Assembly: GCA_905178155.1 (NCBI GenBank)
Contig: CAJINV010000025.1
Span: 272,944 to 336,943, forward strand
Source of the DNA: Amoebophrya sp. A120
Lineage: Eukaryota; Protista; Dinoflagellata
DNA: 64,000 bases
Reading direction: 5' to 3'
Part shown: positions 1 to 64,000 of the stretch, piece by piece
Layout: the number at the start of each line of letters is the position of its first letter
How positions within the stretch are numbered: the first letter of the stretch is position 1
Translations under genes and position numbers: made by a program
Notes under the pieces: model-generated
Told to the model about the DNA's origin: nothing
Database searches by the model: none
The model's input: only the letters and a program-made list of their open reading frames with translations

Positions 1-431
1 TGGGAAAAATTTGTTTTTGCACAAAAAAAATTTGGGAAGGCGATACGGTTGGGGGGTAAAATTGGGGGTTGAGAACTTTTCCTGCCCGGGAAGCAGGACG
101 CCACGCTGGGTGAACGCAATCCATGTCGCGGCTGCAGAATTAGTGCTGTGGGCCCGGATGGCTGGGCAGCCTCCCGCGCAAGTCGGGCCTACATCGCGAA
201 CGCTCCAACCTGGCAGGCCTCGGCATTTCAATTTTCCCGACCATGGCCGCAGGAAGGGCCGCGACCTTTCTGGTGATTTTCGCGACGACAAAAAAAAACC
301 AAATTTGTTGGAATCAGATTCCTTAGGGCAACTTTCTGCCCAAGAAATACGCATTACAAATTTTATTTTTCATGCTGAGGAGATTTGTCATGCGATTTAT
401 ATATACTAGTACGATACTTTTGCAATTCATA

Positions 432-3400
432 CCGTTCCGGGCGTGCCGATTGTCATGCCTACTACGACAGGAGTAGACAGATTCAAAAATACAAGTACGA
501 TGAACGGCGCTTCGATATACAACAGTGAAGTACGCAGTGCAACAGTGCTATCGTACTCGTATAAATGCATTACAAATCATGTACATGTCCTCAGCATGAG
601 AAAGAAAATTAATTTGTAATGCTGATCTACCTCAAGAAAAAGATTTGTAATGCATGACTGCAATACGAATACGACGCTTTTGCGCTGCATATGAAGCGGA
701 GTCGGACTATTCCCCGTCCATCGCCGATATCGTGTCGACAGCGGCTAGCACGACCAGTCCGCAGCACTTGCACGCCACCGTCGCTGCCGCGGAGTTGAGT
801 ATGGATCACGCGCTCAGTAACAACAACGCGAGCAAGGTCACGCCCTTTCTCACGTCTCCGACCACGCAGCATGGGGCAGCACCGCCCCTGTTGGCCGCGC
901 GTGGGACTCGGGACCCGAGACAGCCGCAGCTACCACACCACACGACCTCCACACGCTCGTCTCCGCACTATTTTGAATCCTTCGCACCAAAGGCGAAAGA
1001 CCAGATCCAGAAGTACATTCTGCTGAAGACGCTCATGTCTCTGATTCTCGGGTGCGGGGTGGGCACCACGCTGTTAGCGGTGCAAGTCGACTTCTGGTTC
1101 GTTTTTACCGTGATGGCGTTTCTGCTGAACTTCATCCCGACCGTCGGCGGCGCGATTAGTTTGATCTTACCCACCGTGATCACGTTTTTGGACCCAACGA
1201 AACAGGTGTCGGACATCTTGATCGTGTTTATCATACCGGTATGCATTGCAAATATGCCTGGGTCTAGAAGGATGCAAAGTTAATCCTGCTCGTCTGGCAT
1301 GACTATGAGAGTATCTCTTTGATGCGTGATATCCAAGAAGACACCCTAGTATTGCTTGTCATGCAAAGTCGCCGTTTGTAATTGAATTGTAGTCTTTATG
1401 GCGAAAGCGCAAGGCCTAGCCGCGCAAATAATATTTCTCACGCTTGGTTGTGCATTATGGAAACAGATTTTATCACTTACGACTACGAGAAATTCAGATT
1501 CACAAACACAGCCGACCATATATAAGTTTCCAAACCTAGACTTTTTGCATTGGATAACCAGGGTTGCTGCACATTCTCTGCGGAAACGTGTTGGAGTATC
1601 AAGGTGAAAAATTCTCCCTCCCCCTGATCAAAGTGGAATTTACCCACCTACCTACCGGCTCGCCTGGTCGACCAGGCGACCGGGAGGCCGCATACCGTGC
1701 CGGAAGTGGATCAGACAGGGCCGGCGCCCCTTTCGCTCGCCTGGTCGACCAGGCGAGCGGAGAGAACCTGCCGAAAAGTTGCGTCACCTTGAGGCCGCAT
1801 ACCGTGCCGGAAGTGGATCAGACAGGGCGGGCGCCCCTTTCGCTCGCTTGGTCGACCAAGCGAGCGAAGAGAACTTGCCGACAAATTGCGTCACCTTGTG
1901 GCCGCGTACCGTGCTGGAAGTGGATCAGACAGGGCCGCCGCCCCTTTCGCTCGCCTGGTCGACCAAGCGAGCGAAAAGAGCCTGTCGAGAAATTGCGTCA
2001 CCTTGTGGCCGCACACCGTGCCGGAAGTGGATCAGACAGGGCCGACGCCCTTTTCGCTCGCCTGGTCGACCAGGCGAGCGAAAAGAACTTGCCGAAAAAT
2101 TGCGGCACCTTGCGGCCGCGTACCATGCCGGAAGTGGATCAGACAGGGCCGGCGCCCCTTTCGCTCGCTTGGTCGACCAAGCGAGCGAAAAGAACTTGCC
2201 GAAAAATTGCGGCACCTTGTGGCCGCATACCGTCCCGGAAGTGGATCAGACAGGGCCGACGCCCCTTTCGCTCGCTTGGTCGACCAAGCGAGCGAAAAGA
2301 ACTTGCCGAAAAATTGCGGCACCTTGTGGCCGCATACCGTGCCGGAAGTGGATCAGACAGGGCCGACGCCCCTTTCGCTCGCTTGGTCGACCAAGCGAGC
2401 GAAAAGAACTTGCCGAAAAATTGCGGCACCTTGTGGCCGCATACCGTGCCGGAAGTGGATCAGACAGGGCCGACGCCCCTTTCGCTCGCTTGGTCGACCA
2501 AGCGAGCGAAAAGAACTTGCCGAAAAATTGCGGCACCTTGTGGCCGCATACCGTGCCGGAAGTGGATCAGACAGGGCCGACGCCCCTTTCGCTCGCTTGG
2601 TCGACCAAGCGAGCGAAAAGAACTTGCCGAAAAATTGCGGCACCTTGTGGCCGCATACCGTGCCGGAAGTGGATCAGACAGGGCCGACGCCCCTTTCGCT
2701 CGCTTGGTCGACCAAGCGAGCGAAAAGAACTTGCCGAAAAATTGCGGCACCTTGTGGCCGCATACCGTGCCGGAAGTGGATCAGACAGGGCCGACGCCCC
2801 TTTCGCTCGCTTGGTCGACCAAGCGAGCGAAAAGAACTTGCCGAAAAATTGCGGCACCTTGTGGCCGCATACCGTGCCGGAAGTGGATCAGACAGGGCCG
2901 ACGCCCCTTTCGCTCGCTTGGTCGACCAAGCGAGCGAAAAGAACTTGCCGAAAAATTGCGGCACCTTGTGGCCGCATACCGTGCCGGAAGTGGATCAGAC
3001 AGGGCCGACGCCCCTTTCGCTCGCTTGGTCGACCAAGCGAGCGAAAAGAACTTGCCGAAAAATTGCGGCACCTTGTGGCCGCATACCGTGCCGGAAGTGG
3101 ATCAGACAGGGCCGACGCCCCTTTCGCTCGCTTGGTCGACCAAGCGAGCGAAAAGAACTTGCCGAAAAATTGCGGCACCTTGTGGCCGCATACCGTGCCG
3201 GAAGTGGATCAGACAGGGCCGACGCCCCTTTCGCTCGCTTGGTCGACCAAGCGAGCGAAAAGAACTTGCCGAAAAATTGCGGCACCTTGTGGCCGCATAC
3301 CGTGCCGGAAGTGGATCAGACAGGGCCGACGCCCCTTTCGCTCGCTTGGTCGACCAGGCGAGCGAAAAGAACTTGCCGAAAAATTGCGGCACCTTGTGGC

Positions 3401-5746
3401 CGCATACCGTGCCGGAAGTGGATCAGACAGGGCCGACGCCCCTTTCGCTCGCTTGGTCGACCAGGCGAGCGAAAAGAACTTGCCGAAAAATTGCGGCACC
3501 TTGTGGCCGCATACCGTGCCGGAAGTGGATCAGACAGGGCCGACGCCCCTTTCGCTCGCTTGGTCGACCAGGCGAGCGAAAAGAACTTGCCGAAAAATTG
3601 CGGCACCTTGTGGCCGCATACCATGCCGGAAGTGGATCAGACAGGGCCGACACCCCTTCCGCTCGCCTGGTCGACCCACCAGGGCAGGCGAGCGAAAAGA
3701 ACTTGCCGAAAAATTGCGGCACCTTGTGGCCGCATACCATGCCGGAAGTGGATCAGACAGGGCCGACACCCCTTCCGCTCGCCTGGTCGACCCACCAGGC
3801 GAGCGAAAAGAACTTGCCGAAAAATTGCGGCACCTTGTGGCCGCATACCGTGCCGAAAGTGGATCAGACAGGGAGGGCCGCCGCCCCTCTCGCTCGCCTG
3901 GTCGACCAGACGAGCGGAAAGAACTTGCCGAAAAATTGTGGCACCTTGTGGCCGCATACCGTGCCGGAAGTGGATCAGACAGGGCCGACGCCCCTCTCGC
4001 TCGCCTGGTCGACCAGGCGAGCGAAAAGAGCCTGTCGAGAAATTGCGTCACCTAGTGGCCGCATACCGTGTCGGAAGTGGATCAGACAAGGCCGGCGCCC
4101 CTTTCGCTCGCCTGGTCGACCAGGCGAGCGAAAGGAAAGAACTTGCCGAAAAATTGCGGCACCTTGTGGCCGCATACCGTGCCGGAAGTGGATCAGGCAG
4201 GGCCGACGCCCCTTTCGCTCGCCTGGTCGACCAGGCGAGCGAAAAGAACCTGTCGAGAGATTGCGTCACCTTGTGGCCGCATACCGTGCCGGAACGAAGT
4301 GGATCAGACAGGGCAGACGCCCCTTTCGCTCGCTTGGTCGACCAAGCGAGCGAAAAGAACTTGCCGAAAAATTGCGTCACCTTGTGGCCGCATGCCGACC
4401 GTTCCGGAAGTGGATCAGACAGGGCCGCCGCCCCTTTCGCTCGCCTGGTCGACCAGGCGAGCGAAAAGAGTGAACCTGTCGAGAAATTGCGCCACCTTTT
4501 GGCCGCATACCGTGCCGGAAGTGGATCAGACAAGGTAGGGGGGGCGCCCTTTCGCTCGCCTGGTCGACCAGGCGACGGACCGGGAGGCCGCCCCTCGGAA
4601 ATTGTGCCACCCCCGGGGAGCCCCCTGGAAATTGGCGACCGGGAAGCCGCCGCCTTGGGTATGGGGTGGATAGGATTTTTCTTTACGATATGGAGCCCTA
4701 CTTTTTCGGATCTTCGTTCGAGTTGTATCATGAGTAATATTGCCGACGCTTCCACCCGAGAGAGACTACTTGGCATGCAAGGCTGCAAGAAGCCTAAAGC
4801 TAAACTTGTGTGTGTGTTGTGTCTCATGCGCAGGCACTTCTATGAGAGCAGGCATTGTCTAAATGCTGTCTGAGTGTTTGTCATGCCAAAATAAGAGATG
4901 CCGGTGCCGCGGCTTCACACATGCTAAACGCAATGAGATTGCTCGCCCAGCAACCACCTCATGCGCAACAGCAGTCAAAACTTGTTGCTTGATTTGTGTC
5001 GCAAAGTGCTCACCTTCAGGACTCAGGTGTGTAGTGGGCGGTCCCGTTTTTACGTTGGATAAACTGCACCCCATTGTCATCATGTTCTGCTTGGTGGTCT
5101 GGAGCTCGCTCTGGGGAGTGGTTGGCGCGGTGCTGTCGGTACAGGAGGTTCCTTTTGATGTGAGCGTCACATCATATTGCTTCACCATTACTATGTACTA
5201 GAGAAGTATTGCACCAAAATGAAAATTAATACCAAAGAACCTATTCAGGTGCCCCTCACTTGCTGCCTGAAGCTGGCCCTGGAGCCCCACATCAAGGCCC
5301 ATCCCTACGCTCTGTTTGCGTATCGCGCTATGGAGTTCCATATGCATTGCAAAAGTAAATCGTACTGGTTCTCGTACTAGAAATGAAAATTTTTGCATTT
5401 GTAGTCATGTGCATTACATACAAAGCTCTTTGTCAGTTTTTATGGTATTAAATCCACCGCATTTTTAGTCCAGTCATGCTGAGGGTGGAATTTGTCATGC
5501 GATTATTCTAGTACCATTACGATAGTACTGGCGCAATGCATATTCGAGCTACCAACCGAAGAGCAGATTTTGGAAACCGACTACATCAGTTCGACGCCCC
5601 GGCCAACGCCCCGCACGTTGACGGATCCCAGCCGAGCTTTGATGAGCAGTGGCGGTGGTACAAATTTTGGAAGTAGTTCTCATGCGGCGGGAACAACTAT
5701 GGGGATATCCAATACAAAAATATCCTTGGACGACGTCTGGATGTAA
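432..5746 (+). CDS. AI-2E (TqsA/PerM-like) family membrane transporter, multi-exon, 5' end outside window
   Basis: Exons about 437-530, 697-1239, 1562-1596, 4696-4725, 5067-5138, 5249-5340, 5548-5746. They join to ...IQKYILLKTLMSL...FLLNFIPTVGGAIS...GNVLEPYFFGSSFELHPIVIMFCLVVWSSLWGVVGAVLSVPLTCCLK, the typical AI-2E C-terminal signature. One canonical GT-AG intron (5139-5248); the others are introners. Confidence 0.85.
531..691. mobile_element. Introner, family B (TATxxxTGCAAAAGTATCG-type TIR)
   Basis: Degenerate TIRs, DR TGAAG/TGAAG; removal keeps the frame. Confidence 0.75.
1240..1556. mobile_element. Introner, family A (TATCAAATGCAAAAATGTCTGGGTCTGGAA-type TIR)
   Basis: TIRs, DR ACCGG/ACCAG. 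Confidence 0.85.
1597..4690. mobile_element. Family C-like introner expanded to 3.1 kb by an internal satellite
   Basis: Begins TATCAAGGTGAAAAATTCTCCCTCCCC, ends GGATTTTTCTTTACGATA, DR TGGAG/TGGAG; flanking exons join as GNVLE-PYFFG. Confidence 0.85.
1658..4591. repeat. Tandem array of about 27 x 107-bp units, each with a 32-bp palindrome
   Basis: 107-bp periodicity visible directly; unit contains TTTCGCTCGCTTGGTCGACCAAGCGAGCGAAA. Confidence 0.97.
4726..5061. mobile_element. Introner, family H-like (TATCxTGAGTAA)
   Basis: TAT...ATA ends, DR AGTTG/AACTG; removal joins FEL-HPIV. Confidence 0.75.
5341..5542. mobile_element. Introner, family B
   Basis: TATGCATTGC...GCAATGCATA, DR TTCCA/TTCGA. 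Confidence 0.8.
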
Positions 5747-5943
5747 CAAGGCTGCACATGAAAAGAAGTCTCGCCATATCTTGTTCAGTTCTACCTGCAT
5801 ATATAACAGATTCAGATCTTGTTGTCCTTCAAATTTCGCATCACAATAAATCCAGCTAACCAAGAGTGATATTTACGATGCATAAGGGAGTAGAAACTAC
5901 CACTCGAGTCGAATGTCGACGGCGAGTAAAGATTCCACGCCGA

Positions 5944-6122
5944 TATCCTGAGCGAAAGGACCGTAGTACAACTAGTAGAAATTATTGCATGAAGATCACA
6001 TATTTGCTCAGCATGATGGATGCAGATTGTAATTCTGATGTAGCCTAGGAGAGACATTTGTCTTTGTCATGCACATTTGCAATTACGACACGTACGATAG
6101 TACACCTTTGCTGCACAGGATA
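5944..6122. mobile_element. Degenerate family B introner outside any recognised CDS
   Basis: TATCCTG...CAGGATA, DR GCCGA/GCCGA. Confidence 0.7.
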
Positions 6123-7036
6123 GCCGAGCTCGAGTTACAACGAGGGGTAGCTAACTCCAGATGGGCTCGAATCTTCTTCGGACGGTGGAACCTCTTCTAG
6201 GGGGGATGAAAGACGAAGACCGTGGAAACAGTTTCGTATTTGACATCACTTCTATGGACGAAAAATAAAAGATTTTTATGACCACCGGGCATTCAAGTCG
6301 GCAGTAATTGAAAACTCGTGCGAACTATTCGGTCCAACAAAAGAATCACAGCACTGAAGTCAAAGTGCAGAATGGACGATAGGAGGCTGTAACAAGCGGA
6401 AATTGAAAGTAGAGAACCTATTGACGAGCACACCTAGATGAAGTACTAGTAGTACGACAGGCGTAATACTAGCCAAGGTTAAGGTGGTGCTCCTGCTTTT
6501 TGAATAAAGAAAAACTACGCTCGGCTGTATGATTCAAAAATGTAGTACCGGTGTAGAGCAGCGCGCGCTTGTTGTTTCCCGGAGACGGGAAAAAGACGGC
6601 TAGTACTTCGTGCGGTTTGTGCCTACTTGCGCGTTGTATTTGCTGTCGACATTGTGTTGTTCAGCAGTCGTGCTTTGGATCATACGAATGTCGTTTTTTT
6701 TTTTTGTCTACAGCAGATCACGCATGAGCATGACTGCTCAAGCCGCAAGATCTTTGAACCCACCAGGGGAAAAATTTCGGGGTTTTTGACTGCTTTTTTT
6801 CGAAGATTTGTGAAGTTTCTTGTACAGCTACAGTGTGCCTGTCGACGCGTTTGGGGCAGTGCGGCCACAGCATCTTCTTAGACATCTTCAGCCACGGTAG
6901 CTCCTCCTGCAAGTAGCGCTTATCACCCGTGTGCACTACTACAACCGGCAGCACGGTACCACACCAAGTGTATCAGTCCTCTCTTGTATTCAGCACAGCG
7001 ACTACGGCTCCTGTACAAAATACAACTGTGAAGAAG

Positions 7037-10000
7037 ATGTTTTTAATAAAGCTTGCCTGGGTCTTCAAAATTTTGCACCTGGTCGTTCACTGCTCCCTTC
7101 GCGCCGCTTCAACTGTTGACCACGATGCAAAAGAACTTTTCTCGCACCACAGCCTCCTCCGGAAAGCCTTCGTGGACCGGCTGTACGGTGGGCGAGATCT
7201 GCTCGCGGAAAAGGAGCTTCCGCAGCATTTGCTCGACGAAAAAACACCAAATCTCGAAGTATCCTGTGCAAAGGTATCTTGCTCGTAGTAATCGCAGTCA
7301 CGCATTAAGAATCTCTATCGCAAGGCAAAAAAGCACGACAAATTCCATTTGTCATGCTGAGCTAATTTGTATTGCAATATACTACTAGTACGATACTTTT
7401 GCAGTTCATACGAAGACGCGGTGGACGACCGGTTTTCCGATGGCACCTGGCGGACCCACCTCGAGAAGGCTGATTATCCCACGAAAAAAGTGTTACAGTT
7501 ACACATTTGTAGGCAATTCAGCAACACAAATGTCCCTGCATGAGAGAGAAAACCTGTAATGCAGAAATCCTAGGGGAAACATCTATGAAGCGAGGCTCTT
7601 ATGCATATCCGGCATGACAGAGCTTGTCTGTCTTGCTTGGCCTGCAAGACAGTGTGTAAGAACCAATCCACGCGGCGTGCGCCGCGTGGGAAAAAATAAA
7701 ACAACTCTTCAGCGTCTGTGGCAAATTCTGTCTGTCCTGAAAAATTTTCGCGCTCGACTTTGTCGCCTCTATTAGAGTGGCCGCGTTTGGCTTCTCTCGA
7801 AGTGGCCAAATTCGAAGGAAGACAGAGGCGGCCAGGCAGCTTTTGGCTTCGTCTCTGAGGCCCAGCCTAGCAAACAAGCAACGAGGTCGCTTCTCGCTTT
7901 ACAAAAGTGGCCAGCTTTGGCAGTTTTTTTTTTCAGAAGCCCGGCCAGATCAGGAAGAAACCAGGAAAGAGCTCGCCTGCTGTTCGCTACCTCGCCCGGC
8001 CTCGCTTTTTGCTTTTACAAAAGCGGGCAGCTTTGGTAGGCGCTTGTCAAAGTGCTAGGCGCTTGAGCGACCAGAACCGCGACAGCAGTGCGCGAAGCGT
8101 CTAAACGCGAAGGAGGCCCAGTCGGGCTCTTTCCACACGGCGAAAATCTCGCGAGCAAGCGAAACGGCGATAGCAGTGCGCGAAGCAGCTAATAAGCAGT
8201 GATTTCCATCCGGGCTTGTTCCACAGCGTGAAAAGGGCCTGACTGGCAAATCGTCGGCGCCTTCGTGACACATTTTTTTCAATGGGTAGAAAACGCTAAG
8301 CAGACCTTCAGAAGAAACCTTCTGAAGAAACCTTCAGAAGAATTGACATTTCTTCTGAAGAAAGCTTCAGAAGCTTTTTAGCTTTCAACCTTCAGAAGAC
8401 CTTCTTGAAGGTTTTTCGACCTTCAGAAGGTCAAAAAAGGTTGGCCCTTTTTTTTTGCATTTTTCGGCAAAAAATGACGTTTTTCATTTTTAACCTTCAG
8501 AAGGTTTTGAAAAATCAACCTTCAGAAGGTCAAAACCTTCAGGAAGGTTCAAAATCAACGTGAGCCAAACCTTCAGAAGATTTTTTTGATGAAAAACCTT
8601 CTGAAGGTCAAAATCAGACCTTCTGAAGGTAGTTACCTTCTGAAGGTTCACAAAAAAAAATAAATTTTCGCGGCGCAGGATCTGACTTCCTTTCCACTTT
8701 GGCCGTTTTTTGAACTGCTCTTTTTAGAACCTTCAGAAGGTTCGTCGACTCTTCTGAAGAGTCTTCTGAAGAATTTTCTTCTGAAGGTAGTTTTGATTTT
8801 TTCCCTTATAGTCCTTCAATTACTGTAAGTAACACTTTTTTCGTACGATACTGACGTCGACTTGGTCACCCGCGGCTTGAACCGGCCGGTGAAGTTTTGG
8901 CTGGAGCTGGGCTCCTTCCGCGGACAGAGTTGCATCCGGGCGGCAAGAATCTTGAAGAACGCAAATATTTACTATCATGCCAGACGACGAAAGCTGCAGA
9001 ACGGTCAGGAGGTGGAGCAAGAATCGAGGAAAAATACAGCTGCCTCCTCCCCAGACGACGACTTCTTCGTTCTCTGCGTCGACAGTTTCGTGTTCGGGTC
9101 CAGCTTCGTATCGACCTTAGTAGAGGATTTGAAACGAACACGGAAGAGAAAGGAAAAGGAAAACAAAGTAGAAAGTAAAGGTACTAGTATTACCGGCAGC
9201 ACGGCGGTAGCGCAAAGCGGTACTAGTAGCGCGCCGAAACGCAGTACAACGTCAACGTCCGTGCTGGACCAAATGCTCTACAAGGATGGCAGCTCAAAGC
9301 TCCTCGACTATCAAATACAAATATGTGGTCTGGGGTCTGGAAGATTGCAGGAGTTTGTCATGCATCTTCTGGATCACGCAACTGGTCTCTAATGCACGCA
9401 AAAGCACTACAGGTTTTGCGCAGGCCTCCTGATGTCTATCCCGCATGAGAAATTCTCTATTTGCGTAGCAAGAAATGGAAAGCTTATGGTGCTTATGCAA
9501 TACAAATTTTTGCCTATTCCAGCAATCGCATGACAGGTTCCAATTCTTCCAGACCCAGACGTATTTGCAATGCATATCGACCAGTTCATCGCCAATGTCC
9601 GCCACGCCGGGCTAGAGCAGGTCATTGCAGTCTGGCCACAAACAACGCTCTCGGCGTTGCGACTGCTATTGACGAAAGTGCAGCCGCCGGCCAGCTTGCC
9701 ACTGTATGACGACGACAGCGAAGAGGATAATCATGAGATTAGGTACGACCAAGAACAACAACTACACGAGCACGAAGAGTTTGAGGAGAAGGAGTTTAAA
9801 GGGGGGACTAGCAGACCTAGCGAGCAGCAGGATCGTGAAAAGAACCCATCTACAGCTGCAGCTCTCTCCTCAGCACCCCTACAGAAAAGCAAAAGCCGGT
9901 CGTTCAGGAATAGCGACAAGGAGCCGCTGTTGCCCATCCAACCCGACGTGATCTATCTCGACGCGAGCCATTTGAGGGATGAAACCTTGATGGAAGTGGA

Positions 10001-12410
10001 ACACGCGTGGGCGGCGCTGGCCCCCGGCGGCATTCTCTTCGGCGACGACTGGGCGCTGGAGGAGGTGGCAGTAGACGTCTTGAAGTTTGTGGACCGACTA
10101 CTGCTCTGCATGCACAAACGAGATGAACTACCGAGGTGGACCTCAGCTGGCGACCAGACCAATGCCAACGCGACCATCGCCGCCCGAACCGCTTCTGGTA
10201 CGTCGAGCGTATGCGCTGCAAATACGTCTGGGTCAAGAAACATGAAAACTTCTGATGCACATTTCACACCAGACAAAAATCTGTCATGCGTGGACCGCAA
10301 AAGTTGCTAGGCTCATTTCGTGTCACTCAGACGGCATAATTTCTCATGCGGATTAGCCATGGAGAAAACTGCTCAAATAAACCTGTGATGCTAGGACTTG
10401 CATGCCAGAGCTTCTGCGTCATGCACAAGCAGCATCACACCCTTCCAGACCCTAAAGTGTTTGCACTTGATAAGGCGTGAGCTGTGCTAATTTCCGCGAG
10501 TCATCTTCCCTCGACGTCAACTGTTTGCACTGCAAAAGTATCGTACTAGTACAAATCGCAATACAACATTGGCTCAGCATTACAAATTAAGTAAATTTGT
10601 AATGTGGATTTACCTAACCAACTAGATTTGTAATGCATAACTGCGATATACTGCGAGTGCGATACTTTTGCACAGCATAAACTGGTTTCCCCACCAATTT
10701 TACGAGCACCGGGTGGGCATGCTGCGGCTATCAAATGTAAAAATGTCTGGGTCTGGAAGAGTGCAACTTGTCATGCTAAATCTGAAGCATGCAAAAATCT
10801 GTGTTGCATGATTACCACAAGTCGTCCAGTTTTGACCCAATCGGGAGGGAGTTTCTCATGCAGGATAGGCATGGGAGAGATCGCACAGAATCTGTCATGC
10901 TATGTCCTGCATTCCAGACCGCATGGGTCTTGGAAAAGCTGCATGACAAATCGCGCACTCTTCCAGAGAGACCCAGACACTTTTACATTTGATAGCGCCC
11001 GGGGTTGTACGTTTCCAGAGATACTTTCCAGTGGTTTTTGCGGAAACACGACCCGAGCGAAACACAGGGCAGGAGATATCAAAGTGAAAAATCCGCCCTC
11101 CCCATATTGAAACGGAAGCTTCTGTTGCTGGATTTGCGTACACAAATCAGCTCTGTCTTGCAGTGAGGCCCTGCAGGCAAGGCCAACGCCTGTTGTACAG
11201 GGGTGTTTTGGTGTAGGTACTTAGCATAGCAGAGGCCTGCCATGTTGTAGCCGTAACAGCATTACAAATCGCCTGCATAAGTCGGCGGATTCTTTGGATC
11301 TGCCTCCTTGCAAGAACGACAGGCTCTGTGGTCACAAATCACCATCACAAATCTTTAGAAGGAGCATACCTTTTCAGTAGGGGGAGGGTTTTTTTTTTCT
11401 CACAATACATGACTGCAAAACCGCTTCGAGTTGGTCTTCCACCAGGCACCTACAGTTACTGAAGCGACGTCTGAGCAAGTGGATTTGAAGAAGGTAAAAT
11501 GGCTGGACCATGACTCCATGTTTGTCAGGGGGACGGAGGAAATCGTAGCGCTTGCGGCCGCACATCTGGAGGGAGAGGCGGAAACACATCAGGGATTAGC
11601 AGCTACTGCACGTACGGCCGGTGGTCCAGCGTCTGTGTGGTCACCTCGAGAACCGCAGCGGCATCATGCCTACCTGCAACCCTTGCGCCCGCACATCTAT
11701 CAAAATGAAAAAGCCCCGCTCCCCTTAGGAACTCAAAGGAAGATTTGTGTAGCGTGATTTGTGATAGCAAGTCACGCTGTTATGCTAGAAGGGAAGAGAT
11801 GCGGACTGTAGTGCTGGCTGGCGTAGGAAAGCCTTACGTCTTCAGCATGACAGGAAGCAGCTGGAAACGGGAAACACCATCACAAATTACCTGTAAACGA
11901 GGAAGCAACTGCGTCTCTTGGCCTTCTAGCAATACAAGTCGACTTGTGTAGTCAAATACAGCAACACAAATTGCTTTTTCGATATGGGGAGGGGGAATCT
12001 TTCCTCACAATAACATCCTGGGCATGTTTTTGGAATCAGATCTTCTCCTCGAAGACCCGATCCTGACGCCACCGGACGGGCAGACGACTTCTCTGCCAAC
12101 GAGCTTCTCGTTTCTAGACCTGCAGATGACCACTTGTTTCCTGGGTTTCAGCGCCGTGAAAGTGAAGCAGTGGCAGTACGACTGTTGCCAGGACTGGTCG
12201 GAAGAAAACTCCGGCTGCTGGGACCTGGTGTACAACCCGAACCACTGCTGTGTGCTATTTGCAGACGGCCCGGATTTCTACAGCACTGCAGGGATAAGAA
12301 GTTCTCGCACAACAACTAGACCCCAGCCCGGGCAGCAGCTACTGCGCGACACAGCGCCGGCGTCTAGAATGATAACCAGAGTCAGGCTAACGGCAGATCA
12401 CATTCGGTGA
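7037..12410 (+). CDS. Class I SAM-dependent methyltransferase (Methyltransf_24-like), multi-exon
   Basis: Motifs FWLELGSFRGQS, VLCVDSF, VIYLDASH...AWAALAPGGILFGDDW. Introners at 7260-7410, 7475-8850, 9309-9576, 10210-10472, 10524-10679, 10729-10994, 11077-11407, 11698-12012. Hydrophobic N-terminus. Confidence 0.8.
7475..8850. mobile_element. Family D introner (TATCxxxxAAAAAAGTGTTACAG) carrying a ~1.16-kb insert
   Basis: TIRs at both ends, DR CTGAT/CTGAC; unrelated sequence at about 7661-8823. Confidence 0.8.
8303..8790. repeat. Cluster of quasi-palindromic CCTTCWGAAG(G) motifs
   Basis: About 20 or more irregularly spaced copies in both orientations. Confidence 0.85.
11077..11407. mobile_element. 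Introner, family C (TATCAAAxTGAAAAATCCxCCCTCCCC)
   Basis: TIRs; DR decayed GGAGA/CATGA. Confidence 0.8.
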
Positions 12411-13155
12411 GCTATAACTTGCTGAGAAGATGATGCGGCTCTTAATCATTCCGATCGAGAACATAGATTCAGTGATAATTCATTTGTGGGCGGAAGATAT
12501 GATCTGTCTTCAGAATGCAGCAGGTGCAGCACAAGTACTAGGCTTGTAATACAAGAAAAACAGCGCATATTATCAAATTTCGTTGGTTGCTGGGCCCGAC
12601 ATGCGGCCGGGCAGCTCTGTCAACGCCAGCTTCCTGTCATGCAGCTGCCATGGGATGGTGAAGTGATGTCGATGGCACCTTCTAGTACCGAAAAGACTTC
12701 CGTCTTTGTGTGCATCTTGATAGCAGGCCGCGCAAAAAGTACGGATGGCGAAACACTGATGTGCGCTTTTTAATATTGGTGTAGGGCTTAGTGTCAGTTC
12801 ACCTACGTTACCGCACCGACTAGTAGTGTGAGAGGAACATGATCCTGATCCGCTGTTTTAGTATTTCTCCTGCAGCCATGTTGGCATCAATGTGATCAGG
12901 CTACGTACTGATTTTTATTCGATTGCTTGTGATCGATTGCAAGAACTTTGATGCCGCCCTGGTTTCACCTTTCCACGCGGCTTCCATGCACGACGCGGGT
13001 GTACATTTATCACTGCGTAGCCTCGTCATATTAACTTTAACACGACCTAGTGAAGATCATGGATAAAAAGTTTATTTGTTGGGTACTGTACAATCAGCAG
13101 ATCTCGTCATGAGGTAGACTTCATTGCCATAGTGCTACTAGCTGGCGCAGCTCTC

Positions 13156-13349
13156 AGCTTCGAAGTAGATCAGCAGCGTGCGATATCTGATCCGATCAGC
13201 ATCGAAGGTCGGAACTTTGAAGTTCAGCAGCGTGCGATATCTGATCGATCTTCAGCATCGAAGGTCCCAGCTTCGAAGTAGATCAGCAGCGTGCGATATC
13301 TGATCCGATCAGCATCGAAGGTCGGAACTTTGAAGTTCAGCAGCGTGCG
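13156..13349. repeat. ~57-bp tandem repeat, about 3.5 copies; related copy at 22785-22921
   Basis: Repeated TCAGCAGCGTGCGATATCTGATC...CAGCATCGAAGGTC. Confidence 0.85.
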
Positions 13350-13788
13350 GATCATGGTCTGATGCGTGTTTTTTGCAACACCGGATAATTCTTGTTTTCT
13401 GTGCAGCAGCTGCAACCGTTTCCAAGCCTAAAGAAAGCGTCGGCGCGGCATACGTACCTAAGTAGCCTGGTGAGGTGGAACTACGAATAATTCTCGTTTG
13501 GTCCTTTGTAAGTCGTATTTTCACACGCACTCCCCCCCACCTTCAGCCTCATTGTGCTTTTTAAGAAATTTACCAATATTTTCACGACAGGACGCTCTTT
13601 TACTTTTGCATCTGCCTAGATCAATCTTGCGACTCACTTCCAACCATTTCTGCAGGGCGCAGTAGTTATTTTCAATCTCTGTAGCTAGTAGTTTTCCCGC
13701 AAGATAAGTAACCCTTAGGTTTTCCGCCCACCAGATTCAGACGGCGTTGTTTTCTTGTGTTTCTTCGACCAGGGTCGTGAAGAAGAAG

Positions 13789-16700
13789 ATGGTAGCATCT
13801 ACCGACGAGCGTTCTTGTTATCAAATGCAAAAATGTCGGGGTCTGGATCTGGAAGGATGCAAGTTTGTCATGCTTGTCTGGCATGACTCGAAAATCTGTG
13901 TTGCATAGGCGCGAAAAATAAGCCCTCTTACCTGTCATACAAAAACGCAGTTTGCCATGCGGAATATGTACGACATGATTGCAGCCAAAAAATTTGTCAC
14001 GCATAGCTGCGTATTGCAGTGCGTCGATCATTCACTTTTAGCATTAACCCAGACCACATATTTGCAATCCATACTTGCCCCGCACAACAAGCGGAACAAA
14101 CCAAGCCCGGAAGTGCGGCGGACCCGAAAAGTCTGCCCAAGAACGAGGACCTGGAGCAAACTACCGATCTGTTGCAAGACAGTCCCCCGGGCTCCTGCGA
14201 GATCTCCGCCTCGCCGCGCCACGTCGAGGGGGAAATGCAGGCCAGCCCTGAGTCGACGTATTCATCTGCGGGGCACGAGGAGAAAGAAGAGATTGAAGGT
14301 GGCACCACCAGCCCGGCGGCCAAGAAGCGCAAGATGCAGGCCGCTACAGCGGAGGAGGAGTGTAGTACAACTACGAAGAGTCCGAAGGAACTATCAAATG
14401 CAAAAATGTCTGGGTCTGGAAATAACTTGTGTTGCTGATACTTGCATTGCAAACTTGCTGCTTGTACGGCATAGCAGCATGAGAAAGTTCCCTCGGCATT
14501 CCTTGGGGATTTCATTCGTATTTAGCATGACAAACTACCATATCCAGCAAGACAAAAAAACTGGCCAATGGTATTCATGCATTACAGATCTTGTTGTCCT
14601 TGAAGTCCTGCATCACAAATCCAGGCCCAGACATATTTGCATTTGATAGGAACTGATGGGGACGTATTTTCAGACGAAGCTGAAAGGGCCGGTATGAATT
14701 GCAAAAGTATCGTACAACTCGTAGTTATAATTGCAGTCATGCATTGCAAACTCTTTTCTCAAAGGTAAATGTGCATTAGAAATTTTATTTCGTATGCTGA
14801 GGAAATTTGTAATGCCTTTATACGAGTACGATAGGATCGATACTTTTGCAATCCATAACCGGATAACTTCTACCATCTGGGTTTGGATCAAGCAGATTCA
14901 AGGCTCAAGGGGCTGTTTGGCAACGTTCGCATGATCCTGATGATGGGGTCGGCTGACCGGGCGAAGAAGCTGGCGGAAAAGATCGACGTGAACTTCCCGA
15001 TTCCGGAAGACCAGTTGGATTCTACCGTCCACGGCATCACCACTTCGAAGAAAGACGCTGAAACGAAGGAACGCTCCGTGGAAGACCTGTCGCGGGCGAA
15101 GGATATCAAAAGGAAAAATCCTCCCTCCCCATATTAAAGCCATGTCCTTCCGAAAATTTGTGATGCAGATTTGTGACCACAAATCCTGTCTGTCTTGCCA
15201 GAAGACAAATCTAAAGAGTCCGCCGCGATATGCAGGCGGTTTGTAATGCTGCAAGGCCTACAGGGCAGACGTCTGCCATGCTGGGTTCCTACACCAAAAG
15301 GCACCCCCTCACGCTTGCGATCTGCGTGCAGTGCTTTCCTGCAAGACAGGCGTGATTTGTGTACACAAATCCCGCATCACAGATTTCTGTTTTGATATGG
15401 GGAGGGGGGATTTTTCATTTTGATAAAGGACCGCGGGAGTTTGTTTGTCACGGGCTACTGCCCTATCAAGTGCAAAAGTGTCTGGGTCTGGAAGATTGCC
15501 AGGTTTGTTATGCATATTTTGCATACTTCATGGTCATGGTGCCTGTAATGCATGACCTAGCATCTTCACAGATTTTTAACTCGCCTTCTGATGGTGCGTA
15601 TTCCGCATTAGAAACGCCCACTCCGCGTAGCACAAACTGCACTCCTCTGGCGAGATCAAGCCTGAGGCTTTGTTCGTAAAGGGGGTGACTGTGGTTGAGG
15701 GGTAAAAAAGGTCATGCAATACAGATTTTTTTTTACCTTCCAAAGACAGCATCACAAGTTGCAACCTTCCAGACCTCCAGACACTTTTGCATTTGATATG
15801 CCCCACCGAGCAGAAGAAGAATTGCGTTTTGATCTTCTCTCACGGGATGGGGAATGCGAGCACCAGCATTTTTATCCCACGAAAAATTGTTTCACTGTGA
15901 TGATTTTGCAAGATTTGGATCACAAGTTTTTTACACATGACAAAGAAAACTTGGCATGCGTGCGTCCTAAGGGAAAACACAGCTAAAAATCCAATGTCTT
16001 GCGTGTGTAGCAAGACAAACACATTTGTGTTCCGCTCTATGCATCACAAGTTTACAGTGAAACAGTTTTTTCTTGCGATAATTTTTTTGAACGAAATTAC
16101 CAAGCTTCTGTTCTGGAGCGGCTGCGAGATGAAGAAGCTGGAAGCGCTGCGGATCGGCATATGACGGTGCACAACTCTTCCTCCCCTGCAGTTGCCCTGC
16201 AGTTGTCATGCAAAACCCCAAATCCAGTCGCTTTCCTCCTGTGGCACTGTTTGCGTGACAAATTTCGAAAGGAGCCCAAACAGCACTACAGTAAGTACGT
16301 AAATTTGTAATGCACAATGTCCACGGTGGTCGCATCGCTGGCGTTTGTATAATTGTTGTTCATGCAATACAAATGAGGGGGAGGGGGGTTGTGCACTGTC
16401 ATGCGGCACTTGCGGTGGACTGAATGTGCCCGAGGGCACGGTGTGCATCACGGAGCGTATCACGAGAAAAAAGCGTTACAGTTACACATTGTGTTGCAAG
16501 CCCAGCATGACAGACAACCTCTGTTATGCCAGAAATGTATGCTCCTTCATCCGAGCTTCATTTCATGCGTGTTTTCCCTTATGCCCTGTGCATTGCAAGT
16601 TTTCCCTCTCATGCAAGGAAGATTTGTGTTGCTGAATTGACAACAGATGTGTAGTCACTGTAACACTTTTTTCATCGGATAGAGCGAGCGATGGACGGAC

Positions 16701-18609
16701 AAGAGGAATGGGGTTACGAGTTCACTTATGCACTACAAACATACGTTTGGAAGATTCAAACCTGTGATGCAGATTCTGGAACAGACAAAAATCTGTATTG
16801 CGGAGCCAGCAGAAGATGCGCGAATCTTGTCTCCAGCAGAAGGCATGTCGCATGCAGACCAGGCATCATGGAGAAATAACCTCCGGAGAGTTTGTCATGC
16901 TCTGCGCGTATTCAAGACCTTTTTTCAGATGCAAAAACTGCATGACAATTTGTCGCAGCCCCAGACATGTTTGAAGTGCATATCACTGCCTTCGGGCAGA
17001 AGTTCCGCGATCCGGCTGACGCGGACAACAAGATGGTGGCGGAGCTGACGAAAATCGGGAAGGACATGCCGTTATCCACTGCAAAAGTATCGTACTAGTA
17101 GAAATCGCATGCCAAGTTCCTCAGCATGAGGAATGACATCTGTAATGCGGATTTGACTTAACCGAAATAAAATTTGTAAATGCATAAATGCGATTAGTAC
17201 CAGTGCGATACTTTTGCAGTTCATAACCCTTTCCCTGCACCGTGGGCAACACCATGACGACCGATGATTACTACCTCGGCCAGGGTCGCTTAGACGGTGC
17301 TTTGCTGCCCCCCGGTCATTTCAACCTCTCGTCTGGAGGCGGACGCGGAGGTACCAGCCCAGGCGATTATCAAATGCAAAAGCATCGTACTAGTAGTAAC
17401 CGCATTTACAAATTTGCTAAGCATGACAGAAGGAATTTCTCATGCTGATTTACCTTGAGAAAGAGATTTGTCATGCATAAGTGCGATTACTACGAGTGCG
17501 ATACTTTTGCACAGGATAGCGATGGTGCAGCAGCGATGAATACTAGCGAGATGAACCTCATCGACGAAAAACAGCAGAAGGAGTGGTTCGTGAAGCTGCA
17601 CGAAAAACACGGAATCGTGAATATGGAGATGGAAGCCACGGGCATCTTAGCGTTTTTCCAGCGCTTGAAGATTCCCGCCGCGGTCATCGCAGTTGCGTTG
17701 CTGAATCGGTACAACGGTGACCATATCAAATGCAAAAATGTCTGGGTCTGGAAGATTCTGAGGCTTGTCATGCATGTTTCACATGACCCAGGATGTCTGT
17801 AATGCACGACCTAGCATCACAGATTTTTAGAGGGCTTACTGCTGCCTACTCCGCATGACAAACACCCTCCCCGCGTAGCAAAAACTACACTGCTCTTGCT
17901 AGCCATGCAATACAGACGTTTTTAGAGTCCAAAGTTCGCATCACAAGTTCCAGACCCAGACATTTTTGCATTTGATAGACCAGCACAAGGTTTCCCGGGA
18001 GCAGATCAAGGCGTACTCGGAGCGGCACTTGGTATCCAAGAAAAAAACGTTGTTAGTATAACTTTGTGATGCGCAACATGCAAAATGATTGCGTCTGTCA
18101 TGCTTGGCATGCGTCGTAGGCTCCATTAAAGGGCGTTATCACGTACTATCTGCGCATGACAGGTTTTTGCTGTCATGCGAGAGATATTTGTGATGCTAAT
18201 CCTCCAAGAAAGTTACAGCTACAATGTTTTTTTCTTGGATACTTGGCCCTGGCCATGCAGTACCTGCACCAGCGCACCTATGGATGTGTCAGAGTTGAAA
18301 TCGACAAAGTGGAAATAATTTGCCATGCATAAAATGCGACACAAAGAATGACTCTATTGCTGAAGGCGCAAGGGAGGCAGATTCTAGTGCTGGTAAGGGT
18401 CAAGAATTGGGCTGCTGACTAGCATGACAGAGAGCAGCCATCTTGCACTAAACAGCATGACAGACTTGCTTCAGAGGCTAGGAAAATTTGTCATGCGCCG
18501 ATTGGAAACTGTGGGTCCAACTGGTATAGATTTTATGCATCACAAATTATTTCAACTTTGTTAATTTCAATCCTGACAGTTCCATAGCACCTTTGCGGTG
18601 TTGAAATGA
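13789..18609 (+). CDS. Uridine phosphorylase (eukaryotic UPP type), copy 1, 14 introners
   Basis: Spliced protein has DNFYHLGL, FGNVRMILMMGS, SHGMGNAS, RIGTCGGL, GNTMTTDDYYLGQGRLDGA, NMEMEAT, LLNRYNGDQ. Introners at 13819-14073, 14392-14648, 14693-14857, 15104-15425, 15464-15798, 15873-16080, 16160-16403, 16458-16681, 16727-16982, 17073-17225, 17368-17518, 17724-17977, 18033-18241, 18279-18586. Confidence 0.92.
16160..16403. mobile_element. Introner, family G (TATGACxGTGCACAAC)
   Basis: TIRs, DR CGGCA/CGGCA; splits RIG-TCGG. Confidence 0.85.
18279..18586. mobile_element. Introner, family F (TATGGATGTGTCAGAGTTGAAAT)
   Basis: TIRs, DR GCACC/GCACC; absent from the paralog. Confidence 0.85.
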
Positions 18610-19832
18610 TTGAAGCTGCAATTTGAAGATAATAGATACTTCCACCAAGCGTGATATTTTTTTTTCTTTGTGAGCCAAGGGGAATTCGAATTTTTCATTC
18701 CATACGCAAACTTCAATACATTGGTTATACGAACTGAATCTTATCAAACACTACAAGAAGTAGTAGAAAAGGTGGGAGGAGCTGCACGGTGAGAACGGAA
18801 ACTAGTATTTCCTTACGACCCACCGACCAGAGAGTTGTGGATGAATCTAGGCGCAATGAAAGACTTCTGTTGCGGCTGATGAAATGCAAGAACAAGTCCG
18901 ATGTTGCTGAAAGACAACGCGATCTTTTTTATCTTCTATTTTTCTGTTTGTGGAGGACGATCATATTTGATTCACTTATTTCTTTTCATTTGATTCTGTT
19001 TACAACAACCGAGGATGTTGACGCTCCAAATCCGAACACGCCCTAGATAAAGAAAAGACGAAGGAAGCACGTGGTGACGATAGATAAAGCGACATTTTGA
19101 ATGATGCAAAGCTCGACTTTGTCGTGCACAAAGCAACTGTCTTTTTTGAAGATGTAATGGAAAGAACTTGCATCGCAGGAAGATGTAATGCAAACAACTT
19201 TTATCATTTGCGAAAAAATGGAGAAAAGCGAAGATGATCATCGCTCGTAAATAGATATGAAGACCTACTACAGGCCTTTATCCAGTGCAAATTTATTTGT
19301 CGTGCAGAGTCTTCCAAGTAGGCGCGCGCGCATGTTCATCTCCGGAAATCCGGACCCCACGCAGAATGGTCTGCAAAAGCGAAGAGCGCCTGATCTTGAT
19401 ATCGAATGCAAATATGTCCGGGTCCGTATGGAAGAGTTGTGTGGCTCTCCTGTTTTTGCATCACGCAGAGGGTGTGGTATGCAAGACCTAGCATCTTCAC
19501 ATAAATCCAGAATAAAGTAAAATAGAAAGAAGATCGACTTTGAGCGCAAAATCGAAATCTAAATTAAACCGAAGGCAATATTAAGAAATTGACGCAGGAC
19601 TCACTTCATTTTCAAAACAAACTACAAGTAGTGCTAGTTCAACTGAAGCCCACTTCTATCAATTGAGGTTCGAGCTGCGCCCTTTTATAATTTTCTACCT
19701 CGCAAGAAATAACAACGATGCGCATGCGTGTGATCTTCGACCACCTAAATCAATTTTATTGCGTTTTATTTTTCTCCGTCTCCCTTGCACACCAGTTGTA
19801 TTAAACTACAAGGTAGCACAAGTAGAAAATAA

Positions 19833-21694
19833 ATGATGGTGGGACCACTACTTGCGACGCGAGGAGATGAAAAGTCTGCTGCGCCCCCTCTCGGTACTAG
19901 CAGTTCTGCTAGCGGTTTCCATGTTCACGCGGTGAAGAAGATCATTTTTTGCCCGCTTCTTCTCGGGTGCGCGCTCTTCTACTTCGTCAACGGGGCCGAT
20001 CGTCCTCGGCGCCGTGCGTCCTCGGCGCGCGCCGTTCGTCCTCGACTCCGCGCAGCGCAGTCGACACTGGCGCGAAGATCGTCGTCGGCACCGGCCTATG
20101 AAATGCCAATATGTCTGGGTCTGGAAGGGTTGGAATTTCAGATGCTTTCTCTCATCTTCTCTCAACGGCCACACAAAGATCTGCTATATCTATAAATAGA
20201 ATATGCATGAACAGGAAATGCAAAACCTGTCCACTTTTGGCCACCGGGACAGAGGATTTCTCATGCAGAATAGGCATTGCAAAGCCGTCGCAGAAGAAGA
20301 AGAACCTATGTTCTAGTGCCGGGCTCGAGAATGATCCAGAGGACCTTCTGGGCGGCCATACAAAACCTGCGTGACTACATTTTCCAGACCCAGACATATT
20401 TGCATTTGATAAGGCCACTAGAAGTACTAGCTCTGCTGGTGCGGTCGTCCCGACGGCGGGCGGCAGGCGTGCTTCCAAAAGGTGGAGCATGGGAGAAGAT
20501 ACTAGTAGCCGCGTGACACCTTTTTTACCGCCCCGCGACCTCGCGCAGTGGTCAGTGGCTGCAGGGATGATGCACCAAGTCGCGAGGCCGCGGCTTGCCT
20601 GGCTGCAGAGCCTTCAGCAAAACGCGGACCCAGAATGGACCAAGGACGAGAAGCGCCGCGGGGAGCCCTTTCCCTCGAGCCTGGAATTTCTGAAGACCGC
20701 GATCAAGCTCTGGACCAATGCGGAATACGACACTTCGCACGAGCAGCGCAATTCGATTGTGGCGACATATGGTGAGCCCGACACGTGGAACGTCTCAGAC
20801 GCGTTGCGCGCACGGAGAGGCGGGCGGCTCCGATTTCGTTTTGATTTTTGCAGCAATACCCCTCCAGCAGGGCAAGACTTACCTATGTCGTGGGGACTCT
20901 GCTTTCATTCCTCGTTCAGCGTCACAAACTGGCGAGTGACCGGCGTGGAAAGCTTGGAACGCATGTTCGAGGACATGCGTGGCCTTTCCTTTCCGCTCTT
21001 CTGGGATGTATCTCAGGTTACAAACATGGACGGGATGTTTCAAGGCAGCGACTTCAACCAGGATCTCAACACTTGGAAAGTCGATGCTGTTACAACCATG
21101 CGGTCTATGTTCCACGACGCCTCTAACTTCAACGGTGATCTCAGCCGCTGGGACGTGCGTTCTGTTACAGACATGAGCCATATGTTCCGTGGCGCCCAGA
21201 ATTTCAACAGGGATCTCAGCAGATGGAACGTGAGTGCTGTTACAGACATGAGATCGATGTTCGAGGACGCCTCGAACTTCAACGGTGATCTCAGCCGCTG
21301 GGACGTGCGTTCTGTTACAGACATGAGCCATATGTTCCGTGGCGCCCAGAATTTCAACAGGGATCTCAGCAGATGGAACGTGAGTGCTGTCCAAAATATG
21401 AGAAACCTGTTTTTCGAAGCGAGCACGTTTAACCAACCCATTGACGCATGGGGAGAGAAGATTGCGCTTGGGACGGATTTGTCGGGGATGTTCGGCGCGC
21501 ATGTGAACAACCCTGGCACTGCGTTCAACCAAAGCTTGAGAAGCTTTGAGCCGTTGATCAGCGAAGCCTCCTCTCGCACCTACAAAGATATGCTTTTGGG
21601 CGCGACGAGTTTCGATTGGGGTGCAAACTTCAGCAGAAATTTTTTATCACAGCGGGAAGGACGGGAGGTGCTGAGGCTACTAGGGCGAAGATAA
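19833..21694 (+). CDS. DUF285 / BspA-like 25-aa repeat surface protein, copy 1
   Basis: Exons 19833-20096 and 20417-21694 (family A introner 20097-20411). N-terminal hydrophobic segment; about 6 repeats WxVxxVTxMxxMFxxAxxFNxDLSx. Confidence 0.88.
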
Positions 21695-23368
21695 ACTTCT
21701 ATTAAAGATCCTTGCTTTTGGTTTTGTCTCCTCTCGCCTAAAGCAGCGCGAGGTCCTCTAGTTTTCTGTAGATCGCTGTTGCTATCCTCCCTCGCCTCCT
21801 TGGCTAAACAGATACTTTTGTTTTTCCACAATATCAGGAACGATCGGCATTAAAGCAGCGCAGCCCGAGTAGCTTAGAACTTTCTACTAGACTAATCGGT
21901 CGCACTTGTAAAGTTGTAGAACTCTCAGAACTCTTCATGTATCTATATGTGCAATCTATAAACCGCTCACTTTGCCCTGCTTGCATCTACAGCCTACGAG
22001 GAAGAAGGAATTATGATGTTACAGCATTCGGATCAGCAACGGAAATGGGCCACGGTGCAGCTTCTTACACTTTTCTTTCTGGAAAATAGTCTTCACTGCT
22101 TTCGTAAAAATCCTGGGAGGTGATGCAATGAAGAAAAAAAGAAATACTGGAATGGAAAGAAGTATTTTTCCTTGTATAATAATGTATGATTGGTGTATGA
22201 TTGGTGTATAATAATGTATGATGGAGATGATGTATGATTGGTGTATTGAAAAAAAAAAAACAGCCAGATGTGTAGAGCAAGATGGAAGCGAAGTCGTCGT
22301 TGGACTCATACACTTGTTCACTCCGCCGATCGAATCGGTGTCGACTTGAGTAACTACGTCCTCGGAGCATGCATGCATAGGCATACGGCATACCCCACCA
22401 CCCCCCCCGACGTTACGTTAGTACCTGGGTTAGAACGTCTCGATTTTTGTTGGGCAGACTCCTAATGCAAACGCATCGGTTGATGTCCGCCGTTTCTGGA
22501 AGTCGTCGGTCGGTGATCGGTCTATCGATCCCTGAACGCTGCCGTGTGCAGTTTGAGTTCTATCAGACAAGAACGTCAAGGAGACGGTATTCCGCAGTTT
22601 TTGTTGAGGATCATAACGACGACGTAGACGAAGCGAGAGCTGCAGCGATAGAACTCAAGCGGTAGATGATACTCGCGAACCCACGGGCAACATACCTCGA
22701 AGGCAGGAGGACAAAGACAAAGAAGCAGTCCGAAAACAACTCTGGGGTTGCGGCGGCCATCAAGCGGTGACATTTTGAAACGCCTCGAAGTAGATCAGCA
22801 GCGTGCGATATCTGATCCGATGAGCATTGAAGGTCCCAGCTTCGAAGTTCAGCAGCGTCCGATGGATATCTGATCGATCTTCAGCATCGAAGGTCCCAGC
22901 TTCGAAGTTCAGCAGCGTGCGGGTCAATGTCTGATGCTGGTTTTTTGCAACAGCGGATGATTCTAGTTTTCTGTGCAGCAGCAACCGTTTCCAAGCCTGA
23001 AATAAAAGCGTCGGCAAGGCATACGTAAGTAGTCTGGTGAGGAACTACGAATCACTCTCGTTTGGTCCTTTGTAAGTCGTATTTTCACATGCACTCTCCC
23101 CCACCTTCATCCCGCTCATTGTGCTTTTTACGAAAATTTAAATTATATCCAAAATTACGACAGGACGCTTTTTTACTTTTCCATCTGCCTAGATCAATCT
23201 TGCAACTACCATGCCTGCGGAGCGCAGTACTTATTAATCTCTGTACGTAGAAGTTTCCCCGCAAGATAACCACCTTCAGCTTTTGCGCCCAACAGACTCC
23301 GACCGTGATAGCACCGCACGGGTGAAGAAAATTATTATACCCATATTTTTTACTGTAGAACGTTTTGT

Positions 23369-23675
23369 TATGGATGTGTCAGAGTTGAAATCGACAAAGT
23401 TGAAATAATTTGCCATGCATAAAATGGATGCCAGTTGGAACCCAGTTTCCAAGTGGCGCATGACAAATTTCGGTGGTCCCTAAATCCAGTTTGTCATGCT
23501 GTTTAGGCAAAGAAGAGCGATTTTCTCATGCTACTTTAGCAGCTCGATCTGTAGCCCCAAACAGGCTGACAATCGGCCTCACTTGCCTGCTCTGCAACAC
23601 ACGTACCTCGGGTCATGCATTTTATGCATTACAAATTATTTCAACTTTGACGATTTCAAACCTGACACTTCCATA
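23369..23675. mobile_element. Introner, family F, upstream of UPP copy 2 only
   Basis: TIRs, DR TTTGT/TTTGT. Confidence 0.85.
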
Positions 23676-23724
23676 TTTGTTTTCTATTTCTTGTGTCTCT
23701 TCGAGCAGGGTCGTGAAGAAGAAG

Positions 23725-26700
23725 ATGGTAGCATCTACCGACGAGCGTTCTTGTTATCAAATGCAAGAAAAGTGTCTGGGTCTGGAAGGATGCAAGTTTG
23801 TCATGCTTATGATCTGGCATGACTCGAGAATCTGTGTTGCATAGGCACGAAAAAGCCCTCTTACCTGTCATGCAAGAACGCAGTTTGCCATGCGGAAGAC
23901 GTACGACACTGCAGCCAAAAGATTTGGCATGCATAGCTGCGTACTGCAGTGCGTCGATCATTCACTTTTAGCATTTTTAACCCAGACCACATATTTGCAA
24001 TCCATACTTGTTCCGCACAAGCGGAACAAACCAAGCCCGGAACTGCGGCGGACCCGAAAAGTCTGCGCCACGAGGACCTGGAGCAAACTACCGATCTTTT
24101 GCAAGACAGTCCCCCGGGGTCCTGCGAGATTTCCGCCTCGCCGCGCCAGGTCGAGGGGGAGATGCACGCCAGCCCCGAGCCGACGTACTCATCTGCGGGG
24201 CACGAGGAGAAAGAAGAGATTCAAGGTGGCACCACCAGCCCGGCGGCCAAGAAGCGCAAGATGCAGGCCGCTACAGCGGAGGAGGAGTGTAGTACTACGA
24301 AGAGTCCGAAGGAACTATCAAATGCAAAAATGTCTGGGTCTGGAAACTTGTGTTGCTGATACTTGCATTGCAAACTTGCTGCTTGTACGGCATAGCAGCA
24401 TGAGAAATTTCCCTCGGCATTCCTTGGGGATTTCATTCGTATTTAGCATGACAAACTACCATATCCAGCAAGACAAAAAAACTGGCCAATGGTATTCATG
24501 CATTACAGATCTTGTTGTCCTTGAAGTCCTGCATCACAAATCCAGGCCCAGACATATTTGCATTTGATAGGAACTGATGGGGACGTATTTTCAGACGAAG
24601 CTGAAGGGGCCGGTATGAATTGCAAAAGTATCGTACTCGTAGTTGTAATTGCAGTCATGCATTACAAACCTTTTTCTTAACGTAAATCCGCATTGCAAAT
24701 TTTATTTCGTATGCTGGGGAAATTTGTAATGCATTTATACGAGGTCGATACAACTTTTGCAATTCATAACCGGATAACTTCTACCATCTGGGTTTGGATC
24801 AAGCAGATTCAAGACTCAACGGGCTGTTTGGCAACGTTCGCATGATCCTGATGATGGGGTCGGCTGACCGGGCGAAGAAGCTGGCGGAAAAGATCGACGT
24901 GAACTTCCCGATTCCGGAAGACCAGTTGGATTCTACCGTCCACGGCATCACCACTTCGAAGAAAGACGCTGAAACGAAGGAACGCTCCGTGGAAGACCTG
25001 TCGCGGGCGAAGGATATCAAAAGGAAAAATCCTCCCTCCCCATATTAAAGCCATGTCCTTCCGAAAATTTGTGATGCAGATTTGTGACCACAAATCCTGT
25101 CTGTCTTGCCAGAAGACAAATCTAAAGAGTCCGCCGCGATATGCAGGCGGTTTGTAATGCTGCAAGGCCTACAGGGCAGACGTCTGCCATGCTGGGTTCC
25201 TACACCAAAAGGCACCCCCTCACGCTTGCGATCTGCGTGCAGTGCTTTCCTGCAAGACAGGCGTGATTTGTGTACACAAATCCCGCATCACAGATTTCTG
25301 TTTTGATATGGGGAGGGGGGATTTTTCATTTTGATAAAGGACCGCGGGAGTTTGTTTGTCACGGGCTACTGCCCTATCAAGTGCAAAAGTGTCTGGGTCT
25401 GGAAGATTGCCAGGTTTGTTATGCATATTTTGCATACTTCATGGTCATGGTGCCTGTAATGCATGACCTAGCATCTTCACAGATTTTTAACTCGCCTTCT
25501 GATGGTGCGTATTCCGCATTAGAAACGCCCACTCCGCGTAGCACAAACTGCACTCCTCTGGCGAGATCAAGCCTGAGGCTTTGTTCGTAAAGGGGGTGAC
25601 TGTGGTTGAGGGGTAAAAAAGGTCATGCAATACAGATTTTTTTTTACCTTCCAAAGACAGCATCACAAGTTGCAACCTTCCAGACCTCCAGACACTTTTG
25701 CATTTGATATGCCCCACCGAGCAGAAGAAGAATTGCGTTTTGATCTTCTCTCACGGGATGGGGAATGCGAGCACCAGCATTTTTATCCCACGAAAAATTG
25801 TTTCACTGTGATGATTTTGCAAGATTTGGATCACAAGTTTTTTACACATGACAAAGAAAACTTGGCATGCGTGCGTCCTAAGGGAAAACACAGCTAAAAA
25901 TCCAATGTCTTGCGTGTGTAGCAAGACAAACACATTTGTGTTCCGCTCTATGCATCACAAGTTTACAGTGAAACAGTTTTTTCTTGCGATAATTTTTTTG
26001 AACGAAATTACCAAGCTTCTGTTCTGGAGCGGCTGCGAGATGAAGAAGCTGGAAGCGCTGCGGATCGGCATATGACGGTGCACAACTCTTCCTCCCCTGC
26101 AGTTGCCCTGCAGTTGTCATGCAAAACCCCAAATCCAGTCGCTTTCCTCCTGTGGCACTGTTTGCGTGACAAATTTCGAAAGGAGCCCAAACAGCACTAC
26201 AGTAAGTACGTAAATTTGTAATGCACAATGTCCACGGTGGTCGCATCGCTGGCGTTTGTATAATTGTTGTTCATGCAATACAAATGAGGGGGAGGGGGGT
26301 TGTGCACTGTCATGCGGCACTTGCGGTGGACTGAATGTGCCCGAGGGCACGGTGTGCATCACGGAGCGTATCACGAGAAAAAAGCGTTACAGTTACACAT
26401 TGTGTTGCAAGCCCAGCATGACAGACAACCTCTGTTATGCCAGAAATGTATGCTCCTTCATCCGAGCTTCATTTCATGCGTGTTTTCCCTTATGCCCTGT
26501 GCATTGCAAGTTTTCCCTCTCATGCAAGGAAGATTTGTGTTGCTGAATTGACAACAGATGTGTAGTCACTGTAACACTTTTTTCATCGGATAGAGCGAGC
26601 GATGGACGGACAAGAGGAATGGGGTTACGAGTTCACTTATGCACTACAAACATACGTTTGGAAGATTCAAACCTGTGATGCAGATTCTGGAACAGACAAA

Positions 26701-28436
26701 AATCTGTATTGCGGAGCCAGCAGAAGATGCGCGAATCTTGTCTCCAGCAGAAGGCATGTCGCATGCAGACCAGGCATCATGGAGAAATAACCTCCGGAGA
26801 GTTTGTCATGCTCTGCGCGTATTCAAGACCTTTTTTCAGATGCAAAAACTGCATGACAATTTGTCGCAGCCCCAGACATGTTTGAAGTGCATATCACTGC
26901 CTTCGGGCAGAAGTTCCGCGATCCGGCTGACGCGGACAACAAGATGGTGGCGGAGCTGACGAAAATCGGGAAGGACATGCCGTTATCCACTGCAAAAGTA
27001 TCGTACTAGTAGAAATCGCATGCCAAGTTCCTCAGCATGAGGAATGACATCTGTAATGCGGATTTGACTTAACCGAAATAAAATTTGTAAATGCATAAAT
27101 GCGATTAGTACCAGTGCGATACTTTTGCAGTTCATAACCCTTTCCCTGCACCGTGGGCAACACCATGACGACCGATGATTACTACCTCGGCCAGGGTCGC
27201 TTAGACGGTGCTTTGCTGCCCCCCGGTCATTTCAACCTCTCGTCTGGAGGCGGACGCGGAGGTACCAGCCCAGGCGATTATCAAATGCAAAAGCATCGTA
27301 CTAGTAGTAACCGCATTTACAAATTTGCTAAGCATGACAGAAGGAATTTCTCATGCTGATTTACCTTGAGAAAGAGATTTGTCATGCATAAGTGCGATTA
27401 CTACGAGTGCGATACTTTTGCACAGGATAGCGATGGTGCAGCAGCGATGAATACTAGCGAGATGAACCTCATCGACGAAAAACAGCAGAAGGAGTGGTTC
27501 GTGAAGCTGCACGAAAAACACGGAATCGTGAATATGGAGATGGAAGCCACGGGCATCTTAGCGTTTTTCCAGCGCTTGAAGATTCCCGCCGCGGTCATCG
27601 CAGTTGCGTTGCTGAATCGGTACAACGGTGACCATATCAAATGCAAAAATGTCTGGGTCTGGAAGATTCTGAGGCTTGTCATGCATGTTTCACATGACCC
27701 AGGATGTCTGTAATGCACGACCTAGCATCACAGATTTTTAGAGGGCTTACTGCTGCCTACTCCGCATGACAAACACCCTCCCCGCGTAGCAAAAACTAGA
27801 CTGCTCTTGCTAGTCATGCAATACAGACGTTTTTAGAGTCCAAAGTTCGCATCACAAGTTCCAGACCCAGACATTTTTGCATTTGACAGACCAGCACGAG
27901 GTTTCCCGGGAGCAGATCAAGGCGTATTCGGAGCGGCACTTGGTATCGCAAGAAAAAAGTGTTACAGTTACACACATAGTCTATGCAAGACCGGCAACAC
28001 AGACAACCTTTCTCATGCAGGAAATGCTTGGGATGAACCTCGATTCCTTCCTGTTTTCCCTTATGATCTTCGCATTACAAGTTTTCTCTGCAGCCACGCA
28101 GAGAAAATTTGTGTTGCTGAAGTTACAACAAATGTGTATCTGTGAGCACTTTTTTCTTGTGATACTTGGCCCTGGCCATGCAGTACCTGCACCAGCGCAC
28201 CTTTGCTATGCAGCAAAAAAACTGTGTAAGTGTAAATTTGTGTTGCAGAACATGCAACAGAGTTACACCTGTCATGCCAGACAGCCACGAAGTCCTCTTT
28301 TACTGTGTGTTTTCCCTTACAAGCCACGCATGACAGGTTTTCTCTGTCATGTAGAAGAGCAAATTTGTAATGCTGTTTCTCAAAGAAAGTTACACTTACA
28401 CACTTTTTTTCCTGGATATTTGCGGTGTTGAAATGA
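23725..28436 (+). CDS. Uridine phosphorylase, copy 2, 14 introners
   Basis: Near-identical exons to copy 1. Introners at 23755-24006, 24316-24569, 24614-24768, 25015-25336, 25375-25709, 25784-25991, 26071-26314, 26369-26592, 26638-26893, 26984-27136, 27279-27429, 27635-27888, 27944-28164, 28207-28418. Confidence 0.92.
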
Positions 28437-30059
28437 TTGAAGCTACAATTTGAAGAAAAAACTACTTCTAAAAGCGTACTATTTTTTTTCTTTGTGAGCC
28501 ACCAGCAGGGGAATTAGAATTTTTCATTCCATACGCAAACTTCAATAAATTGGCTATACGAACTGAATCTTATCAGACACTACGTACAAGAAGTAGAAAA
28601 GGTGGCAGGAGCTGCACGGTGAGAACGGAAACTAGTATTTCCTTACGACCCACCGACCAGAGATTTGTGGATGAATCTAGGCGCAATGAAAGACTTCTGT
28701 TGCGCCTGATGAAATGCAAGAGCAAGTCCGATGTTGCTGCAAGACTACAACGCGATCTTTTTTATCTTTTATTTTTCTGTTTGTGGAGGACGATCATATT
28801 TGATTCACTTATTTCTTTTCATTTGATTGTGTTTACAACAACCGAGGATGTTGACGCTCCAAATCCAACCCCGCCCTAGATAAAGAGAAGACGAAGGAAG
28901 CAGGTGGTGACGATAGATAAAGCGACATTTCGAATGATGCAAAGCTCGACTTTGTCGTGCACAAAGCAACTGTCTTTTTTGAAGATGTAATGGAAAGAAC
29001 TTTTATCGCAGGAAGATGTAATGCAAACAACTTTTATCATTTGCGAAAAAATGGAGAAAAGCGAAGATGATCGCTCGTATAAATAGATATGAAGACCTAC
29101 TACAGGCCTTTATCCAGTGCAAATTCATTTGTCGCGCAGAGTCTTCCAAGTAGGCGCGCGCGCATGTTCATCTCCGGAAATCCGGACCCCCACGTAGAAG
29201 GGTCTGCAAAAGTGAACGCCTGATCTACTTGATATCGAATGCAAATTATATGTCCGGGTCTGGAACAAAAGTTCTGTGGCGCTCCTGTTTTTGCATGACA
29301 CAGAGGGTCTGGTATGCAAGATGTAGCATCTTCTTCACAGGTTTTGAGAAGATGGAGCAAAAGCAATACCTAATTCGCAAGACAAATCCTCACTTTCGGT
29401 GAAACAAGATGAGCAACTTTTGCGGTCCATGCGTGCCAGATCATTTTTGCGTGACCTAAAATGCGCGGTAGAAGTTTGCACGAATGATCCAGACCCAGAT
29501 ATTAAGTGCATTTACAAAAAGGTCAAAAAAGGTCAGTGTAGTCGTCAAATGGCTCCTGCCGCGACGGCCCGTGGAGGTCGTGGGGCTATTACTTTCTTAG
29601 GTCACGTGAACAAGAAGAAAAACGAACTTATTCTTCCATCAAGATCACGGCTCTTCTTCCTCTATCAAAAGGATCCCCTCTACTTACACGATAGCAGGAA
29701 AGTATAAACTACAGCACAGCTATAGTTGTAAAAGCAACAGATCCAGAATAAAGTAAAAAAGAGTATCGACTTGGAGCGCAAAATCGAAATCTGAATTAAA
29801 CCGAAGGCAATATTGAGAAATTGAAACAGGATTCACTTCTTCATTTTCAAAACTACAAGTAGTTCTAGTTCACCTGAAGCCCACTTCTATCACAGAAATT
29901 GAGGTTTGAGCTGCACCCTTTTATAACTTCCTACCTCGCGACAAAAAATAAGGGCGACGTGTGTGATCTTCGAACAGCTAAATAAATTTTGTTGCGCCGT
30001 TTTATTTGTCCCCCTCGGACAGCTGTATTAAACTACAAGCTAGCACAAGTAGAAAATAA

Positions 30060-30170
30060 ATGATGGTGGGACAACTACTTGCAACGCGAGGAGATGAAAA
30101 GTCTGCTGCGCCCCCTCTCGGTTGTACTGGCAGCTCTGCTAGCGGTTTCCATGTTCATGCGGTGAAGAAG
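30060..30170 (+). pseudogene. Truncated 5' fragment of a DUF285 gene
   Basis: MMVGQLLATRGDEKSAAPPLG...HVHAVKK matches the N-terminus at 19833 and 36720, then homology stops. Confidence 0.7.
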
Positions 30171-31069
30171 ATGTGTTTCGCTTCGACGTGTCCTTGGGGG
30201 ACAGCGGATTGCCTTGCCCGGTGTGAGGAGGGGAGGAGCTCGTTGTACAACAACTTCTACATAGGGAGATGAAAAACTACAACGGACCGACTGGAAAATT
30301 CACGAAATCCAGATCAATACAAGTTTTCTTTTGCACTCAAACTTCGACGATACCCTGACCTTGATAAAATTTCTTGATACCAAAAAATAAAGAATACAGC
30401 TCACCAAACCCAATTGGCAAATGCATGCTTCATGCTTCTTTGAGTTTAGAAGTTGACAACTCATTTTCTACTTCGGAGCAACATGGACCGTTTCCGTTTC
30501 CGCAAGCATACGAGCAAACTTGTACAATTTGAACACAGCCCCTGGGTTTTTTTACGAATGAAAATAATCCAAGATTCAAAGCCACTTGATAGATTGTAGA
30601 CGAACACGAGAAACATGATTATTAGCACCGCTGGGGGTTGCAATGTACCTGTAGAATTTCATTTATGTGAAGCCAGGAAAAGGAATAGAAGAATCATCTG
30701 ATGTAGCGATTAGGAGAGCTCTGGGCTTTTCAACAGCGACATTCGTAGTTTTGTTCCTTGTCGTTCTTGTCTTCCGCCGGCGTGTTTTTCAACCGTGTTG
30801 GTTTGTTTGTTGTCTTGAACAATCTACCTCTTTATTGGAGAGAATTTCAATTTACCTTCCCTACAGACTTGCTCTTATTGCAAGCGACTTGCGCGGGGAA
30901 AAACCGCCAGCACGCACAGGTCAGAACATCATCAACAGTTCGGTGTTGTACTAGTGAAAGATCTTTCATCTTGTGCTCGGAACTTCTACCTAGGAATACG
31001 AATACCACCTTGAGTTTCTTGATTACACCTACATAATTCAAAAAGTATAAAGAAAACAAGAAATGCCAC

Positions 31070-31286
31070 TATGGCGTTCTCAACTGTTACATTCTCAACT
31101 GTTACATGATTTGTCATGCAAAACTACAATCAGAATCGGCACGGTCAAGCTGCTTTGCATGACAAATTCTTGAAGGGCCAAACAGGCTGAGAAATTGTTC
31201 CAAATCTGTCATGCAAGACGCGCAAGGTCACCCCGTCCACTTTTTCCATTCTTGCATCACAAACTCGTGTAACAGTTGAGAATGTC
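31070..31286. mobile_element. Family E introner, right end truncated
   Basis: TATGGCGTTCTCAACTGTTACA start; right TIR incomplete. Confidence 0.7.
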
Positions 31287-31650
31287 GTCTTGTATAAATA
31301 ACATAAAAACACTTAGTCTCGGTACTAGCAGCTCTGCTAGCGGTTTCCATGTTCATGCGGTGAAGAAGAAACCGCAGACTAGCTTCAATTTCCCGGGAGG
31401 CGGCGGGGGAGGAACCTCGAGAGACGGAAATTTAGAATTAATTTGGATAGTAAGTTGAACAAGATGAACTCAGTTGTGCTTGTGGACTTCAACACCATAA
31501 TTCGATGTATTAACTACCGCATCTTGATCTTCCTCTTCGTTTGTGCAGCTGCTGCATGCAAATAGCGAACAACCCGAAATCAGATGCGTACTGGTACTAG
31601 GTCGTGAGGACCACATCAATCAGCACCAAAACAAAAGATTAAAGATTCAA

Positions 31651-33543
31651 TCATACCTCCGCCGCTTCCTCCTCCCCAGCGGGTGGCGCTGGTGGGTCTA
31701 ACGTCTTGAAACTGACCTCGGCCTGGGGGTAGATCAGTTCCCAGAGGTAGGATCCGTTCGGCAGCTTATCCGCGCAGTTCTCCTCTATTACCCCGAAAGC
31801 GGACGCCATAGCCTGGGCGCAACCCACGTCTTGCGTGGGCTGCACGTACATGCAGGCGGGCATGCGCAGGTATTTTGGCTGTGGCTCAGCCTCGTCGCCT
31901 GGATATTTTTTGACGGAGCGATTGTTTATTTTGCGTCGCGAGATTTTGGTTTCGGAGCGAATAATTGCATCAGAAAAAAATTGAAATTCAGCACGTCGCA
32001 TCGGACGACTTCTCCGTACAACTGCATTTTCTACAACTCTTTCTCCAGCGAACAGAGCACGAAACCGCAATAAACGGAGTACAATGAATACCGTCTGCCG
32101 GCGGCTTTGGCACAGGGACGCCCAGCTCCTTGTACATATCGGACTGTTTGCAGTTCTCCAGAAACGCAACCATGCAGGACTTCGAGTAAGACTCGCCTCG
32201 CGGGGCCAGCCACTCGTCATACTGATCTTGCGTGCTTTTCCCCTCGCTGGCCTGCATTTTTATTTCATCCAAATAAGGAGCACATGAATCTTATTGAACG
32301 CAATGAGTAGTAGTGAGGACCACTTCCTGTTCCTGCGTCCTTTTCTTTGCTATTGCTGGTGCGCGTTCTTGAACATGACTATGTATGAGGATGAAAGAAT
32401 ATGAAAATGAACTAGAACCTTGCATGACAATAAAAATGAAAATCACGAAGATGTATGAATAACTAGATCGCACCAGCGGGGCCGGGGCTGCATCTCCGCC
32501 CGCACCTTCCTCCTCGCCTCCAGCACCTCCAGGTATGGCATTCTCAAATGTTACATTCTCAACGTCAACTCTTACAACATGAATTTGTAACGCAAGACTG
32601 GCAAAATTGGAAGGAAGAAGATTGCGCCTTTTGCATTACAAGTTTGGCGCAGATTTAGATGCTGTCTAGCCCTCCCGAAATTTGTCATGCGAAGCAGCTC
32701 GATCATCTGGATCTGCCGGCTTAACAAGGTGCTTTTGCATGACAAATTCATGTAACAGTTGAGAATGTAACGTTTGAGAACGCCATACCAGGTGGCTCCA
32801 AGGTATGTCCCGCAGTCTTCACGTGCGTGACCCGGCGCCAGGCCGTGGTTCGCTCGGCTTATGCATTGCAAAAGGTAATCGTATAAATGCATTACAAATT
32901 TCCTCAGCATGAGAGATAAAATTTGTAATGCTGATTTACCTTAAGAGAAAGATTTGTAATGCATGATTGCAAGACGAGTACGATACTTTTGCACAGGATA
33001 CGGCTACCCCCTTGTCGATTTTCTCCGCGCCACCATTTGACAGTGCACAACCCCCCCTCCCCCTCATTTGTCATGCAAAATGCCTAATTTGCGCCTTGGC
33101 TCTTGGCACTGTTTGCATGACAAGTTCGGGCAGCCCAAATAGCACTACACTCCAGCGCAAATTTGTCATGCAAAACCGGCACTCTTGCTGATGCTTGTAT
33201 TGCCGTTCATGCCATACAAAAGAGGAGGAGGGGGACTTGTGCACTCTCATACTCCATTTGACCACACCGGAAAGTCGGCATCGAAGAAAGAACCCGGGCT
33301 CTGCTTCACGTTGATTTTGTCCACCACATTCACGTCGGGGTAGTACGACTCGACAAAATTGAAGCCCCAGTTGACTTGATCGATCGCTTCCGCATCAAAT
33401 TCCGGGTACAGCCGCGGCGCCAGGCTCCTGGTCGCCGGCTCGAAGGCGGCAACTTCCTCGGGGGCGGGGACCTCGTCCGGCGCGCGGGCCTCAAAGGTGG
33501 AATTCGCCTCCAGCTCGGCGGCGCCGCCACCTTTCGGCGGCAT
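31651..33543 (-). pseudogene. 5' part of an androglobin/calpain-like gene, apparently truncated
   Basis: Exons join in frame across introners 33036-33251 (G), 32860-33000 (B), 32534-32787 (E). RLYPEFDAEAIDQVNWG, FFDAD, AWRRV and YLWELIYPQ recall androglobin N-terminal motifs (from memory, not searched). Confidence 0.4.
32534..32787. mobile_element. Introner, family E (TATGGCxTTCTCAAxxGTTACA)
   Basis: TIRs, DR CCAGG/CCAGG. Confidence 0.85.
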
Positions 33544-33890
33544 GGTTTAATACGTGTACAACGCGTAAAAGTTTTGAAACTTTGACAATACTCAAGTAGC
33601 CNNNNNNNNNNNNNNNNNNNNNNNNNNNNNNNNNNNNNNNNNNNNNNNNNNNNNNNNNNNNNNNNNNNNNNNNNNNNNNNNNNNNNNNNNNNNNNNNNNN
33701 NNNNNNNNNNNNNNNNNNNNNNNNNNNNNNNNNNNNNNNNNNNNNNNNNNNNNNNNNNNNNNNNNNNNNNNNNNNNNNNNNNNNNNNNNNNNNNNNNNNN
33801 NNNNNNNNNNNNNNNNNNNNNNNNNNNNNNNNNNNNNNNNNNNNNNNNNNNNNNNNNNNNNNNNNNNNNNNNNNNNNNNNNNNNNNNNNN

Positions 33891-35144
33891 GACGCCTCGA
33901 ACTTCAACGGTGATCTCAGCCGCTGGGACGTGCGTTCTGTTACAGACATGAGCCATATGTTCCGTGGCGCCCAGAATTTCAACAGGGATCTCAGCAGATG
34001 GAACGTGAGTGCTGTTACAGACATGAGATCGATGTTCGAGGACGCCTCGAACTTCAACGGTGATCTCAGCCGCTGGGACGTGCGTTCTGTTACAGACATG
34101 AGCCATATGTTCCGTGGCGCCCAGAATTTCAACAGGGATCTCAGCAGATGGAACGTGAGTGCTGTTACAACCATGAACGGTATGTTCGCGCACGCCTCGA
34201 CCTTCAACGGGGACCTGAGCGAATGGAAAGTGAGTGCTGTTAGAGACATGGGCTGTATGTTCGATGGCGCCTCGACCTTCAACGGTGATCTCAGCAGATG
34301 GGACGTCAGTGCTGTTAGACACATGTACTCTATGTTCCAGGGCGCTTCGACCTTCAACGGGGACCTGAGCCGATGGGACGTGAGTGCTGTTACAAGCATG
34401 ACGGCGATGTTCTCCGGCGCCTCGACCTTCAACGGGGACCTGAGGAAATGGACCGTGAGTGCTGTTACACACATGCAATTTATGTTCCAGGGCGCTTCGA
34501 CCTTCAACGGGGACCTGAGCCGATGGGACGTGAGTGCTGTTACACACATGCAATTTATGTTCCAGGGCGCTTCGACCTTCAACGGTGATCTCAGCAGATG
34601 GGACGTCAGTGCTGTTAGACACATGTACTCTATGTTCCAGGGCGCCTCGACCTTCAACGGTGATCTCAGCAGATGGAACGTGAGTGCTGTTACAGACATG
34701 TCTTTTATGTTCCGTGGCGCCTCGACCTTCAACGGGGACCTGAGCGGATGGGACGTGAGTGCTGTTACAAGCATGAGCAGTATGTTCGAAGGCGCGCGGA
34801 ATTTCAACAGGGACCTGAGCGGATGGGACGTGAGTGCTGTCCAAGATATGAGAAACCTGTTTTTCGAAGCGAGCACATTTAACCAACCCATTGACGCATG
34901 GGGAGAGAAGATTGCGCTTGGGACGGATTTGTCGGGGATGTTCGGCGCGCATGTGAACAACCCTGGCACTGCGTTCAACCAAAGCTTGAGAAGCTTTGAG
35001 CCGTTGATCAGCGAAGCCTCCACTCGCACCTACAAAGATATGCTCTTGGGCGCGACGAGTTTCGATTGGGGTGCAAACTTCAGCGAAAATTTTTTATCAC
35101 AGCGGGAAGGGCAGGAGGTGTTGAGGCTACTAGGGCGAAGATAA
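33891..35144 (+). CDS. DUF285 / BspA-like repeat protein, copy 2 (5' end in gap)
   Basis: At least 13 25-aa repeats; C-terminus and 3' flank nearly identical to copy 1. Confidence 0.85.
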   Translation, partial: DASNFNGDLSRWDVRSVTDMSHMFRGAQNFNRDLSRWNVSAVTDMRSMFEDASNFNGDLSRWDVRSVTDMSHMFRGAQNFNRDLSRWNVSAVTTMNGMFAHASTFNGDLSEWKVSAVRDMGCMFDGASTFNGDLSRWDVSAVRHMYSMFQGASTFNGDLSRWDVSAVTSMTAMFSGASTFNGDLRKWTVSAVTHMQFMFQGASTFNGDLSRWDVSAVTHMQFMFQGASTFNGDLSRWDVSAVRHMYSMFQGASTFNGDLSRWNVSAVTDMSFMFRGASTFNGDLSGWDVSAVTSMSSMFEGARNFNRDLSGWDVSAVQDMRNLFFEASTFNQPIDAWGEKIALGTDLSGMFGAHVNNPGTAFNQSLRSFEPLISEASTRTYKDMLLGATSFDWGANFSENFLSQREGQEVLRLLGRR

Positions 35145-36719
35145 ACTTCTAAAGATCCTTGCTTTTGGTTTTGTCTCCTCTCGCCTAAAGCAGCGCGAGG
35201 TCCTCTAGTTTTCTGTAGATCGCTGTTGCTATACTCCGTCGCCCCCTGGGCTAAACAGACACTTTTGTTTTTCCACAATATCAGGAACGATCTGCATTAA
35301 AGCAGCCACGACCTAGAGGCAGCTCTAGTAGCAGCTCAGAACTTTTTACTAGACTAATCGGTCGCACTTGTAAAGTTGTAGAAGTCCAAGAACTCTTCAT
35401 GTATCTATATGTGCAATCTATAAACCGCTCACTTTGCCCTGCTTGCATCTACAGCCTACGAGGAAGAAGGAATTATGATGTTACAGCATTCGGATCAGCA
35501 ACGGGAATGGGCTACGGTGCTTCTTACACTTTTCTTTCTGGAAAAAAGTCACTGCTTTCGTAATCCTGGGAGGTGATGCAATGAAGAAAAAAAGAAACAC
35601 TGGAATGGAAAGAAGTATTTTTCCTTGTATAATAATTGGTGGAGATGATGTGTGATTGGTGTATTGAAAAAAAAAAAACAGCCAGATGTGTAGAGCAAGA
35701 TGGAAGCGAAGTCGTCGTTGGACTCATACACTTGTTCAAAACTTGTTCTTTGTTGTTGATATATTCATCAGCTTTGAAGTTTGTTCTTTTTTTTGAGTTC
35801 CAAGTAGGCGCGCGCGCATGTTCATCTCCGGAACCACATGCAGAAGGGTCTGCAAAAGAGAACGCCTGAACGTCATATACATATTATCGAATGCAAAGTT
35901 ATTATACTCGTGTCTGGCGCTCCTGTTTTTGCATGACGCAGAGGATCTGGTATGCAACGCCTAGCATCTTCACAGGTTTTGAGAAGATGGACATGAAGCA
36001 TTACCTAACTCGCATGACAAATCCTCTCCTTCGGTGACACAAGATGAGCAACTTTTTCGGCCCATGCGTGCCAGATCATTTTTGCGTGACCTGAAATGCG
36101 CGGCACAAGTTTACACGAATGATCCAGACCCAGATATTAAGTGCATTTGCAAAAAGGTCAAAGAAGGTCAGTGCAATCGTCAAATGGCTGTCGCGACGGC
36201 TCCTGGAGGTCGTCGGGCTATTACTTAGTGAACTGAACAAGAAGAAAACAAGGTCGCGTGAACAAGAAGAAAAATGAATTTAATCTTCTATCAAGATCAC
36301 GGCTCTTCTTCCTCGGTCAAAAACCTCCCCTCTACTCACACGACAGCTGGAAAGTATAAACTACAGCACAGCTATAGTTGTAAAAGCAACAGATCCAGAA
36401 TAAAGTCAAAGCAACAGAAGATCGACTTGGAGCGCAAAATCAAAATCTAAATTAAACCGAAGGCAATATTGAGAAATTGACGCAGGATTCACTTCATTTT
36501 CAAAACTACAAGTAGTTCTAGTTCACCTGAAACCCACTTCTATTGCAGAAATTGAGGTTCATCGAGCTGCGCCCTTTTATAATTTTCTACCTCGCGACAA
36601 AAAGTGACTGAGGACGACGCGTGTGATCTTCGAACAGCTAAGTAAATTTTGTTGCGCCGTTTTATTTATCTCCCTCGGACAGTTGTATTACACTACAAGG
36701 TAGCACAAGTAGAAAATAA

Positions 36720-39609
36720 ATGATGGTGGGACAACTACTTGCGACGCGAGGAGATGAAAAGTCTGCTGCGCCCCCTCTCGGTTGTACTGGCAGCTCTGCT
36801 TGTTGTACTGTGCGTGGCGGTTTCCATGTTCATCCGGTGTTGAAGAAGATCACTCTTGGCCCGCTTCTTCTCGGGTGCGCGCTCTTCTACTTCGTCAACG
36901 GGGCCGCGGCGGCGCAGTCGACATCGACGCAATCGTCCTCCGGTTTCCATGTTCATCCGGTGTTCAAGAAGATCACTCTTGTATCCTGAGTAAAAAGGTA
37001 CCCACACCAGAGTCAGGATGGAGATTTTGCAACACAAACCTAGGAGTTTTGTGAGTCACGCATGACAAGTTGCACTCTGCAGTGTAGTGCAGGTTAGCAA
37101 GTGCAGCCGCGTCACAGATTCATCTGTTCATCCTGTTCACAGCATCACAAATTCCAAAACACGATTGGAAATGGCTCTCATGCGGATGCGCATTACAAGT
37201 CTTCCTGTCTTTGCAAATCTGCATTACAACTCTGGTGTGGGTACGTTTTTACTCAGGACATCTTGGCCCGCTTCTTCTCGGGTGCGCGCTCTTCTACTTC
37301 GTCAACGGGGCCGATCGTCCTCGGCGCCGTTCGTCCTCGGCGCGCGCCGTTATCAATTGTAAAAATGTCTGGGTCTGGAAGATTCTAAACTTGTGATGCT
37401 GTCTCTGGATTCTAAAAAAATTTGCATTGCATGACCGGCAACAGAACTCCATTTTGTGCTACCCGGAGAGGGCATTTCTCATGCGGTAGAGGCATCACAA
37501 AGGCCTTTGAAAATCTGTCATGCTAGAGCATGCATCACAGACATCATGAGTCTTCCAAAATATGCATGACAAACCTGGCAAGCTTCCAGACCCAGACATT
37601 TTTACATTTGATAGCCGTTCGTCCTCGACTACGCGCAGCGCAGTCGACACTAGCGCGTCGATCGTCCTCGGCACCGGCCTATGAAATGCCAATATGTCTG
37701 GGTCTGGAAGGGTTGGAATTTGAGATGCTTTCTCTCATCTGCTCTCAACGGCCACTACACAAAGATCTGCTATAAATAGAATATGCATGAACAGCAAATG
37801 CAAAACCTGTCCACTTTTGGCCACCGGGACAGAGGATTTCTCATGCAGAATAGGCATTGCAAAGCCGTCGCAGAAGAAGAAGAAGAACCTCTGTTGTAGT
37901 GCCGGGCCCGAGAATGATCCAGAGGACCTGCTTCTGGGCGGCCATACAAAACCTGCATGACTACATTTTCCAGACCCAGGCATATTTTTGGATTTGATAA
38001 GGCCACTCGAAGTACTAGCTCTGCTGGCGTGGTCGTCCCGACGGCGGGCGGCGGGCGTGCTTCCAAAAGGTGGAGCATCGGAAGAAATACTACTAGCCGC
38101 GTGGCACCTTTTTTACCGCCCCGCGACCTCGCGCAGTGGTCAGTGGTTGCACAGGATATCCACCAAGTCGCGAAGCCGAGGCTTGCATGGCTGCAGAAAA
38201 TTCAGCAAAACGCGGACCCAGAATGGACCATGGACGAGAAGCGCCGCGGGGAGCCCTTTCCCCCGAGCCTGGAATTTCTGAAGACCGCGATCAAGCTCTG
38301 GACCAATGCGGAATACGACACTTCGCACGAGCAGCGCAAAGCGATTGTGGCGAAATATGGCGAGCCAGACACGTGGAACGTCGCAGACGCGTTGGGCGCA
38401 CGGGACGAAAGCGGGCGGCTCCGATTTCGTTTTGATTTTTGCAGCAATACCCCTCCAGCAGGGCAAGACTTACCTATGTCGTGGGGACTCTGCTTTCATT
38501 CCTCGTTCAGCGTCACAAACTGGCGAGTGACCGGCGTGGAAAGCTTGGAAAGCATGTTCGAAGGCATGCGCGGCCTTTCCTTTCCGCTCTTCTGGGATGT
38601 ATCTCGGGTTACAAACATGTACGCGATGTTTCGAAGCAGCGACTTTAGCCAGGATCTCAACAGCTGGGACGTGAGTGCTGTTACAACCATGTCTTCTATG
38701 TTCAGTCACGCCTGGAGCTTCAACGGTGATCTCAGCAGATGGGACGTGAGTGCTGTTACAGACATGTCTTATATGTTCAATGGTGCCTCGACCTTCAACG
38801 GGGACCTGAGCGGATGGGACGTAAGGGCTGTTACAAACATGGACTCTATGTTCTACGGCGCCTCGAATTTCAACGGCGGGGACCTGCGCGGATGGAACGT
38901 GAGTTCTGTTAGAAACATGAGCGCTATGTTCCGTGACGCCTCGAACTTCAGCGGGGATCTCAGCAGATGGGTCGTGAGTGCTGTTATGTACATGGAGTCT
39001 ATGTTCCTTCGCGCCTCGACCTTCAACGGGGACCTGAGCGGATGGGACGTGAGTGCTGTTACAGACATGAATTGTATGTTCCGTGACGCCTCGAGCTTCA
39101 ATGGGGATCTCAGCAGATGGGTCGTGACTGCTGTCACAACCATGCACTCGATGTTCCGTGGCGCCTCGACCTTCAGCGGGGACCTGAGCGGATGGGACGT
39201 GAGTGCTGTTAGACACATGAGTAACATGTTCCACAACGCCTCCAGCTTCAACGGGGACCTGAGCGGATGGGAAGTGGGTGCTGTCCAAGATATGAGCGAG
39301 ATGTTTTTCGAAGCGACCACGTTTAACCAACCCATTGGCGCATGGGGAGAAAAGATTTGGCGTGGGATGGCAAGGACTCGCGTGCGCCAAGTTCTATTGG
39401 TTGGGATGTTCGGCGCGTATGTAGGAGGCCGTGGAACTGCGTTCAACCAGAGCCTGAGAGGCTTCGAACCGTTGATGCTTTCGGGCGCGACGAGATTTGA
39501 GTTTGACCGCATGCTTTCGGGCGCGACGAGCTTCAACTGGGATGCAAACTTCAGCCAAGAGCTTTTAGCACAGCGGAAGGTAGTGAAGAAGCTACTCGGG
39601 CACCGATAA
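36720..39609 (+). CDS. DUF285 / BspA-like repeat protein, copy 3
   Basis: Introners 36982-37260 (H), 37351-37613 (A), 37680-37999 (A); about 10 repeats; diverged C-terminus. Confidence 0.88.
36982..37260. mobile_element. Introner, family H (TATCCTGAGTAAAAAxGTACCCACACCAGAG)
   Basis: About 30-bp TIRs, DR TCTTG/TCTTG. Confidence 0.88.
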
Positions 39610-40596
39610 ACGTCTAAAGATGCCCGCTTTTCTTGTCTCCTCTCGCTTCAAAGCAGCGCGATCTATCATGATGTCCTCTAGTTTTTATGTAGATCGACTC
39701 TGCTAGCTTTCCTTATGTTGTATGTACTATATAAAAGTATATTCGAAGATTAAGAGGTTGACGAGGAGGGGGAGAGGATGACGATGTGAAGAAAGAAAAA
39801 TTTGTTCGAACTACACCAAAACACAATGCTGACGCAAGACAAACACAAATTTGCTTTTTACGTTTGTGTATGATTTATAAAATTTTAGTACGACATCCTG
39901 CAAAACGAAAAATCTTTGCTCTGCCATCGACCAACATAGGGACAGATGACTTCCGGCGCTCAAAGCAGCTCCCGGTAGGTGGCCAGGGACTCGCAACGAG
40001 TCCGCTGAACCGGTCCGAATGCTCTCAGCAATGTCTATGGCATCAGAAAAACAACAAAAATTGCAAAAATAACGTCGCGGCCTTTCCTTGCGCTCGTGCG
40101 TGTGTTCTGCTGAAGATTTCCACACGCCGTTCGTGTAGTTGAGATGAGAGATGAACCAGTCAACAAGATAAAGAAAAATCACAGACAGGATCGAGAAAGT
40201 ATAAAGCTGTTGTGCGCAGCGACAAACGCAATGATCAAACTGAATAGCAAGAGTCCGAAAACAAAAGCGCGCAAGAGTACAACTATGACGGGGGACCCTT
40301 CTGGGCCCCTCGTGAAGATCCGAGCTTTTCACTTCAGTCCGTCGCTTTTTTTTTCCCTCCAGTCTTGCCTTCTATTCTTCTTGGCTGATGATGACACAAC
40401 TCCGATAAAAGATGAAGGAAGCCCAAGGGGGGAACGGGTGGCCCTTGTTTTTTCATTTGATGCATTGTTAGAGATAGAGTAGAGTCATACTTCTAAATAT
40501 GATCCCTGTTCAAAATTTAAACAGGTTCTTTTACGTGCTGCCGGTCGAAGGTATTGATGAGTAGCCACAGCCAGTAGAACTACTTTTTCTATAACC

Positions 40597-43500
40597 ATGA
40601 CAACGATCATGAAGAAAGACCCCGCCCTCGAGGAAGAGGTCCGAGCGCGGACTTCCACCTTGCTCGCTCGACTCAAGTCCGCACAGGCGGCGGCGGCTGC
40701 TGCGGCCACCGGCCCATCAAGTTCTGCTTTTGATGCTTTCGCATCGGCAACCGCCTTTCTCTCTGCGACAGTGGGCCGCGCGGTTACAAGTGCAGCTACA
40801 TCCTCGACGTCCACTACCACTTATGAAATGCAAATATGTTGCCCGGGTCTGGAAGAATCCAAACTTGTCACGATGCAAAATTTCCGTGCTCCATGAGGTC
40901 TGGTAGATGCAGGTGGTGGACCTAGCATGGCTACAGATTTTGCGAGGTGGTCTCCATCATGCCTATCCTGCGTGAGGAACTCCTTCACGCAAGACAGATT
41001 TTTGCATGATCCAGACTTAGCATGACAAGTCTTGCACTCTTCCAGACACGTTTGCCATGCATACCACTAGTACAGCAGCTCTGTCTACAGCCACTCCTGC
41101 GAGCATTCTTTACGCCGGAGCTGCTGCACGACCCGCAGCGACGCCAGCACCGCTTCAGCAGCAAAACCTGAAAAATCTCCTCCAGACCGCCGACTTCGCG
41201 AGGCTACTGGACAGCAATTACACACTGAACGAAGAGCTTCTTCAGGAAGCGGATCAACAGCTGCACTCCGGGATCCAAGCAGACCACAACCTGGTTGCCA
41301 ACTATGACTGGCGGTTGCTTAGCGAAACGAGGAACAGACAACTAGTTTCCGCATATGGGCAGGTGCACGCGCTGAAGTCGAAAGACTTAGACATCGTGAA
41401 CATCTCCGTTCTGCAGCAGAAGTTATCAAATGTAAAAATGTCTGGGTCTGGAAGAATGCAAACTTGTGATGCTGCATTTGGATTCCAAAAAAATCTGTAT
41501 TGCGTAAGCAGCAAAGGGAATGCAGTTTTGTCTACGCGGAGGGGGCATTTGTCATGCGGAATAGGCATCGCGAAGCCCTCAAAAAGTCTGTGATGCTAGT
41601 GCATGCATCACAGACATCATGGCCCATGCAAAACGTGCATGACAAGTCTCAGAAATTTCCAGACCCAGACATTTTTACACTTGATAGAAGTACAACGTTT
41701 ACCAAATGGAGCAGCTGGGCAGTCGAACGGGAACGAGCTCCCCTGCGTCTTCCTCGTTCTCCAGTCGTGCACACCAGGCCGCGGGGCAACTACGCGACGC
41801 CAACAAAGCTTGGGAACAAAAAGACAACGCAGACTTGGACTTGCTGAAAACCTACCTGAGCCACGCCATCGTGGTCTTAGAGGGCTGTCTCAAGTTCCAA
41901 GACCAGTGTCTCTACGTATCTAGGAAGCTGATGCCCCTAGTGTTGCGCGACTGCGACGTGCCCGGTGTTGATGTCGTGGACCACTTCGGCAGTAAAAACT
42001 TTGGAAGAGGAGGGAGCACAGTCGCAGGCACAAGCGCAGCTTTCCAACATGACCGTCAACACTTCGCAGAAGACGGGCTGGAATCATCGACGCAAGGAGC
42101 TAGCAGCGGCATCAACACCAGTTCTCACGGTCCACTGCTTACTACAACTTCCGGGCTTGTTGAGAAGACTGGAGCGTCGACGAAAAGTCTGACTGAGCAG
42201 CAGATCGCAGCCGTTTGCCAAAGCAACGACGCGGTCCTGGAAGGCGCTTTTTTTGACACCCCGGCGAGCAATACCGATGCCCTCGAGAAGGGTTTGGATG
42301 CGAACTATCGCCTGCTGTTAGACCTTATCAAATGTAAAAATGTCTGGGTCTGGAAGGGTTGGAACTTGTGATGCAAACTCTGGAACACACAAAAACTTGT
42401 GTTGCATGAGCGCCAAAAGCTGTCCATTTCTTGGCACGCAAGTAGGAAGTTTCTCATGCGGGACAGGCATCATGACGCTTGCTCAAAACCTGTGATGCTT
42501 TTGCCTGCATCAGACGCCATTTGCGTGATCCTGCAAACATGCATGACTAATCTCACAATCTTCCAGACCCAGACATTTTTACATTTAATAGACCTGCTGG
42601 GTCTCGTGAAGATCGACAAGCAGCTGGCGCAACAAGACGAAAACGAAATTATGCCCGCTGGTGAAGAAATAAAAGATGAAAAGGATCTACTTTTTGCACT
42701 AGACCAGGCACCATCTTCCCCGGCACGGCGAAAATCCCTGCTCGCTCAACAGCTAGACGCCCTGCAGGCACAGACACTGCTGATCAAGCTTATGACCTGC
42801 TCAAACGTTACAATCTCAAACGTTACAATCGAGTCTGGGATTTGTCTTGCATGATGAGCGTGACAGACTCGCAGAGCGTTTCACTTTCTGCAATACAAAT
42901 TTCGCCAGATTATAGTGCGGTTTGGAGCTCCGAAACTTGTCATGCGCAATCCTGTGGGAAGAGGCTAGATCATGCGCTCTTGCATCACAGATCTCCATAT
43001 TCTATTGTAACGTTTGAGATTGTAACACCTGAGCAGGTTATAAAGCTGAAGTTGCTGGAAGGGGAAATATTGACAGCTGATGCATCTTTATCCTGTGCAA
43101 AACTATCGCACTCGTATTGCAATCATGCATTACAAATCTTGTTTCCAAGGCATATCTGCATATACAAATTTCATTTCTCATGCTGAGGAAATAATTTGTA
43201 ATGCATTTACACGACGAGTGCGATGCTTTTGCACTGCATAATCTTCCAGTGCCACTCGTGCCGCTCCTAAAAGTGATCTTCCTGACGTCGCTCCTTCATC
43301 TGCAAACAGTACTACAAAAAGAATGCCGGCGGTCCTCGCCGACCACAGCGATTTTTACCAGGTTCTTGACGCTGGCCACGTGGCTCTGGCCGACACAGTG
43401 ACTATCAAATGCAAAAGTGTCTGGGTCTGGAAGGATGCAACTTGTGATGCTACCTTTGGACTCTACATAAAATCTGTATTGCATGAACAGCAAAAGAGGT

Positions 43501-46500
43501 GTAATGCTACGCGGAGAAAGTTTTTCTCATGCGGTATGAGCATCAGAAAGCTCTCGCAAAATCTCTGATGCTAGGGCATGTATCACAGACCTCATGGGTC
43601 AAGGTCATGCGAAATCTGCATGACAAACTCCTGCATTCTTCCAGACCCAGACACTTTTGCAATCCATAGTGGCAGAGGAGTTCAAAATCCTGTGGAGCGA
43701 GTGGCGAGAAAAACGGCTATCAAATGCAAAAATGTCTGGGTCTGGAAGAACGCAGCTTGTGATGCTGCATTTGGATTCCAAAAAAATCTGTATTGCATGA
43801 GCAGCAAAGGGAACGCATTTTTTGCTACGCGGAGAGGGCATTTGTCATGCCGAATAGGCATCCAGAAGCCCTCAAAAAATCTGTGATGCTAGGGCATGCA
43901 TCACAGACATCATGTCTCATGCGACACGTGCATGACAAGTCTCAGAATCTTCCAGGAGACCCAGGCATTTTTACAGTTAATAACGGCAGCGCAGATACGA
44001 ATCAGAGCGGGTGTTTCTTCAGGAAACCGAAGTGGTAGGGATACAGAAGTGGCATAGTTATGCAGGACAAGTACAAGAACCTTTACCTTCTCCTTCGCCG
44101 ATGTTGCTGGCGGCCGGCTCCTCGTCCTCCGCCGCGGACCGGCAAGTTCCGGAGCAGACAAAGCTGATCTGTTATCCAATGCAAATATCCCTGGATCCCT
44201 GGATAAGGTTGTAACTTGTGATGCTGTCTTCGGATTCGAAAAAAATCTGTATTGCATGAGGAGCTGCAACAGGAGTCCAGTTTATTGCTGTACACGGACA
44301 GGGCATTATTTCTCATGCAGAAAAGGCATCAGGAATCCCTCTAAAAATCTGTGATGCTAGGCTATGCATTACAGGCATCATGGGCCATGCAAAACATGCA
44401 TGACAAACCTGGAAACCATCCAGACCCAGACATATTTGCATTTGATATCTGTGGGCTCTTACTCAGAGCGAACAGCCTGTACGCCGAGTTCGCCGTGGCA
44501 GTTTATGAACTGCAAAAGTATCGCACTCGTATTGCAATCATGCATTACAAATCTTGTTCTTAAGGTATCGCAGCATTACAAATTTCATTTGTAATGCTGA
44601 GCGAATTTGTAATGCGATTTATAGATACTAGTACGATGCTTTTGCACTGCATACAGTGTTGCCAGAGCTGATTGCCCCCGCCCTCTCGAGCAGCGGTGCA
44701 GCGGACAGCCCCTCCATCGAAAAAATTACTTCGCAGCTTGGTGCAACATCCCGTGATCATGTAGTAGGCGACGTGGCAGATAAAAAGATGACAACGACCG
44801 CAGCAGGAGTTGTACCCACAGGGGCCGCTGCCGTCAACAGCGCGGAAAGTTGTGCAACTAGGTCTTACTTTGACCAGGAGATGCGGCCGCGAACCGCCGA
44901 GGCCAGGTCGTTCGCGGAAAACCGGTTTACCAACCGGGTGAAGCTTCTAAGTTACAATCTCCAATTTCGCCCGCCCTTGCCGCCCTCCTTTCCGGAGTTT
45001 CAGGAATTCCTTTCCACTACGGCGAAAACGACGTCGACTGTGGTAAGCACGTCGACGGAACCGGCTAGAAGACGTGAAAATGAAAATGCCGCCAGCACCG
45101 GCCGTGCTGTTGGTGCGGCTGGTAGATCGTCGACCACATCGAGCCTTACTTCTGGTCCACCGCAGCACAGCATGTCGTCCACTGCATTTTGGGAAGGCGA
45201 AGCTGCAAAAGACGAGCGGCTGAAAAGACTCCTGGCACCCGGAGAGGAGGTACCAAATGCAAAAATGTCTGGATCTGGAAGGATGCAACTACTTGTAGTG
45301 CTATTTTTGGATTCTAAAAAAATTCTGTGTTGCATGACAGGCAACAGGAGTCCAGTTTTTGTCACGTGGAGAGGGCATTTCTCATGCAGGATATGCATCA
45401 AGAAGCACTCAGAAAATCTGTGATGGTAGGGCATACATCACAGCCGTCATGGGTCATGTCAGGCGTGCATGACAAGTCTTCCAATCTTCCAGACCCAGAC
45501 ATTTTTGCATTTGATAGGAGGTGCCGGTTGGAGCCGAGGAAAATGGAAATCAAAATCGGAATGATTTGACGCACACAAGAACTACCGTCAGCACTGCCAC
45601 TGGCCCTCCTGGAACATCAAGCGATGTATTCTTGAAAACAGAACATCAAACCGACGGCGCGCGAACCTGCATTTTCGGCGGAAAATTCGATTTCCTTTGT
45701 CTGCTATGAATTGCAAATATGTCTGGGTCTGGAAGAATGGATGTTTGTCATGCTTGTCTGGCATGACTCTTGAATCTGTCATGCACGTTACCCAAGCGCT
45801 CCATTTTTCTGTCATGCAGGAACGCAGTTTGTCATGCAGAATAGGCAACACCTAGAAGCTCAGAAACTTGTCATGCTGGGCCAGCACTTGTGGCCTCATC
45901 ATGGTACGCCACCCAGCATCACAAGTTTCCAGACCCAGACATTTTTGCATTTGATATCTGCAGGAGGTCTACGATTCGTATTCAGACCGAAGGACTATCA
46001 CATGCAAAAATGTCTTGGCCTGGAAGAGTGGAACTTGTAATGCTGTCTGCGGATTCTAAAGATATCTGTGTTGCATGAGCAGCAAGAGGAGTCAGTTCTT
46101 GGCACGCGTTGAGGGCATTTGTCATGCGTAATTAGCATCAAGTAGCTCTCAAAAAATCTGCGATGCTAGCACCAGCATCTCAGACCTGACGGGTCATGCA
46201 AAATGTGCATGACAAGCCCCGACTCTTCCAGACCCAGACACTTTTGCAGTTGATAAGGACGAAAATTGTGCAACAGTTTCTCGCCGACAAGAAGCGGCTG
46301 GTCGGGCTCAAGGGTCCTCAACACGCAGGTCGTTTTCATCCTGATGAAAGGAGCGACGACGGACGAGGGGGAACAAACCAACAAGACGAGGAGTTTGCGT
46401 TGTCGCGCCGGCAGCACTTGCAAAACCAGCAGCAGGCGCCGGCGTTTCTGCCAGAGAACCACCCGGCAGGACGACGGGGTCCACGTCCCGCCAGCACGTT

Positions 46501-49500
46501 GATGCCCAGCACCGCCTCCGCGTTACTATCTCGCAGTACAATCGTGGCGCGCAGACGAGCTGAAATTTTGCGCGCCTCCCACCTGGCTGCGGTCACCCAC
46601 AGCCCGCAACCGTATGATCATTTCGGGTCCTCTACTTCGGAAGCTGCTGCGCAAGAGGACGAAGATCATCATGTTTTTCCACTTTTTGAAGACGTTGATG
46701 ACCAGGACACAGCGGCTAGGGGACCTACTACTACGTCGAGTAGAAGCAACGCAATAAACTACCACACCGGAACTGCGGAAGATGATCACTCATCGCTGCA
46801 AGAAGATCTCCACGTGTTCGCCTCCTCCACCCTGACATCCAACGCGGTCCTGACGAATGGCTACGCCCTCGATGCGGGGCTGTTGCTTTTCTATTCAAAA
46901 AAAAATGACTGTACGTCTGGTAGGTCAACTTCATTTTTGGCCGAAAAGCATGAAAGACAAATCTTTCGGGTGTAGTACATAGCAAAAAAAAGAAAAACAA
47001 CTTTTCGTGGGCTGATAGCGCGATGTGAAGACACGAGCGACGTTTTCGGCCACACGATACTAGCCGCCATGATGCATGTTCTGCACGACAAGTGTTGTCA
47101 CTGCCGTACTTCGTCCTCTGCAACTACACACAGTTACACTAACAATTTTTTTTGGTTGCATATTTGATCGAAGTACCCGATTGTGGACAGGGAGGAGCTG
47201 CAGTTTGAGACGTTGGGGCGCGGCTGGGACAAGTTTATCTGCTTTGGCGCACTTTACGCAAAAATCAGGATTCCAAGGCTGTCTTCGGCGAAGCAGGACC
47301 ACGGGACTTCTGCGGACGAAGGCAAGAATAGAAGTTACCAGCAGGAGGAGCAGCAGTGGCCCTGTGATGAAGTACAACAACAACAATCGACTTTATTGTC
47401 AATAAGCACGACTTGCGAATACGTGCACCTGATCACGACCCGGCTGCAGCCTGAGTATGACGAACATTCCCAGGCGGCGCGACACGATCAAATCTTGGAG
47501 CTCGTCGAGTTTGTGCTCAGGCTCGCAAAAAAGAGAACAGGAGGAGAGCAGGAAAGAGGTAGTTCTTCTACTTCTTTTTTCCAGTGGCCGCTGATTCTGA
47601 CCGGGGATTTTAACTGTCGGTCCGAGCTGGAGTGGGAGCGGGACTTGCTGCCTTTGTTGCAAAAGTACTTGGCAAGTCCTCGTCCGCACGAAGTATGTAC
47701 TATGTGGGAAACGATACACGATCTGTCATCTTCCGGCAGCACAACAAATCAGCTGGAGCGAGATGCGCGGGCAAAGGGGTACAATCGAAAAAAGAAAAAC
47801 GCGGCAGGTGGCGTTGCTGGTGTTGGGGTCGTTGGCGAGGCCGGTGGTACAACTAGTACCGGGAGCTGCTGTACCAGAGAGGCAGAAGACATCGGCACTT
47901 CTGTGGACAACCCAATGCAGTGGAACAAAGTTTTGTTTTTCACCCCGCGGCAAAGTTCTGGTGTAATTCTTGAGAAAGACAGCCGCGAGGACGGCTTTTT
48001 TCAGGAAGAGGACACCGGTACCGGAGTAGAGCTGCAAGATCAAGCGGAGGAAGCAATAAAAAAGAAAACTTCCGCCCAGGAGGACGAGGTGGGCGAGGAG
48101 CCTTCTACATATCAAGTGTAAAAATGTCTGGGTCTGGAAAAGTGTAGACTTGTCATGCAGATTTTCCATGACCCATGAGGTCTGGAATGCGGAACTTAGC
48201 ATGACAGACTCTGCGAGGTCTCTGCCATGCCTATCCTGCATGAGAAACTCCCCTCCAACTTTTGGTCAAAAGTGTACAGCTTTTGGCACTCATGCAACAC
48301 AGATTTTCGCATGCTTCAGATTTACCATGACAAGTTGGAATCTTCCAGACCCAGACATTTTTGCAATTCATACTACATCAACTCCTCTTCGGTGTCAACA
48401 AGAACTCGAGTATCAAATGCAAATATCCCTGGATGTCTGGAAGATTCGGAGACTTGTCATGCAGATTTTCCATGATCCATGTCGTCTGGAATGCAGGACC
48501 TAGCATGACAGATTCTGTGAGATCCCTATCATGCCTATCCTGCATGAGAAACCTCCTCTCAACTTGATCAAAAGTGGACAACTTTTGGCATTCATGCAAC
48601 ACAGATTACAAGTCATGCATCCAGAATTAGCATTACAAGTTGCAACATCCTTCCAGACCCAGACACTTTTGCAATGCATATCGAGGGTCTCCTTGCCAAG
48701 ATCAAAGCGGAAGAACCCAAGCTCGCCCCCATCTCGCTCCTGCACAAATCTGCATCGTGGAAGCCGCAGGACCTTGCGGCTGTTGCTATCAAATGCAAAT
48801 ATGATGATTGGGTCTGGAAAGTTGGAGCTTATCATGCACATTTCGCATGACCCATAATGTCTGTGATGCATGCCCTAGCATCACAGATTTTTTGAGAGCT
48901 CCTTCTTGCTGCTAATTAGAATTACGCATGAGAAATGCCCGCCCCCCGTGCCAAAGAGTGACTGCTTCTCTGGCTGCTCATCATGCAACACAGATATTTT
49001 TAGAATCCGCAGACAGCATCACAAGTTCCGCTCTTCCAGAGGACCCACACATATTTGCATTTGATAGTTGCGCAGGCGGAGCATTTCGTCGAGAAGACGC
49101 AGATATGCATTGCAAAAGTATCGTACTCGTATTGGTATTGCAATCATGCATGCAGTAATCTGAGTTGTCCTACGCTGAGTTGCTTTTTTGACTTTTTTTT
49201 GCGCAGTTCCTGGCGCGATCTGAATTGTCACAATATAGCTCATACGTTCGACTTTCGTCCTTGCTACGTTTTCTTCGTGAATCCTTACTGTTTTGCCGCT
49301 TTGGGTTTCACGTATGACGGGGGGAACGTCATATCTTGCAACTTTAGCCGTCGCCTTTCCGGGGTTGTCATCACGTGATAATCATGTGATTATCACGTGA
49401 TGAAAACAACTCAAAATGGCTTATGGATCGCAAAAATCATGTGATTATCACGTGACTACTCACGTGATTATCATGTGATCCGCGCAGGCTTGATTGTTCG

Positions 49501-52500
49501 GGGCCCAAAGCATGGCGCAACGGGTAAAAAGCTGCACGCGCTGCGTTCTACCGCAGCCAGTTTGCGGGGGTCCTGCCAAGGAATGCTCTCCCGGGCCCTG
49601 GGCATGGACCATGCCCATGGTTGCGCGTGTGGCGGGGCAGCGTTCCGAGCAAATTGCCGCAAGTCTCCCGGTCTAACTATTTCGGCACGCCTCGCGCCTG
49701 GTATAACCCATAGCGCTTGCGGGCGTCCTTCCCCCCCCCCCCCCCCCGGGCCCTCTTTCGCATGCTGCCGCGCATGCGAAATCAGGGCGCGCGCGCTGCC
49801 TATCTTCGCTTTTGCTTTAAAGCAATGCTATTGCTATGAGGAAAACGTCGGCACGCACGCACACTGCCCGTCGCGCCATAGGCCTAGCGCCCGCGCAGGC
49901 TTCCCGCGCTACCGGCCTTTTAGGGCGAGCGCTTCTATCGAAGGCGCCCGTAAGCGTGGTGGGGGTGGGCACTTCCATTTCCGTGGACTATTGTCTTCTT
50001 GCTTCAGAGCTTGTCGCTGGCTTGTGCCGGGAAATATATTTCCGATTGACCGAGATAGGCTGCTTTGTCTTTCTGCGCTGAATTGCTTCGCTTTCTGACA
50101 ATTCAGCTGCTGAGCTATTGCCTTCGTTTTTGGTCAAATACGACACAAGGTCCGCTATTTTCGCTTTTGAAGAAGTTGGCTGCTGAAATGCCTTGCTCGC
50201 TGTTTTCGGGTTTTCGTAATACGATACGATGTAAGGTTTTCTGGATTCTTAATACGTATTTGGGTACAATTCATCCTATACGACAACTCATCTACCTGCA
50301 TGCATTACAAATCTTTTTCTCAAGGTAAATCTGCATTACAAATTTTATTTCTCATGCTGAGGAATGCATTTTTTTATACGAGCGCGATACTTTTGCAGGT
50401 CATAACAGATGCTCCTGGACCGAGGAAAACAGTTTCTGAAGGAAAATCTCCCGGAACAGATCACCGCGCACGCATCGGTCGCCCCGTATTTGATGGACGT
50501 GGAGCAGCTGAAGAACGGTAACCCGGTCCTCTGGAGCGACGCTTACGGCGTCGTGAAGTCGTCGCCCGTTCTTGGTAGCACAGCGTACAGTCCTTCCGGC
50601 GTCGAGGTCAAAAACGGCGGTCGTGGCGCTCCGCGAGGCAAGGCAACTGGAGGTGGTGGCTCTACTCCTGCTTCCTTCTCTCAACTATCCTGTGCAAAAG
50701 TATCGTACTCGTACTAATTGCAGTCATGCATTACAATTTTTTTTCTTAAGGTGAATCCGCATGACAAATTTTATTTCTCATGCTGAGGGAATTTGTAATG
50801 CATGCACCCAGATGAATTGTCGTATAAGATGAAATGTAACAAAATACGTATCTGTTATCCAGCGAAGCTTGCAGCGTATCGTATTACGCAGCAGAGAAAA
50901 GCGAAAGCGAACACCAGCCGAGCCAAATTCGACAAAAGCAAAAAAGCAACCCTTGCAACATATTTTCCCAAAAATGAATTGCAAGAAGCATCAAGCGTTG
51001 TTGTAAAAATCGATGCAATTCAGCGTGAAAAGACAAAGCAGCTCAGCTTGCCGCTTCTGTGATATAGCTGCGCTGCGAAATAGAATAAGACGAGCAAGCG
51101 GAAAAAAAATGCAGCAAAGTAGCGACAGGAAAGCGAGCGCGATCTACTTCTATTGCCTCAGCTGCAGCTTCTGTGACAAAATTGACGCACTGAGAAACGC
51201 GATCAAAAAAAAAAGTCGCTCTTTAGATTGTGAAAATGTAGGGAATGAGAACGAGAAAGCCAAAGCTAACATAGGGAGAACAAAAATACACAGAACGAGT
51301 TCCACATTAGCAAATAAAGCCTACAAGACTTAACTTGCACCAACACAAAACGCAGGGACATATCAAATTAGCAACGCGAGTTTTGTATGAGAACAAAACG
51401 AGCGAAGGAGAACTTGCAGGCGAAGTGCAGCGTCGGGGCAAGTTGGTGAAAGCGTTAGCCGTCAATCAACATGCGGGGTGCGCTGTACTTCGTACGGAAA
51501 TGGAAACAGTTTGCAGAAACAGAAGACAGCAGAATAGTGTAAAAATTGCATGTAAAATTCAAGAAGAAGCGCATAGTGTACAAGTGGAGCGCAGCAACAG
51601 AGCGCGTTGGTCGAAGCGACAGCCTCAAATCAACTCGCGTGGTGCGCTGCGCTCCTAGTTGTAATAGTTATAGCTGATAACAGTTCAAGTCCGACACAAG
51701 AAGAGATACGAGAAAAGACGAGAAAAACGACTGATAAAAGTAGCACAACGCATGTTGTTTCTCACGAGAAATTACACATGCGAAAAAAAACAAAACGAGT
51801 AAAAGGAACGCAACGCATCTTCTAGCACAAGAAATAACAACCGCCCAAGAAGCTAAGCAAAAACGGAAAGCCGACGCCGCGGCGCTTTTCGCGTGCCCCC
51901 TCTTCAGGGCTCGGGATTCTTGAACGCAGACAGAGACCGGCGCCCCTCCGAGGCGGAGGACGTCGAGGCCATGCGGTGCAGTTCCTGAAGCTCCGGCGGG
52001 GCGCGCGGCTCGATCGAAGTCGTGCGCCACGTTGCCGGCATGCGCAGAAACTGGCCGCCTTGAAAATTTCGCGTGAGCGCCAAAGGAATGAAAACGACGC
52101 AAGGGCACCGCTGAGCACGCCACCACGCCATTGGTGCAGCCTCATAAATTCGCCAAACGATGCTGACACCAGTAACGCCCTCAATGCGGATCCGAATTCC
52201 GCGCGTCGCCCCCTCGACACGGGTGACCGAACCCCGGATGTTCGTGGGAACTTGTTTCGGGCCGGCAGTTTCCAGCTCGGCGACGTCGACGTAGGCTTTC
52301 GTTTGCCCTTATGCACTGCAAAATCGCACTGGCGCAACGTAATTACGCAAGCAGCCAAATAAAAACAAAGAAAAACTAGAGGCCAGCATGCTTCTGGGCG
52401 CATAAAGAGAAAAAAAGACACTGAGAAAAATGCGCAACCACATGCGCGCCAGCACGAGTGTTGCAGAGCTTAAGAGCGGAAGCGACCCCGAGCCAAAAAC

Positions 52501-55500
52501 GCGATCCATTGCGGGGTCGACGGCGACGACCGCGGAAAGATCGTCGCCCGCAGCTGGAGGCGGTGGCCCAGCAATCGACGCCGTTTCTTGTTGGACTCGT
52601 GGCGGGACGTGATTCGGCGCGGCAGGCGGCGCGGTCTCGGTGGGAGGCGCAGGCGGCGCGGCGACTTGCGTGAGGCCCGTGGGGCACCGCTTGAGGTCCT
52701 TCCAAGGAACATCGCGCAGAGTCGTTTCGCGTTTCTTGCCGGAGAGGACTCCGTCGCTGCGGACATCCACCCCGAGCGCCTTCACCTGCGTAACGACGAA
52801 AGGCCCCAAGAATTTTGTTGCCAAGCCGGGGCTTTTCTGTCTGTTTCTGCACAAAACACGTTCCCCAATTTTCAGCTTTTTAATGTCCTTCAGCCTGCCC
52901 CCGTCCTCCCGATTTTCAAAGAAGCGGCTGCGATTGCGTAGCGCCTGTCTGGCCAGGGAGCCGCGCAACGTTGCGGCCGCAAAATCAGCAGCGCCATCAC
53001 TTTCGCCACCCGCGGCCCCGGCGCCGTGTTTCCGTTCCTCGGAATTCTGCGGCGGGGGTCCAGCCAGTGGGGTGGCTGAGGCTGCGCTTGCGCTTTCTGC
53101 CGCGGCGCCCTTGTCTGCAACGATATGCGGAGGCGCACGCTGCACGGGATGCAGAGTGGCTTCGGTGATGTCCCGTAAGGGGCGGAGAAACGTGTTCAAA
53201 TGCCTCGCAGCGGGAATCCGACGGCCCCGCGTCGCCCGTCGGTTCAGTGCCGCAACAGACGCAGGCAAATGACGAGGCCAATCCTTTTCGCCCCCCCTTT
53301 TACGCAGTTGCTGCTTCAACTGTCCATTGTAGGTTATCATCGAAAAATCCTCCCTCCCCATATTGCAAAAGGAATTTGCGTTGCTGATGCGTGGCCGCGA
53401 GTTGTAGTCCGTTGCAGAACACGCGCGAACACGAACCCAGCAACACGAATGGTCTTCATAAATAGGGGGGAGCGTCTTTTTCAGTTTCGTAGAACTTTCC
53501 GCGGCACCATTGGACTGCGGATGCGCGCGAGGGCTTTCGCGGATATCCGTGCGAAAGGCTGCGCCCGCCGGGGGGTCGTTGGTGAAGGTCGCGCACTTAT
53601 GGTCGCGCGTCAAGCAGGTGCACTGGCTCCAGTTCTTTATCTGCTGCAGCTCTGTGCCCTTGTCAATGTTCAAATGATCCGGCACGCCGTGTTCCTCGAT
53701 CATGTCCAGATACGCTTGCTTGACCTCTTCCGCCTCGAAGCTCGTCAGCAGTTTGGAACAAACAGCGCCAGTCGTGAGGCAGCACATGTTCAAACAACCG
53801 ACGAAGCGCGTGCCGACATTTTTGCCGCGGTGCGCCGAGTTTTCGCAGGGGGTGCAAACTATGCAGTCGAGCCCTGCCCAGGCAAAAGGCCGAAGGGACT
53901 CACTGGCGGGGTCCTTGAGCGCCGCCAAAGTACTGCTTGCGTAAGAATCCTGCTGCTGCGGCGCATGTTCTTCGTTGGCCGCGCAAGCCTCGCACGCTTG
54001 CACCGCAGCCCGCGCGCTTTCTTTCAAGCCGCACCACGTGAAGCCAAGCTGCTGGATGGCCACCCCAGTTGCCTCAATTCCCCCATGCGACCGCAAATGC
54101 CCAAGGGCCGCAATGCGCTGTTTTTCCGCGTCGTCGTCGGCGCCGATGACGGTAAGCCAATCCGGATACACCGTCAGCGCCTCGGTGGTTTTGCGTCCGT
54201 AGCCCTGGAACTCTGCGCGGGCCTGCAGCTTGCCCGTGCCCGGGGCCAAGCGGAAAAAGTTTTTCTTTGTTTTCCACCACTTCCGCTGCCGCGCGGTAAG
54301 TCCCAACGCTTTGGAAGCCGCCCCAATGTCAGCAGCTCGCAGCAAGAATTCAATCGCGCCATCGGGCAAAGAAAAATTTTTGCCGGCGTTGGACTTTCGC
54401 CCGCGCTTTCGTGGGGGGGGCGCGCACTCGCTCGCATCCGAAGCAGCCTCCCCATCGCTTTCGCTCGAGTCGCTCAAGCTAACAACGCTCGAAACCGACG
54501 GCGCCGGCGCATCTGCTTCCGCTGCACGTTTGCGAGAGGCCAAGCCAACCGCCACAGGTTCGCCCTCTTGCGTTTCCAAAACCGTTTCGGCCTTCGTTTC
54601 GGGGGGCGGGGCAAAGGAAGTCCCCGTCGCTTCCGCTTTCGGCTGAGCGCCGCGCCTGACAAAGGCGTTGTAGTGGCGGCCATCGTACTCGAGTCGGATC
54701 GCCTTCGCGCCGCTTCCGATTTTCTGCGCCTGCTCTTGAGAACCCGGGGCGGGTTCGATCTGAATCGACAACACTATGCAAAAGAAAAAGCAAACCAGCC
54801 CACTACACATCAGAGACAAGAGAGGCACGGGCCGCAAATTTTCGCAAAACGCGCGCCGCATCCCGCGCAAAAACGACAGCGCGCGGCGTGCCGCTCGGCT
54901 CTTTTAGGTGCGGGCGGGCTCATTTTTTCGGGTAGGGTCCATGACTTTCGCCACAGCCTCCAAAAATGCGTGGCCCAGCCATACCGTTGCCGCGGGGTGC
55001 AGAAGTTTTCCCAACCAGGCCAGCCACTTGCTCTGCTCTGCTAAAACCGCGGGGCCCGCCGGCTCGTCCACTCCGTACTCCCCCACCCAAAACGGACCAA
55101 GCTCTTCGCGCTTGTCCGCCATGAAACCCTCCACCAACTGCTTCACCTTCGGCATGCTGATGCCTGTGGCCGCCGCAATCGAAAGAGGGCAACAATTGCC
55201 GTTCCCCTCGATCTTTTGCAAAACATCGGTCGAAGCCGCACCACAATCGCTGAAAAAACGAAGCCCCCCCCCGATATCGTTTCGGGCTTCTGTCATGCTG
55301 ATCTCCTGAATTTCCCGGGATTTTCGTGGAAAATCCTGGGAAACCAGCGAAAGCGCAACCAAGTCCGCGCATTAGCTGAAACAACGACGGGGGGGGCGCC
55401 TGTGTTCACGGCCTTAAGCTTCCCCCGGGGCGGCCGCAGCAGGGGCCTCCGCCGGTTTCTCGCCGCGGATCCACTCGACCCGGCACAGCCACTTGCCCCG

Positions 55501-58500
55501 TCCCGGCTTGGGGTTGCGGCTGCCGGGGAGCCTCCCGACTTGGCTCGGCTTGTTGGCGTGCCTGTCCCCCCCTAAAAGGGGGACCATCACCGTGCGGAAA
55601 TCTTTTTCCGCTGTCGCGCCGCCGGGGACCTGAAACCACGCCTGCCAGCAGGCCGCCGAAGTGCGGGTCACCAACTGGCAGCGGTGGTCTTCCTTCGCCC
55701 TTTCCACCACCCCCGGCGCAGCGTTGTCCAGGTCGACCAAAAAATATCAAACACGCAAAGCCTCCGCAAAACAGCGCCGCGCTACGGGCGCGCGCGCGAG
55801 GTATTGCCCGACGGCTGGGCAGGAAATTGAGCGACCGCCCAATCCCCCCTGCCCTTCTGTCATGGTGCTTGGCCGCGGCCAATCAAGCAAGCGGCGCCCC
55901 TTTCCCCTTGTACGGGCGGCAAGCTAGAAGGAAAACGCGAACCCGCAACGCCCCCCATGCTACTAAAAGCGCGCGCACGAGGCGGGGGGCGGCGCTGCCC
56001 TATCTAGCCAAGGAACGGCCCCGGCGCTGCGCCACACTGGGCGCGCGCCTTGCAACTCGGGTCGCCTCGCTCGGCCGCCGGCCGGCCGAAGAAATTTTCT
56101 CACCAACCGGCGAAAACCTGCGCCGCGACCTTGGCCGGGGCCTAGGGTTTAGAATCTCCACCGGGCGCCCGCGGCTTTGCAGAAAAACGCCGCAACTCCA
56201 TCGCGCGCAATGCTTGCGCGCCGTTGCGAAGGCTTTGCGCGTGCACATGCGTAAAATCCAGTCGGAGCCCATCGGGCGAAAGAAATAATGAAAATCCTTC
56301 CCGAGCGCGTTGGGCCGCCACGCCTTCGGGTCCGCTCGCTGCTCCATGCTGGCGACGCCTGAAAAACAGAAAAGATGAGTGTTGCTATTTGACATGTGAA
56401 AAAGGAAACCTCACTACGCGGAAAACGACTGAAGCGCCCTGTTTCCCCTCCCTTACTATAAGAAAGCGGAAGCGAAAATCTATCGCAACACCCAAGCGAA
56501 AAAGAATACCTCCCCCACCACGCAGCGGGTCCTTGGCCTGTGTCAGGATCAACTTCCGGAGGGCCCCGACCGGCAACAACTTCGTGACCCGTGACCTATC
56601 CCCGAAAAAAATGCTGTCCACACAAAGCTGGCGACCTCACTGCATACAAGATCGAAAACGCGAACCGGCAAAACAAAAAAAAAATCCGTTGCCCCTCGGC
56701 GGGGCAAATGCAAAAAGCCACCACGAGGCCCCGCCGCCTTCCATGCGCCTGGGGAGTCCATTTTTTTGGGGGATAGGTCATGTCTGCGACAAGTGCCGCC
56801 GCATCCAGATCGTTCGTCACCAGCCCTTCCCCCGTGTACCGGTAACCCGGAAACGCCGACGGCATCGGGGGGGGCGGGGGGGGCAGGTTGTGCAGGCCCG
56901 GGCCACCGGCCGTGCGGCCCGCGGGCGGATCGATGTTGCGCCCGGACGCTTTGCCGCTCGCCTTCGAATTGTCCCCGCAATCGGAGTCGCTCGCCACAGA
57001 AGCCGGGCCCGCGTCGAGCTGCCCGTTGGTGGGGGCCTGGGTTCCGTCCGGAGCCGGGGCAGCGGGGGCCGGGTCCTGCAGCCAAGAAACGCCCAAGACA
57101 CTGCCCGGGCCACTGTGCGGAAATGCCGCCATTAGGCCGGCATCCCGCGTCTTTGTGGCGACATTCGCGGCAAAATCTTTCTGCTCGGGGCTGATGGGCT
57201 GCGCCCCTTCCATCGCCATCGCCAACATCCCGCCAAGCATGCTGCGCCATAATGGGAAAAAGTGCGCCCAAGCAAATCACGGGCGGGGGCCCTTGTATCA
57301 TAAAAAACAGCCCAAAGCGCCAGGCGCTGCCTGGCCTGGGCGCCGCAAAAGGCGGAGCCCTTAGCGGGCGGAAACCCTGCAAAGCCTGGGGATTTGTCAT
57401 GCCTAAAAAGCTGCCCGCGCCCTGCAATTGCAGGGGCTTGGTTTTTTTTCGTATTTTTTCCTTGGCGCTGAGGCCCTTCCCGAGCGTCTCCAAGCGCTTG
57501 AAATTCGCCCACAGCTTCGCCACCTTCATACGAGTGAGCCGCAGGCGGTCGCGCTGCTTGTCCGAGTAAGCGCCCGGGTCACTCATGTCGACCCACCCCG
57601 CGGGAGTCAGGCGAGGGGGAAAATTGCCCGAGTCCCCGAAGCAGAAGTCGGAATCCTGCAAGTCCAGCAAGCCAGCGACCGCCAAGGCCTTGGCCCGGTC
57701 GTAATCGCCGGCCACCGAAACGATTTCCATGGCCATGGTGTTTGTTGTTTTCTTTCGATTTGCAAGGCGAAACCGAAAAAATGCGAGAAGAAGAAAAACG
57801 CGCAACAACGACAAAGATAAAGAAGCCAGAAGCGTCGCAAGCTAGTGCGTAGCTGGTGTTTTTTTGCTTAGTAGTCGAGAGGTTTTTTTTTGTGGTTAGT
57901 GTGCTCGTTTTTCGTCCGAGGTAGACAAGTTGTTTTTTTTTGGGTAGCGTGTTCTTTTTTTCGTCTGAACAAGACAAACTGAAGTTGGGCACTGTAAGGG
58001 TAATGAAGATGAAACAAGAAAAAAGTAATATAAGCATGAGCCAACGCAAAGTCATCATATGCCTATCACGTGACTGCTCACATGATAATCGTATGATTTT
58101 GCACCCCCATAAGCCATTTTGAGTTGTTTCGCTCACATGATAATCATGTGATTATCATGTGAGGCCCGACGCTCGACAGCGAAAGTATTTTTCCAATTAT
58201 ATGACGCAACGCCCGTCATACGTACGAAAGGAAGCGTAAAAACGTGAACGAAACACAACGAAAACAACGAAAGAACGAAAACCGATCGTATACACAATAC
58301 GACGACAACTCAGATTGCATCCCGTAAGGCCATGAAAAAAAGTGAAAAAGACAACTCAGCACGAAGCAATTCAGATTACTGCATGCATTTATACGATTAC
58401 GATACTTATGCAATGCATATCAACCCGCCCCGGAAGCGACGAGGACAAATGATGGCAAGAACGTCACTCTCACTATCAACTGCAAATATGTCTGGGTTTG

Positions 58501-61500
58501 GAAACTTCAACTTGTGATGCATGTCACTGAATAATATATAACCACACTGTAATGCACCGCCAGGCATGACAAATTTTTTGTTTTCTCGTGGGGGTTGTGT
58601 TGCCTTGCGTAGTCCGCATGAGAACAAATAACAGCGTCTTTGCATGACAGATCGAAGAGGAGGTGTGCCGATGGCCCTACGCAACACAGAGTTCAGAGTC
58701 ACATGCCAAACTAGCATGAGAAATCTCGCAATCTTCCAGACCCAGATGACATATTTGCGAGACATACTCGCAAAAGACCAACGGTCTTCCACCACCTCGG
58801 CCTACCTTGGGGGCCTCGATGAGACAACGGATGATGAGGAAGATGAATTTACGGTGAACGAAGGCGCGGTGACGTTCGGCGCAGCGCTTTCTGCCGCCGC
58901 GGGAGCGGGCGGGAACATATCAAATTTTAATTTAAAAATGTCTGGGTCTGGAAGAATACAAACTTGTGATGCACATTTCAGAACACAGAGAAATCTCTCA
59001 TGCATAGGTAGCCAAAGCTGCTCACTTTCTGTTACCAAAGTGGGGCGACATTTGTCATGCGAATTCGGCATTGCGGAAGCTTCTCGAAAACCTGTGACGC
59101 TAGAGCTTCCATGCCACCAGACCTTCTGTGTCATGCAAAAACAGCATGACTCTTCCAGACCCAGACACTTTTGCTGCACTCGATAGAACAACAAAGGCAG
59201 CAATAGTATTATTAAAGGCGCACGAGCGAAAACGAGGACGAAGCGTCACAAGATTGACTCGCATAGTCTTGGCGGCCACTTATCCTGTGCAAAAGTATCG
59301 TATTCGTACTAATTGCATTTATGCATTACAAATCTTTTTGTTAAGGCAAATCCGCATTACAAATTCAATTTGTGATGCTAATCCAATTTGTAATGCAATT
59401 TATACTAGTACGATGCTTTGGCAATTCATACCACTCCGTGTCTGTCGAATCGCAAGATGAGATATCAACTGTAAAAATGTCTGGGTCTGGAAGGGTTGGA
59501 ACTTGTGATGCAAACTCTGGAACACGCAAAAATTTGTGTTGCATGAGCGCCAAAAGCTGTCCATTTCTTGGCACGCAAGTAGGAAGTTTCTCATGCGGGA
59601 CAGGCATCATGAGGCGTGCTCAAAACCTGTGATGCNNNNNNNNNNNNNNNNNNNNNNNNNNNNNNNNNNNNNNNNNNNNNNNNNNNNNNNNNNNNNNNNN
59701 NNNNNNNNNNNNNNNNNNNNNNNNNNNNNNNNNNNNNNNNNNNNNNNNNNNNNNNNNNNNNNNNNNNNNNNNNNNNNNNNNNNNNNNNNNNNNNNNNNNN
59801 NNNNNNNNNNNNNNNNNNNNNNNNNNNNNNNNNNNNNNNNNNNNNNNNNNNNNNNNNNNNNNNNNNNNNNNNNNNNNNNNNNNNNNNNNNNNNNNNNNNN
59901 NNNNNNNNNNNNNNNNNNNNNNNNNNNNNNNNNNNNNNNNNNNNNNNNNNNNNNNNNNNNNNNNNNNNNNNNNNNNNNNNNNNNNNNNNNNNNNNNNNNN
60001 NNNNNNNNNNNNNNNNNNNNNNNNNNNNNNNNNNNNNNNNNNNNNNNNNNNNNNNNNNNNNNNNNNNNNNNNNNNNNNNNNNNNNNNNNNNNNNNNNNNN
60101 NNNNNNNNNNNNNNNNNNNNNNNNNNNNNNNNNNNNNNNNNNNNNNNNNNNNNNNNNNNNNNNNNNNNNNNNNNNNNNNNNNNNNNNNNNNNNNNNNNNN
60201 NNNNNNNNNNNNNNNNNNNNNNNNNNNNNNNNNNNNNNNNNNNNNNCTAGTGTTCGACCGCTTTCTGTTTGAAACCAGCGCCGCGCGCACAGCTTCGGTC
60301 TTCGTGCGCCCATTGATCGGAAGCAGCGTCCCTAAATCCTACGGCCGGCAGCCGTGCCACCGTAAACAATAGTCGCGCAGCGCTTCGCGCCTCACAAACC
60401 AAAATCGCGCGCGCGCGCGCCAAAATACAGGACCTTTTGGGGCTTGTTGCGTGCACATACTTTTTGCGACATATGGTGCCCGCAAGGTATGCTCTGTAGC
60501 TCATCGGGATTCTTTTCTCCCGTTGCCCGCTCTTTTTTTCGGGGTTTGGCACGTGCACTACGTATGGTTCTCTTCTTTTTCGTATGCCCGGAACCTTCAC
60601 GAACTAGTTCGTGAACTGGGGTACACTCTCGAACCGATTCACATTGCAAATTTTCTCAGCGTGAGAAATAAAATTTGTAATGCTGATTTGGATTGACAAA
60701 GAAATTTGTAATGCAAGACCCGCATTTAAGTATACGAGTACGATACTTTTGCACAGCATAAATCTTCGTGCTGCTGCCACCGAAAACGAGCACGAAGCGC
60801 ATGTTGACGGCCACTCCGTGTCTGTCGAATCGCAAGATGAGATATGGATTGCAAAAATGTCTGGGTCTGGAAGAATGCAGGAATTTGCCATGCAGATTTT
60901 GCATGACCGATGAGGTCTGTGATGCATGCCCTAGCATCAGAGATTTTGCGAGGGCTTTCTGATGCTCATACCGCATTAGAAATGCTCTCTCCGCGTAGCA
61001 CAAATTACACCTCTTTTGCTGTTCATGTAAAACTGATCAAACCGGTACCCCTGGACAATCGGGCACCTCCAAGCGGAATATGTATGGAAGAAAAGTATGA
61101 TTTCGATAAAAAACACACTGGGAAATGTAGGAAACATACAAAAAGCCGGTGTGAAAATCGGTACCTCCGTACCGAAAAAAGTAGAGAAGGTGCGGCGACG
61201 GAGGCGTGCAGACCGAGCGACGAGAGCCCGCGCCTGTCATGTGCCGCAGCCGCGCCCGCGCCCTGTCGGCCGACACGACACGGGAGACGATAGGCGGGCG
61301 ACGAGCTGGCGACATAGCGCGCGCGCGCGCGATGATGCAGTAGCGACTATGCGGAACGAAGCAGGGCCGGCTTTATCATGTTTCTGTTGGAAGTTGCACG
61401 GTTGGCGCCGCAGCGGCGCTTTGACAGTGGTTCGCTGGACGAACCGACGGACGTTCAGCGCAACTCAAACGAATTGATAGCGTGCGCGAGCGGACTCGCG

Positions 61501-63421
61501 GCCACATGTTGTTGTGGGCTAGCTGAACGAGTTATATGCCGCTTGTCGCGAACGAGGCTGAAGCTGCGGCGCGTAGCCGAGCTGCTTGCGCGGTCTTTTA
61601 ATTTGACGGGCGCCGTGGCAGCGCGAAGCGCACCCGGCTGCCGAGCTGATTTTGCGTTGTTTTGGGCCCTGGGCGAAACGGGCTGACCTGTTTCAAACGG
61701 GCTGACCTGATTCGTCCGGGCCCGTGCTGTGTAATCGGTAACCCAGTACGGTGTGAATGGGCACCCCCGCAAAACCTACATTTGTATAAAAAATGCACAA
61801 AGTCGCTGTTTTCCAATAGCATAAATTTTATGCAGGTGCCGGTTTGTACGGAGGGTCCCGGACTTTCCGGCGGCTCCGTTTCAACTGTTACACATGCAAT
61901 ACAGATTTTATGTAGATTCCAAAAGTAGCATCACAAGTTCCATTCTTCCAGACCCAGACATTTTTGCATTTGATATGAGATTGTGGGCCACTCCGTGTCT
62001 GTCGAATCGCAAGATGAAAGTCAAGTGTATCTTCGTGCTGCTGCCACCGAGGAAACGAAGAAGGAAGACGAACAAAAATCGCAAGCAGTCGCCGAGAGCA
62101 TCATGATAGGGAGCACTACTTCTGATCCACAGGAGAACGAGATGTTGAAGCACGACAATTCTGTTAGTGAGGAAGTCGAACCACTTCTGCAGCACCCGCG
62201 ATCCAGCACTTTTGGCGCGCCGGAGGAGGAATTCAAGCGAGTTTTACGGAAAAGCACCTTCACGCCGGATATGGCGTTCTCAACTGTCACATTCTCAACT
62301 GTTACATGAATTTGTCATGCAAAATTGCCATCAGCCTCCACTTAATCAAGGTGCTTAGCATGACAAATTGTCGAAAGGCTAAACAGCATGATAATCTGTG
62401 GCAAATCTGTGATGCGAAAGCTGCAAGGTTGCCACTTTCACTTTTGCTGTTCTTGCATTACAAGTCCATGTAACAGTTGAGAATGTAGCGTTTGAGAACG
62501 CCATACCGGAAAGAATTCACTTGGAGCCTTTCGCGATCGACCGGCGATTATCCTGTGTAGAAATCGATAGACATACCCACCTACTTACCAGATCTTTTAT
62601 GCAACTTTTCATCGATCCAGGATGTGGATCGATAGGTGCTGTGTCTCAACGCTCGGCTCTTCTCCAAAAAGAGAGGGATACATAGTATTCGACGAGTCAA
62701 TATTAATTTTGGCAATATGTCAACATGGTCCAAGTGACAGAATCGTGAGCAAGTGGCTTTTTACTGAAGATGCTGCCAAGAGAACTACCCTTTGCGGATT
62801 TGTCTAGCTGCAGAGTTGGTAGCTCCACGTTGTTATTCTTGTTTGTCATGCTTATTGTAAAGTTCCTATGTGTAATAAGTTGTACTAGCCGCTTGAAGAT
62901 TTGTGTACCAGACGCAGACCTCCCATTTTGCCTGCGGGTTGTAAGTAGTTGAAAGTAAGTACTAGGGGCCCGGGTACAACTTCGATTTTTATACAGGATA
63001 GAGCTTGGAGAGAAACATCGGCGCACCCATCGCTCACTTGAGTCCCGGGTACGCAGCCGTCGTGGCGGATTTCTTTATGGAAAACTATCAAAATGAAAAA
63101 TCCCCCCTCCCCATATCAAAACGGAAATCTGTGATGCGGAATTTCTGTACACAAAACAAATTTGTCTTGCAATAGAGCACTGCACGCAGATCGCAAGCCT
63201 AGGCAGGGGCCTCCTGCTGTAAGCGCCTAGCATGGCAGACGTCTGCCCTGTAGGCCTTATGGCATTACAAATCGCCTACATAACGCGGCGGACAGCCTGA
63301 GTTTGCCTTCTTGTAAGACAGAGCGGATTTGTGGCCACAAATGTGCATCGCAAATTTTCAGGAGGGAGCGTTTTCAACATGGGGAGAGGGGATTTTTCCT
63401 TGCAAGAAAAACGAAGTTTAG
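40597..63421 (+). CDS. Large endonuclease/exonuclease/phosphatase (EEP, sphingomyelinase-like) domain protein, about 27 introners, spans a gap
   Basis: Motifs rebuilt across introners: VKLLSYNL, FDFLCLQEV, DAGLLLFSKYPI, GALYAKI, RHDQI, LILTGDFN. Introners at 40822-41063, 41424-41686, 42326-42590, 42791-43042, 43089-43240, 43403-43668, 43718-43982, 44173-44447, 44504-44653, 45251-45516, 45705-45956, 45996-46255, 46892-47162, 48110-48372, 48411-48680, 48787-49066, 49104-50404, 50686-58419, 58474-58766, 58918-59185, 59281-59430, 59463-gap, gap-60760, 60843-61975, 62270-62505, 62549-63000, 63086-63407. Continuity across the gap is assumed. Confidence 0.7.
42791..43042. mobile_element. Introner, family I (TATxACCTGCTCA..GTTACAATCTCAAACGTTACAAT)
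   Basis: Long TIRs, DR AAGCT/AAGCT. Confidence 0.85.
49104..50404. mobile_element. Family B introner hosting a 1150-bp transposon
   Basis: Halves 49104-49150 and 50301-50404 rejoin to a normal family B element; DR GCAGA/ACAGA. Confidence 0.88.
49151..50300 (+). mobile_element. Non-autonomous Ginger-like transposon
   Basis: TGCAG...CTGCA ends, TGCA TSD; both termini and the ATCAYGTGAT subterminal repeats are homologous (inverted) to 50803-58383. Confidence 0.85.
52309..55362 (-). CDS. OTU-like cysteine protease plus retroviral-type DDE integrase/transposase
   Basis: OTU motifs IEGNGNCCPLSIA and IRLEYDGRHYNA; H2C2 HLRSHGG...W.GL...VQACEAC; core FAWAGLDC / GVPDHLNIDKG / HPQSNGAAE; GPY/F module KIGERVLC...KFLGPFVV. 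Introns at about 54775-54934 and 53335-53491. True start lies further upstream. Confidence 0.88.
53335..53491. mobile_element. Family C introner inside the integrase gene
   Basis: TATCATCGAAAAATCCTCCCTCCCCATAT start, GGGGGGAGCGTCTTTTTCAGTTTCGTA end; removal of 162 nt gives NGAAESxNGQLKQQL. Confidence 0.8.
56000..57736 (-). CDS. Upstream spliced ORF of the transposon, unknown function, one in-frame TGA
   Basis: MAMEIVSVAG... joins across introner-like segments 57296-57453 and 56597-56775 and a GT-AG intron at about 56360-56508; TGA at 57277-57279. Confidence 0.45.
61026..61892. mobile_element. Non-coding insert (TGTAA...TTACA) nested in family A introner 60843-61975
   Basis: Host halves rejoin as GCTGTTCATGCAATACAG; CA or CATG duplicated. 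Confidence 0.7.
62549..63000. mobile_element. Introner with distinct TIR (TATCCTGTRTARAAATCGA), 452 bp
   Basis: TIRs; removal plus 5 nt keeps the frame. Confidence 0.75.
63086..63407. mobile_element. Introner, family C
   Basis: TIRs, DR AAAAC/AAAAC. Confidence 0.85.
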
Positions 63422-64000
63422 CTTGCTGAGACTAAGAATTTATATATCCAGCTTTGGAATTATAGCATGCAGAAGCAGAGAAGTGTATCTGCATAGTATC
63501 ATGGTGCACTCGTTGTATATTATGGTCCTCCGGACAAGGAGTTGATGATAAGTAAGTACTTATCAGAGTGCACTACAACTCGCGTTGTGCTTGTGCAGTT
63601 CCAGGCCTGAAAAACGGTTCACCCACTAGGCTACCACTTCCAGGCAAAGAAAAACGTCGACCAACATACTACGTTCTGTGCTCCTTGTTCCTCCTAGGAC
63701 AAAGATTTGATCCTGCCGTGCGCACGACGTCGACGCAAGACAAGAACCCACTGACTGCGGCTGGCGCCGTAACTTGTTATGGCCTTTCGCTAATGTGTGT
63801 TGCAGTTCTTACACATTCGTTGCAATAAATTTGGCAACGCAAGCCTGTCCGGCAAGATGAAAAAGAAAACTTGCAAGAGCAGTGCGGAGATCAACATAAA
63901 GGAAAGGGATCTGTAAAACACACATAACAAAACGAGGACCGTCTTTAGCTCTACCTGATCCAATCGTGGCGCTCGACATCACAGACCACGACCTTCTCGT

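Follow-up and report, generated by a model that had tools for sequence, protein, structure and literature searches.

Ginger DNA transposons have termini of the form TGTNR and terminal inverted repeats (TIRs) of 40-270 bp, and Ginger1 and Ginger2 prefer the targets CCGG and RTATAY, respectively (PMC2836005). Dada elements, which occur in the alveolate Perkinsus, insert in a fixed orientation into multicopy sequences (PMC3706591), and transposons such as Tx1L in Tx1D and Tourist in Tourist find a safe haven in other transposons (PMC6719617). Introners of Amoebophrya combine inverted repeats with a direct repeat (PMC7789003), and a TIR element with Gypsy/Copia homology, 'family 38', is known from strain A120 (PMC12130899). 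Outside eukaryotic transposons, the RepB' primase of plasmid RSF1010 uses ssi sites that form hairpins for priming (PMC4434180); its motifs I and III are acidic, motif II has a Gln, and motif IV an Arg with an Asn six residues on (PMC5862659).

The window, a 64,000-bp stretch of Amoebophrya sp. A120 DNA, contains a 7,581-bp element with TGCA...TGCA ends inside a 149-bp family-B introner (Table 1). The preliminary description of this DNA had claimed such an element, with a duplicated TGCA and a split introner, and the positions bear this out directly: TGCA stands at 50799 and 50803 on the left and at 58380 and 58384 on the right. Removal of the element and one TGCA restores the 149-bp introner, which aligns at 77-87% with 14 further copies in the window. 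The host introner was also rightly said to retain its TIRs and direct repeat between exons that join in frame; its arms (50686-50718 and 58387-58419) are 33 nt long and 79% alike, a TCAAC pair flanks them, and the architecture is that of Amoebophrya introners (PMC7789003). TGCA is duplicated in 3/3 copies of the family, all in an ATGCAT context compatible with duplications of 4, 5 or 6 bp; we prefer 4 bp only because this yields TG...CA ends. Element termini are TGCAG and TGCAC in 3/3 copies. The terminal inverted match is imperfect, 12/17 (long element) and 13/17, and an inverted-arm search found no longer terminal arm.

Table 1. Features of the invaded introners, the long element and its short relative (window coordinates).
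Feature	Position	Strand	Basis
Putative autonomous transposon, TGCA...TGCA	50803..58383	- (coding strand)	End mapping; terminal match 12/17
Left part of host family-B introner, ending in first TGCA (50799-50802)	50686..50802	+	Family alignment
Right part of host introner, starting with duplicated TGCA (58384-58387)	58384..58419	+	Family alignment
Host introner 5-bp direct repeat TCAAC	50681..50685; second copy 58420-58424	+	Sequence
Host exon between two invaded introns	50406..50685	+	RNA-type contigs over 50441-50680 and 50406-50680, 0 differences
Following host exon, in-frame join	58425..58472	+	RNA-type contigs; frame check
Second invaded family-B introner, preceding intron of same host gene	49104..50400	+	Family alignment; frame check
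Non-autonomous relative, 1,150 bp, TGCA...TGCA, flanking TGCA 49147-49150 and 50301-50304	49151..50300	+	Sequence comparison
Promoter-side end kept in non-autonomous copies, ~330 bp, 70% identical, repeated TGARTTG motifs	58050..58383	-	Alignment
Other end kept in non-autonomous copies, ~240 bp, 73% identical	50803..51045	-	Alignment
Conserved double hairpin/palindrome around invariant 23-mer (58107-58129)	58045..58175	.	Folding, comparison
N-terminal coding region, no family match; intron inferred at ~57402-57250, probably breaking region	56599..57736	-	ORF map
Introner-like insert, ~31-bp inverted arms	56592..56782	-	Inverted-arm search
Predicted first primase exon, YFFRP motif 56273-56296	56254..56358	-	Visual inspection; frame test
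Probable RepB'-like archaeo-eukaryotic primase core	55417..55740	-	Pfam, ESM Atlas, motifs
Primase motifs	DxD 55726-55740; Gln 55636-55650; Asp 55558-55572; Arg..Asn(+6) 55513-55533	-	By eye against descriptions in PMC5862659
OTU-like protease	54646..55248	-	Motifs only
OTU-like motifs	Cys 55189-55206; WLG 54961-54981; His 54664-54687	-	Motif pattern
Gypsy-like integrase	52672..54330	-	Pfam, ESM Atlas, motifs
Integrase motifs	H2C2 53983-54099; D 53863-53874; D 53656-53667; E 53497-53511; GPF 52798-52812	-	
Degenerate introner of another window family, in frame directly after catalytic Glu	53331..53491	.	Window matches (see text)
Degenerate family-B introner inside element	52306..52472	.	Alignment with family B
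C-terminal 134-aa segment, after 52306..52472 introner	51907-52308	-	No family match

RNA-type contigs show precise removal of the 7.7-kb composite intron. The preliminary description had claimed that the element leaves with its host introner by splicing and had proposed looking for a join of 50685 to 58425 in RNA; two RNA-type contigs support this by joining 50680 to 58420 exactly, one from X7 (depth 7.2, followed by three further intron-skipping joints) and one from X8 (record 28), the joint being ambiguous over the 5 letters of the direct repeat TCAAC. Both contigs come from one sample, their RNA nature is a guess, and the transcribed allele may not have carried the insert. Raw RNA runs X4-X6 were uninformative: 55, 4 and 1 of their reads, respectively, matched in part, and these are probably of a different strain. 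None of the X7 and X8 contigs lies over the element interior, which has no bearing on its expression. The introner arms have moved from 149 bp to 7.7 kb apart with the junction still exact, suggesting that the intron is defined by its ends and not by its length or interior.

The long element has non-autonomous relatives, which the preliminary description did not mention. In addition to the short copy in the preceding intron, a second copy, 97.5% identical to it, lies in a different family-B introner on a public contig. Host introners are 70-78% identical (70% for the hosts of the two short copies) whereas the inserts are 97.5% identical, so the short copies are separate insertions and copying of a pre-formed composite is excluded. 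The same comparison already contradicts a reading of the 7.7-kb unit as the autonomous master of family-B introners, or as a composite mobile as one piece. Such a reading would make sense of a transposase gene enclosed by introner ends, and what mobilises these introners is given as unknown (PMC7789003), but the TGCA duplication is internal, insertions occupy two different positions within the introner, and the end chemistry differs (TA...TA with a 5-bp repeat versus TG...CA with 4 bp), leaving it very improbable. The element end patterns had no match in viral_contigs or genome_contigs, and loose ends of DNA contigs aligned to the window were introner copies, with no further element flanks. 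Among the A120 rows listed in PMC12130899, fam103 (27 introns, internal elements of 1,143-1,191 bp, TIR 16) resembles the 1,150-bp short form in size, a comparison made by description only; family 38, unlike our element, is itself the intron and has a length of ~810 bp, TIRs of 49-53 bp, a 5-bp duplication and TA termini (PMC12130899).

All three insertions lie in family B, which makes up 4.5% of window bases and contains 24 of 69 window ATGCAT sites, and all share the oriented 13-bp target A-TGCA-TKACAAAT, 14 of whose 15 window copies fall within family B. Family B bears this motif twice, inverted: the short copies occupy the left one, and the long copy occupies the right one in the correspondingly reversed orientation. 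The original idea that the ATGCAT abundant in introners is targeted is strengthened by this in a sharper form, with the oriented motif rather than ATGCAT alone as the likely target; ATGCAT by itself would explain little, since 54 of 68 window ATGCAT sites are found in repeated, introner-like DNA anyway. Directly downstream, 6/7 bases are identical at all three separate insertions, a shared flank with p values of 0.0055 (oriented ATGCAT pool) and 0.0002 (TGCA pool; n=3, window background), for a motif defined after the sites were seen and a background of this single window. A reference-based test gave p=0.025 (ATGCAT pool) and 0.0007 (TGCA pool). Local hopping is possible, as two sites lie next to each other at a distance of 500 bp, and the distant site alone gave p=0.16 and 0.027 against the same pools. 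Sites with this flank make up 16% of oriented ATGCAT and 2.7% of oriented TGCA in the background. The motif is conserved between subfamilies with ends merely 70-73% alike.

An ordinary cut-and-paste transposon of Ginger-like type, preferring no more than a short palindrome (TGCA or ATGCAT), could also account for these observations if introners hold most sites, selection clears exons, and the shared flank reflects small-sample chance plus local hopping. The short preferences of Ginger1 (CCGG) and Ginger2 (RTATAY; PMC2836005), the concentration of ATGCAT sites in repeats, the adjacency of two sites and the p value of the distant site against ATGCAT all suit this account, which we regard as doubtful but to be taken seriously: the common orientation with 6/7 downstream bases (p 0.006-0.025) and the flip at the inverted motif copy are left unexplained, and selection against exonic insertions inflates intron matches without explaining orientation.

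The claim of a DNA transposon with a Gypsy-like integrase was upheld by the H2C2 and DDE motifs, an ESM Atlas score of 0.95, and the lack of reverse transcriptase (RT) and LTRs. Six-frame translation of the long element contained no RT, protease or Walker A motif, the ORFs scanned gave no Pfam RT match, and no LTRs were found, the longest internal direct repeat being 62 bp at 73%; with neither LTRs nor RT/RNase H, a Gypsy LTR retrotransposon was rejected. In the profile scans that had been proposed, H2C2 fell just below the Pfam cut-off (E=4.9e-5) and OTU had no match; of the modules first described, H2C2, DDE and GPF hold, as does RT/LTR absence, whereas the OTU motifs have no HMM or PDB match. 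Two proteins among 1.84 billion representatives matched the integrase: P0002, a true singleton relative with which the FLGPF at 52798-52812 aligns, and P0001, dropped as a spurious repeat protein. No homologue appeared in the other sequence collections searched. The D-E spacing of 54, originally singled out as unusually long, is real, and because the sole homologue retrieved is also long, D(46)E, we read D(54)E as a lineage trait. A single-sequence fold of the integrase (pLDDT 36) was too poor for use.

With Ginger1 and Ginger2/Tdd the element shares the H2C2 and DDE of a Gypsy-like integrase, GPF (Ginger1) and TG...CA ends, together with a target preference, predicted introns, non-autonomous derivatives and, on the preferred readings, a 4-bp duplication and a putative OTU accessory domain (PMC2836005). 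A Ginger label in the strict sense is not supported by that description: the ends are TGCA rather than TGTNR, a 12/17 bp TIR replaces arms of 40-270 bp, the target is a 13-bp motif read in one orientation, not a palindrome of 4-6 bp, and D(54)E spacing and a probable primase set the element apart (PMC2836005). Nor does it use the CCGG/CCGT of Ginger1, having TGCA in 3/3 copies. Dada is similar in its oriented, target-specific insertion into multicopy sequence, its subterminal repeats without real TIRs and its deletion derivatives at the same site; it differs in snRNA/tRNA gene targets, DDE family, 6-bp duplications and CCCC/CCHC fingers, where our element has a mobile intron as target, an insert that is spliced out and an H2C2 finger (PMC3706591). 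The safe-haven cases concern a non-LTR retrotransposon and MITEs, whose hosts that account does not describe as spliced introns (PMC6719617).

Upstream of the integrase lies a region bearing what we take to be the OTU motif pattern (Cys box, His box), split by a predicted 171-bp intron at ~54773-54944; its separate halves had no HMM or PDB match. The placement had been called unusual, which agrees with the C-terminal OTU or Ulp1 of Ginger1 (PMC2836005), although the OTU assignment itself rests on motifs; the element's C-terminal segment (51907-52308) matched neither OTU nor Ulp1.

The element probably also encodes a RepB'-like archaeo-eukaryotic primase, judging from profile and motif resemblance, a domain overlooked in the preliminary description. 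Pfam RepB_primase matched the core fragment with E=2.1e-4 (21.6 bits versus a cut-off of 24.3), and ESM Atlas scored it 0.94 with 185 shared features, with a warning that 5/10 best family matches share family or clan, such that the RepB label may be wrong. A predicted first exon, which by itself had no Pfam match, is predicted to join the core across a putative intron of ~514 bp, on which the primase reading depends. This intron fits the break before the core better than a frameshift or stop read-through, and an assembly slip at the T-run there was ruled out by a DNA contig spanning it without a gap. Searches for primase homologues returned none, apart from one weak unrelated match each in plasmids and phages, and a single-sequence model (pLDDT 56) had no informative structural match. 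Adjoining ORFs had no Pfam match to PriCT-1 or a helix bundle, and no helicase or polymerase was found in the element. Near the promoter-side end, the double hairpin folds with z of -4.8 to -8.6 (0/200 shuffles fold equally well) and is retained in non-autonomous copies; 2/14 stem pairs are altered on both sides between subfamilies. It is a candidate priming site or protein-binding site, as its palindromes fit dimeric protein binding equally well. The four motifs and a hairpin cis element recall RSF1010 RepB' (PMC5862659, PMC4434180), from which the element differs as a eukaryotic transposon with a predicted intron, no detected PriCT-1/helix bundle and no helicase partner.

The long element is itself invaded by introners, which the preliminary description did not mention. 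The introner after the catalytic Glu matches window copies at 11086, 11959, 15113, 63095 and others. A reassigned genetic code, considered because several segments lie in one frame, was rejected, as the stop-bearing stretches resemble introners.

Primases and OTU proteases are common in Polinton-like virus and transpoviron-like elements, and among the proteins that ESM Atlas finds similar to the integrase are rve proteins from Nucleocytoviricota and Preplasmiviricota (0.92-0.94). The locus might on this basis be a reduced or defective, helper-dependent replicon of that type, stripped of capsid, helicase and polymerase genes. We consider this improbable given the lack of long TIRs and of a Walker A motif, the 7.6-kb, intron-rich, single-strand gene layout, the existence of MITE-like derivatives, the absence of PolB, ATPase or capsid matches in the ORFs tried (Pfam, PHROGs, NCBIfam) and the absence of a match in viral_contigs.

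Taken together, the likely best reading is a Ginger-like DNA transposon, specific for site and orientation, to which an introner family offers a safe harbour through splicing. It is reasonably probable that this integrase-encoding family, with three copies at the oriented family-B motif, recognises this sequence, with the result that splicing of the host intron removes its insertions. The integrase would bind repeated TGARTTG sites, unequally arranged at the two ends, and insert the CA-3' ends at TGCA with a stagger of 4 bp, while a putative protein domain may read the 3' flank of the target. The terminal arms and direct repeat of the introner stay untouched, so splicing still works. More speculatively, the conserved subterminal hairpins could be where the primase-like domain starts the DNA synthesis that copies an intermediate, either excised or strand-transferred; the OTU-like domain might be an accessory deubiquitinase or processing protease. 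The fullest version, a eukaryotic self-priming integrase transposon with a RepB'-type primase acting on a subterminal hairpin, a motif-homing integrase and an obligate hyperparasitic life in introners while itself introner-invaded, we offer tentatively, as rather unlikely.

Target-specific DNA transposons are rare in eukaryotes, and Dada was reported to be the first superfamily of this kind (PMC3706591). An integrase of retroviral type that reads an oriented target of 13 bp would be of interest for programmable integration, and the presence of a primase in a Ginger-like transposon would be relevant to the link proposed between Ginger and Polinton-type replicons. The composite intron provides a natural test of non-canonical intron recognition. 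If true, an introner-targeting transposon, of which, like a primase-bearing Ginger-like element, we found no description in the passages of open-licence literature searched, would represent a safe-harbour strategy in which the insertion is hidden by the splicing of its host parasite.

The element is a real feature of the window. A tandem TGCA pair stands at both of its ends (50799/50803 and 58380/58384), with 7,581 bp between the duplicated TGCA, so that the length, TGCA...TGCA ends and duplicated TGCA of the preliminary description were borne out. All insertion sites are ATGCAT, making the duplication formally readable as 4, 5 or 6 bp; we prefer 4 bp because it yields the TG...CA ends that integrases use. 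Taking out the element and one TGCA restored a 149-bp family-B introner, a mobile intron 77–87% identical to 14 other window copies. As previously claimed, this host retains its arms (33 nt, 79% complementary) and TCAAC direct repeat, and its flanking exons join in frame. It fits the inverted-repeat and direct-repeat introner architecture described for Amoebophrya (PMC7789003).

Features of the window discussed in the text
Feature	Position	Description
Long form, putative autonomous transposon	50803-58383	coding strand minus
Short form, non-autonomous relative	49151-50300	1,150 bp
GC-rich interior of short form	49480-50060	
Primase-like segment	55417-55740	
Introner relic	53331-53491	in frame, after catalytic Glu of integrase
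Introner-like insert	56592-56782	31-bp arms
Degenerate family-B introner	52306-52472	inside long form
Degenerate short direct repeats	51417-51485 / 51581-51649; 57871-57961	untranslated regions of long form; 69 and 41-49 bp
Tandem array	1686-4575	107-bp unit, ~27 copies, 93% matches
75-bp coding repeats	21053-21390; 33893-34840; 38652-39284	25-residue units, three paralogous genes
Segmental duplication	13751-18046 / 23687-27958	4.3 kb, 97.8% identity, introners included

The ends of the long form match the short form over 333 bp (70% identity) and 244 bp (73%). The short form has the same doubled TGCA ends and lies in another family-B introner, the same gene's preceding intron. When metagenome contigs were scanned once with a 24-base end pattern, a single match turned up: L001, with a 1,145-bp copy that shares 97.5% identity with the short form and also sits within a family-B introner, in a different gene. 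The host introners of these two short copies are just 70% identical, indicating separate insertions into pre-existing introners. The interior of the short form bears no clear resemblance to the long form or the remaining window, which places its autonomous parent in another subfamily, not seen in the window. The fam103 row of the table in PMC12130899 may be the short form. The element is distinct from family 38 of that paper, which has ~810 bp, TA termini and a 5-bp duplication. In two DNA runs that may be the window's own source, contigs within the long form (0–8 differences each) had depths of 92–120 versus 43.5 for a single-copy exon contig (X1) and 40–55 versus 26.5 (X2), which on a rough reading suggests about two to three near-identical long copies.

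Read in the orientation of the element, the target was A-TGCA-T(T/G)ACAAAT at 3/3 sites. Two copies of this motif, inverted relative to each other, occur in family B: the short copies sit at the left one and the long copy at the right one, with its orientation flipped to match. With the elements removed from the window, 14 of 15 motif copies fell in family B, which makes up 4.5% of bases and holds 24 of 69 ATGCAT sites. For three sites, two of them adjacent, and a motif defined post hoc, random triples of oriented sites matched equally well at p=0.0055 (ATGCAT pool) or p=0.0002 (TGCA pool), a test with one site as reference gave 0.025 and 0.0007, and the distant L001 site alone gave 0.16 and 0.027, results that together speak for an oriented target extending beyond ATGCAT. 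The main rival, a plain TGCA/ATGCAT preference combined with selection and local hopping, is possible but rather unlikely. The earlier proposal of introner targeting gained support, with 3/3 insertions in family B at the longer motif; ATGCAT alone is a weak argument because 54 of 68 such sites already lie in repeats. The targeting resembles that of Dada (PMC3706591) and of Tx1L/Tourist (PMC6719617).

Five RNA-type runs were mapped, of which the three raw-read runs were near-empty (55, 4 and 1 partial reads). In the contig run X7, a joint at 50680>58420, in a single contig of depth 7.2, passes over 7,739 bases, and further joints remove the next introns (58472>58771, 58912>59186, 59275>59431). 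Record 28 of the second contig run, X8, joins 50406-50680 directly to 58420-58473 with zero differences. The join anticipated between 50685 and 58425 is present in both contig runs, which are a single sample presumed to be RNA and cannot prove that the transcribed allele held the insert. Serial intron skipping marks these contigs as spliced transcripts; that record 28 starts at the predicted exon boundary 50406 only suggests splicing across the upstream invaded intron.

Among the modules first listed, the integrase H2C2 finger (Pfam E=4.9e-5), the D-D-E spacings (67 and, as claimed, 54) and the GPF motif stood, whereas OTU was reduced to an upstream region with putative Cys and His boxes of the OTU pattern, for which profile searches gave zero matches. 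We looked in the element for RT, protease and Walker A motifs and an LTR and found none, in agreement with the reported lack of RT and LTR. ESM Atlas look-alikes were H2C2/rve integrases of diatoms, giant viruses and Polinton-like viruses (0.91–0.95); a reduced Polinton-like replicon fits worse and is improbable. Among 1.84 billion representatives, one true homologue was found (P0002, 29% identity). This 478-aa protein has a lengthened D-E spacing, D(46)E, and a GPY motif, and its 7,809-bp ENA contig could carry a related full element. The integrase, GPF motif, OTU-like domain and ~4-bp duplication are like Ginger1, but the element departs from the Ginger criteria of PMC2836005 in TGTNR, TIR length, OTU position and target, so that Ginger-like is the name to keep.

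We also noticed a primase-like domain absent from that module list. Its segment matched Pfam RepB_primase, the only one of ten proteins scanned to do so (E=2.1e-4, 21.6 bits versus a cut-off of 24.3), and RepB-like Atlas clusters (0.94, 185 shared features). The RepB label is uncertain because only 5 of the 10 best Atlas family matches agree, others including AEP-TOTE and BT4734-like. The segment carries all four motifs described for RepB'-like enzymes (PMC5862659), including the motif II Gln and an Arg with Asn six residues later. A first exon likely lies ~514 bp upstream, on the far side of an introner-like intron; structure prediction by folding was uninformative. Searches of the open-licence literature turned up neither an introner-targeting nor a primase-bearing Ginger-like element.

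The element ends match at only 12/17 bases. Near both ends, the long and short forms alike carry repeated, unequally arranged TGARTTG-type motifs, which could provide orientation control, as unequal end motifs do in Tn7-like systems. A double palindrome around an invariant 23-mer is retained in both forms some 230–330 bp inward from one end, in DNA otherwise ~65% identical. Compared with shuffled versions, its folding is much stronger (z -4.8 to -8.6); between subfamilies, both partners have changed in 2 of 14 stem pairs. That non-coding copies still carry the palindrome speaks for a function in transposition. It is similar to the hairpins at which RSF1010 RepB' initiates (PMC4434180); binding by a dimeric protein fits equally well.

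The long form has itself been invaded by introners. No stop interrupts the integrase-gene relic, and the frame survives with or without splicing; the predicted OTU intron, likewise divisible by three in length, does contain a stop. That the element is an autonomous introner master fits worse and is very improbable. Elsewhere, the tandem array begins just within an introner end at ~1598. That introner belongs to the family of the integrase-gene relic, and the array may be a further large cargo that splicing removes along with it. The 25-residue units presumably resemble DUF285/BspA-type surface repeats.

Within the proposed mechanism, the role of the primase would be the least certain step. We consider it reasonably probable that the element is an integrase transposon with site and orientation specificity, for which family-B introners serve as a safe harbour removed by splicing.
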